The notes beneath the pieces were generated by a model. It worked only from the letters and a program-made list of their open reading frames with translations. It did not search any database and was not told the DNA's origin. Below, piece after piece: positions 1-64,000 of a stretch of DNA of 64,000 nt. How positions within the stretch are numbered: position 1 is the stretch's first letter; each line of letters opens with the position of its first letter. Position numbers and translations under genes: made by a program. The stretch is from Oikopleura dioica (Eukaryota > Animalia > Chordata), in the NCBI GenBank assembly GCA_907165135.1, contig OU015569.1:806001-870000 (forward strand), written 5' to 3'.

Positions 1-689
1 CGTACGGCGTCAGGCCTGGTTGATCAGAGATTTTTTCCATTCTGTTCTCTGGTCATTGAGAAGCCAGAGGCAAGTGCCCTACTTGAGTATTGCTCAAGTA
101 CGTCGTGACAGGGCCACCAATGCAACCGACCAAACAAAAATTTAAGACCAACAATATTCTTGTCCCACCACTATTCCCACTTCTTCTCAATAATTAACCT
201 CTTCACTTGATTGAAATCAATTTCTCGATTTCGGAATGCTGATTCGCAATAAACAAAAAAATGCTGAACACAGCGGCTCGGAATTTGAAAAGGGGGTAGA
301 TTTCTGGGCAACCTGTGTAGGAAACCTGAGTCAGGTTCTGAAAAGCAAAAATGAAAAGCCGCGTAGCGGCTTTATAAAAAACCGAAGCCGCAAAGCGGCT
401 TCGCAATTCAATCACTATTATCTATTTTTAAACACTGGCGAAGCCGCTCCGCGGCTTCGTTTATTTAAAAAGCCGCTACGCGGCTTTTCATTTTTGATTT
501 TCAGAACCTAACTCAGGTTTTCTATACACGTTGCCGACCCAGATTAAGAGGCGAAGCCGCTACGCGGCTTTGTTAAAAAAAAGCCGCTGCGCGGCTTTTC
601 AGTTAAGCTTTTCAGAACCTGAGTCAGGTTTTTACACAGGTTTTTTGTGTACGAAGTAAATCAAGGGCAAGTGATCAACCTTTTGACAA

Positions 690-6140
<5,451 letters not shown>

Positions 6141-6537
6141 ACTAAACTAAACCTTCCTTTTTCTTCCAAAGTGCAAAAAATTGACCCTTCAAAACTCAAA
6201 AACTGAATGACAAAAAAAAGAGTTAATCCCAGAAGTCCTTTGTGTCCTTACATCCGTCTCTTGCCCCTTAAAATACTACTTTACCTATGTCTTAAGGGCT
6301 TCACCCAACAAAAAGACCAGTAAGGGCATTCTTGGACTTCTTGGGTTAGCAAAGATGAATCTTCCATTGACATGCACCAACTTCGCTACTTCCAAAAGAA
6401 ACACTGATACTTACTTGAAGATACACAGACTTCTGTTCATTACTTTTTACTTCGAAGATATATTTTTATATTCTGTAAATAAAATTTCGGGTTCCCTACA
6501 AAAGAGTCGACAAAACAAACGAAGTCCGTTTTCAGAA

Positions 6538-7731
6538 ATGGCGGAGATAACGAAGCTAAAATTCGCAAGCGCAACTTGTTACGGGTTCTTTATCAAGATG
6601 AACTTTTCGTTTCCGATTTATTAAGTTTCTCTCATTTTAATTGGTTTTCAACTCTTTAAAAAACCCATCTTTGTGAGATTTACCATCACGGCGCAACTGT
6701 CACGTCTTGGAAAGTCGACGGCAAGGAGAAGCTCTTTCTGTCTTCTTCGGCCGTGCTCGATGGTTCAAAAGCGATTCGTGGCGGCATTCCGGTCGTCTTT
6801 CCCAATTTCGGTCCCTGGGCTCACGGGCCGCAGCACGGTTTCGCGCGAATTCTGCCCTGGAAAGTCGTCCACGAGACTGAATCATCCGTCACCCTTTCCC
6901 TTGAGCCTTGTCAGAAGTCGAGGGAAATGTGGGACTTTTCCTTCAAGATAGAATACACAGGAAAGGATCACTATTTCTAGATCTTTTCTAGAGCTCAGGA
7001 AAGGACTCTCTTGTCTGAGAAAAGGTTTCTGAAGTAAAGATTCTCAAAATAAGTTCGGATCGACGAAAGCACGCTGTATACGATCATGACTGTGGAGAAT
7101 ACCGATCAGAAGGAGTTTGATTTCACCGCCCTTCTTCACACCTATCTAAACGTAGATATTCAGTCAATGACAGGTACATTCTCAAGCATTCAAAAGAGCT
7201 CTGATATGAGAGGTGATAAGATTTTCTTACTTCCCGTAAGTTACGGGCCGTAACCCTAACTTTCAGTAAATGGATTCCAGCAAGAAAAGTGCTCGAACTC
7301 GTTGACAGGAGAAGATTTCGTGGAAACCTCCGACGCAGTAAAAATCGAAGCAAATGTTGACCAAATCTACAAGGGCGTTGAGAAAGACCAAATTGTCTCT
7401 TCCAATCTAGGCAAGGTCAAAGTCTCGCGCAAAGGACTACCTGGTAAGAATCCCCGTTTTTCGAGAGAGAAGCTCATCGTTCTTCATTTAAGACGTCGTG
7501 TTCTGGAATCCATGGATCGAGAAAGCCAAAGCAATGGGGGATTTCAACGACGATGGATACAAAAATATGGTCTGCGTTGAGCCGGGTTACGTTGCCCAGC
7601 GAAAAGTTTTGAAGGAATGGAGAAAATGAAGCGCTATTCTTTGCTATTTCGAAGGATTAGCGAAAAGTTCAACCGGGTTTTTCTGGGAAAGATTTTAATC
7701 TTCGTTTATCAGCGCTTTCAGAAGTGCGTGT
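6538..7731 (+). CDS. Glucose-6-phosphate 1-epimerase (aldose 1-epimerase family); 3' end approximate
   Basis: HGATVTSWK, KAIRGGIPVVFPNFG, QHGFAR, FTALLHTY, DVVFWNPWIEKAKAMGDF and MVCVEPG motifs across 5-6 exons. Confidence 0.85.
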
Positions 7732-8284
7732 AGAAGTAAAAAGATACGCTTCTTTGGTCAAACAGGTCATTAGCCGAAATCGCAGGAGCTAATTATGATA
7801 TCGTCTTGGGATACATCGGCTATGGAGGGTTTCCAGGTCAATTAACTTTGCAGTTACAGTCCGAACAGTCGCGAGTGTCAGCTGAGATTGTTTCCATTCA
7901 AAAAAGCAGTGCCCCCTCAATAACAAAATCATCTTTCTCCCAAAATAGCCCAGCGAAAAGTGGACCGGCTCCCAGTGGCTTTCGGTCCTCTGAGATCCTG
8001 TCACTTACAGTAACAGTTCCAGTAAAATGCTACTATTCACCATTTACTCTTCTCCTTCGGTGCAATTTACAATCTTATATGCAACATATGATAATTATTA
8101 TTACTATTCAACAAAAGTTCCAAAAAGCCAATTCACAATTTCACTATTTATTATTATTTTCCTCAAGAATCAGTTGAACTGAGTTCTTGAAACTGTTTCC
8201 TTTTATTGCGCACGCGTGTTCTTTTTTAATACTAAAATGCGATTATTGAAAATTACAGTCTTCTTCTTTCAGAATTGGCCTGTT

Positions 8285-9159
8285 ATGGAAATTGATTCAA
8301 CGAAAGTCTACCTGAAAGTTAGAGAAATTCGTCAGGGTACCTTCGTGACAATGACCAAATAAAAGGGTTTCACTCACAAAGAAGATTCAATAATGTTGAA
8401 CTACAGACAAACCCAGCGAAAGGGCTTGTGTCTTCCACCAACTCCACTGGGGCCAAGTTTCCTCATGCATCAGTGCTTGCTTTTGGAAGAGAGTACTCTT
8501 ACGGAGACGATGGACTTTCAACAACAAGAAGACCGAAGCTCGATCCACTCGAAATCAAACAGTTAGGCACAGTTCACGATTGTTTTTCGAAAAAGCAGGC
8601 TCGGTAACCTGTTAAGAAACCTGAGTCAGGGTGGCAAAAGAGAGCTAAAGCTTTTTTTGTACCCTGACTCAGGTTTCTAGACAGGTATTGTTCCAGATCA
8701 GGTGCCTGTCAAAGTTCACTGGTGATCTGAAAAAAGTAACGTACGAAAACCCCGAAGTCGAGAAGATTTTGAGAAATTTCTTTCCTCCTTGAAAGCGGAC
8801 GGTCAATTCACCAAAGCAGCATACGATGTTAAAACCTACAATTGCATCCATTTCGCTTTGCTTGTAAGAAATCTCACATGCACAGAGAAATAACGAAACT
8901 TTAGCTTTTGACGTTTTTCGGAGTTGATACAAGCGCACACGCGGATTTACTAAAGTACCCTCAAAACGCGATCAATTCCTACGTTCGAAACGCTGTCATT
9001 TTGATCGCCAGTTGCGGTTTTCCTCCGGCTGTGATCATGCTCGAAACCGGTGCGCTGCTCAACGCCGCCGGTGTTGCTGCGGCAACGAGTGTCATTGCCG
9101 GTCAAGCAGTTGCGCGCAAACTGGACTACAAATCGTGGAATTCGACTTCCAAGAATTGA
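8285..9159 (+). CDS. PPPDE (DUF862) desumoylating/deubiquitinating peptidase-like protein
   Basis: KVYLKVREI, PHASVLAFGREYSYG (catalytic His region) and FEKFLSSL..F...AYDVKTYNCIHF (catalytic Cys region). One junction near the intronic MITE is unresolved. Confidence 0.6.
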
Positions 9160-9363
9160 AAAATCTCCTTTTCTTTTTGTAAATTTTATTTTTGACTTCT
9201 GATCATTCTGTTACGAACTTGTCGCGGAAACCTGTGTAGAAACCTGAGTCAGGGCTCGACTCAAAGTGCCGAGTCCATGTTCCGATTCCTTTTAAAGTTC
9301 TATTATTCGCAATTATCAAATAATTAGCCAGCGTTTTTCTCCGTTAAGATGCGCTGAAAGAAG

Positions 9364-10553
9364 ATGGAGAATCAACTGAGCGACGCTCAGATCGGGCAAA
9401 TGATCTTTAGAGCGATTTCGGAGTCGAACTCGTCTTCTCGTTCGACGGACAGTTACGCGGCGCACGAAGCTTCCTTCGCCGAGTTGGAAGCGATGGAGCA
9501 GCTGAAAGCGGCCGCGCCCGAGTTCGCCAGTGAAAAGTAACACCGCCGCCGTGATTTTCCGTCAGTTGCTAATTTCGTATCTAGTCACACGTTCCGTCCC
9601 GTCCAGACAAAGCGGCTCAATACCCAGACGATGGACTCTGGTTACTTTGAAACGGCGAATAACCAGTTCAACGCGAGTATGGTTATTCCACAAATTCTAC
9701 AAACTGCGGAATTGAAAGGTTTTTTTAAACTTATTTTACCAATATAACTGGCTGATTTAGCTTCTTTGGAAAGCAAAATCGCCTCTCTTACGGAGAAAAT
9801 CAAGGAGCTGACGAGTCATCCGCTTGAAGGAAGGGGATTAAAGCTAGAGCCAGTTCGCTTCCCAGCACCAGTTTGAGAGAAGGGCTGCCCAGAAAGTGAC
9901 AGAAAATGTATGAGAGTAATCCCCTCGACAGATTTGACTAACAGACGCATCACGGCAATGGAGCAGCTTCAGAGCCAACAAGTCCAAGTTCAAAACATGC
10001 TCCTCGAACAGATGAAGCAATCAAATCAACTTGTCCGACAGGAAAGGCTACAGCCAAAATTAAAACTCAGAATTCGAATTTCCACCATGTTTTTTAAATG
10101 CACTTCTATGTCCTCTAAGGGTCTTCCAATTTCTTCATGTGAAATTAAAATAAGGGAGTAGCAGTCACTAACTTGCATACATCTCTTTTTTGTAGATGAG
10201 TTAACCTTTTTTGAACTGCTGAGACAAGTGCTCCAGTACGCTAAACAGAAGGGTAACGCTGCCAGAAGTGACGAAGCAGAGCTGTAACCTAAAGAAAGCA
10301 GCTTTGCGGGGATTTTCGGGTCAATTCTGCAGATCCACGCGTTGATGTGCCTAGACCGTCGGTCACAGCGAGAGTGGAGCAGCATCATCCCCTCAGCTCA
10401 GCTCCTCGCCGAGCGAGGGATCACCTCAGGTGAGCCTCTTCCACCTTGCTGCCTTATAACAGGGCGCATAGCAGGGCAAAACTCAGTTCATTTCCAAGCG
10501 TAAGTTACTCTTTCTTACAGTCAACCTTCAAAGCTCAAACTACCAGAAATTAA
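9364..10553 (+). CDS. Unknown multi-exon protein with short coiled-coil segments
   Basis: Open, protein-like exons (MENQLSDAQIGQMIF..., ASLESKIASLTEKIKEL, RRITAMEQLQSQQVQVQNMLLEQMKQ) bounded by splice-like signals; no family recognised. Confidence 0.45.
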
Positions 10554-12226
10554 AGCCTAATCGAAAAGCTGCTTGCAGCTTTGAGATTAAGGAAACAGAA
10601 AAGCCGCGCAAAGCTTTGGCTAACTCGGAGCCGCAAGCGGCTTCTCGACTTTGGCATTTGACTGTACTTCGCGCAATAGGAGCAATTTGCAGGCGAACTA
10701 ATTATGAATCCCGGCAGCGAAAAAATCAAAGATGACATGGGCTATCAACTTTTTTTTTCTTTATCACTCCATGTTGATGGGTGACGACATGTTGTTTTGC
10801 AATTTATTTAGCAGGTGGCGTCAATTTCGAAAGCGTTCGAAAAATAAAGAAGGAATAGATAGACAAGGTCAATAAGAAGCTGCCATTCACAAACAAAAAC
10901 AGTCGTCCTGACACTGACAGAATCTAATCAAGTCTCCATAAGTAACTAATTGCAAATAAAGTTGCCCAAATAACGAGCGAGTCCACTTCACTCCTCTTAT
11001 TAGCGATTCGGTAGACGAGCAGAGCAAATTAAGATTATTCCCAACAAAATCCGATTGTGGCGGTTTTAACCCATCACGACATTTGGACAGATTATTTGAC
11101 TAATTCCAAATGCGTTCTGTTTTAATCATGTTCTGGAAGAATTATTGAGTTTAGCGTCTAAAAAAGAAGGACTGTAGGGTTCTATAGGGCGGTCTATATC
11201 AGGAGAACGAATTACAGACAACTACTACTGTTGACTTTCACCTCTTTTTTTCAATCGATTCTGCTACTTTTTTGGTCTAAAAAAATTACTTTTAGAACAA
11301 ATTGGCCGTTTTTTCGCGAGATAATAGGGATGATGGAAGGCTCACTTCAGTCACTAGTACTGTATAAATTTTACTATTGAATTTTTTATTAACCAAAGAT
11401 CTCTTCTTGGCGTTCCATCTCGCTCGACAGCGAGAGTAAAATATTAAAACGCTTGTCGGCCGGGTTCACTTTCGGAAAGACGGGTTTTTACTTTTATTGC
11501 GAATTTTTGATGCTTTGAAGCTTTGATCGAGCCCGTAATTTCGTGCTGAGTAAAATAATAATCGATGGTTTTATTCTCGTCTTGGCGACAAACTGAAGCA
11601 CGCCTCAATTTATTAAATAATAAATTAGAAACCAAAGCGATGCCTTTTTTTCTGTTTGTTCCATTAGTTGAACTTTGCTCGTATAAATAATCAAAAGCGC
11701 TTATTTGAACTCGGCTTCATTATGATTCTGATTTTTCAATTATTAATCAACTAGACTTTATCTAGGGAAAGTCGGAAGAGAGAGAGGGAGAGAGACTTCA
11801 ACGCGGAGCTATTAATCTAATTTAATTGTTACGCGTGTTGTCGGGAGCGTGTATCAGATCGCGCGGAGGGGTCCCTTAACTCGCCACTTGGCCAGAAATA
11901 GAGCGATTCGCGATTCCAGAGCGCCTTTCTCCGATTTTAACTTTGACCATTCTTCTTCTTTTTTTCTCAAGCATCGATCGCAGGTGTTCTTCATCAGAAG
12001 CAGCATCGCCTCCAAGACGAGCGCTCGGGTGGTGGCGCCAGAGAGACAGAAGCGCGTACAGAAGAAGTGTAAGGAATAAGAGAAACAGATCGAGCTGAAT
12101 AATAACAACTTGACCCTACACAACAGATCCCAAGTTGATGAAGAGTTGATTCTGATCGAGAAGAAGGTGCAATCAACGAAGAGAAAGTAGAAGCCAGAGT
12201 CGCCAGAGAAAGTCAAAAAAAAAAGA

Positions 12227-14545
12227 ATGTCTAGCGGGCGCGTCTCGGTCGGCTCCAACAACGGGCCTCACATATCGCCAGTTTCCAACGGCACGTCTTC
12301 CTCGAGCACGATCCAGGGCAGATTGACCTGCATTTTATGCGAAGAGGAGAAGAACTGCTGGGCCTTCGTCGGTGGCGACATTTTGCACCTGAACAACGAG
12401 CACGTCTGCCGAGCATGCGCCAATCACGAAGGTACGTAAGCTTACATCTCCCCAAGTTCACCTCTATTTGAATGTTTATAAATAGAAGTTTCCACGCGCC
12501 CTAATTTCCATAAGTGATATATCTCGCGAAAGAAACAACGCTTCAGAAATATACATTTCAATTTGTAATAATACATCGTATTTTCCATAAATAGAAGGCT
12601 ATTTTTACAACTCAACAAAATATTTTCCGATCTAAGGTCTTTTTTTATTCCATTATATAGTCGATTATGTGTTACATATTTTTCAATAAAGAGAATCGTA
12701 ATTAATGACGGTTTCATAAAGTATGTATATTTAGGGCGCATTCCTTATCAAAAAATAGAAGACATCATTGTTTATTTGTTATCATTATTCTTTTTATGAT
12801 ATCGTTAAAATCAATCCTATGATTGTTTTCTTTTTTTTTTCTCCTGGGTTTACCGAACACGTGACTCGTGCCCAGTCGATAACCTCTCTGAGAAGTCATC
12901 GATATTTAAAAGGGCTCGTCTGAAAAGCAGACCGCTCATTTCTGAATATTTCATTCCTTTTAAAGGCCTCCTTTACTGCGAGGGCTCCTTTACTGTAGCC
13001 TTATTCTAGCTTATCCCGCAATTTTTGAACGAGAAAGTGGCTCAGAGCTTCGCCACAAGGGCCCTAAGCTCGTAAAGCCGAAGCTCGTTAGATTGAGTTA
13101 TGATGATGACCTTTTTGTACATTCTTTTCGGTGTCAAACAAGATCATCTAAGACTAGTACTCTTTATTTTGAAAATCCTTTCTAACCACAAAAACAACTC
13201 TTCAAAATAATTTACGGCTGTAAAATTATTATATTTATTTTCAAGAAGAATAAAATTTATGTTTTAATGAATGTATCTCTTTCTAGTCATCAAAAGATAA
13301 TAATATGTTTTATGGGCGCTTTTTATTGTTATACCATTTTGTTACACCCTTTTTGTTTGATGACATAAAGCTGTACTTCTGTTGGAGAAAGTAATTATGA
13401 AATAATTTAAGGGTCGCTCGAGCTGATCAGAAGCGCGGTGGAGAACATGAAGGACCATCGGCAACGGACACGAGAGAGGTCTTCCAGTGCTAGCAAGCCA
13501 ACGATCAGTTACTCGAGCGCAGTAGCAACGCTGACGCCACCGCCAGTGACGTCTTCGCGACCGGTAGTTGCGACAAGCAGCGTGGCATCAAGCGGCCGCG
13601 CAGAAACAGGCGCCGGAAACGGCGGCATGCCGATGATTTACCGCGGCATCGTCGGCAGCGGCGATAGGCGCTCGTTTAATTTTCACGTCGTCATCAGCGC
13701 GCCGGATATCTACCACATCGTCGTCGACGATGGCTTCCTTCAGGGACAAAAGTTTACGAATATTGCCGACTTTAGAATGACGCTGGCACAGAATCAGTTC
13801 GAATTGAGCAAGGATAGGATGTGACAGACGCTTATTCTTATCTTGTGATAGTCCTGTTTATTCATTTGTTTATTACGCAAATTTGAGACGCGCATTTCTC
13901 GCATTCATCTATATTATTTGTTTACATAATGTTGCATAACAGAATCAAAGTCGAGTAATCTTTAGTAGAAAAAATTACAGTGACTATAAATCTAAGCCAT
14001 TCTAGTCATATCCCCAAAAAGGTGCAAATGAACGTTTTCGACGGACAAAAATGGCTCTCTTTAGCCACCTTTTTGTATCAGCGTGGACGAGCTGCTCTCC
14101 CAACTCATACTCAGGAGTCGGTGATTTCCCAGAAGTCGCCCAAGATTCCCGTTTCAACAACACATGTACCGACGGTTTTTGTTCCCAACTCGCGGACCGT
14201 GATGAGCGAGGCCGAAGCTCTCCCACCAGCCCAGTACGACCCTCGTTTGCTTATGGGGTAAGTCCATTACAAGAATTTTGATTTTCCAAAAATAAGTTTT
14301 CTAACGCTGTTTTCAGCCAAGAATGGTTGCAACAGCGCGTTGGGTTTCCTTACTTGCCTCCAACATTCACACCGACAAACCCAACACAGCTGGCTCTCTC
14401 GAACTTGATGAGCCAGGAGTTCAAGAATCCGCGCAATCGCCGCACGGCTGGGGTCCCTCCCGCATACACGCTACTCTCTCCGATGAGCGCCAACGACCCG
14501 GCCGCCTTCTCCATGTATCCAGGCGTCAAGGAGAGAGTCGGCTAA
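12227..14545 (+). CDS. IRF2BP1/2/L-family N-terminal zinc-finger protein, apparently without the C-terminal RING
   Basis: CILC...WAF...EHVCRACANHEG matches the IRF2BP zinc finger (CYLC..PW...EPVCRGCVNYEG). The ~1-kb intron 1 ends at 13411; later exons end ...KERVG* at 14545. Confidence 0.7.
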
Positions 14546-14759
14546 CCGTCGATATCGAGCAACTTATCGCAATTTTAAACAATTCGTTGTCCTGGTGCTC
14601 CGATAATTGCTCCTCCATCCCTTCACTAATTTCAAGCGGCAAAATGATACATTATTCATCAAATAACTTGTCATATGGTTATATACACACACGGATATAG
14701 CATAAATAGCACACATTCTAAATGAGCAACGAACAAGATAGCATCTCATCGGCTCAATT

Positions 14760-15395
14760 AAGGGCCATCGCGTAATTCTGGCCAAAAATAAAGGTATTTT
14801 TCCCATTTCTTTTCACCGAAAAAACGCTGATTTCTGGCCAGGATTGTGACAGTTCATTAAATGCTCATTTTGTCGTTTATTTTTATTTTCTTTTTCTTCG
14901 TTCTCTTCAACTGGTAACGGTGCAACGAGCCCTTATTCTCGAAATCTGGTTCTTCAATTTCACTTTTGCAAATTTACCTCTAACTTGTTAAACGCTTCGT
15001 TTGATAGAAATACACATGCACTACAAAAAACACGACGAGAACAAGTTGCGTGACTGTGTAATACTTTAGTTACTGTAGAAACAAGCTGGATAAAAGGCCC
15101 CACCCTAAAATCGTGCCTTCGACTTAAGGCGTCTTCCTCAAGTTCATGTACTTAGTCAGTTCAAAGCGTGTATTACTGTCACTCACCCTGTTCCATTTGT
15201 ACAGTCGACGTAGTTCCCCTTCCCTGCCACTTTTATTTTCAAAAAAACACGGTCGATTTTCTCATGGTGCTGTAAATTGGTCGAATGATAACTTTTTTTT
15301 TCTTGCTTTCACTTCTTCTTTTTTTCGACGTTCATTGCGTTCAAGCAACTTTTTTTTAACATTCTTCTGTCTTTGTTTAGAAAATACAACCCATA
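14760..15395 (-). CDS. Possible small unknown gene with basic segments and one hydrophobic segment
   Basis: Protein-like minus-strand pieces (KQRQKNVKKKLLERNERRKKEE; TQLVLVVFFVVHVYFYQN) with GT/AG boundaries; start codon not resolved. Confidence 0.25.
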
Positions 15396-15565
15396 GCTAT
15401 TCACTACTTTTCTTTTCTTTCTTGAGCAGGATCAGGAAATAGGCATTGAAATCAACAACGACTACTGGCAACATTTTTGCAGAAACGGTTTTGAAGCAGA
15501 CTTTGTATAGAAAATGAGCTTAGACTTGAATAACCTTTAGTTCTTTTCTGACCCGTTTTTGTTAG

Positions 15566-18500
15566 TGAGGAGCTGAATATTGACTGGTTGGATGAAGTGT
15601 CACCGCTGCCAGTGCGTCCTTCAAGTCCAGTCAAAATCGGACAGAGCCAGCCGATCAAGATCTGGCACGAGAAGCCAGAATCGGCTTTCAGCACCATTGA
15701 GAACGAGCTAGAAGAAGTGGCTGCGCGACGGCGACTATTCGACGAAAACCTAAAGAAGCAGCGTCGTGCTCAAATTGACCCCCTTGCAGAGGACGAGTTC
15801 TTGGACGAAAAACCGATCAAGCTCAAGGTTTCAAAAGCAATCAGCGATGCTCGAGCAAAAGTACCGACAAAGGTAGCATCCAAGCAGCGATTTCAGAGAG
15901 AAAAACCCAAAGCTGCTCAAACCGCACAACGGAGCAGTGTGATTCCACGACGTAAAGCTCCCCAGACGGCTAGGAAGACACAATCGGTGGAATTTGCGGA
16001 TGAAAAGCTAAGGTCGATTTATGGCAGAGCCGAATGGCAAGGCGGAGCGAAGAGGCTCGGCAGAAACCCGTACATTTATCATCAATCGCCGCCAAAGGTA
16101 CTTCTGCTCTTTATCGATTGATCCAAAAGACTCATCTTTATACTAGCATCATACAAACGTGCAGATTTCGCAAGGAATCCGTGTGCGCTCTTCCAAGTCG
16201 CAGACGACGCCGAGACTCGGCCTGGAACGAGGAGAAAGTGCGATTCAAATCGCGCCGCCTGTTCGCGCCGGTCCTTCCAGCAGAAATCGCAGAAGCTATT
16301 CTCCCGAGTCTGCTAGCACAGTAAGCATTTCCAGTACTTCGGAGGTGCTTTCTTCGACGCCGATTCCTTCCGCGGAACTAGTCGATCGAAGCCAGAATAC
16401 CTCTGTCACCCCAATGGCAACGACGGAGCCCACCAATACTCAGCCCTACTCATCCGTTGAAACGCAGGCAACCTTAACAAGCGTAAGTTTGTTTTGAATT
16501 TTATATTCATTTAGAGTCTATTGTGTAACATTATTGATAGTGTATCAATCAAGACGTTCCTTTGAAGATTTATAGCAATTAATCTTATTGTTCTATAATT
16601 GTCATTTTAGGACTCTCGTCAGCCTCCCCTTATAATCAAGCCATCATACGAAGCCATCAATGAAAGACCCGCTTCTCCACAAGGTAATTGATTTTTATAG
16701 ATTAAAAAAGAGGGAAAAAAAGTGAATAACTAAGAACATATATCTAATGAGCGCGAAATGACTAAACTCTTAATTGCCCTCTCTCTCTCTTTTTCATCTG
16801 TCACGCTCTCTTTGATCCCTGATCAACGTTATTTTCAGTGGATGATCGGGTGGATGAGCTCAAGGGCTGGTTGGAACGCGAATTCATGTCGAAATTCATC
16901 CAACAGGGTGTCAAGCCAAACCCTCATCCCGTTGTTCCTCCACGACATCACCAACAGCCACAGGACGAAAGACTTCTTCGTAAATTGGTGGAAGATAGGG
17001 TCCGCAAGTACCTGCGTGAAATGAGGCGAGAGAAGACTCCGCCAGCGCCTGAACCTGTAGTCCAGCGAAAAGCAGAGCCGCTTATTGTCAGCCAAACTTA
17101 TGTTCGCCCGATGACGCCGAGTCCGATCCACTCTATTGAGGTAAAAAGATCTCTTCAAAGAATATGATCTAACAGATTATCGATTAGTCCCCAGCGCCGA
17201 TCGAGTTAGAAGCATTCATCGACGAGACGGTAGCTAACATTTCCACTCCTGATCCGTCACAAAGGCCTCCTCGTTCCCCTTCACTCAAGGAAAACAACAC
17301 TCTGGAGAATCTGCCGATCGACGAGTCCGATGGTAAAGACCAAGAAAGCTACAGTCAAGACTTTGAAATTGAATCAATAGAATCATTCAAACCAATTCTG
17401 CAGAAGTCGGAGAGTGAACGGACAATCTCGTCGTTTACTGCTGGCCACACGCCAGAAATGTCGAACGTATACGACGATGAATTTGATGATGAGCTTGCTG
17501 CTAGTCAAATTATCACTCCCGGCGCTTCCACAAAATCGTAAGTTTTGAAAAGATCATCCTTATTCTTCCTGATTAGCTATCGTGAATCCCTTTTTTGACC
17601 TCTAGAAGTAACATAGTGATACTCTTATTCTAATCAACCAGCGGAATAAGAGAATCTTATGTGAGAACTGCTTGGATATTATATATCTTAGACGTCATTT
17701 TAGTGTTATTTCCATAAACTCGCTGGATGGAAAGTCGTCACCTACACCCATCCGGTCGTCTACTCCAGGGAAGGCTGCGCCGCCTCAGGAAATTGAAGAG
17801 CGTCCTCCGTCTATCCAGGTATTCTCATCTATCCAGTGCTCTCCGGTAGAGTTTCCTCGCACACACACATGTGCTTTCGTCTTTTTCCGGTCATGTGTAG
17901 GAGCACCGATTCGCCCGTTGGGATGTCAAGGCCAGATGCTCTTGCGGAGATAGGATCGCGTTTTCCACTCTTTGAGAGTCATTCGTTGATGCTCAATGAC
18001 GTTTTAGGAGGTGCCCGTCGTGCAGAGTCCGCCCTCGCTTCATACTCAATCGGAAGAGTCAACTCTTTGCAGCTCGACCGACGCCACATTCAGCCCGGGT
18101 GAATTGATCATTTCTTTCGGCGAATACAGAGCTCCTCCGAAGTCACTGCCCAAACGACAAAATACGCGAAACAGGAAAACAGGGGACAGCTTATCCGAAG
18201 GTAGGGTTATCCAAAGAACTCAAGTTGGACGCTTGAATCTCCCGAAAGAAGGGAGATTTATCTGTCCACTCTGAAACGCGACATTATCAAACACACTTGC
18301 TATTGATATTTGCCGTCCTAAATGCGCTAATGTGCTCGTATAAAAATAAATCACGTGTTCAGGCGAGATAGAGTGCTCAGCGAACGATGTCTCTCCGGTC
18401 ACCTCGCGAGAGTTCTCTGAAGGCGAAATTCGGTACCGAGTCAAGAATCAAGCAAATCCAGCCAATGTCGCCATGTCTGCCCCATTCGAAGAGACAATCT

Positions 18501-18632
18501 CGGAAGAGTCCGAGTACGATGATCCTACTGACTTACAGGAATAGGATTTAGACCTACTTAGTTTAAGTCATTTACCCTAAAAGTGGCTAGGAGCGTTTGA
18601 GTTGTTTGAAGAGAGAAGCGTCGTTTCTCTGA
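15566..18632 (+). CDS. KIAA0586: TALPID3 (KIAA0586) centriole/ciliogenesis protein homologue; start unresolved
   Basis: DEKLRSIYGRAEWQGGAKRLGRNPYIYHQSPPK resembles the TALPID3 core (YGK..YQGHR...PYL.F.SP.PK). WLEREFMSKFI resembles WVEQEIMSRII. C-terminal S(P/E)GE-type motifs are present. Confidence 0.7.
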
Positions 18633-19327
18633 CGTCAAGCTCGAATTAACGAGTAAATGCTATCAAAGGGTAAACAGGGCGAAACATTTCGATAATCCTT
18701 AAACAGCCAGACAACTCCCTCTCCGACCAGTCCAACTAGCATTCCTCCGCTACGAAACTTCATCTACTGTTACATTCTTTCCAACTTTCGAATTCCAACA
18801 AATTTTTTTATGCTTTTCTATCTTTAATAAATTCTTTTTATTTTCTAATTTTTTGTTATTTATTTCCCATATTTATTCATAATCTACGGTAATTGATGCT
18901 CAGGTTGATAGTATAAGCCTTATTTTATAAGGGCGTCACTTTGTTAACTGTCGGAAAAAGTGTGCTTGAAAATTGATAGTTTTCATATCTACCTCGGTCT
19001 TTGCTATTTACTGAAGTCATGAAGGTGTGGCTGTCAATTTTGAATCTACAGTAAGGTGCAGCTGGCTAGTGTTTGTTGTGTTGTGAGATAAGAGAAGTTA
19101 GATCCCACCGAACTCATATCATAATGGTTGTTTACTTCGGAGCGTTTGAATTCGGTGTGCTCGACGGTAGTTGATGATTAACCAGCGAAACGAGTTGCTC
19201 ACTTGGAATTTGCTTAATCGGTCAGGTAGCCACTGCAACACGCGAATAACTCAACTAGAGACCCAACAACTAGAAACAGAGAGAAACGCTTAGAATCAAA
19301 CAGAGACATACTACGGTCTGAGAAGAC

Positions 19328-22300
19328 ATGGGGATTTTTGGTTGCTGCTCAGACTCTTCAAAAGAGCGCGAAAAAGAATTAGGAACCGGGCGCGCTCTAA
19401 GCTTTTTTATGTTGCCGGTCTTGGGCCCAAGTGCAAATAGCAGATATATCTTCCATAAAGGGATTTTTTTAATCGAAATAGAGCAGCCCGAGAAGATGAC
19501 CGTGAGAAGGTACTTGACAATCGCGAACGAGAGGTGCGCGAGAGAGAGAACAAACTTCAGAAAGACACGAAAAAGCTTGAAGACCAGAAGAAAAATAATC
19601 AAGGGCTCAACAATGAAAGTTTCCGACAGGAATGGCTTTTAGGATTTATCAGTAGCTGAATTTGCTCGGGTGAAAATCGAAGATGTTTAATGTGGGAAGT
19701 GGCTAGGCTACTTGTCGAGAAGAATGGATGAGCATTCAATTGCCATGCATTCGAGTAAATATTTGTTGAGCGTTGTCGTAAGAGCATTTTCGAGTTTTTA
19801 TGGCAAATGTAATGGCGATGTCCATCTTAATAAAATGTAGAAAAGCTAGGAAAGCAGGAAGTGCCGGCCGAAGTCGAACGCGAGCTGCAGCTTTTGCGCA
19901 GTCAGAACGCCTCGCTGACGCAAGATGTAAACAAGAAGAATAAAGGTTAGCATTCTTTGCTTTTCAGTTCCAAGGGAAGCGATCAAAGAACGGGCATAAA
20001 GTGGCCACATAAAATTCAAGAATAATAATGAATGATCTATTTTCCTCAAAATTCAAAGACGAAAAGTCTGGTTTCAAGGACATCTTTTTACTTCGATTCT
20101 AGTGCTAGAAAAATGGTCAAATAACTGGAAAATTTTCGTCTCAATCCTTTTTTTGAAATCAACAAAGATTTCAGAAATCGATGCTCTCACCAAAAAAGTC
20201 AAAGCAATATCAACCGTCCAAGAAGTAAGCGATTTGACAACAGTCTCCGTCGCTCCTCGAAGACGAATCGAGGAAGCAGCAGATCCTGTCGATGGCAAAG
20301 CAGTCGAGCTCAAGCGCGTTTCCAAATCTGCGAAGACAACGACGATGCTCAAGACGGCGCTGCGAAACTGTGACTTGCTCAAAGCTCTGGATATCACACA
20401 CATTGAGGCGATCGTGGAAGTTATGCAGCAGACTTCTTACAAAAAGGACGATGTTGTCATTAGGATAGTTTCGAAATATTCTTTTCCTACAATTGGGCTT
20501 TTTAAAGATGAGCTTATGAACTTGAAATGTCGAAACGAAAATAAAGGGAAGGCACTGATGCAGTAGAAATGTACGTTCTTGAGCATGGAGAAGTAGAAGT
20601 AAGCCATGACGAGGGGGATGGACGCCGTCAGGTTATTCACAAGATGAAAGCTGGAGCGACTCTTGGTGAAATCGCGTTGCTCTTCAACACGAAACGAACG
20701 GCAAATGTAATCGCAACGATGAACTGCACAATTTGGAGCATCAATCGTGCGCAATTCAAGAAGATCATGCAGAACACCAACGAAACTGAATATATTGACA
20801 GGTAATAACATCAAAATCAAGCATTTCAAAGATGATAAAACTGCAATCTAGATCGACCTTCCTCCGTCGAATCTCCATTCTTCGTCACTTGTCCGATTAT
20901 GAAGTGGCCAAGATTGCCCATGTAGCAGACCGCGAAACTTACCAAAAGAACCAGTACATTGTCCGGGAAGGCTTCGAAGGCGAAACCTTCTACATCATCG
21001 TCAAGGGTAAATGCGCGGTCTACCAGCTCGACGAAAAGACAAACAAGCAAATGTTCCTCCGAGAACTCGCCGCTGGCAGCCACTTTGGAGAAAAGGCCCT
21101 GATGAACAAGGCGAACTCGAACAAAAGGAAGGGAATCATAATTTTGAAAATATAGTGTCAGAACTAGGAAGTAGAGGGATTTACTGTGACTACAGAAATG
21201 CCAAATATTTAATGTCAGCGGTGGAAGAATGCATACACTGAGGGATTTCCGTGGCAAATTAAGCTCAGTCTTTTACTATCGTTTATTGAGCTCGCTTTGC
21301 GAAATATATTCCAGCATTACCTTTAGAAAAAGGGTTCGATTTGTTAGTAGACTTTATTCGAACAATTTTACATTTCCATGAAAGAACTGCCACTGTCCAA
21401 GCAAGCACTGAAGTCCAAGTTCTTACGCTCGAAAAGAAGGATGTTCTGCGACTGATTGGAAACATTCCCGACAACTACCCAGAACGACCCGATCCAGACC
21501 AAGGCTACGTGCAGATCAAGAAGCAACCCGAAGCGGACAAAGACCCCGACATCTCCCTTGCCAACCTTGCGACCATGTCGATCCTCGGCGAAGGCGGCTT
21601 CGGCAAGGTCGAACTCGTCAAAGTACGAAAGCAGAACCGTTTCTATGCGAGGAAGCGGGTCGCGCGAACCAAGATCAACAAGAAAGACATGGAGCTGGAG
21701 AAAACAATTATGCAAACGTCCGAGTGCAAATTCATCGTCAAGGAAAGGGCAAATATTTTTATTGCTTTGTGAGTAACTCTCTAATTTCTAAGTTAACTCG
21801 TTCGTGTTGAATTTTGTCGCGCCCTTGCAAGTTATTCTATACTCTCACTGACAGTCATTATGTTTACTTACTGATGGAGCCGTGTCTCGGTGGAGAGCTT
21901 TGGACACATCTTAAAAAACACAAGGTACGATTGTTATGTAGATGAAGTTTGACTCGCTGTTTCTAGCGTTTCCCAGAAGAGCGCGCTCAATTTTACGTAG
22001 CATGTACGATAGAAGCGATCCAGTTCTTGCATCTTCGCAAGATCGTCTACCGAGACATCAAGCCCGAGAATCTGCTGATAGATCGACACGGTTACGCGAA
22101 ACTCGCCGATTTCGGCCTTGCTCGAATCACCCAGCCCGGATCAAAGCGATGGACTTGCTGCGGAACGCCGGAATACATGGCGCCTGAAGTACTACTCAAA
22201 TACGGCCACGACTTCTCGGTCGATTACTGGGCCCTGGGAGTGCTCATTTACGAGTTAACGATGGGCGAACCGCCATTCAAGAGCCCCAAGTTCATCATGA

Positions 22301-22681
22301 AAGGAATCGACGTCGCCACCTTCCCGAACAGAATCACGCGCCCAGGAAAAGATATTGTCAAGGCACTTGTCCAGGTCAATCCCAGTAAGCGACTCGGTAA
22401 CTTCAAGGGCGGCATTGACGAGATCAAAAATCATCGATGGTTCCAGGTTAGTTTTTATTCTCTCGTTCTCTTCCTTGATTTCATGTCCAAAAATGTAGAC
22501 TTTCTTACTGTTTCCTAGCCAAAATTAGTTGAAATAACCGACTCATTTGTTCATTTCTAGGCTTTCGACTGGCAAGGACTGCAAAAAAGAACAATCAACG
22601 CGCCCTGGGAGCCAATTCTCCGCACAGACTGGGACACGCGCTACTTCGACCAGCAGAATTCGGACAGAACGACTGGCATGT
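19328..22681 (+). CDS. PRKG: cGMP-dependent protein kinase (coiled coil, two cyclic-nucleotide-binding domains, AGC kinase); last exon unresolved
   Basis: Two CNB domains ([27 protein letters not shown]; FYIIVKG..FGEKAL..KRTATV). Kinase motifs [44 protein letters not shown] and [18 protein letters not shown]. Confidence 0.92.
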
Positions 22682-23198
22682 AAACCGACCCTTACTTACT
22701 TTCTTCGTCTGCAAAACACAACTGTTGTAAATACGATTTTGTTGTCCTTGTGTTAAATTTCAACCCTGTGAAGAACCTCATTCCAGAAAATGCGCATTTT
22801 TCGAAAAAAAAACTAATTATTTTTATTATCTTATTTTCTTTATCAGAGTTCACAGTCAAAGTCATAACACTGATAACACATCACGAATAAATAAATTCTG
22901 AAAATATTCTGAAGCCCTTCCTTTTCCAATCAATTTTGAAAATCTAATTCAGAAATGAAAAGTGCTCAAAAATCCTTCGCGAAAAACGTGAAAAATCGTC
23001 ACATGCGGCGCATGGCAACGCTCCTCGTCAAGTTTCCGCAAAGGTGCGAATCAGATGACCACACTAGCTACTATTACTATTGCAAATTGAATACTCATCC
23101 CCGCGACTGGGATATTAGAGAGAGGGCTTAATTAGAGATTGTACTACCCTGGTCTTTGAATTGATTTCGCGCCTTTACAATTTATTTCAGACGAAAGA

Positions 23199-24094
23199 AT
23201 GGCTACTCGAGAAAGAACTTTCATTGCTATCAAGCCTGATGGTGTTCAGCGAGGCCTCGTTGGCAAGATCATCCAGGTACGTTCATTTCTTCCTTCGAAA
23301 ATCATAACCAAGGATGATAGGATATCCATCTACTGATATGATATCAGTGATATCGCTATTACGTGTATCTATATCATAGGCAAACTTATACTGCAATTTA
23401 GCTAGTAGCTACCAGAATAAGGTCCTTTTTATTTTTAGAAAAAGAGCCATATTCTGGTTCAAAATATGTGTATGAAATATTAGATTTTATATAGAGATCT
23501 GCTCTATAATTTATTAATTTATAGGCTATAAATAAATATAGAGCCCAATTCTGGTAGTAGAATAAATTTGTATTTATAAATAACTTATTAACTTGGTTTT
23601 TGGCAAATGGGTTTTTCCTGTGCCAGGATGTGGTAAAATAAACTTCCTAAACTTTTATTTTTAGCGATTTGAGGAGCGCGGATTCAAGATGGTCGCGCTC
23701 AAGATGTGCGCTCCTGGCCGAGCTCACCTCGAGAAGCACTACGCCGATCTTTCCAAGAAGCCATTCTTTAAGGACCTCGTCGACTACATGGTTTCCGGCC
23801 CAATCGTCTGCATGGTCTGGGAAGGTCTCAACGTCGTCAAGTGCGGCCGAATGATGCTCGGCGAGACTAACCCACAGGCTTCTCTTCCTGGCTCCATCCG
23901 AGGAGACTTCTCCATCCAGGCAAGCAACAGAAGCTGTCTCCTAACTTCTTAATCTTCAAATTTAGGTCGGTCGAAACATCTGCCACGGATCCGATTCCGT
24001 CGACTCCGCCAACCACGAAATCGCACTCTGGTTCAACAAGAACGAACTCGTCAACTGGGACTCCGCCATGTACAGCTGGATCTACGAAGAATAG
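23199..24094 (+). CDS. NME1: Nucleoside diphosphate kinase (group I, NME1/2-like)
   Basis: [38 protein letters not shown] (phospho-His) and WIYEE*; 3 exons. Confidence 0.96.
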
Positions 24095-24213
24095 AGGCTG
24101 CAAAACTATTGAGATAATCTTACTGTATTCACGCAAATACAGTAAATTGCTCAGACTCATCTTGTATTCTTCTGTCTTTCTCTCTTTTTGAATTCGCGAT
24201 CAGGACTCTCAAG

Positions 24214-25082
24214 ATGAGTCTGATCTCTTTTGCAGTCTTTCATAAGAGGAGCCAGCGCCAAAGAAACCCGTCGAGAAGGTCTCGTACCCCGAGTTGAGCG
24301 ACGCGGAAAAAGCAAAGTTGAACGGAAAGCTGCTCGATTTGCCCTACGTCTCTGGCTACACCCCAAGCCAGGAGGACGTCTTCTACTTTGTTCAAATCAA
24401 GAAAGTCGACGAGAAACTTGTCAACCTCGCCAGATGGTGGCGAAACATTGCTTCTTATGAAAGCGAGTTCGCTTCTCTTCCTGGAGAGCCAAGGTTGCCC
24501 GGCGCTGCTCCAGGTTGGTTTTAAATTAGATCCTCTTTAGACTTGATTATGTTTAGTTATCCTCCATAATTCTAGATTAGAAATGTATTTTAGCTGCTCC
24601 AGCCAAGAAGAAAGAGGAAGAAGAAGATGACGACATCGATCTCTTCGGCGATGATAGCGAAGACGAAGATGCCGCAGCTGAGCAAGAAAGAATCAAGGCC
24701 GAGCGAGTTGCCGCTTACAACGCCAAGAAAGCCGCCAAGGAAGAGAAGAAAGGCAAGATCATCGCCAAGTCGAATATCATCCTTGATATCAAGCCCTGGG
24801 ATGACGAGACCGACATGAAGGCGCTCGAGGCCGAAGTCAGGTGGGAAGCAACTTAACCGAAGCTCTTGTTGGAATCTAACCTTGTTCTTTAGAAAGATCA
24901 GCATGGACGGTCTACTCTGGGGCACTGGCAAGCTGGTCGCCATCGGCTACGGTATCAAGAAATTGCAGATCACGACAGTTGTCGAAGACGACAAGGTCTC
25001 CACCGAAGACCTTGAAGAACAAATCACCGCCTTGGAAGATTATGTTCAATCTGTTGACATTGTCGCCTTCAATAAAATCTAA
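24214..25082 (+). CDS. EEF1B2: Translation elongation factor 1-beta (start codon tentative)
   Basis: N-terminal [20 protein letters not shown], acidic [44 protein letters not shown] and [12 protein letters not shown]. Confidence 0.93.
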
Positions 25083-25103
25083 AACAACTGAAGTCAACGA
25101 TGT

Positions 25104-25112
25104 AATTTTCAG
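25104..25112 (+). promoter_or_regulatory. Candidate spliced-leader trans-splice acceptor upstream of QNG1
   Basis: TAATTTTCAG lies 5 nt before the ATG, in a 35-nt gap after the EF1beta stop. Similar TTTCAG sites precede the ATGs at 6538, 8285 and 23199. Confidence 0.55.
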
Positions 25113-25117
25113 AAAAG

Positions 25118-26432
25118 ATGGCAGATTACAGCGCAGTTAGCAGTTGTGGCAGAATAGCGCAAACTGCAGAGCATGTCAAGCTTTGGTTTCCTCGTGATTT
25201 AATTTCTGTTGTTGTAGTTTTGATAGTTGGAAAACCAAATGGCAGGTAAATGAAGCAGGAATCAAAGTCGTAGCTGCTGAAGTTGCCAAAGAGATTGGCG
25301 ACGCACTTGATGATATGCCAGCTTTTTGCAGAAAGACCTGGACGCATAATTTACGTCCGACAGTTTTGGACGAGCACGGGCTTAATTGGATATTTCTTTG
25401 CGGAAATTGGAATTATTGCTTTTGGCCTGAGGACGGAGAAATGCCCTTGACGATCAGTCACAGGGGACATACGTACAAGCGGAGCTGGGCGATGATCGCT
25501 TCGGTCACACGAGCGCTTGATGGTCGGAAAGTCGAACTGGCTGACCCGAAATGGCAGATGAAGGCCACGCGGAGTGACGTTGCCTTTATTTTCGAAGGCG
25601 ACTCTGGCAGTGGAGAAGTGCCGCTGCTCGACCAAAGAGTCAAGTCGATCAACGAGCTTGGCAAGTGGATCGACTCTTACGGCGGCCTCAAGAAAATCCT
25701 GGAACGCTGCGAAGGAAAATGTCTGAAGCTGATTGAATTGCTGTGCGAAGTAAGAGAGAACAACGCTCGAATTTTCACGAATTTAGATGCCGAACTGGAA
25801 CGACAGTTTGCTCTACGGCCCAGGCAAGAGTTTGCCAAGTTAAAATTTATTGTCAATGAGTAAACCCGAAAATTGTGAAACTCTTTTGAAAAAGTGGGAA
25901 ATGAAAGAATGTGGATTTTGAAGCGCGCCCAGCTTCTTTGCGCGGATCTGTGGTACTGTGGGATGCAGAGCGAAGAAACTGAAATTTCAAAGCTCTGTAA
26001 ATTCGAGGATATCCACCAGTTGAGTGCATTTGCAGACTACAGAATACCGCAATCGTTGGAAAGCATGGGCGCGTTAGAATATAGGTGTCGACGCTAAAAA
26101 CAGCCCTTGTCAGTTTTAACTTTTACTTCAGTGAGCATCTGAAAAAGCTGCTAAACGAGCAACACCGGTTCAAGCCAGGAGAGCAAGAAGAAGTGGAAAT
26201 CCGTGCTGTCTCCGTTCACGCCGCTCATTTGGTAGCGAATGAACTTCGGAACTGGTAACTTCCTATAACGATAACCTTCTTCTTCTCATCTTCATTCTAG
26301 CGAAGAGTTCAAAAGAAGTTTGCAAAGATCACCGACGTAATTGTCGACACCTTCCTCTGGACCTACGCCATGTTGGATAAAAACCAGTGCCAACGGCTGC
26401 CACATCATCTCTGCCGAACCGTGTTTTACTGA
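25118..26432 (+). CDS. QNG1: Queuosine 5'-phosphate N-glycosylase / queuosine salvage protein (C9orf64)
   Basis: VPLLDQRVKSINELG, KRAQLLCADLW, FEDIHQLSAFADYRIPQSL, EEVEIRA, IVDTFLW and PHHLCRTVFY*. Confidence 0.88.
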
Positions 26433-26932
26433 GCTAAAAGCCCTCTTCTTTTAGCCGGGCTCGGTAACCTGCGTGAAAACCTGAGTCAGGGTCCTGAGAG
26501 AGCTTCAACGACCATTCTTATTCAGGACCCTGACTCAGGTTTCTTCACAGGTCGCCCAGCTCTGTGGTTTAGATTTCTTTAATTTTAGAATTTTCCCTTT
26601 CATTCTGAATCAGTTAGTTTCCTTTCTTCATTCTTCCACAAATCAGTTCTTCCAAGCTTTTAATAAAATTACAAACATACGTATTATTGGAAAAGGGTGA
26701 GAAGCGTCGTTTCATACGGCGCGTCTCATAAATTAATCAAATTTCGCATTTTGAACAATGGGATTAGAGAGCTGAGTCATGTGGCCGAGGTTGAACTAGG
26801 GTGATCAAACACGCTCGAGTAGTGGTGCTGAGTCCCCCCGCTGCGCAAAAAAAACCATAAACTTTCACACACAACTCTCAGCTATTTTCTATTTTTCATT
26901 TCTCCAAGAGCAAAAATCCAAGAAAAAAAAAA

Positions 26933-29900
26933 ATGAACAACGAAGAGGAGGATCTTTCCCCACGTGGCGATCCAGAGGGAGCCTCTCTCTCTTCGAACGA
27001 AGAGGAAGATCTTCTTCCAGAGATTGACTGGTCCAAGCTTGAGTCCACTTTGACATCCAGGTAGGCATAAGTTTTAATTGCAGCTCTGGAAATTGGTGGA
27101 ATCGGTAGGTTTTGAAAAAGATTTTGAGTGGATTATTTTTGATGATATGTTGTTCGAGTTTCATTGAGAGCATTGACCCTGGGCTCGGCAACCTGAGTAG
27201 AAAACCTGAGTCAGGCTCTGGAAGAACTAAAATGAAAAGCCGCAAAGCGGCTTCGCCAAGAAACCATATAAATTTTGCGGCTTCGTTTTTAAAAAAGCCG
27301 CTACGCGGCTTTTCATTTTAGCTCTTTCAGAGCCTGACTCAGGTTTTCTACTCAGATTGCTGAGCCCAGCATTGACCGGTAGTAGAAGCGTTCAGAATTG
27401 ATTACCAGCAATCTACTAAATCAGCCATGGTTTAATTCGATTATCAAAGAGTTTTAATTGAACTTGAAGGCTTGAAGGCTTGATTGAAAATTGACTCAGC
27501 CCGGCATGCAAATTTTTGTAAAAAAAGTGCTCTAAAGAAAAAATGACTCTTCGTGTTTGGAAATTTTTAATTTCGCCGAAAATCAACAAGTCAACAACCA
27601 GCTGAAGTTGTCGCATCTTTGTTTGCTACGCAAGACTGAATAATTAGAAAGCATTTCTTGCGCTAGTTCCACGCGAGTACCAATATTCTCGAAACAAGGG
27701 AAGCAATGGACAACCACTAATTGTTGTTTACGGCGATGCTTCTTTGATTTTCGAAACCAAAGGAACAACCGGCCATTTTCCCGTGAAAGAAAATGGTGGT
27801 AAAATCAACGTGGGAAAGGTAACCGCGAATGGGCGGATTCGGGGTCGGAGAACTCCCTAATGAAAGCCGCGTAGCGGCTTTTTTAAACGAAGCTGCAGAG
27901 CGGCTTCGCAAAAGAACTTACGCGGCTTTCATCAGAGATCTTTCAGACCCTGACTCAGGATATTATCTCTATCCACTTGAGAATGCACTGTTTTGTAAAT
28001 CGTTGGGGACACCCTTAAGTTGGAGAGTAGACTCTGGGCTCAGCAAACAGTGTAGAAAACCTGAGTCAGGGTCTGAAAGATCTCTAATGAAAGCCGCGTA
28101 AGTTCTTTTGCGAAGCCGCTCTGCAGCTTCGTTTAAAAAAGCCGCTACGCGGCTTTCATTAGGGAGTTCTCCGACCTTGAATCCGCCCATAATTTAAATG
28201 ATTTAAAATGGATCTTTAGGGTACTTGCTTCCATTTGGGAAGATTGGCTGAAAAGAAAAGAGTGCGAGTAAAGTCCCTTGATCCCTCTTTAAAGTTGTGA
28301 GGCTGAATTTGGATTAGTGTTAATAATTCGAAAGGTAGTTTGTGATGGTTGGTGTCGTGTCCCTTGTCATGGGTTGATGCTCTGGCGTTTTCTTGCGCGT
28401 TAAATTTTTAATTGGCCAAGTGGAAAGATGCAAAATTAAAGAGCGCTCTCGCCCCGGGCGCGCTCAGCGGTCAGCTCAGACTTCGGCTAAAGGACTCGGC
28501 CCGGAGATCAGCAGAGAAAAAAAAGGAGGAGGAGATGATCATCCTAAATCGGTAAAATAGCAGCGGCTAATTCGCATTACGCGTGTTTAATTATTCATCC
28601 ATGATTATTTTTTATTTCGTTTTTATTTTAAATTCGTTCTTCAGCGCCCGGCCGCAAGAAGACGACGATGCCCGGCTGAGAGAAATTAGGTCCAAAGTAA
28701 GCGAGCTGGGCCACTCGAGCAACTCAAAGGTATACTTTTGGGTCGCAGCTCAAGCCAACGCCAGTATATCTAGTCATTACTGCAGAAAAACAACAGACGC
28801 AAGAAGAAAGCGAAACGCAACATGCAAGTGTTTTATGTATCAGAGCTCTCCTCGGAATCGGAAGCCTCAGGTAATGGACAACTGAAATTAAACAGAAAAC
28901 AAAGCTGCAAACCCTTTTTTCAAAAAGCCCCAATACTTTGTTTAGCTATTAAAAATTTGAAAACTTGATTGTTTTCCACCATAATTCGTACTCTTGCATT
29001 TCGGCTCAGCAACCTGGGCTCGGCAACCTGAGTAGAAAACCTGAGTCAGGGTTCTAAAAGAGCAAAATGAAAAGCCGCGTAGCGGCTTTTTTTCAAACGA
29101 AGCTGCAAAGCGGCTTCGCCAAAGCTAGCAACTCAGTCAAGAATTTTAACTTGCGAAGCCGCTTTGCGGCTTCGTTTGAAAAAAAGCCGCTACGCGGCTT
29201 TTCATTTTACTCTTTTAGAACCCTGACTCAGGATTTCATAAGTCACTTAGTTGTATCTAGAATAGTTTCAATAAAGTCGCTGTCCACGGTGCGATCAAAG
29301 GCTAATTGGCAGGCTTAGTCGCGCTGGCCAAAATTCGCAATAAATTATGCAACCGCGAGGGCTTTCTAATGAGCATTTGGGCGATCAACGGAGGAGATCC
29401 CCCTCAACGTGGCGGCTTATCCTTGCACTTCGCCGCCACTTTGGACTTGACCAAAGACCGCTGAGAGCTACAGCTGTGGCTCGATTTTTTAAAGCCTATT
29501 TTAGACAACGAATCTGACGTGCGGCGGCTGGAGAAAGCTGCCAAAGTAGCGATGGAAGATGCGCACCGCCGCGCCTGCATCGAATCCGCCACTCTCAGGT
29601 TTACTTTTCAGGCTCAATTAGACTTTCAAACGCGTTTTTTGTGCATAATTGCTAACTCTTCCCACGCTTCTAGGTCTTCCTCCAGCGCGAATACGCCGAC
29701 GAGCTATGCGCCGTCGACGCTAAACCAAATGAACCTGGCCGAGTTGGGCAACCATCACCTCTTGCTGGAGAGACGCATTGCAGAGCTCAACGACGAACTA
29801 GCAAGGGTTTTCCAAATTTCACTGGTTTTAGGGCCCCTTTTGGGAAGCACAGGGGACCTGGGCTCGGCAACCTGTGTAGAAAACCTGAGTCAGGATCCAC

Positions 29901-30648
29901 AGAAGCAAAAATAATAAGCCGCGTAGCGGCTTTTTTATCATCAAAGCCGCGAAGCGGCTTCGCTAGTATTAAGTGGTAATCTTGCGAAGCCACTTCGCGG
30001 CTTTGTTGATAAAAAAGCCGCTACGCGGCTTTTCATTTTTGCTCTTTATTCAAAAACCTGACTCAGGTTTTCTACTCAGGTTGCCAAGCCAAGCAGAGGA
30101 CCCCCTGCAGACTATCCTAAATATAGCTTGCCCAAAAATGAAATATTCCGCATATTACACCATTTCCAGCCACGTTGCTGTAAGAGGCGTTTTCCAGCCC
30201 ATTCCGAATTCGGGAGGGGCCACCGCTGACGTCAATCGACGACCACAGTGCTAGATAGGATTCAAAATCCTCACTTTCGTCTTTTTTGTCTTTATTGAAA
30301 ATAGATCCAGCTATAATTGATTCGTAAATTCGCTTTTTAGAGAATTTGAATCTCATCCTTGTCAATAATTTATTGACATTGTGGAGCTACTAAGTACTTG
30401 TTTTGGAAATAGCAATTTTGGCTCTTGCACAACAATGCGGTTAGTACTACTAATTGCTCCAGTGACCAGCAACGTAACTTAACGTGACGTGAATCGTTTT
30501 CTACGATCGCCAATCAGGGAAAACCCCGATCAAAGTAAACCTGCTGGTGAGAAGAGACGAGCTAAAGACGGAGCAAGACGCCGTGCTGGCCGACTGCGAG
30601 GACTTGCAGGCACTTCTAACCACGCTTGTAAAGGAAACGACTGTGTGA
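26933..30648 (+). CDS. SCHIP1: Schwannomin-interacting protein 1 homologue
   Basis: Ordered motifs EIDWSKLESTL, REIRSKVS, NMQVFYVSELSSESE, RRLEKAAKVAMEDA, LNQMNLAEL...RIAELNDEL and LLVRRDELKTEQDAVLADCEDL match the SCHIP1 motif order as recalled. Confidence 0.85.
27829..28190. repeat. About 131-bp inverted repeat with a 100-bp spacer, built from MITE-A parts
   Basis: Arms 27829-27959 and 28060-28190 are near-perfect reverse complements; the ORF track shows nearly identical N-termini on the two strands. Confidence 0.9.
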
Positions 30649-31429
30649 GTGTGAATGTCGCCGCGTACACTCGCAACCAAAAGCAACTCAGCCTCCTTGC
30701 CAACCTCGGCTTCGCGCTCCCACAAGCTGGGACAACTCAGTCATATCTCTGTACATATCAAAAAAAGAACAACCGTACGATGTCGATTATCATAAACGAC
30801 CCTTGAATAAATTCTACATACACTATAATTTAAATAAAATTGTTGAACTGGATTCAGCAACCTGTGTGAAAAACCTGAGTCAGGGTCTGAGAGATTTTCA
30901 ATGAAAAGCCGCGTAGCGGCTTTTAAAACGAAGCCGCAAAGCGGCTTCGCAACATTACCATCTATATCTGTTCTCAAATACTGGCGAATTATTATAGTAA
31001 TAGAAGGGGATTCCAACTTGTTTATAAATTTGCTATATTAATTATATTCTCGGCAATAGCATGACACTACGATCTGTGCATCACATGCATTCAAGATCCA
31101 TTTCTTCAATGCTCATAAAAATCTGAAACATCATATCATCACATTCCACTCTTCTTTATGGTCTTTGAGAAACGTTTTCAATCTCTTACTATCTTTTCTC
31201 AACCCTTTTGCGGGATTAAATATTCCAGCTGAAATCAGGACACGAAAAGCTTTGATTATAAATTAGTTTATTGGTACAAAGATATCTTCGATGGAGATCG
31301 GCGCAAAGCTCGTTTAAAATTTTGCATCGCGATCGTGCTCGATTAAGCAACTCGTTTTCAGCGCAGGTGAATGTACAGAAGGAAGGGAGTAACAAAAGTC
31401 GTTGGATATTTCAACAGAATTGATCAAAA

Positions 31430-33000
31430 TCAGACGTAGCAGCCCATCTCGCTGGCCTTGGCGACGGTGTCGGCAATGTTGTCTCGGAAGTCGCATTCTG
31501 AAATGGAGTTTGGATTAAGAGGACTGAGGGCTTGTTACTTACGTCCTTCGCAGCCGCACTTGGCACACTTGCCGGATTCCTTTTCTGGCTGGTTGAGACA
31601 GGTGTCTGAGCAGCAATGCGCGTCGCGGTGTCCGTGGCATTGGAACCAGCCTAGCAAGAGTCGTTAGACATGCAATCCCTTGTCTAATGGTTTTTACCGA
31701 ATTTCTCGCCGCATTGATTGGGCGCAGCAGCGGCGCCACCCATGCCCATGTCCATTTGCATGCCCTCGGCGACTTCGACGGCTTCAGACTCCTCGACCAC
31801 CTCCGCTGCTTGGAGACTCTCGAACTCGTCCAGCCGACTGAGATCGCACTGAAATTGGATTTATTTTTACAAGCGTCTAATAATGCCAAACAGTGACTCG
31901 CTCGGCGGAAGGGAAATTATGCTGATGAGCGAAACAAAGAAATCCGGCGAGCTTTGAGTCCAAATGTTTAGATTCATGCCAAAACGAAATTCGGGTTCGA
32001 GCTTCCAACGTGAAAATTTACTCATTCAGTGCGACATGGGCTCGTCAACATGTATGAAAAACCTGAGTCAGGGTCTGAAGTCCTCAAATGAAAAGCCGCG
32101 TAGCGGCTTTTAAAACGAAAGCGCTTTGCGGCTTCGAAAGATTACCATATTGATCTTTTTTAAATACTCGCGAAGCCGCTTTGCGGCTTCGTTCTTAAAA
32201 GCCGCTACGCGGCTTTTCATTTGAGCACTTCAGAGCTAGCTCTGACTCAGATTGCCGATCCCAAAATACAGAATAAGACCAGGCTTGTATCATTTAGATT
32301 TACCTGGACATCTTCTGAAAGGAAGCTCCAGACTTCTTCCTTGACGTATCTTCGGACCTCCTTGTCCTGGAAGACGCTAGAATCAGCCAAGAATCGTCGA
32401 GCTAGATATGGAGGACACTTGTTCCAGCATTTGTGGCAACAAGGCGCACGTGATACTTTTGCATTTCTTTCAATTTGGTTATTCACTTTTACACGAAAAT
32501 CTCTGTCTGAAAGTCAGTCAAGCTTGCTTTTTGAAAAAATTAAATTTGCTCTTGTCACTATTTGTGAATCCCTGCCCATCGAGTTCGCTGATGTTGTTGA
32601 TCGGGCACCGTCCAAAGGACCAGGCGGCGCAGATCTTCTTTCGGCACTTTCTGATCGACCAAAGAGCAACTGAAAATCAACTGTTACAAATCGCTTCTTT
32701 TTAACGATTTTTACTCAAGTAGACTTACTGCTAAAAATCCAGAAGCCGCTTGCGGCTTCGAGCGAACTAAGGAGAAAAGCCGCGCGAAGCGCAGCAATCT
32801 TTTTCGACTCGAAACCGCAAGCGGCTTCTCGATTTTTAGCAGCTACTTGAGTAACAATCGGACTAAGTACTGACCTTCCTCTGGGGTGCCAGCGTCAAAA
32901 GCACCACCACCAATGTGGATTCCATCATCGTCAAGCTTGCCGTTTCGTTCCGCCGCCTGAAAAGCCAAGTTAACGACTTGGAACTCGAAAACCCGAAAAA
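31430..33000 (-). CDS. Unknown Cys-rich gene or genes (exon pieces)
   Basis: Spliceable minus-strand exons: CDLSRLDEFESLQAAE...CGEKF|GWFQCHGHRDAHCCSDTC...KCGCEG|QCDFRDNIADTVAKASEMGCYV* (stop 31430-31432). Upstream pieces CRKKICAAWSFGRCP and CCHKCWNKCPP may or may not belong to the same gene. Confidence 0.4.
32710..32855. mobile_element. Small palindromic element (MITE-like)
   Basis: Arms TTACTCAAGTAG..CTGCTAAAAATC.AGAAGCCGCTTGCGG and CCGCAAGCGGCTTCTCGATTTTTAGCAGCTACTTGAGTAA. Confidence 0.6.
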
Positions 33001-35505
33001 GGCGCTGGTAGAAAACAAAACGAAAGAAGGAAGGGAAAGTATGAAATCCAAATCGCGTTCATGTGGCCGTTCTCTAAAAGCCCTCTTCTTCTCCTCTTTT
33101 TCCGAGCGTGAAAGCGGATTTTCAGCGCCCTAACCCTGACCGACGAAATTTTAAAATTTGCGAGCGCATGTTCTCTTGCCCGTAATTAATCGCATTCGGA
33201 TTCCTCCAAGAAAAATATCGCGCTGCTTGCGCCAAGTTAAAATAAGCAGCTTTTACATCTTCTTTATAACTTTTTAATAAGAACAATTTACGATGATTTA
33301 ACGCTAATAAAAATAGCAATGGAAATGAAATAGGGCAATTTCGCATTATTATCTTTAAAGAGCAGTTTTAATAAGCCTTATAAGCATCTAATTTCAGCTA
33401 TTTTCAAATGTGTGTTTTATTATCATAGTAAAGGCACGAGAGTATTTGAGAGTTATTTTAGAACTCACGCTTTCTTCAACAGTTTAAATGAGCTCGACAA
33501 TCCGTGTATAAAACCTGAGTCAGGGTCTGAAGTGCTCAAATGAAAAGCCGCGTAGCGGCTTTTTTAAACACGAGGCCGCGTAGCGGCTTCGCAAAATTAT
33601 CATTTCAATCTAATTTTTGACTTTGGCGAAGCCGCTTTGCGGCTTCGTTTTGAAAAAGCCGCTACGCGGCTTTTTTAATGATCTTACCCTGACTCAGGTT
33701 TTTACTCAAGTCAATAATTTGACTTGTCCGAAAATACAGATATAGAGTGGTTCAAGTCACGTGTAAAACCTAAGTCTTGACCTGAAAGATCTTTTGAAAA
33801 GCCGCATAGCGGCTTTTAAACACGAAGCGGCTTCGCAAATTATCAATGCAGTCTAATTTCAGACTTTGGCAAAGCTACGCGGCTTTTCAGTATCGATCTT
33901 ACCCTGACTCAGGTTTTTACACAGGTTTCCGAGCCTTACTTGTCTGAAAATACAGATATAGAGTGGTTCAAATCACGTGTAAAAGTTCTTGTTATCTTTC
34001 CAGATCGTCAATAGTAGGTATAGTCATATCAATATTGCTCCGATAGAATCACAATTAAATAAAATACCTATATCTTTTACGTGATATTGTTTATCGTCAA
34101 AATGTTGGTCCGTTCAATTATCGGCGATAATAATAAAAGATAGAAACGGTTCAATGAAGCGTTTTAGCGAGTTCAATCTACTTACAGCGAGGGCCAAGAG
34201 AGCGGAGGCAAACTTCATTCTAGCGTTGATCTGTTGTTTCTCTTCGGATAGTCTGATCGAAGTGATCGCCTAAGTCCGATCGTGAGTTCTCACGGCGAGA
34301 AGGAGCGGTGGGCTCCCGCGCGCCCCCCGCCGCTGCCGCGAGTTTTCGCGATCGAGAGAAACACTTTCGAAATTTTCGCCAATTTCGACAATTAGCGGCG
34401 GAAGCTCTCAGAAAAGCCAACGTGCGGGCTAATTTCTAAACCTATCGCCTATCGCTGGCTCAATCTTACAGAAAACCCGCCAAGTTCATTAAACTGGCGA
34501 TAACTGGTTGGCTTAGTTTTCGGACAACAGCTGCAGATGTTGAACATTGATATAATCGAATTCTGGAACTCGTCTTTTTGGTCGAGATAAGAGTTCAATT
34601 CTATTGCGATTAGAAAGCTGTTTTCTACAGTATCTTCCTATCTTAGGGGTTTCCTTTCATTTCAGCTTTATATATTCAACAACGATGTGTGAGCTAACAA
34701 GCGGATGCATAAAACCGATAGGAGAAAAATATACGTATCAGACAGTGTAACTTTCAGTCAGTGTAAGTCTTATTTTTGATTATCAGCACTGCTGATTCAG
34801 CAGAATGAATTTCCCAAATTTGATGGAATTTTAGTGCCATGTCTGGGCCATCAATTGAGGATATGGAATTGATCCAAAGACTAACAAGACCACAAGACCC
34901 ACAACAACACCAAGATGTACCAAGATGCATTCATACGGGTATAAATGTCTTCTCAATTGATGAAACCAACCTTCATTCTGGCCTTGAGCAAGTCGAAATG
35001 AATCAATCAGAGATCCATGATCTCCATCGCTCGTTTTCAAATACGCACATGTAATCATATTTCTTTTACTGCATGTGCGTATTTATCCTCTTGATCTTAC
35101 TTCATGAACATTATGTTCATAACGGTTATGAGTCATAACTTATGACATAACCACCCTGTACTAATATCCCTCTCATTTTTAATGGAAAACTCCATATGGG
35201 ATCCGTCTAAGAACACTTTTCGCCTTAGATCATTATTTTTCTAAGACGAGTTCGCCCTTAAAATTTTAGTCGAAATCGCAAGATTTTCTGGGATTGCGTC
35301 TATAATTAAAATTCGACGCTTATTGAAAGTACACTGTGCGTCGGTTGCGATTCATTCTCAGAATTTTTTGTTTTCAAATTTAAATCTAAACCCCTCTTTC
35401 TAACCCCGCAACTGACTGACCGTTACACTATCTTTTCTAAAAATAAAATCCATTTTTGATAAATTGTTTTGTATTGCATCAATTGTACTAGCAGAAATTG
35501 TAAAT

Positions 35506-38328
35506 TTACAGTTGGTAGATCAAGAAGCGCATGAAAAAGTCCTTCGATCCTCCAGTTGGCATGATGATCAAGTCCGAAGTCGTCAGCGGAGACGACAAGC
35601 AAGCAGTCTTCTGTTGAGTCACGTCTTTTGTATCAACCTCGATCGTCTGAAATAGAACTTGTTGATTGATTTGTTTCTCATATTCTTTTATGAAAGAGTT
35701 CAGCCTCGAACATAAGCGCATGACTACATTTATTACTAGCGCGTTCCAAAATTAGCCCGATCCCGGAATGGAGTTCAGGGAGCATTATCCAAAATTAACT
35801 AATCAAGAATATCGTCCGAAAATAGATTCGGCAAGAGGGATGAAAAGCCCGATTACGCAATACTACCTGTATGAATTCTCTGTTTCCACTCTCCGCGCCG
35901 GTGTTATATAAGTTGAACTCTGAGACGTAGCCACCTTGACCGCCAGACGTGGTTATACAACTGATTGATTTGGGCTTTATTAGCGTTCCAAAAGAGCTCA
36001 GTAGCAGATTCTCTCTTGTATTAATTCAGGTGGAAGTGAGTGTTTACCTCATTATTCAGAATTTTAAGAGAAATATCCATTCTTTCTCGTTCAATCTGAT
36101 AATGTGCTGAATTAGACTCAGTCACTCCGATGCAATCAAGAACGCTTCCTGATCGAATGAGAATCGTACTGAAGGAAAACTTCTGAAACGTTCGCTTCCT
36201 TCGGTCCACTGCCACATTCCATCTACCCAGTCGATCTCGCCACTGTCTTCGGCGATTGAAGGGGCGTGACTGTTGTCTTTCTAGAGTCAACAGATTGCCT
36301 CACAGTATATTACCAAAATTTGACCAAAAGTTAAAAAGGCCAATTAATTTCAAGGCAATAGCAATCTGGGTTCGGCAACCTGAGTAGAAAACCTGAGTCA
36401 GGGTTCTTAAAGAGTAAAATGAAAAGCCGCGTAGCGGCTTTTCAAAACGAAGCCGCAAAGCGGCTTCGCCAAACTTACCAACTCAATGAATTTTTAACTA
36501 GCGAAGCCGCTTTGCGACTTCGTTTTGAAAAAGCCGCTACGCGGCTTTTCATTTTACTCCTCTAGAATCCTGACTCAGGTTTTTCACTAAGGTTGCCGAG
36601 CCCAAGTTGCTATCATGATCCCTATTAATTTTTGTTAGCTTAACTGGTAACCCTTGACTAGAGGATGGCCAGGAATGAGATCAGACAAGGGTTGAGGCTC
36701 GTCGAACGGAACTGCTATCGGAATTTGTGGAGGGGCGCATTCGTCTCGCTCTAGAATTATAAACGTGATTCTTATTATGGCTCAATTAACAAAATTCCTG
36801 CTCACTCGGAATGTTGCTTTTCAAAGCCAGTACCAGTTTATTAGTGCATTTTATTGTTAGAATCGGCATTTGAGAAATTGTTCTTTAGAAAAAGCTGAAT
36901 GGAACTGATAGCGTCGCCGGGATTCTTGAGAAGGAAAACAATACCTTGATAGTACTGGGTGCCGGTGGGACAGTCGCAGCCGAAGGAAGGCGCGAAGGTG
37001 TCATGAGGGTTGGGATAGCGGCGACACCTGCCACCGAAGCACTCGGGCGCGTCACCATTGTCGCAGGTCATGGTGCCGCAATCGAAGCCGTCCCAGCCGT
37101 GTTCGCAGGAGCAGCCGCGGGGCCCGAGCGCGCCATGGATGCACGGATCGACCACGTCGTTCTTCACCGGACAGTGAGCCGCTCGTTTGATGTATAAATC
37201 GTAGTTCTTGTCGTCCGCGTAGCTTTTTGATGGGAATGGAGAGAAATGCACTCCTGTCAGCTTATAAGAAGAGATCGATTCCCGTTCCTGAGCCCTGCGC
37301 TTTCGGGCGTCTGTTCCAGCAAGAAGCACCAATTATTCACTAAGCGGTTAAATTTAACTCCCCGATTCTAAGTGCGCGAAGCTGGCACAAAATTCTACTC
37401 ACGTTTGTGGTAGCGGAAAGCTGCGCATCGTCGCCGCTCTTCTTCGTTCCGGCTGATTCGGGTTAAATCGATGTACTTTTCGCACTCCAAGCGACATTCG
37501 AACGGGTTCGCTACTTTTACGAATTTCAGCTTCAACGACCAGATCACTTTGTTTTCGTCGAGATCGTAGCCTTCTACTTCTTTGGGACCGTCAACGAGCG
37601 GGCGGCACGGCTTCTGAAATAAATTTCTAACACCAAGATCAATCTTTCTCAGATTCTTGGCTCGGCAACCTGTGTAAAAACCTGAGTCAGGGTCTAAAAG
37701 ATCTTTAATGAAAAGCCGCATAGCGGCTTTTTTAAAGTCGGAGCCGCAAAGCGGCTTCGCAAAATTATCATTCAAATCTATTTCTTCATTCTGGCGAAGC
37801 CGCTTTGCGGCTCCGACTTTAAAAGCCGCTTCGCGGCTTTAAATTAGAGATCTCTTAGACCCTGACTCAGGTTTTCTTCACAGATTGCCGAGCCAAGCTC
37901 ACGTCTTTTGTTGTAGTTGTAGTAGTAGTTGTTGTTGTCGTCGTCGTCGAAGTTGTCGTTGAAGTCGTTGTCGAAGTCGTAGTTGTACTCGGCCTAGTCG
38001 TCGTTCTCCAGATATAAGATGATGTTGATGTGGTTCTCCAGTCAGTAGTTCGCCAGTAATAGGGCTCTGGAGTTGGACTGCCTTGAATTTCTGGCACTCC
38101 ATATGAATCATACACAGCATCAATCTGGCTTGGAATTTCGGGACAATCTGGCCGAGTGAACTCAGGATCTGCACAAATCTCCTCCAGGGTCGCTACTCTT
38201 GTCTGCTTGTTTCCATCTGGGTCGTAGTAGCTTATGTAATACTCGTAATTACTGTCGCCGTAGTAATTACTGTCCTCGTAGTCAGCAAGGATGCATTTAG
38301 CGGCGCAAAACCAGACAGCTAGTTTCAT
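35506..38328 (-). CDS. Secreted modular glycoprotein: signal peptide, Tyr/Asp-rich segment, poly-Thr mucin stalk, PAN/apple-like, EGF-like x2, probable F5/8 type C (discoidin) domain
   Basis: MKLAVWFCAAKCILA signal; about 30 Thr run; FECRLECE..RCAAFRY; CIHG..GCSCEHGWDGFDC; final exons ITTSGGQGGYVSEFNL and LSSPLTTSDLIIMPT..FMRFLIY resemble a discoidin fold. Confidence 0.65.
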
Positions 38329-38547
38329 ACTTTTTTCTTTCTTTTCTCTTACGTCGTGAGAAAATCGGGCAAAACTAGTTGACTAGGGGTGTGAGCCGCG
38401 CGCCCGGCGCTACGGGCAATTTTCTTATTTAGGTTTGTTGGGCACACACACAGACAAACATCACTAGTAGCGAGCCGAAGTTAGCTAAACAAGTAGTACC
38501 ATAATTTATGGTCCATAAACACCCGCTTTCGAAACCGCTCCGATTAT

Positions 38548-38931
38548 GGGGGTAGATATCAAGAATCGGATTTCCTGTCCGTGTTTTCTCAAATTTTTAA
38601 CATAGTGACCCCCTTATTTTTCAGCTCAAAATTTATTTCAGGCGATTATTTTTTTCCTATGGAAGCCAAAAATTTAGATTTCTCGAGCTTTCGAGGTCCT
38701 ACAATGCAAATTGGGCACCTCCGATTGTCTCGAAAATGGGCATTTTTAGTAAAGTTAGCGATCTTTGACGAAAAATTTTGTTAAAATTTTTTCTGAAATT
38801 CGAAATTTCGGCTTCCATAGGAAATAGAAAAAGGTCTAAAGCTTTTGTTTTCAAAGTAAAATAAGGGTGTTACTATTCTAACTTTGGGAGAAAAGTCTGG
38901 CAGAAAATGGCGGTTCTTAATGTCTACCTCC
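38548..38931 (-). mobile_element. TTAA-targeting non-autonomous DNA transposon (Kolobok-like), copy 1
   Basis: Reverse complement of 43704-44076; TIR GG(A/G)GGTAGATATCAAGAA; TTAA on the right and TTAT on the left. Confidence 0.75.
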
Positions 38932-41685
38932 TTAATATACCTCCAAGAAATCAAATAATTTTGAGGTAAATAATTTTCAGCTTAGCGGTAAATTAGCTAA
39001 TAGAGTCACTTACTCTCTCTAAAAAGCCGATAAAAAATATATGAAATATCTTCGTGACCACAGCGAATTCCGAGATTGATTCTTCCAATTCTGCTCTTGA
39101 TTCTTGTAGCTGAAGATAAAAAATTCTGTTCATCGTTGTTTTATGAATGAAAAAAACGATTGAACGTGACCGCTTCAAAATTCAACACACTCGTGCGCGG
39201 AACATGAGTGAGCTCTGCTCAGATCATATACTCTAATTTCTAATTTGGAACATGCTAATTTTCGAAAATTTCATCAAAAGAAATTTCACGCTTCTCCGTA
39301 AAAAAAAGCCGCTCTTTAATTATGTCACGTGTTTTATAAACTACTTTATTGTACTGTATCTAATTGTCGATAGAGAATGCGAGCTAGAAATGAATAAAGA
39401 AATTAGGTGATAAAAAGCGTCGGAATTGTTTTATTTCTTAGATGTTATGTAAATTTTGGAGTTCTTTCATAAAAAGTTTTACGGTCTCAAATTGGGACTA
39501 TCAACTGGCACTTTGCTGATAGGCTCAGCAGATCATAGGACCGAGAAAGTGTCATTTACGTGAATTCAACTGCCTTCAAAGGAGTCGGTAAATACAAGAA
39601 AAATTCTGTATAAATTATATGTATTATACACTGTATATAATATACAGTATAATACATATAGAAGTATAATTTATTATCGTCTCCTTCGTTTCGAGTGAAA
39701 AGTGAACGGAAAGGGGATAATTGCCTTTTACCACCGCAATGGAGATTTGATTTCGCCTTTTTTTCTTTGAGAGAGGAAGAAGTTTTTTACTTATCTTTTC
39801 GAAAAAAAGGCAGGCGGGTAGATTTTGCCGAAGCCACACAATCGGCCGTGACGCGCGATTGCTGGTCGATTCAGCAAAACACCACCACATGTTGTAAAAC
39901 GCATTTCACGGGCGCTAGAAAACGAACGGCAGCATTTCTAATGGCCGCTAATTTTCGTGCAACCAGGGTTCGCCAATGTTGATTTTTCCCCCAATTATGA
40001 CTAAATAACTGTTGGTCGCGTGGTTCTAAAGAGCTAAAATGGAAAGCCGCGTAGCGGCTTTTTTAAGATCGAAGCCGCAAAGCGGCTTCGCCAATATTTT
40101 AAGATTGATAAGAAAGATTGTTTCGCGAAGCCGCTTCGCGGCTTCGTTCTTATAAAAGCCGCTACGGGACTTTCCATTTTACCTCTTGAGAACCTGACTC
40201 AGGTTTTCTACACAAGTTGTCGTTTCTGTCCGGGGTCAAAAGGTCAGATCTTCGCGGCTGTCCTTACTTATCCTGAAATTCGTCTAAAATTAATCTAACC
40301 TTGCATCTACGCAGAAGAAAACCCTTTTGGAAAATGAAATCGTCGATCAGATCTGTCATCTTAACGGCTCGCTTCTCGCAAACTTACCATTCAATTCTAC
40401 CAAATAAATGATGACGTTGAGCTATGAATAGAAGTTTCGGTGAAAGTTTCTTCCGGGAAAGAATCTTCAAAAAAAGCCTATATTTTAGGCACTAAATATT
40501 AAAATAGGGATTAGCCATATAATATATGGGCCATAATATGCCCCCAAATTCTAATTGCTAACTTAACGACAGCTTACTGAATAGCGAATTATACCTTTAT
40601 AGCTTTCATATATATTGAGAACCTTAAAATTATAAAGGTAGATATAAGGTCCTAAATCATAGATCTGAGATCTCCAAAGATAATGGAAGGATGAAAGGTG
40701 CCTGATAATTTATCAATCTTTAATTGACAAAAATGACTTAATTATTTTGATAAGAAGCAATTCGAAGATTGATGATATAAGAACCTATATAAAATATGTA
40801 AGGTGTAAAGTATGAATCACGTGCCCATATCGGCAGTTATTATAGCTTTATCAGAGGAATAATTGACTGATCCTCAGTTGCCATTTTCATCATCGAAATA
40901 GGCGAGTTCTTGACGAACAAGAGTGAGGTCGCTCTCGCCGCACCATCCATATCGTTTATTAAAGCTATAAAAGAAGGAAGCCGACGAAAAGTAACTCCAA
41001 CACAACAAATGAACATTCTTCTCCTCACACTCTACTTTTTCAATCTTCATCAGCTACCAGTAGTTGCAGCCAGAAGGAGACAGCAGAACGGACATGCGCG
41101 TCAAGTCTCAAGACAGATGAAAATCTCGAATCGAGTGCAGCGGTGCACTAGAAACCCAGAGTGCATGGCCATTATCGCGAGAAATAGGGGAGAGGTTTGG
41201 AGAAGAAGCAACGGAAATCTTTTTTGGTGACTCTTTCTTCCTTCTTTTCTGCCTGTTTTCAACTGATTCCTGCCGCTTTCTGTATCTTTCTTAATTAATT
41301 AATAATATTATTAATAAATGTCCACGATAAAAAGCACAATCAAAGGCTCAATAGATTCTCCAACTAAAAACTTTGCCAATTATCGACGAAATATTTTTGA
41401 AAATTTCGCGGAAAAAGATATTTTATCTTATGTAACAACGGAAAATTTTAACAATTTGGCGCCTGAAACCGCCGTAACCCGGACTGTGTCGCGCCATCTT
41501 CACCGGTTGTTTCTCTGTTTTTTGGACCTGCCTGAACTTGGCCGAAATTGGTTCGATTGCAGCCTCAAAAACATGGTGCCTATAAAAAGGCGGCTCCGAG
41601 CGCAGAGCTTCGCAGTACGTACGAAAGTCGTAGTGTCTATAATTTTTGAGAAATTTGACTTTTCAAGGTTTAGTTTTCAAAAACC

Positions 41686-43159
41686 ATGGCTACTTACCCA
41701 CCAACTGGTCTTTCCGAGAACGTCAAGACCCTTCCTGAATGGATTCAGAAGGGCTGCGGCAACGACGAGTACTACTGTGAGGAGAAGGTAAATCAGAGAT
41801 AATCAACCTCTTTTTGTATACTCATCCTTTTTGCTCAGAACGCGACCTTCTTGGGCGCCGCGGACAAGATGCCCGCCGAGCTGCCCGACCTCAAGGACCA
41901 CAACAACTTCTTGACCGACGTTCTCAAGAAGAACCCCGAGCTCTACAAGCAGCTCAAGGACAAGAAGACCAAGCTCGGCGTCACCCTCGGCCAGTGCATC
42001 AAGACCGGCATCGACAACAAAGGTAATCGTCTCCTCATATTTGAGAATCATCATTTTTCTATTTTCAGGCCACCCCATGATCAAGACCTGTGGCCTCGTC
42101 GCCGGCGACGAGGAGTGCTTCGAACTCTTCGCCGACATCTTCGAGCCGGTCATCAGCGCCCGCCACAACGGCTACGCGCGCGACGCCAAGCACCCCACCG
42201 ACCTCGACGTGTCCAAGCTTTCCGACACGAAGATCGACCCCACCGGCAAGTACGTGTTGACCTCGCGCTGCCGAACCGGACGATCCGTGCGAGGCTTCAA
42301 GCTCCCTCCTGTCATCGAGTTCGAAGAGCGCCGCAAGCTTGAGGCCCTCATCGTCAAGGGTCTCCTCTCCCTCGAAGGCGAGCTCAAGGGTGACTACTTC
42401 CCTCTCCACGGCTCCAAGTCCTACGCGCCCAAGCCCGAAGGCATGTCCAAGGAGAAGGAGGAGGAGCTCCGAAAAGCTGGAAATCTTTTCCAGGTAAAAA
42501 ACCGTTTTTCCGTTCTCTTCGTTGATTGCAATCTTTAGGAGCCCGACTCGACTCTGCTTCTCTCCTCCGGCTGCGGCCGCCACTGGCCCGACGCCCGAGG
42601 CATCTACCACAACGAGGCCTCGAACTTCTTCGTCTGGGTCAACGAGGAGGACCAAATGCGCATCGTCTCCATGCAGAAGGGCGATGACATCAAGGCCATC
42701 ATCACCCGCTTCTCGCTCGGCACCGCGCAGATCCAAAAGGTGCTCAAGGAAAACGACGCTGACTTCATGCGCTCTGACCATCTCGGCTGGATTCTCACCT
42801 GTCCATCTAACCTCGGTACTGGTCTCCGTGCCGGCTGCATGGTGAAAATCCCCAAGTTCTCCGCCCGCGAGGACTTCAAGACCGTCCTTGCCAAGATGGG
42901 TCTCCAGGTAAATCGCCCAATTTTCGCTTCTCTGATCTCATCGAAAATCTAGGCCCGTGGAACCGCTGGCGTCGACTCTGCCTCGACCGGTGGCACCTGG
43001 GACATCTCCAACGCCGATCGACTCGGCAAGTCCGAAGTTGACCTGGTCAACATCTTCATCGAAGGCGCCGCTCAAATCATCCGATGGGAGCAGGCGCTCG
43101 AAGAAGGCAAGAACATCGACGAAGAAGTCGCCAAGGCCTCAATGAAGACCTCCGCGTAA
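41686..43159 (+). CDS. Phosphagen (ATP:guanido) kinase, creatine-kinase-like but atypical
   Basis: CIKTGIDN, VAGDEE, WPDARG, WVNEED, LTCPSNLGTGLRA, DISNADRLGKSEV; 5 exons with short GT-AG introns; strong C-ending codon bias. Confidence 0.95.
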
Positions 43160-43411
43160 TTCTGCCCCGTGAAGATTTTCTGTTGCAGTTCAAAATCCTA
43201 AAATTCAAAAGATTTTTCTGTATAATATATTTAATTGATTTGGCTTAAAAACTTCTGTGTTTTTTCTTTTCAAAGCAGAAAAAATTCTTATTTGCAAGAA
43301 AAAATATTTTGAAGTTTAAAAATCAGGCGCAGTGAGCAATTATCTCTAAAATTAGCTTTCTTTCCGCGCCATTGATGAATTTTGATGATCAAACTTCTTG
43401 ACTTGATCTCC

Positions 43412-46384
43412 AGCGAAAATCGTCTTGTTCAAAGAAATGACATTTACCAAGAATTTTGAATTTGAGCTTGACTACATTAACTTGTGCGATGTGATAGAGA
43501 AAATAACGAGATGTCTGAACCTAACAGAAACGGAAGGAGAACACTACACTTGCCCTTCAAAAGTAATTAGTGGAGAGGATGGAACTTTGTGTATCCCTCC
43601 TCAGAATTCTACCGCCTCATTGAATTCTAGCGTTTGTCCTGATTCTATGTACGAGAGTGGCAAAGATTTTGATGATCGAATTAAATTTAATTTAGAAATT
43701 TAAGGAGGTAGATATCAAGAATCGCCATTTTCCGTCAGACTTTTCTCCCAAAGTTAAAATAGTAACACCCTTATTTTACTTTTGAAACAAAAACTTTAGA
43801 CCTTTCTCTGTTTCCTATGGAAGCCGAAATTTCCAATTTCAAGAATATTTTTAACATTATTTATCGTCAAAGATCGCTAACTTTCCTAAAATGGTCATTT
43901 TATCATCAAGAAGAGGTGCATTGTAGCACCTCAAAAGCTCAAGAAATCTAAATTTTTGGCTTCCATAGGAAATAGATAATTGCCTGAAATCAATTTTGAG
44001 CAGAAAAATAAGGGGTCACTATGTTAAAAATTTGAGAAAACACAGACGGAAAATCCGATTCTTGATATCTACCTCCTTAATAATTCCATTAGTCCATAAA
44101 GACCTAAGAAGCATCAAGAATTTGTCACCTCTTTTCAAAGTCCACAGAACACTTCCAAACCAGCAAAATACTATCACTTCGTCGACCACATCGAACTCAA
44201 CTACAACCTTTCCTCGGACAAGAAACTGCTCGACGACTTCTCGGAGAATATGATCGACTTCCGCATTCAGAAAATTGTCTTTCCACTAATTTGCATCATG
44301 TTTTGCGCCCCAGCCGTCTATTTGCTCAAGCGATATTTCAAGAAGACGCAGCGGGTGATTGTTCTGATGAATCTACTCCTCAGCTCGACTCTTTATTGCT
44401 TCTCTTTTCTGGCCATGGAACCGATTTACAAAAGAATCAACAATTTAGTAGACGACGATGTTATTTCCAGGGAAAGATTTCGTGCCGCGATCAACCAAGT
44501 CGACATTGACGGGCAAACTATTGCGAGCTGGGCTCGGCAACCTGTGTAGAAAACCTGAGTCATGCTTTGAAAGGCTAAAATGAAAAGCCGCGTAGCGGCT
44601 TTTGAAAACGAAGCCACAAAGTGGCTTCGCTGATACTAAAAGATATAAGAGTGATTTTGTTGCGAAGCCGCTTTGCGGCTTTGTTTTCAAAAAGCCGCTA
44701 CGCGGCTTTTCATTTTAGCCTTTCAAAGCCTGACTCAGGTATTCTACACAGGTCGCCGAGCCCAGATTGCGAGGAAAATAGTCTTTTGAAAAGCAATAGC
44801 GATTTTCTGCAGAATATCAGCAAGAAAATTGAGTGCTCTGCTTATATCGAGAATTACGAGAAAGTAATGAACATTTGCTACGTTTTTCAATATTTCAACG
44901 ATTATATGCTCATGGCGCAGAGCAGTTGGTATCTTTTACAGACGATCTATCTTGCGAATTTGACTCTTTGCAATTTCGGGGTCTTGGCAGGGGATAAATT
45001 CTCTCCTTATTGGGACTAAACCAATTTATGGAAGTGCATTTTGGATTACCAATAAGATTGCTGTATTTGGCTTTCCGGTCAATCAAAACCCTGATCCTTA
45101 TCTTGATACTTGACTAGTACTGAAGAGAGAGAGAGGTATCCCTTTGAGAGCCAATTTTCCGCAACCATATTTACATTTTTCTTGGTTGGTTGGCGCCTCT
45201 ACCTGTCCTAGCAATGGCAATCTATGTAAACGGGATAAAAACGGTTCTTTCAACTTTAGCTTTATTTCAGATGAACCACCCAAACGAAGTCGACCATTCC
45301 TTTCATCACATGCGGATGATCAGCGGCTGCCACGGGAAGTACTCCGAAGAGGTCTTTGGTCAGATCGACGAACCAAAGCACACTGTTTATTATTTATGCG
45401 TGCAGATAGCGTGCAACATTATTCTCTTTGTAATAACAGTGTACGCGATCCACAGGAAAATCTATCTCAGCGCGGGTTTCACAGAAGGCGAGCAGAAGAC
45501 GAAACTCCACCAAATGTCCCGCGCTGTCTTTTATCTAATGTAAGACAAAAAAATATCAACAAAAATGAAGCCCACTTTTAGACCGCTGTTCAATATTTTT
45601 CAAATCACAGTCCACTTCTTTCCAGAAAATTATCTCTCCACGAAGAAAAGTCACCTTTCTTCTACAATTCATCTGGTTCTTATAGAAGGTATTACCGCTG
45701 GACTCGGCAACCTGAGTCAGGCTTTGAAGAGCTAAAATGAAAAGCCGCGTAGCGGCTTTTAAAAACGAAGCCGCAAAGCGGCTTCGCCAAAGTTACCAAC
45801 TCAATGAATTATTTTAACTGGCGAAGCCGCTTAGCGGCTTTTCAATTTACTCTTTTAGAACCCTGACTCAGGTTTTCTACTCAGGTTGCCGAGCCAAATA
45901 TTACTTCTTAGTTATTTCTTCTTGTGTAGTTATGGAATTTTTAGTGAGTCAATTTGTGTATCCGATAATCATCGGAGTTTTATTCGTGCTGATGAGCCAA
46001 GAGCTGAAAATCAAGTTCGCGCGGATGATAAAACTGGGGATGACCCAAAAGTATTTGAAGAAAAGATCTGACTTTGCGTACCTAAGGTGATTCTAATTTG
46101 CTGAGCATGAGGGAAAAAATGACTGTATTCAGAAGGAGGACAGTTTCATGCACGTCCTATCAGAACCTGGGCTCGAAAACCTGTGCAGAAAACCTGAGTC
46201 AGGGTCTGGAACGACGCGGCTTTTCATTGCAGATCTTCCAGGCCCTGACTCAGGTTTTCCACACAGGTTTTCGAGCCCAGACCAGAACGAGCTGAATCAG
46301 CTGAGCGAAATGACTACAGTGTCACTTCTAGACCGCGACTCAAGAATGGAATCTTCAGAAGGAGCTCTTTATGTGAACATTTAA
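43412..46384 (+). CDS. Divergent class B (secretin/calcitonin-receptor-like) GPCR; 5' end unresolved
   Basis: Hormone-receptor-like ectodomain (CPS....DGTLC.P......CP...DFD). TM segments include MNLLLSSTLY, ICYVFQYFNDYMLMAQSSWYLLQTIYL, IYIFLGWLAP, SRAVFYLMPLF and IIGVLFVLMSQEL. Confidence 0.65.
43704..44076 (+). mobile_element. TTAA-targeting non-autonomous DNA transposon (Kolobok-like), copy 2, in a GPCR intron
   Basis: TTAA|GGAGGTAGATATCAAGAATC...GATTCTTGATATCTACCTCC|TTAA. Confidence 0.85.
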
Positions 46385-46617
46385 TGAAAAAATAAAAGAA
46401 AATAAAGCAGATTTTCATGTTTCGGACTTTCTAGCGTTTTTTGCTCACTTCCGGCAGCGTGATATAACGATGAGTTGGCAAAGGGTTTGAATCTCTGGCG
46501 CGCGGTTGGTAAAATGCAAATTGTCGATCATCGCTGTCCGCAGATGATTTTCCGCGTGGCATCTCCGCAAGGGGCTTCGCAAGAGTTCCGACTCAGACAC
46601 TTTTTAGAAGCAAGAAA

Positions 46618-48136
46618 ATGAGACCCTTACCTTTCTCTTTTTACATTTTCCTAGTTTCCTTTTCTAAATCAGAGAGAGCGCGGACAGAAGATTACTACAG
46701 ACCGACGAGGAAGCAGCTCTACGAGTTGCTCAAAAATCCGAAGAACAGTGATATTGCTCGAGGATCGCAGTTTGGGCAGGTGACATGGGGCAGGCCTCCA
46801 AACGAAAGCTACCAAGATAGCAAGCTCTGTCCGCGGCTAAACAATCCGAAAGGAGCTTCAGAAGTAGTTTGCAACGGCGCTACTTGCGTTGTCAATTGTC
46901 TTCCAGGGTCAGAGTCCATCTGCTTATAGCAATTGTTTTTCATAAGATACCGATGATAGCAGGCCTTTGCCCGGGATTGCCAGGTTATCCGGTCAGCCAA
47001 TCACAAGACAGGATTCTCCTAGTGGCGGCGTAACCCCGGATTTGAGTCTGCTCTCATCGGTATCATTTTTGTTGATTCCAGTAAAAGGTTATCATCCGAC
47101 GCCAAAGGGATCTGATCGAACAAATTGCAGAGCTTCCGTTAATTTCAAAGGCTCGTTATTTAATTTCTGAACTTCGTTAGATTTCAAGAACTGAGATTAA
47201 AAAACGGAGAAAAAGGAGAAACCCGATATTACTGGACTCATCAGTTGTCTGACTGTGTGACTTGCTCGGAAGATGAGTTTTCTGATCCTCAGATAGCGAG
47301 TTTTTGTTTCGTGAGGGAAGGAACCAACGAAAGGCTCTGCGATCTCAAATGCACCAACGGTGGCGATCTTCGTTTCCCAGGTAAATCAGCAGCTCGTTTG
47401 CCTTTATTGACGTTTGCAGCTCTTTTCGGCGCGCCAGTTCGGTGTTTCTGCCATAGAAAGAAGAATAAGGGCTGCTACTGGACCAGAGAGAAAGGAAAAA
47501 CCAAGCGGGTATTTCTCAACAAGATCAAATGCTCCGGACCTCCTGCAACCGTCCCTCCAACAGAACCAAAGTCCACCACGAAATTTTCGCGTTTTGATAG
47601 CGGAAATTCTCCGTCGCAAGGAAGCGATTCCAGTGCGTCTGCCAGCGGGGCCTGCAAATGCTTAGAGTACAAGGAAAAGTACACGGGTAGCACAGGTACT
47701 TGTCTACTATAACAACTCGTTCACAAGCTTTGAGTTTTTCAGGGGCGAATGTTCGACCAACCTGGAGTTGCCCGGACAGTTTTCAAGTGCACGGCGGGGC
47801 GAGGATACCTTCCGGCTTCGATAAAACTGGAAAAGTGAAACTGACCTTTTCCAGAAAAGTTTCAATAAAAAGTGGCAATTTCCCATCGCCAGTTTTGAGG
47901 AAAAAGAGGGTAACTTATGGGAAGTTGGCTTCAACGAGAGAACCACTTTCAAACGCGACTGGTTCAGGCAACGGCTACTCTTCTCTTTTCATTTGAAAGT
48001 CACTTCTTTTGAGCTTCGAAAATCTTGAAATTTTGATGTACCACGAAGGCTAGCTAGCCTAAAAAGAATCAATTTCGAAGGAACGCATGACAAGTACATG
48101 CCGCGAGTGGACAAGCTCGAGTTCTGCTATTGCTGA
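46618..48136 (+). CDS. Secreted Cys-rich protein with sushi-like repeats, unknown family
   Basis: Hydrophobic N-terminus MRPLPFSFYIFLVSFS; repeated C..P.G....C....C...C..G spacing; Pro/Thr linker; ends FCYC*. Confidence 0.55.
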
Positions 48137-48965
48137 ATCTCTCTACTGTTTCAATAAACTAAACCTTTTCTGTAATCATTTCATCAAAAATCTTAAAACA
48201 TTGCAATTTGCCTTCAAGATTCCCACGATGAGAGCGCAGTGATAATTCAAATGTAAACGATTCTGCTGACAAACTCAAATATTTTGATCATTCGCCACCG
48301 CAAATTTGGAAGAAGACTTTCTTCTCGAACCGCATATTTACAATCATTATGGCTTAATTTGCCGAAATTTCTTTATAATGTTCAATGAAATTGCCACCGA
48401 CGTCACGAATTTCGAAGAATTTTTAGACCCACAGAAGCTTTTGGCAAATTTTACCTCATAAAAATGTAAATAAATAGCTTTTCTTTTTTAAAAATCGTCA
48501 GTTTTATACTGGCAAATCGACCTAATGACAGTATATCTCTGTTTGAGCAACTCTTTTTCGGGGGTAAATCATCTTAGGATGATTTTAATTATTGAAGTCA
48601 TAGAAGACTAACGATGTCGGTCAATTTTTGTTCTATAGAAAGAAATTGATCGATTGTCTGTTTTGTTTCATAAATGAGCTCAAAAGCTAGTTGCTCAAGA
48701 AGAAAATCGTAATTTTCAGTGAACTTTGATTTGTTGAAAATGCAAGTGGTGACGACTTTGTATGCTGATTCTGGGTTTTTCGATAATTAGAAGCGCAACG
48801 GCGAAACCACTGGTGATTCCCACTTGAGACAAACACTCGTAAATAATGCCTATGCTCCGAAGCTCACGCAAGCCGAGCTTTATAAGCAACTTTGGCCTGC
48901 ATCGGAAATTATCAGTTTCAAACTGCGAGATACGATCGTAGTTGAATTCAGCCAGCTTTTGAAAG

Positions 48966-49984
48966 ATGAAGCTCGCCGCCTTTATCATCGGGTCCCTTTA
49001 CGCCCAAGATGCTTACGAGTACACCTACGGTAAGGAAGAGAAAGAGAGCTTTCTAGAGAGTTTAGCAAAAAGGCAGAAAGGTAAAACGTAAGTTCAGATA
49101 GCGACATCGCTCGCACCGACTACGCCGACGAGTACTACTTCTACGAGTACATTGACGAGCTCGGCAACAAGAAGAAAAAGAAGAAGAATAAGAAGAACAA
49201 GAACAACAACTACAACAACAACAACTACAACAACAACAACTATAACAACAACAACTACGCCTCCGATCCATACAACTACAACACCGGCTGGAACACCGGA
49301 TACGCCGCCAATTATGGCGCTAAAGTCAGCGACGGATCCGGCAAGGGCGTTGACTCAGATGTTGTCGGCAACGGTCGATTCTGCTGGAACTGCAAAACTA
49401 CGATCAAGATGAAGTACGACTCCGATGGTGTCTGGACCGGCTATGAGGACGCTTACGATTCGTGCTTCGATGATGGCTACATCGAGAAATGCGTCGGCGA
49501 AGAGTACTACTGCGATTGGGAAGAGCGTCGCCACAAGGGCGTCGTCGTCGGTGTTGCCGGAGGCTGCAAGGCTCCAGAGGCTTGCTTGAGAGGAATGATC
49601 CAGAACTTCCACTGGAAGGTGAACACCTACAACGATCCCAAGGTCAAGGGCGATCAATGCAAGGCTGGAACCTTGAGAGAGACGAACATGTACCCCGATT
49701 CTGTCTGCCGATGGTGCTGCGACGCTCTTACTGACACTCTCGACCGATACGAGCCCGCTATCGCCCAGCTTTGCAACCACAAGTCATACGCTGGATCTCC
49801 CGGCAAAGCATACGACACGGACAAGGGTGCTACTTTCGTCTGGGCCGCCGATGGCAACCTCTTCAACGGGCTCAACGTCGATGGCAAGTTCCACTCGCTT
49901 TTCATGGTCCACAGGCAGTACGCTCTTGGGCAAGGCGCCGGCACTCTCAGCGCAGGCGACATGGTCCGCGGACAATTTTCTTAA
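48966..49984 (+). CDS. Secreted protein with Tyr/Asp-rich N-terminus, poly-Lys, (NNNNY)n repeats and a Cys-rich three-finger-like domain (possible house protein)
   Basis: MKLAAFIIGSLYAQ signal peptide; GT-AG intron 49030-49097; CWNC..C..C..C.WEERR..GCKAPEAC..QNF..QC..VCRWCC..CN; strong C-ending codon bias. Confidence 0.75.
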
Positions 49985-50041
49985 ACTCAACACTCTCCGC
50001 TATTCAATACCAATAAAAACGCTTTCTTCACAATTTCACAA

Positions 50042-51792
50042 TTACACTTTATTTTTTCTCGTTTCTTGTTGCAGCATTTCCAGTGCCTTCGTCACGGCGT
50101 CTACAAACTTGAGGTGATAGTAGCCCAGACTTGAAAGTGATTGAACCACGATTTTGTCGCCGTGCAGTTTGTCGCGCAAAGTTTCTGGAATTTTTATTTC
50201 CGACTGTTTTTCCTTTTCCATCGCTTCTCTGTGCATTTCCAACTCGTTTTTCAAGAAATCAACGAGGGTAGTTCCGCAAGCAGGCGAATGGAGCTGCTCT
50301 ATTTTCATTCCATTTTCCAGCAAGCCGGCGAGAATGTCGTGAAAGAATTCGCAGCTGGGCTCGGCAACCTGTGTAGAAAACCTGAGTCAGGGTCTGAAAG
50401 AGCCAAATTGGGCCGCTATAGTTTGGAAATTGATTCAAAAAGTAGTTTTGCGAAGCCGCTTTGCGGCTTCGTTTTAAAAGCCGCTACGCGGCTTTTCATT
50501 TGGGCTCTTTCAGACCCTGACTCAGGTTTTGAACACAGGTTGCCGAACTCAGATTCACAGCCAAAGACGGCGATCTCGAAGAGGAAGTCATTTTCGTCCG
50601 CGAATTGGTAGAGGCATTTGTTTTTTGGATACTGTCGCATAAGAAGCTTTATGTCGTCGATTTGAAGGAAGTTTTTGGGCAGGCTGAGCACTCTAGAATC
50701 GCCAAGGATGAGGACAATCAGGCGAATGAGCATGACCCGAACTTCGCGGTCAAAATCTTTGACAGCGAGCTCAAGAACGCAGTGAATTCTTGCTTCGAAA
50801 GACTTGTCCTTTGGCGAACCGCAAAACGCATGGAACTCGTCTTGAAATTTTCAATTTATACGAAAGAGCGCTTTTTTTACCGTAAACAATCGGCAAGGAA
50901 TGCAGTCTCGAGTTGAGGGCGATCGAGTACTTCGATCGTTTCTGATTTCTGTAGCCCATGATTGTCTCTAAATCACGTTTTCTCAAGCGGTTTCGTTCAT
51001 TCGATTTTCGATTACCTAATTCCTCGTCTTATTTTGGATAGAATTTTCATTAGATAATCAGCACTTTTCTAGTCAGAGTTGCAAATTCTGCTTTATTTTT
51101 GCTGAGCTAAGCTGAGCTGGCCTATTTCGGAGGTAACTGAGCTGAGCTGAACTGAGCAGACCTTTTTTTTAAAGTAGTTGAGCTGAGCTGAGCTAAGCGG
51201 ACCCTAATTAGAGCTGAGCTGAGCTGGTTGAGCTGAGCTCTTTTTTACTGTGTTTTTAGTAGTAAAATTGTGTTAAAATCATTGAGCTGAGCTGAGCCAA
51301 GTGATAATTGTCTGAGCTGAGCTGAGCTGAGCAGAACAGCTCTTGCTCGAAAATAATTGTGCTGAGCTGAGTGAAAATTGTCTGAGCTGAGCTGAGAAGA
51401 TCAGATCATTTTCAAAAATCACTGAGCTGAGCTGAGTGACTGCTCAGCTCACTCAGCTCAGCAAATTTACAACTCTGTTTCTAGTTCCTTTTTTTCTATT
51501 CCATTCCTATGCTATTGAGTAGATTTGTGCAGAGAACTGTATGATGCGTCTGATACAAGTTTCGAATCTCATTCGGCAGTTCCTGATTTTGCCCTATAAA
51601 AAATGCAATCGAGGATGAAGTTTGCATCATCACGTCTGGATTCGCCAGATATTTCCATTTTTCGAACACGATCGCAAAGTAAATCTTCTCGTCGCTCCGC
51701 GCTTCCAAAAATTTGAAAATCTTCTCTTCGACCAGCCAGGGAGGCTCATTTTCTTTTGTCACTTCCCCTCCCAGACCTTGCCAAAAGTGCAT
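50042..51792 (-). CDS. Unknown protein, interrupted by a MITE at 50355-50552
   Basis: Long protein-like minus-strand exons. Removing the MITE and one TSD joins ...FEIAVFGCE to FFHDILAGLLENG in frame. Whether the 51496-51792 ORF belongs to the same gene is tentative. Confidence 0.55.
51074..51477. mobile_element. hAT-like MITE with internal (GCTGA)n repeats
   Basis: TIR CAGAGTTG(C/T)AAATT...; perfect 8-bp TSD TTTCTAGT (51066-51073 and 51478-51485); many GAGCT/CTGAG pentamers inside. Confidence 0.85.
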
Positions 51793-52097
51793 AATCCACC
51801 TACATGCATCTCACTTGCTCAAAATCAACGAAAAAGTCATATTCCGCGCTCGGAATTTTTGTAGAAAACCTGAGTCAGGTTTTGAAGAGCTAAAATAAAA
51901 ACCGCGAAACGGCTTCCTGTTTGAATAAGCCGCTACGCGGCTTTTCATTTTAGCTCTTCAGAACCTGACTCAGGTTTTTTACGCAGGTTTCCGAGCTCAG
52001 GCCATATCGTTAAAATGCTCTATTTTCACTATATTAACAGATACTGGCAGTTATACAAGTACAGCGCGAATTAATTAAAAAAGGGTCAATCAGGGAT

Positions 52098-53952
52098 TCA
52101 GCTGGAATTTGTGCCACTCTCTTCGTTGACTTTCTCTTGAAGCGTTTCTTCTGAGAATTTGTCTTTGGCCTGTTCAGGATGTTGCGCGTCCCAAAGAGTC
52201 GGGTTTTCAGCCTGGAGACCGGCAAGTCGCAGTTTTTCGTTGAAAAGAGCTCGGGCAAACACGTACAAATCCATCTAAAATCAAAATTTGTTTCCTGAAG
52301 ATTCCGGGTTTGTGAGACTGGGCTCGGCAACCTGTGTAGAAAACCTGAGTCAGGGTCTGAAAGAGCTGAAATGAAAAGCCGCGCAGCTATTCTTCAGAGT
52401 CTTTCAGCTCTTTGAGAGCCTGACTCAGGTTTTCTACACAGGTTGCCGAGCCCAGCTCTGAAAAGATCAGCATCTTACTACATCTACTACCTCGTGCGAC
52501 AACGGCCCTTTCATCAAAAACTCCTTCGCGGCGGTGGACATGTGTTTCTTATCCAGCGTCCTTGTTGTATTCATCGCTAGAAAATTACCATAAGAAACTT
52601 CTTCACCAAAGCCTTTATCATTACCTATCTTGGCAAACTCGGATCTCGCTGCTTCTCTTGCTCCTTTGAAATACTGCGGGAGGAGCTTTTGAAAGAGCGA
52701 AAGAGTGTCTTCGAATTGTTCCAAAATTCCAACGATGAAATAATCACGCAGGATTCGCTTCTTCGCGATTTCAGCGGCCGCAGCCTTGGCTTCGTAGCCT
52801 CTGCTTTCCCCTTGCAGGTTTGGGAGTTGCCGCAGAAAAAGCGGGTGTATTTCCAAACGACGGTGGTGCAGTCCTTCATCTTTCGACGGATGCAGGTGTC
52901 GATGTCGAGCCGCTCGTCCTCGAAGTCGTGGGAGTTTTCCTTCGTTCTCGCCCCAGTCTAAGATGACTTAAAATCGGAAGTTGGAGAAATCACACCTTGT
53001 GGATCCAACCATTCTGCTTGAACCAGTATCGACTCTCAAACCAGCTGATGGGCTCGCGCATGACGTTGATCCATGTGGGCGCTTCCATTCCGTACTCGGT
53101 GAAATTGAAGAAATAGTGATGCTTCATCACGGTCATCGGGGGCCGGAGAATCGACTTCAAATAGGCGGCTAAAAAGACGATAAGAAAATGAAGAGTGCTC
53201 CGTTTCCCTTACCAAGTCCTTCTTCGTCGTCGAACTTCATCATTGCCGAGTCGATTTTGATGTGTTCGTAGTTGTTCCACTGAGAAAGCATCGTCAAAAT
53301 GTTATGCATCGTGGTCGAACCGCATTTTGGCAACTTGTTGTGAAGTATAAAACCGGGATTCGGAGCTACCAGCGACTTTTTCAAGTTTTCAAAGTGCTTT
53401 TTAGATAATTTTGGGGTTTGAACTAGGGCTAGGATTTGTTAATAAGGGCTTATCTAATGAGAATCATCAAATAAAGCGAGATTAAAAACTCTCCTTTGGA
53501 GCAGCATTGAGAGTATCCAAGTCGACTTGCGAGAGTTCTGGTAAGGAAATTGGGGTGTCGCGCTGAATCAAATGCACTTCATCCTTCTTTTCAAGCATTT
53601 CAGCAAGCTGCGATTCGAATCCTTCAATTGGCGGCCTTGGTTTTGTTGAAAGCTTTAAAAATATCGTAAAAAATCGAACAAGAAAGTCGAACAATTCGAC
53701 ATTCTTAGATCTTACATGCGGCAGAAGTTTTTCCAGGTCAAGGTTTCTTTGCTGTACGAGAACGAACAAAACGACTAGAGTGATAAGAAGAACGGTCAGG
53801 ACAGCATTGCCGGCAAAGGACTGGGCGATTCGGCGACGAGCATCGGCGGCGCTCTCCCGTTTCGCGAGCTTGAGCCCCTTTGACGCCGATTTGGACCTCT
53901 TGGCGCCTTTCTTCTTCCCAAGAAGCGAGATCTTCTCCGACTTCGACTTCAT
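52098..53952 (-). CDS. Heparan-sulfate/uronyl 2-O-sulfotransferase-like type II membrane protein
   Basis: N-terminal TM (VLTVLLITLVVLFVLV); ILHNKLPKCGSTT (5'-PSB loop); YFIVGILEQFEDTLSLFQKLLPQYF; HE|MDLYVFARALF. Confidence 0.85.
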
Positions 53953-55169
53953 CCAGATCCGATTTCAAGACACTTCTCTCATTTCAAAAACTAACGGCTC
54001 CTTCGTTTTCCTCAACCTTTTCAGAAATCAAGAAGAGCGCTTTGAGAGCACCGCCGCGGGCAAAGTTGCTACTTCTTAATGAGATTCTTTCAACCTTTTT
54101 CCCAAACAGTCCTTTCCTGCTTGTACTAATCAACAGGAAGAATTCCAACCTTTGCTCGGCAACCTTTGTAGAAAACCTGAGTCAAGTTCTAAAGAGCAAA
54201 ATGAAAAGCCGCGTAGCGGCTTTTTATGAACAAAGCCGCGAAGCGGCTTTGCCATGATTACCAAATTTATCTAATATTTAATACAAGCGAAGCCGCTTCG
54301 CGGCTCTGTTCATAAAAGCCGCTACGCGGCTTTTCATTTTGCTCTTTAGAACCTGACTCAGGTTTTCTACACAGGTTGCCGAGCCCAGATTCCAACCTAT
54401 CAACTCTAGGTTCTCGGTTCTTCTTTCAAATAGTAGAAAAAATCACCAGTAGCGATAATGAATTTATTTTTTCGAATTCGGCAACGCCGGTAGTAGCAAT
54501 TTGCAATCCCAATTGTAATCATGGCCTCATTTAGTAGTAGTACACAGTATGAAAAGTTCATCCCTTTTCTACGTGATTACCCCTTCTGCAAATTAATTTA
54601 TGGACGACCAAGGCCTTCTTTCTTTGAAACTGCAGCAAAAAACAGTAAGCAACAGCGAGTCAGCATAATTTGAGAAGGCGAAAATGTATAGAGAGAAGAG
54701 TGCGGCTTCTCAATTATTGACCAAGACCGTGACGAGTCGATCAAGCGTTGTTGAGAGTTCTGAAAGCTCGTAACGCAAGATGCATTAAGATAGATACTGT
54801 AAGCAGCAAGTGAGCTGTTCAATTAGCGCACGCATCACGCCAACAGTTTGCTATTAACTAGCAGGATGAGCAGCGTGCTTAAATGTTTAATTTCACCTCT
54901 TTGCCTCGAGATTGATTCCCTCTCAATTAATTTAGCCCTCTCTGATTTCCATTAATCCGCTCGGTAGCTGCTCGACGGCCCAGAATAGTAGCGCATGCAC
55001 GCGCTTATCGACGCTACTAGCGCGCTTCACCGTTGATCCCTTTCACTCTGACGAGCACCAGAGCTCACATACGACGCCCGACACACATAAGCCCATCGGC
55101 GCCCAGAAGTTAAATTCGACGAAAGAAGTATGCTCTTCGTTTTCTTTTTCTAGAGAGAGACAGAGTAGT

Positions 55170-55922
55170 ATGAAAATCAAGCTTCTCCTGATGGCTACTT
55201 TGTTTGTGGAGCTTGTTATTTCTGACCTGGGCTCGGAAACCTGTGTGGAAAACCTGAGTCAGGCTCTGAAAAAGCTTGAATGAAAAGCCGCGTGGCGGCT
55301 ATTTTTTAAAACTTCGCGGCTTCTTTTACTAAGCGGCTTTTCATTTATGCTCTTAAAACCCTGACTCAGGTTTTCTACACAGGTTTTCAAGCCCAGTTTC
55401 CGACTGCGCTGAGAAATTTATTGCCAAGTGGTTTTCAAAATTCTTGCTTGAAATTGGAAATTTTGCGAGATTTTCTTCCTTGATTTCGTCAAAGTTGAAA
55501 TCCAGAAAAGACAAAATCAAAGCCTGCCAACAAAAGTTTTTCGATGGAATGGTGCTGACCAGTGGTGCCAATTGCCGCGCTCATTTCATCAAGCTCTCAG
55601 CCTGTCTGGATTCTATTCAATGCTTGAGCCCGGCCACAGCTGCTGAAAACAACACGGTCTGTATTTTTGGCGTTTTAATTGACGATAGAAAGAAACAGGC
55701 TCGAAAGAGCGGTTGATTATCAGTCTTTGACGGATTAGTTCAATTTTCAATACGGCTCGTTGCCAGAATTGAGTATTTAGTAGCAGAAGGATGAAAATCT
55801 TAAAATTGATGAACGTTATGCTAACCATTACTATTACTTCTGCTTTTCAGGAGCTCAATCGTGGAATGATGGCGTCTTTTTGGACCGGGTTTAATCTGAA
55901 TACGTCTCTCGAAAAATCTTAA
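55170..55922 (+). CDS. Small secreted Cys-containing protein, interrupted by a MITE at 55227-55396
   Basis: MKIKLLLMATLFVELVIS signal peptide. The frame continues DCAEKF...ACQQKFF..NCRAHF..CLDSIQC after MITE removal; last exon ELNRG...EKS* follows a GT-AG intron. Confidence 0.6.
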
Positions 55923-57327
55923 ATACACGTTTTTGGGGACAATTCAGAAGGGGAAGTTCAAAACTAACGGCTTTTTCTCGATGATTTTCTCGATGAGAAG
56001 GTTTCGTTTTTGTACTCTTCCCAACGCTTGAGCTCATTTTCGCGCACCTTGGCCATGTACTTCCCGTACTTGCTCGTGAATAAAAAGAGGAATATAAATC
56101 GCCTTCAATTTAGTTCAGCATTATTCATTATTCAACAAATGCTTGTTGATATATTTCAATTTTGCGGTTATCTTTAGTTGAACCACTTGAATAAAGAACA
56201 ATATACATACAAAATTGAGCAACAAGCTCGCCGAAACAATGATCTTTTTAATGAAATGCACATTGTCCGCTTTTTTACAGTTTTGGCTGTCTCTACTAAA
56301 AATTAGAAAATGACAACTTTCAAAACTTTCATGAAATATATTCTTCAAACTTCGCCAAGATCGGCCAAAAAGCCATACTCGAAAATCCGAAGAAAAAAAT
56401 CTTCGAAAAAGTCACTTTTTATACAAAAAACTTGACATCAAAACAATACATCATCAATTCCCCCCATCATCTTCGAAGGAAGGCAAATTAATCCCATTGA
56501 ATAAGTAATGATGGTGGCTTGAGCAAACCAGTTCTGGGCGAGTTTGGTCGATTCTGTCAAAAGTCCTACTTTGAGAAAATCGAGCAATGTCTTGAGCCAT
56601 GGGCTCGGCAACCTGTGTAGAAAACCTGAGTCAGGGTCTGACAGATCTTTGATGCAAAGCCCCGTAGCGGCTTATTTACGGCTTCGATAAAAAAAAGCCG
56701 CGGCTTTTCATTTTAGACCTTTCAGACCCTGACTCAGGTTTTTTGCACAGGTTTCCGAGCTCAGCTTGAGCCCTTTCATCGAGTGTTCCGTTCGAATCCG
56801 GCAGACATGGAGCTATGCGGGCTGTACAGACAGGGAAGAGTGTCAACCTGTCAGTGGTCATTTCATTTCAGTGACGTTAAAAATAGATAGATAATATTTT
56901 GATGATGCGAAACAGGTCACAATTAATCGGAGCAATGATCGCTCATAAAAAATGCCGCGTCTAAAATAAGCTACAAATAAAAAAAGGATAAAAGCTTTTA
57001 TCTAAAGACAATATTGACAACTCATGAGAGGGCTCACTTTGCCGACAAGAGCTGGTGCAGAAAGGAAAGAGATATTATATTCGATTCTGAGACGTCTGAC
57101 TGAATGATCGATTCAATTCAATTTCGATAAACTCGTGTCTGAAAGAATCTCAAACTAGAGTGTGCACTTCCGCTGAGTTTCGCTTCCCACTGGCAGCGGA
57201 TGAACGAGTTGTACGCCGACTGGAATCCGTTTTGCAGCGCAAAAAAGCGAGCTGTTTCAAAATTAAAAATGCCTCAAGATCAACCAGCGCCGGAAAATTT
57301 TCCGACTCCGAAAATTCGCGAGTCGTA

Positions 57328-57583
57328 TGAAGGGATCCTAGCTTCTGCTGAATCTCCCACTTCTAGCGTAGTTTGCCTGCTCTCTATATCTGGACGAGTG
57401 AAGAAAACGAGTAAAGTATCTTTGACGTCTGTATTTCGAGCTGGAGTAAAATAGAGGTTAATTCACGAACTGCGTGAATTACCGAATGGAGAGAAATACA
57501 CGGCGGCGACCGAGCAAAGCTCGATCTAGATAAGCAAGTGACCTTAGGGGACGAGGGAGTCTAACGAATCTAAGATCCCAATA
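57328..57583 (-). repeat. 3' LTR
   Basis: Identical by eye to 61360-61615; preceded on the minus strand by a G6 polypurine tract (57584-57589). Confidence 0.95.
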
Positions 57584-58002
57584 CCCCCCATGAGACTGAA
57601 ACGTCCTCTAAGGCCAAAGTGTGTGATTTTTGCAGGAGTATAAGCGTAAGATGAGTAACATGGCAGGTTCGAAACGTCGAGGCAGTCTGATTCGCGTTAA
57701 AAAACCCTTTTTTGGGAAAAAGCTTGAATCAGATGCGAAGTTTTCGTGATGTCCGAGCGGTGATGACATGAAGGAGTAGCTGCACATGTAGAAGAACTCA
57801 AAATACGTCGGCGACGGTAAACTGTGATAATTTCCGTACCTTTTCAGGCCCCGGTCGATGAATAGGGGACCTGAGTGGGGCAGTACTTGCGCTTAGTCGT
57901 ATGACTGACCCGAGTTTGTGCCGATGTTTAGAGGTTCGACGGGCCTCGTTTCACGGTGTGCTCGTTTTGTATGTTTCGGGAGATGAGCTGCTCCAACTTC
58001 GG

Positions 58003-59174
58003 TTAAAGTCGCATTCGGATCGGCGCCGGCTGAGTATTGACGATCTGGTGAAGACTTTGGACGGGTTCTTTTGGGTTCTTTCGGGTGTGGGAAATCGCGC
58101 TTACTAGGTGCACTCTCCCGCCATACTCTTGTAGCAGAACACCACCCGCTGCGTACAGGCTCGCGTCTGTGTAGAGGTGAAAAGACTCGTCAAAGTTAGG
58201 AAAGCTTATGACAGGAGTCTCGGAGAGTCGTCGTTGAATTTCCTTGAGCGCCAAATCCGCTTCTTTGGTCCACTTGAAACAATTTGTTTCGTTCGCCGAA
58301 TTTCGAACATCGTTTATGGGTTTCATTCTGCTCGAGAAGCAACCGGATGAAATAGCTTCGCCCATTTTTGTTTCTAGAAAACCTCGGATCCAATTCAATG
58401 ACCCGATTAATGAAGCTAACTCCTTTTGGGAGCGTGGGGGTTTCATCTGACGAAGGGCGGAGACTTGCGCAGGGTCCGGTTTGATTCCTTCTTCGTTGAT
58501 GATTCGGCCCAAAAAGTGAGCTTCTGATTGTAGGAAAGAGCACTTTTCGCCCTTGAGTTTAGCGTTAAACTTGCGGAGCGCGATGAATAGGTTTCGGAGA
58601 GTGTTGTAATAGCAGCTGAAAGACTTCCCAAAACATACTATGTCATCGATATAAGAAAGCATCTTCTTCCTGGTGGGGCTTGAGTCGAGAATCGTGTTTA
58701 CGACGCGCGAGAATATATTCCCCGAGCATCGATAACCGAAAGGTAATCTGCAGAAGGCGTAAGATTTCCCACCCCACTGGAAGGAAGTCTTATACCTATC
58801 GCTTTTCTTAATAGGGCACTGCCAATATCCGCTCCGCAAATCAACTGTGGCGAAATACTTGTTGCCCGGTCCAATGTTCGCGATCGTATCCTCCATGCTC
58901 GGAAGATGATATGGGTCGGATTTGTCGGAGAGGCATTTGTTCAAGCTGTTCTTGTAGTTGATGCAGAAGCGCATTTCCCCAGATTTCTTAGGGATTGGCA
59001 GAACGGGGCTATTAAACCCTTTCTGGTCCTTGATCTCTTCTATTATTTTCGTATCGAGCAGTTCGGAGATGTGATCAGTGACCTGGCCATGAAAAGCTTG
59101 CGGAATAGGGTGTTGACTGATGTTTCGACTCGTACCATCAGTCGGGATTTCGATCTCGAATGGGAATTCACCCA
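58003..59174 (-). pseudogene. Reverse transcriptase plus truncated RNase H, out of frame with gag-pro
   Basis: SPVLPIPKKSGEMRFCINY, DLRSGYWQ, LPFG, YIDD, FLG and YTDAS; similarity ends at about 58084. Confidence 0.9.
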
Positions 59175-60848
59175 TTTTTGACCGTCGCAGCCGAATCTGT
59201 CGTCGAAATCCAAACACAGCTCGGCGACCACCTTCTTTTGCCCCGGGTCGGCGTTTGCTGGTAGGGTAATTCCGAGTTTTTGCTTCGCTAGCTGAATGGG
59301 GCACCTGGCTGCGTTCTTGTTAGGTGCGTCCAGCTTTGGGACTTTTGGTGGCGGTTGAGTGCGGGATCGATCGCTATCCTTGACCGCTGATCTAGTAGTC
59401 AAGTATTTCTTGATTTTGGTCCGCTTCACTCCGTCCAGCTTCACCACTTGAGTCTCAGTTTGTGTGAAGGCTTCGTTGTAGCAAAATGAGAGAGTACGAT
59501 TCTTATTGTCGACTGTGAAGCTGTCCGTCATCGCATTCTCTAGTATATCGCGGCCCAGTAGACTTGGGTATTTACTGCCTGGCATAATGGTGAGATTCAG
59601 GGAGAATGCAGGGCCACCATTGAATGATAAGCGGCAGGGAAGGATACCCATCGGCTGCTCGGCGGGAATATTTGGGCTGAAACCGGTGACCTTGAAGGGA
59701 CAGGGCTTCAGCATCTGGAGAAATTCGTCGGGAACGTAAGCAGCGGACAGACAGGAGGACTCGGCTCCGCTGTCGACTTCCATCGATACGTCAAAACTTT
59801 TAGAGCCCGTAATGATGGTAGCCGAAGCGAAATAAGCCTTTCCTGGTCGCTTCTTCTTCACTGTGTAAAAGTGAACGTCGAATGGTTGGAAATCTTCAAC
59901 GTTCTTAGTCGTATTTATCTTCTTGGATTCTGGTTGTTTATCGTCTTTCCCATCCTTAGAATCGTTGCTGGCGCGCTTAGCATTCTTCTTCTTTTTGTTC
60001 TTATTTCTGTTGAAGTGCTGGGAGACGGTCGCGCTGTCAACTCGATTCTGTCTTGTGGATTGGGCGAGACGGCAGAGTTCGTTGATATCGTAAACTTTTG
60101 ATAGGCTTGGAAGGATTGCGTTGAAAACGTCTGGTTCTTCTTTCCTAAGATTCAAGTACAGCATCATCGTCGAGAATATGTCAAATATTTCATCGACCCC
60201 GGCGTCGGCTGACTTCTCTTGTCGGTAAGAGTTCAAAGTCGCTTGCTTCGCCTCGTTCATCTTTTGCAAGACGTTGGCGGTGTAGTGTGCAAACGGCTTC
60301 GAATGGTCGTATTCGACGTCGAAAACTTCGCTTAGCTTCAGTAAGTAGTGACTCTTCGCGGCGAATGATTTCTCTAGCAGCGCCTTGGCCGATTTCCAGT
60401 CTTGACAATTCAGAAATTCGGTTCCAAGTGAGCGTTCGATGTTCAAGTCGAAGTGGCTGTACACTGCTGCGATGAAAGGCTGTTCACGTGAAGGTCTGTC
60501 GCGGACGTAGGCGCGGTGATAAATGTCGGCTCTGCCCAAGAAGGTGTTGAAAGATGTGTTGCATGCGGCGTCCAGCTTCGGCAAGTCTTGGACGTGACGA
60601 GACCAGGTAGTGGCCACCCATGCTTCTTCTCTCATTGTCGCATTCGTAGAGTCTTTTCCTTGATCGAGCTCGCAGGTAAGAAGCGTTGTACTGAGCTGTT
60701 CTAATTTTACTCTGCTTTCTGTGATCAAGGGCTCTAGGCTTGGCTTTAGTGATTCGTCATTTCGCACTTGTTCTTCGAGGTAGTTTACTCGATCGTTTAT
60801 GCTTCTTATTTCGGTGACGGTTTCTAGCAGTGATTTGTTCGCCGCCAT
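59043..60848 (-). CDS. Gag-aspartic protease ORF of the retrotransposon
   Basis: 601-aa ORF with an N-terminal coiled coil, basic KNKKKKN and the protease motif VDSGAESSCL...LLGRDIL. Confidence 0.85.
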   Translation of the reverse strand: MAANKSLLETVTEIRSINDRVNYLEEQVRNDESLKPSLEPLITESRVKLEQLSTTLLTCELDQGKDSTNATMREEAWVATTWSRHVQDLPKLDAACNTSFNTFLGRADIYHRAYVRDRPSREQPFIAAVYSHFDLNIERSLGTEFLNCQDWKSAKALLEKSFAAKSHYLLKLSEVFDVEYDHSKPFAHYTANVLQKMNEAKQATLNSYRQEKSADAGVDEIFDIFSTMMLYLNLRKEEPDVFNAILPSLSKVYDINELCRLAQSTRQNRVDSATVSQHFNRNKNKKKKNAKRASNDSKDGKDDKQPESKKINTTKNVEDFQPFDVHFYTVKKKRPGKAYFASATIITGSKSFDVSMEVDSGAESSCLSAAYVPDEFLQMLKPCPFKVTGFSPNIPAEQPMGILPCRLSFNGGPAFSLNLTIMPGSKYPSLLGRDILENAMTDSFTVDNKNRTLSFCYNEAFTQTETQVVKLDGVKRTKIKKYLTTRSAVKDSDRSRTQPPPKVPKLDAPNKNAARCPIQLAKQKLGITLPANADPGQKKVVAELCLDFDDRFGCDGQKWVNSHSRSKSRLMVRVETSVNTLFRKLFMARSLITSPNCSIRK

Positions 60849-61347
60849 AGCTCGAAATATATCGGCAGTAAGGGTTTATGGGCCTTGGATTACCTTTCAG
60901 GCCCTCAGAAAATACTGCGACTAAAAGTCGCAATATGATGAGCTGAGGTGCCTTTTGCGCAAACGCCCGACGATTTCTCTGTCCAGCGATTGTCGAAATT
61001 TCAAGGTCTGGTCCAAGGGTCGATTCTTCGTAAACTTCTCTCGATTTTTGGTGAAAAGTGGCGAAAGAATTATGTTTTTCTCAGTATTTTAGGTTTTCCC
61101 CGGCGTGCGTGCGTGGTTGCGTGGGCGCGACTTTCGGCGCGTGGGTCGTGGTGGCGCTCGTGCGGTGGCGCTCGCTCGGGGTGGTGTTGGTGTGGTGCGG
61201 AAAATTCTCTGAGTGGAGTTTCTCCGGCGGCGCGGTGGCGGTTGGTGATTCGGTTCCCCTCGACTCCGCTGACGGCCAATCAGCGTCCAAGTTGCGAAAC
61301 TTCGGTTGTCGATGGCGGAAAAATTTATCTTTTCTCCAACGGGACTA

Positions 61348-61358
61348 CTCTGATACCA
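61348..61358 (-). promoter_or_regulatory. tRNA primer-binding site
   Basis: TGGTATCAGAG begins 1 nt after the 5' LTR and resembles the familiar iMet-type PBS motif. Confidence 0.85.
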
Positions 61359-61359
61359 C

Positions 61360-61615
61360 TGAAGGGATCCTAGCTTCTGCTGAATCTCCCACTTCTAGCG
61401 TAGTTTGCCTGCTCTCTATATCTGGACGAGTGAAGAAAACGAGTAAAGTATCTTTGACGTCTGTATTTCGAGCTGGAGTAAAATAGAGGTTAATTCACGA
61501 ACTGCGTGAATTACCGAATGGAGAGAAATACACGGCGGCGACCGAGCAAAGCTCGATCTAGATAAGCAAGTGACCTTAGGGGACGAGGGAGTCTAACGAA
61601 TCTAAGATCCCAATA
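61360..61615 (-). repeat. 5' LTR
   Basis: Minus-strand termini TATTGGGATC...GATCCCTTCA; followed by the PBS. Confidence 0.95.
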
Positions 61616-62539
61616 CGTACAAAAGCAAAAGCGATGTGGACTACGAAATAGTAGGAAAGGCTTCAAAAAGGATTAATACCAGGATGTTAAATTCAAAGAG
61701 CTAGAGTGGGCAATCTGCGTAGACAGATTCCTGAGTCAGGATCTTAAGAGCTAAAATGAAAAGCCGCGTAGCGGCTTTTAAAACGAAGCCGCAAAGCGGC
61801 TTCGCGATAGAAGTTCTATCATGGAACCATTCGAGTCTATTATTAAAAATAGTTGCTTTTCATTTTAGCTCTTTTGATCCTGACTCAGGTTTTTCTACAC
61901 AGTTTGCCGAACCCAAGAATCTTGAGCTTGTGAAAGTATTTAACCACTCCGCGCGCAACTGGAAAAATTACGAATTGATAACTATGTGCCTCGTCTCAAT
62001 CTTCTGTCTATTGTTCTTGTAAATTTCGCAAAAAAAAAAGAAAATTCACAACACTGCCATCTACTTATTAATAAATGAAGAATTCTCTTCAGAAAATTAC
62101 GCCCTCGCTTCTTTCTATTTTTACGTCCTTCAAGAGCTTCAAGAGTAAAAGTGCTTTCTGGTGGAAAAATGGTGAATTTGAAATCAATCCGGAGAAGAAT
62201 GAATCGAAAGGACTCGCTTGATATGCCTTTGCTAAGAGTTTTTGAATCAAGACGGCAGATTTGCCTCGGCAACCTGTGTAGAAAGCCTGAGTCAGGGTCT
62301 GAAAGATGTAAATTGAAAGCCGCGAAGCGGCTTTTTTAAAAACTAAGCCGCAAAGCGGCTTCGCCAAAAATCAAAAACTGATCGAAACGAGAATTTCGCA
62401 AAGCCGCTAGGCGGCTTCGTTTTTAAAAAAGCCGCTTTGCGGCTTTCAATATACATCTTTCAGACCCTGACTAAGGTTTTCTATACTGGTTGCGATGCCA
62501 GACTGCAGAATAAATGAATTTTGAAAGTTTGAAAGAGTT

Positions 62540-63423
62540 TTGTCAATTTTTCAAAAACTCGAAATTACGAACAAGCCGCTATTGCCGAAAATCGAAGAGG
62601 TAGAGAAAGTAGACGGTGATTTCGACGCGTGGTATGAACGCAAGTTCCTCCGAACGCACAGAATTCAGACGTTTCTCGAGTGGCTGGGTAATTAAAGCGC
62701 GATTAGCAGAAGAGAAGTAGTGATGCATTTAAGTTCTCGCCGTGGCGGTGTTTTTGCTTACTTTAATTTATTACTACCCGAACGAGTTTCATTTTCACGT
62801 GGCGAAGGGATACGCTCATCTAGGCTACGACATCGCGCAGCATCAGATGGGCTTGAAGCACTACCACGGGGTCGGAGTCGCAGAAGACAAGAGGGAAGCA
62901 ATGAAATGGTTTAAGGAGAAGGTTATCTCGTGTCACTGGACGAGATTGATTGACTTTGCCGTTTTTGATTGATCACGCGCAATTTCATCCCTTTATTTTA
63001 TTTCATGACCTTCAAAAAAAAGGCCGCAGCAGATCAGGGACATCATGAAGCGGCAATGCACCGAGGAATCGGAAACATTCACGGCTTCACTGACCCGAAA
63101 GACATCACACCAGGTTGCATTAACTTCCCCTCCCCGCAATTTAATTCGGTCTTTAGGAGAGACAGAGCGATACTTGAAACACGCGGCAGACAACGATCAC
63201 CACCAAGCCTGGGTTCGGCAACCTGTGTAGAAAACCTGAGTCAGGGTCTGCCAGATTTTTAAATCGATAAGAATAATGGTTTAGCGAAGCCTCTTTGCGG
63301 CTTCGCTTTTCGTAAAGCATCTTTTAGACCCTGACTCAGGTTTCCTACATAGGTTGCCGAGCTCACCACCAAGCTAAGCAAGCTCTCTACCATTACTGTC
63401 ACAAGCAGAATAAATGTCCATAA
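62540..63423 (+). CDS. SEL1-like repeat protein with a hydrophobic segment; last exon interrupted by a MITE; start unresolved
   Basis: AQHQMGLKHYHGVGVAEDKREAMKWF..AADQGHHEA and YLKHAADNDHHQA are SEL1 repeats. Removing the MITE gives ...HQAKQALYHYCHKQNKCP*. Confidence 0.7.
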
Positions 63424-63494
63424 CAAGAAGGTTTCTCTTTTTTTCATTTTATTCCGATTGTTACTAAGTCAGTATAAGCATCAGCGGTATTGCT

Positions 63495-63942
63495 TTATCC
63501 GAACCAGTTTCGGCCAAAGAGCCCGAAAAAGGGGTTGTAATTGACTTTGGGATGAGAGATCTGCGGATTTGGGCGGTACATAGGCTCAGTTTTTTCCGTG
63601 TAAGTTTTGGAGAGTGTTGCTGGTGGCTTTTGAACGTACTCGGATTTCTCTGATGCTGGATTGTAGATCACAGGGGATTCGAACTATAATAATCAAGTAA
63701 TGGCTGATGATAGAAATAGGAATATTTACCGGGCTTTTGAAAGGAGACAAGTTGATAGGGCTTGGCTCAGAGCTGATTGTCGGATCCTGGCGAACACTTG
63801 GGCCAGCGTTTTGGTTATACAAGTACGAATTCGTTGCTGTGCCTTTATAAATGTTCATCGGTCGGGATCCAGAAGATCCAAACGCGCGGCAGTCTTTTCC
63901 GTGATCGAGGTTTGGCTCGCCGTAATCGGGCAGCGCTCCTAG
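63495..63942 (-). CDS. 3' exons of an unknown Pro/Ser-rich gene running off the window
   Basis: Exons ALPDYGEPNLDHGKDC...SPFKSP| and VIYNPASEK...FFGLFGRNWFG*. Confidence 0.4.
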
Positions 63943-64000
63943 AAAAAGAAAAGAGCTACGGAAAAAATTTGATGTTGATGAATCTTACCGTTGATGGTGT

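Follow-up and report, generated by a model that had tools for sequence, protein, structure and literature searches.

To our knowledge, the origin of new introns in animals is still largely unobserved, and in Oikopleura dioica most ancestral introns have been replaced. The locus described here raises the question of whether a short inverted-repeat transposon which lands in a coding exon can go on to behave as an intron. The window analysed is a 64-kb stretch of the X-specific region of O. dioica OKI2018_I69 (OU015569.1:806001-870000), and it contains a repeat family (family A) which the initial annotation described as a miniature inverted-repeat transposable element (MITE). This description holds: the family has terminal inverted repeats (TIRs) of ~37 nt starting CTGGGCTCGG and target-site duplications (TSDs) of 8 bp. 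Allowing at most one mismatch, the TIR 10-mer CTGGGCTCGG matches the window 27 times versus 2.05 expected, with a maximum of 7 in 100 shuffles. Fifteen copies (114-257 bp) have both ends, of which five are flanked by a perfect 8-bp TSD and five by one with a one-base difference, and a BLAST census of the window gave 36 family-A segments totalling 5,302 bp or 8.3% (about 30 copies or fragments). Family A therefore combines the many short copies, TIRs and fixed-length TSDs by which MITEs are recognised. The 8-bp TSD is also that of hAT transposons; however, hAT ends carry a YARNG-type terminal motif, whereas family-A ends read CTGGG...CCCAG, and we assign the family to no superfamily. An autonomous partner is absent within the 64-kb window. 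We read family A as a cut-and-paste element of the Okinawan O. dioica lineage which is non-autonomous and abundant, and most of its copies in the window occupy intergenic DNA or short pre-existing introns.

The copies at 46167, 50355, 55227, 56599 and 63209 lie at the positions given by the initial annotation, which had placed them (the one at 56599 only as probable) inside apparent coding exons, with excision restoring an open frame each time. This is proven for the copy at 50355 (c50355), is plausible only for c46167, c55227 and c63209, and is unsupported for c56599. The features of the c50355 locus are as follows:

50042..50959, minus strand: host gene g13487 (Oidioi OKI2018_I69 XSR), 236 aa; exons 50959-50881, 50840-50549 and 50381-50045, then the stop codon.
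50355..50552, minus strand: family-A copy c50355, 198 bp, which interrupts the coding exon of g13487; read along the gene, it begins CTGA|GTTCGG and ends ...GAGCCCAG.
50553..50560, minus strand: upstream TSD copy of c50355, reading CTGTGAAT along the gene, with its partner at 50347-50354 reading CTGCGAAT.
50382..50548, minus strand: annotated 167-nt GT..AG intron, entirely within c50355; donor at TIR +5, acceptor CTCAG 27 nt from the other end, leaving 39 extra nt (13 codons).

The g13487 protein was reproduced exactly from these exons, and the annotated protein (P0001) has TIR-derived residues between GCE and FFHD. In an orthologous sequence from ENA (L001) the alignment runs across both c50355 flanks with a 9-nt overlap, giving a single target-site copy within a continuous ORF, which is the orthologous presence/absence pattern of a MITE. 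The orthologues L004 (Logan) and L005 (JGI) are also uninterrupted at this site, so that the site is empty in L001, L004 and L005 and filled in L002 and run X4. L002 has this insertion in an identical position and shares its derived TIR bases with the window, while the contigs of X4, another individual, terminate inside both ends of c50355. On these sequence comparisons the empty-site orthologues prove that c50355 is exonic, splitting exon 2/3 of g13487. In-frame excision leaves 96/104 codons open to the left/right, versus about 30 in the +1 and +2 frameshift controls. Pfam searches with the flanking ORFs gave no match for the host, and the host protein, searched against the ESM Atlas, matched no meaningful family. 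It had also been proposed that the mismatches between TSD copies are synonymous; this is correct for TGT/TGC at c50355, while the proposed pair TAT/GAC is not synonymous. L001 contains the target 8-mer once, and the T of TGT in the upstream TSD copy arose later, in the window's haplotype, because the second carrier haplotype (L002) has TGC there. This base is exonic under every model and so does not discriminate between them.

Comparison of the window with L001 gave an omega of 0.065 at a dS of 0.71 for g13487, with the residues VFGCEFFHDIL around the insertion site identical, and from this we conclude that g13487 is a real gene. The two carrier haplotypes allow a direct test of selection after the insertion, which covers the upstream exon only: between the window and L002, exon 2 has 10 synonymous and 5 non-synonymous differences (pN/pS 0.13, binomial p = 2e-4), showing continued purifying selection. 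The downstream exon is intact, with 104 codons, 0 stops and 0 indels, and differs from L001 by 7 non-synonymous changes only, whereas a hand calculation predicts ~20 on the window's branch alone if this exon had been neutral since the carriers split; on the carrier branch it has 6 synonymous and 4 non-synonymous changes. Across four lineages, conservation is also higher in the downstream half of the protein. A single male was sequenced for the assembly and the locus lies in the X-specific region, so that c50355 is hemizygous and no second allele exists in this viable animal. The host gene has thus stayed functional with the element in its exon, and the persistence of c50355 in a gene under purifying selection is best explained by in-frame removal as an intron: the element sits in a conserved exon which evolves like that of a working gene, and is very probably cut from the RNA.

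With regard to the sites used, we infer both that c50355 is spliced and where. The initial annotation had splicing run from TIR +5 to the terminal CAG, leaving 8+4=12 nt and preserving the frame. The arithmetic is right, but this is only one option, as the annotated intron leaves +39 nt and +24 is in frame as well; in-frame splice options without a stop are available. Of the nine donor/acceptor pairings, four are in frame versus three expected by chance, so that frame-neutrality is not special. The donor part of the proposal fared better, with c50355 having a canonical GT at TIR +5 which is also used by the annotation, although the annotated acceptor is the AG which lies 27 nt into the opposite TIR. 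The best-looking acceptor by the usual rules is an ACACAG 14 nt from the end of c50355, after a T-rich tract, which with the +5 donor gives a frameshift; this weighs against in-frame removal. A GT at TIR +5/+6 is present in only 3/36 TIR ends, among them the 5' end, on the sense strand, of both c50355 and c63209 (Fisher p = 0.013 for these two copies, 0.07 counting all four candidate exonic copies). The c50355 donor would most probably be this GT, derived from the family GC by a C-to-T change common to both known carrier haplotypes, and its acceptor would most probably be one of the AGs in the opposite TIR, in which case the mRNA would gain 12, 24 or 39 in-frame nt.

The other copies claimed to be exonic are as follows:

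46167..46280, plus strand: c46167, 114 bp; its plausible location is the last coding exon, for the C-terminal tail, of a GPCR-like gene of secretin type.
46088..46133, plus strand: putative 46-nt GT..AG intron of this gene, predicted from sequence, on which the placement of c46167 rests; splicing here would take out both stop codons that follow TM7 and bring in the tail exon.
55227..55396, plus strand: c55227, 170 bp; just past a signal-peptide-like start, with in-frame excision giving a 200-codon open stretch.
63209..63366, plus strand: c63209, 158 bp; an insertion into the last Sel1-like repeat exon is plausible, and the copy has GT at TIR +5 and CAC in place of the terminal CAG.
56599..56764, plus strand: c56599, 166 bp; no evidence of an exonic location.

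Among these, c55227 has the longest open flanks after in-frame excision (97/103 codons to the left/right versus 25-38 in the frameshift controls), and the codon-usage score of its host is best in the restored frame; there is no annotated gene at this site, a homologue search with the ORF found none, and the flanking ORFs had no Pfam match. Excision of c46167 leaves 27/31 codons open, no better than the frameshift controls, and a representative search with the GPCR-like piece gave fragments only, with no homologue in support of the placement. For c63209 the open stretches are 66/16 codons, and the Sel1 match on the exon upstream is below threshold; as this copy ends in CAC, the terminal acceptor which had been proposed for it is absent. 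An exonic location of c56599 has no support, since its 32/39 codons are no better than the frameshift controls and Pfam found no match on its flanking ORFs, as was also the case for the ORFs flanking the copy c29858.

At least five family-A copies are located within pre-existing GT-AG introns with the splice sites external to the element, and the remainder is in unannotated DNA:

4899..5155, plus strand: c4899, in an intron of a DCLK/CaMK-like protein kinase gene, with Pfam Pkinase matches on both flanks.
37656..37897, minus strand: c37656, in a putative intron with a GTGAG donor and TTTCAG acceptor outside the element.
44528..44765, plus strand: c44528, within the GT..AG intron 44499-44812 of the GPCR-like gene, which would measure 68 nt if the element were subtracted; splicing links TM2/ECL1 in frame with TM3.
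45698..45898, plus strand: c45698, within the GT..AG intron 45689-45929 of the same GPCR-like gene, 32 nt without the element.
52318..52455, minus strand: c52318, in the last intron of an annotated 440-aa sulfotransferase-like gene (53952-52098).

A long open frame across an excised copy was discarded as proof of an exon, as c4899 gives 96/111 codons yet lies in the kinase intron. The GC donor at 5858, to which the TIR sequence GCTCGG had been likened, is plausible for that kinase intron, and the likeness carries no weight. In the annotated 21 kb, ~26% is coding and one or two of ~10 family-A copies are in CDS; a depletion of copies from exons was dropped, as these proportions do not differ significantly.

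Our preferred reading, to which we assign a probability of roughly 0.6, is that c50355 landed mid-exon in the conserved g13487 and has since then behaved as a new spliceosomal intron. A different reading is that c50355 is left unspliced, giving a truncated protein which runs into the element or a null allele, with the annotated intron a predictor artefact and the downstream exon residual. The OKI2018_I69 genes were annotated by AUGUSTUS with RNA-seq hints (PMC8008620), and as the annotated intron is canonical GT-AG, it could have been predicted ab initio without RNA support. If the element were kept in the transcript, ~50 further codons would remain open, and the direct test of selection comes from the upstream exon. 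The RNA searched is silent on splicing of c50355: when 50150-56149 was compared with a metatranscriptome, a DNA run and two raw RNA runs, the two RNA runs (from a divergent lineage) gave reads on the sulfotransferase exons only and none on the hosts of c50355 or c55227, and JGI contigs scanned for spliced junctions with 10-40 nt between the c50355 flanks gave no match. However, a residual downstream exon is difficult to reconcile with its intact frame, with non-synonymous changes far below the neutral prediction and with its half of the protein being the better conserved one, while a null allele would not be expected as the sole copy in a viable male or to be found in three sampled haplotypes, which makes this reading unlikely. 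Far less probable again is removal which depends on the long hairpin rather than on ordinary splice-site recognition, for example by processing as double-stranded RNA or by an excision guided by structure, like that of euglenid nonconventional introns. The RNA of c50355 is predicted to form a very stable, nearly perfect stem of ~58 bp (dG -120.7 kcal/mol, z -13.3) which buries both splice sites, a point against the preferred reading, and brings both ends together, and in the larvacean Fritillaria borealis MITE-derived introns are described as being spliced at non-canonical ends (in PMC11282704), but no data here indicate non-spliceosomal removal, ~89% of O. dioica introns are reported as GT-AG (PMC8008620) and c50355 has a canonical GT.

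The initial annotation went further than the spliceosomal-intron reading, in seeing family A as an active, purpose-fit intron generator, in which splicing between TIR +5 and the terminal CAG would remove each exonic copy, whichever way it is oriented, and leave exactly 4 added codons. In its favour, c50355, c46167 and c55227 all have an open +12 product, up to four copies in the window may be exonic, two of these have the GT at +5, and the hairpin of c50355 puts the +5 donor and terminal AG only 4 bp apart. Against this stand the lost terminal AG of c63209, the -27 acceptor annotated for c50355, the near-chance number of in-frame pairings, and the copies in ordinary introns, where no TIR splice site is used. 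Nothing shows current activity either, since all six copies checked are also present in X4, a conspecific with differences at ~3.6% of sites, and the insertion of c50355 is older than the synonymous divergence of 0.16 between its carriers. We therefore consider such a generator very doubtful.

Several known systems resemble c50355 as a new spliceosomal intron. In the same species, introns have been attributed to inserted transposons in a 2010 study (as cited in PMC3296678 and PMC3443670), in a setting of massive intron turnover and a tolerant U2 spliceosome; to this we add that the site is empty in three lineages, together with a test of selection between the carrier haplotypes. Fritillaria borealis, also a larvacean tunicate, has introns with TIRs and TSDs at lineage-specific positions (Henriet et al. 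2019, as described in PMC11282704), but most of these have AG-AC or AG-AT ends and they make up the dominant class of introns in that genome, whereas the candidate sites of family A are GT or GC with AG, and there is one proven exon insertion in 64 kb. The introners of Micromonas, Aureococcus, dinoflagellates and others (Huff 2016; Gozashti 2022, PMC9860276) are likewise non-autonomous elements with TIRs and TSDs, whose own end supplies a splice site, which is why an exonic insertion can be tolerated. Introners are mostly introns within genes, spliced at or next to their ends, while family A, with one proven exonic copy and at most three more plausible ones, is mostly intergenic or in older introns and would leave 12-39 nt. 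The maize Ds/dSpm elements (Wessler and colleagues; Giroux et al. 1994, cited in PMC3443670) share the non-autonomous structure, 8-bp TSD, exonic location, terminal splice sites and short in-frame scar, but are from plants and had their removal shown by cDNA, whereas the evidence for c50355 is evolutionary.

A broader possibility is that family A, together with any other exon-splitting MITEs of this genome, represents true animal introners, with palindromic ends that are splice-competent in both orientations and keep all frames open, so that exonic insertions routinely become introns. We regard this as rather improbable; if correct, it would help to explain the extreme intron turnover of Oikopleura as well as its unusual even spread of intron phases (PMC3488318). 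For c50355 itself, the comparisons point to a dated, polymorphism-backed case of a transposon becoming an intron in a conserved exon, and it may serve as a concrete locus for work on its splice sites, on the scar left in the peptide and on what the hairpin does.

The repeat family proposed in the initial annotation is real. In the window, CTGGGCTCGG (with at most one mismatch) occurs 27 times versus 2.05 expected, and a BLAST census assigned 36 segments (5.3 kb, 8.3%) to this palindromic MITE, family A, whose copies are named here by start coordinate. The TIRs are conserved over ~37 nt and the core is variable, consisting of GC-rich hairpin modules; the 15 copies with both ends are 114-257 bp long because the number of these modules varies, and 10/15 have 8-bp TSDs with 0 or 1 mismatch. 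Short modules of the AAGCCGCGTAGCGGCTT and GAAGCCGCAAAGCGGCTTC types are seen, for example, at 44570-44720. The 8-bp TSD is compatible with hAT transposons, and the CTGGG ends are at odds with the hAT terminal motif.

The ORF adjoining c50355 was identical in a protein search to the annotated protein Oidioi.mRNA.OKI2018_I69.XSR.g13487.t1, which reads ...AVFGCE-SEFSTQVAEPSCE-FFHD... around the insertion site. The contig of this gene locates the window at OU015569.1:806001-870000, within the X-specific region of the Okinawan O. dioica assembly OKI2018_I69. This assembly represents one male and was annotated using AUGUSTUS with RNA-seq hints, 11% of the annotated introns being non-canonical (PMC8008620). 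The following exons reproduce the g13487 protein exactly, and hence the annotated second intron is wholly inside the element:

50959-50881, minus strand, first exon
50840-50549, minus strand, second exon
50382-50548, minus strand, second intron (167 nt, GT..AG), within c50355
50381-50045, minus strand, third exon

The donor of this intron is TIR position +5 and its acceptor a CTCAG located 27 nt from the far end of the element, leaving 39 nt. Contig L001 (ENA), which derives from a related lineage, matches both flanks with a 9-nt overlap, and thus has a single target copy, no element and a continuous ORF (...AVFGCEFFHD...); it is genomic DNA, since g13487 intron 1 is still present. The site is likewise uninterrupted in the more distant orthologues L004 (Logan) and L005 (JGI), and no family A TIR was found in these three loci. 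The placement of c50355 inside a coding exon was thereby upheld, and judged by these sequence comparisons it is a proven exon insertion.

Comparison of g13487 between the window and L001 gave a dS of 0.71, dN of 0.046 and omega of 0.065, with the same omega upstream and downstream of the insertion site. Contig L002, likewise from ENA and 94.7% identical, has the element at the identical site and shares its derived TIR bases (+4 A, +6 T), so that the insertion predates the split of the two carrier haplotypes. In exon 2, these carriers show 10 synonymous differences versus 5 non-synonymous ones (pS 0.164, pN 0.022, ratio 0.13; binomial p = 2e-4 versus neutrality). For the downstream exon with its 218 non-synonymous sites, a hand calculation that takes ~0.09 per site (half the corresponding dS) gives ~20 non-synonymous changes as expected had it been drifting since the carrier split, whereas only 7 in total separate the window from L001; on the outgroup-polarised carrier branch, the counts downstream of the site are 6 synonymous versus 4 non-synonymous changes. 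These substitution patterns indicate that g13487 is constrained, also after the insertion. With this constraint, a downstream exon of 104 codons with zero stops and indels, and a locus that is hemizygous in the sequenced male, the simplest reading is that c50355 is removed in frame from the mRNA.

Several splice site pairs would be available for such removal:

donor +5, acceptor terminal CAG: leaves 12 nt, adds SDCE
donor +5, acceptor AG at -27: leaves 39 nt, annotated intron
donor GA at +3, acceptor AG at -14: leaves 24 nt, in frame and stop-free
donor +5, acceptor AG at -14: leaves 26 nt, frameshift

The first pair corresponds to the 12-nt rule of the initial annotation, which is available in frame at c50355, although the annotated gene uses the -27 acceptor instead. 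The best T-rich tract precedes the -14 AG, yet this is out of frame with the +5 donor, and 4/9 pairings considered are in frame versus 3 expected by chance. As RNA, c50355 is predicted to form a ~58-bp stem (-120.7 kcal/mol, z -13.3); the element ends are brought together by it, but are also buried in it. Within its first 20 nt the sense-strand TIR has only the changes at +4 and +6, which create a GT. GT at +5/+6 is present in 3/36 TIR ends in the census, and c50355 and c63209 account for two of these, each with its sense 5' end; in Fisher tests, which also count two variant ends (c4899 and a fragment at 1672), p was 0.013 for this pair and 0.07 for all four candidate exonic copies. This post hoc excess of GT at sense 5' ends of candidate exonic copies is suggestive.

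Excision had been claimed to reopen the frame each time, which held for c50355 and for c55227, where it gives 97+103 open codons versus 25-38 in frameshift controls. The c55227 ORF has a signal-peptide-like start and its codon score is highest in the restored frame; no annotated genes are present between 53952 and 60959, and a search for homologues of this ORF found none. On the minus strand at 58003-60848, two long overlapping ORFs without annotation (601 and 433 aa, gag/protease-like and reverse-transcriptase-like) are probably a Ty3/gypsy-type (Tor-like) retrotransposon. At c46167, a secretin-type GPCR-like model reads ...RRTVSCTSYQN, element, ELNQ...YVNI-stop, and a candidate canonical intron upstream (46088-46133, 46 nt) would remove two stops after TM7. 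By codon score the right-hand frame is coding-like. The stretches left open are short and do not exceed those of frameshift controls, the 7tm_2 match is below threshold and no orthologue was found in searches. The public 383-aa model at 45214-48136 begins inside TM4 of this gene and continues through downstream Cys-rich, secreted-looking ORFs (46513-47709), with the TM1-TM3 exons (44250-45016) lacking a gene model; as a prediction made around three MITE copies, it is probably chimeric or truncated. A coherent Sel1-like model (...ERYLKHAADNDHHQ/AKQALYHYC...) spans c63209 with Pfam support below threshold, but the element ends in CAC, not in the CAG reported initially, and so lacks the acceptor for the 12-nt rule. 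Neither the excision frame test, annotation, Pfam nor codon score supported c56599, previously called probably exonic, as lying in an exon.

Most interpretable copies of family A are in ordinary introns with external splice sites:

c4899: between Pkinase-matching exons
c37656: flanked by GTGAG (donor) and TTTCAG (acceptor)
c44528: in GT..AG intron 44499-44812 (68 nt without element), joining GPCR segments in frame
c45698: in GT..AG intron 45689-45929 (32 nt without element), joining GPCR segments in frame
c52318: in the last intron of an annotated 440-aa sulfotransferase-like gene

The ORF test alone misplaced c4899 in an exon, as the kinase intron (4825-5236) is 144 nt without the MITE and stays open in frame with both exons; exonic insertion was rejected for this copy. 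In a DCLK-like kinase gene, a GC..AG intron at 5858-5951 (CTAG/GCACGG...AATAG/CAAG) is apparently required for the conserved DLIRQLL/NPKKRLT spacing; a GT alternative would add ~17 residues.

Over 50150-56149, the window was compared with two RNA runs (raw reads), a metatranscriptome and a DNA run (X4). The two RNA runs represent a divergent lineage (nearly all reads <95% identity), with reads confined to sulfotransferase exons and a simple repeat (51442-51477), and none on the hosts of c50355 and c55227. The CTCAGCT/GAGCTGAG repeat at 51420-51480 draws ~100 partial reads per run from these libraries, a mapping artefact rather than expression. A near-identical metatranscriptome contig lacks the 44 nt at 53169-53212, which confirms that the sulfotransferase-like gene has an intron here and that environmental RNA of the window's lineage exists. 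A scan of JGI contigs found no spliced g13487 junctions. Contigs of X4, another individual ~3.6% diverged from the window, end inside element ends at 50355/50552, 51844, 52318/52455, 54150 and 55227, and these insertions are thus common to both and not private.

Maize Ds and dSpm are spliced out of exons via sites in their own termini, and are the closest mechanistic parallel to c50355. Introners, known from many protists and two animal groups (PMC9860276), have most copies as introns in genes, unlike family A in the window, and family A is not classed here as a dedicated intron generator. In the larvacean Fritillaria borealis, MITE-derived introns with non-canonical ends dominate the genome (PMC11282704), and two reviews citing Denoeud et al. 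2010 name Oikopleura for intron gain via transposon insertion (PMC3296678, PMC3443670). We file c50355 as a probable transposon-derived intron in O. dioica, of a kind already known.
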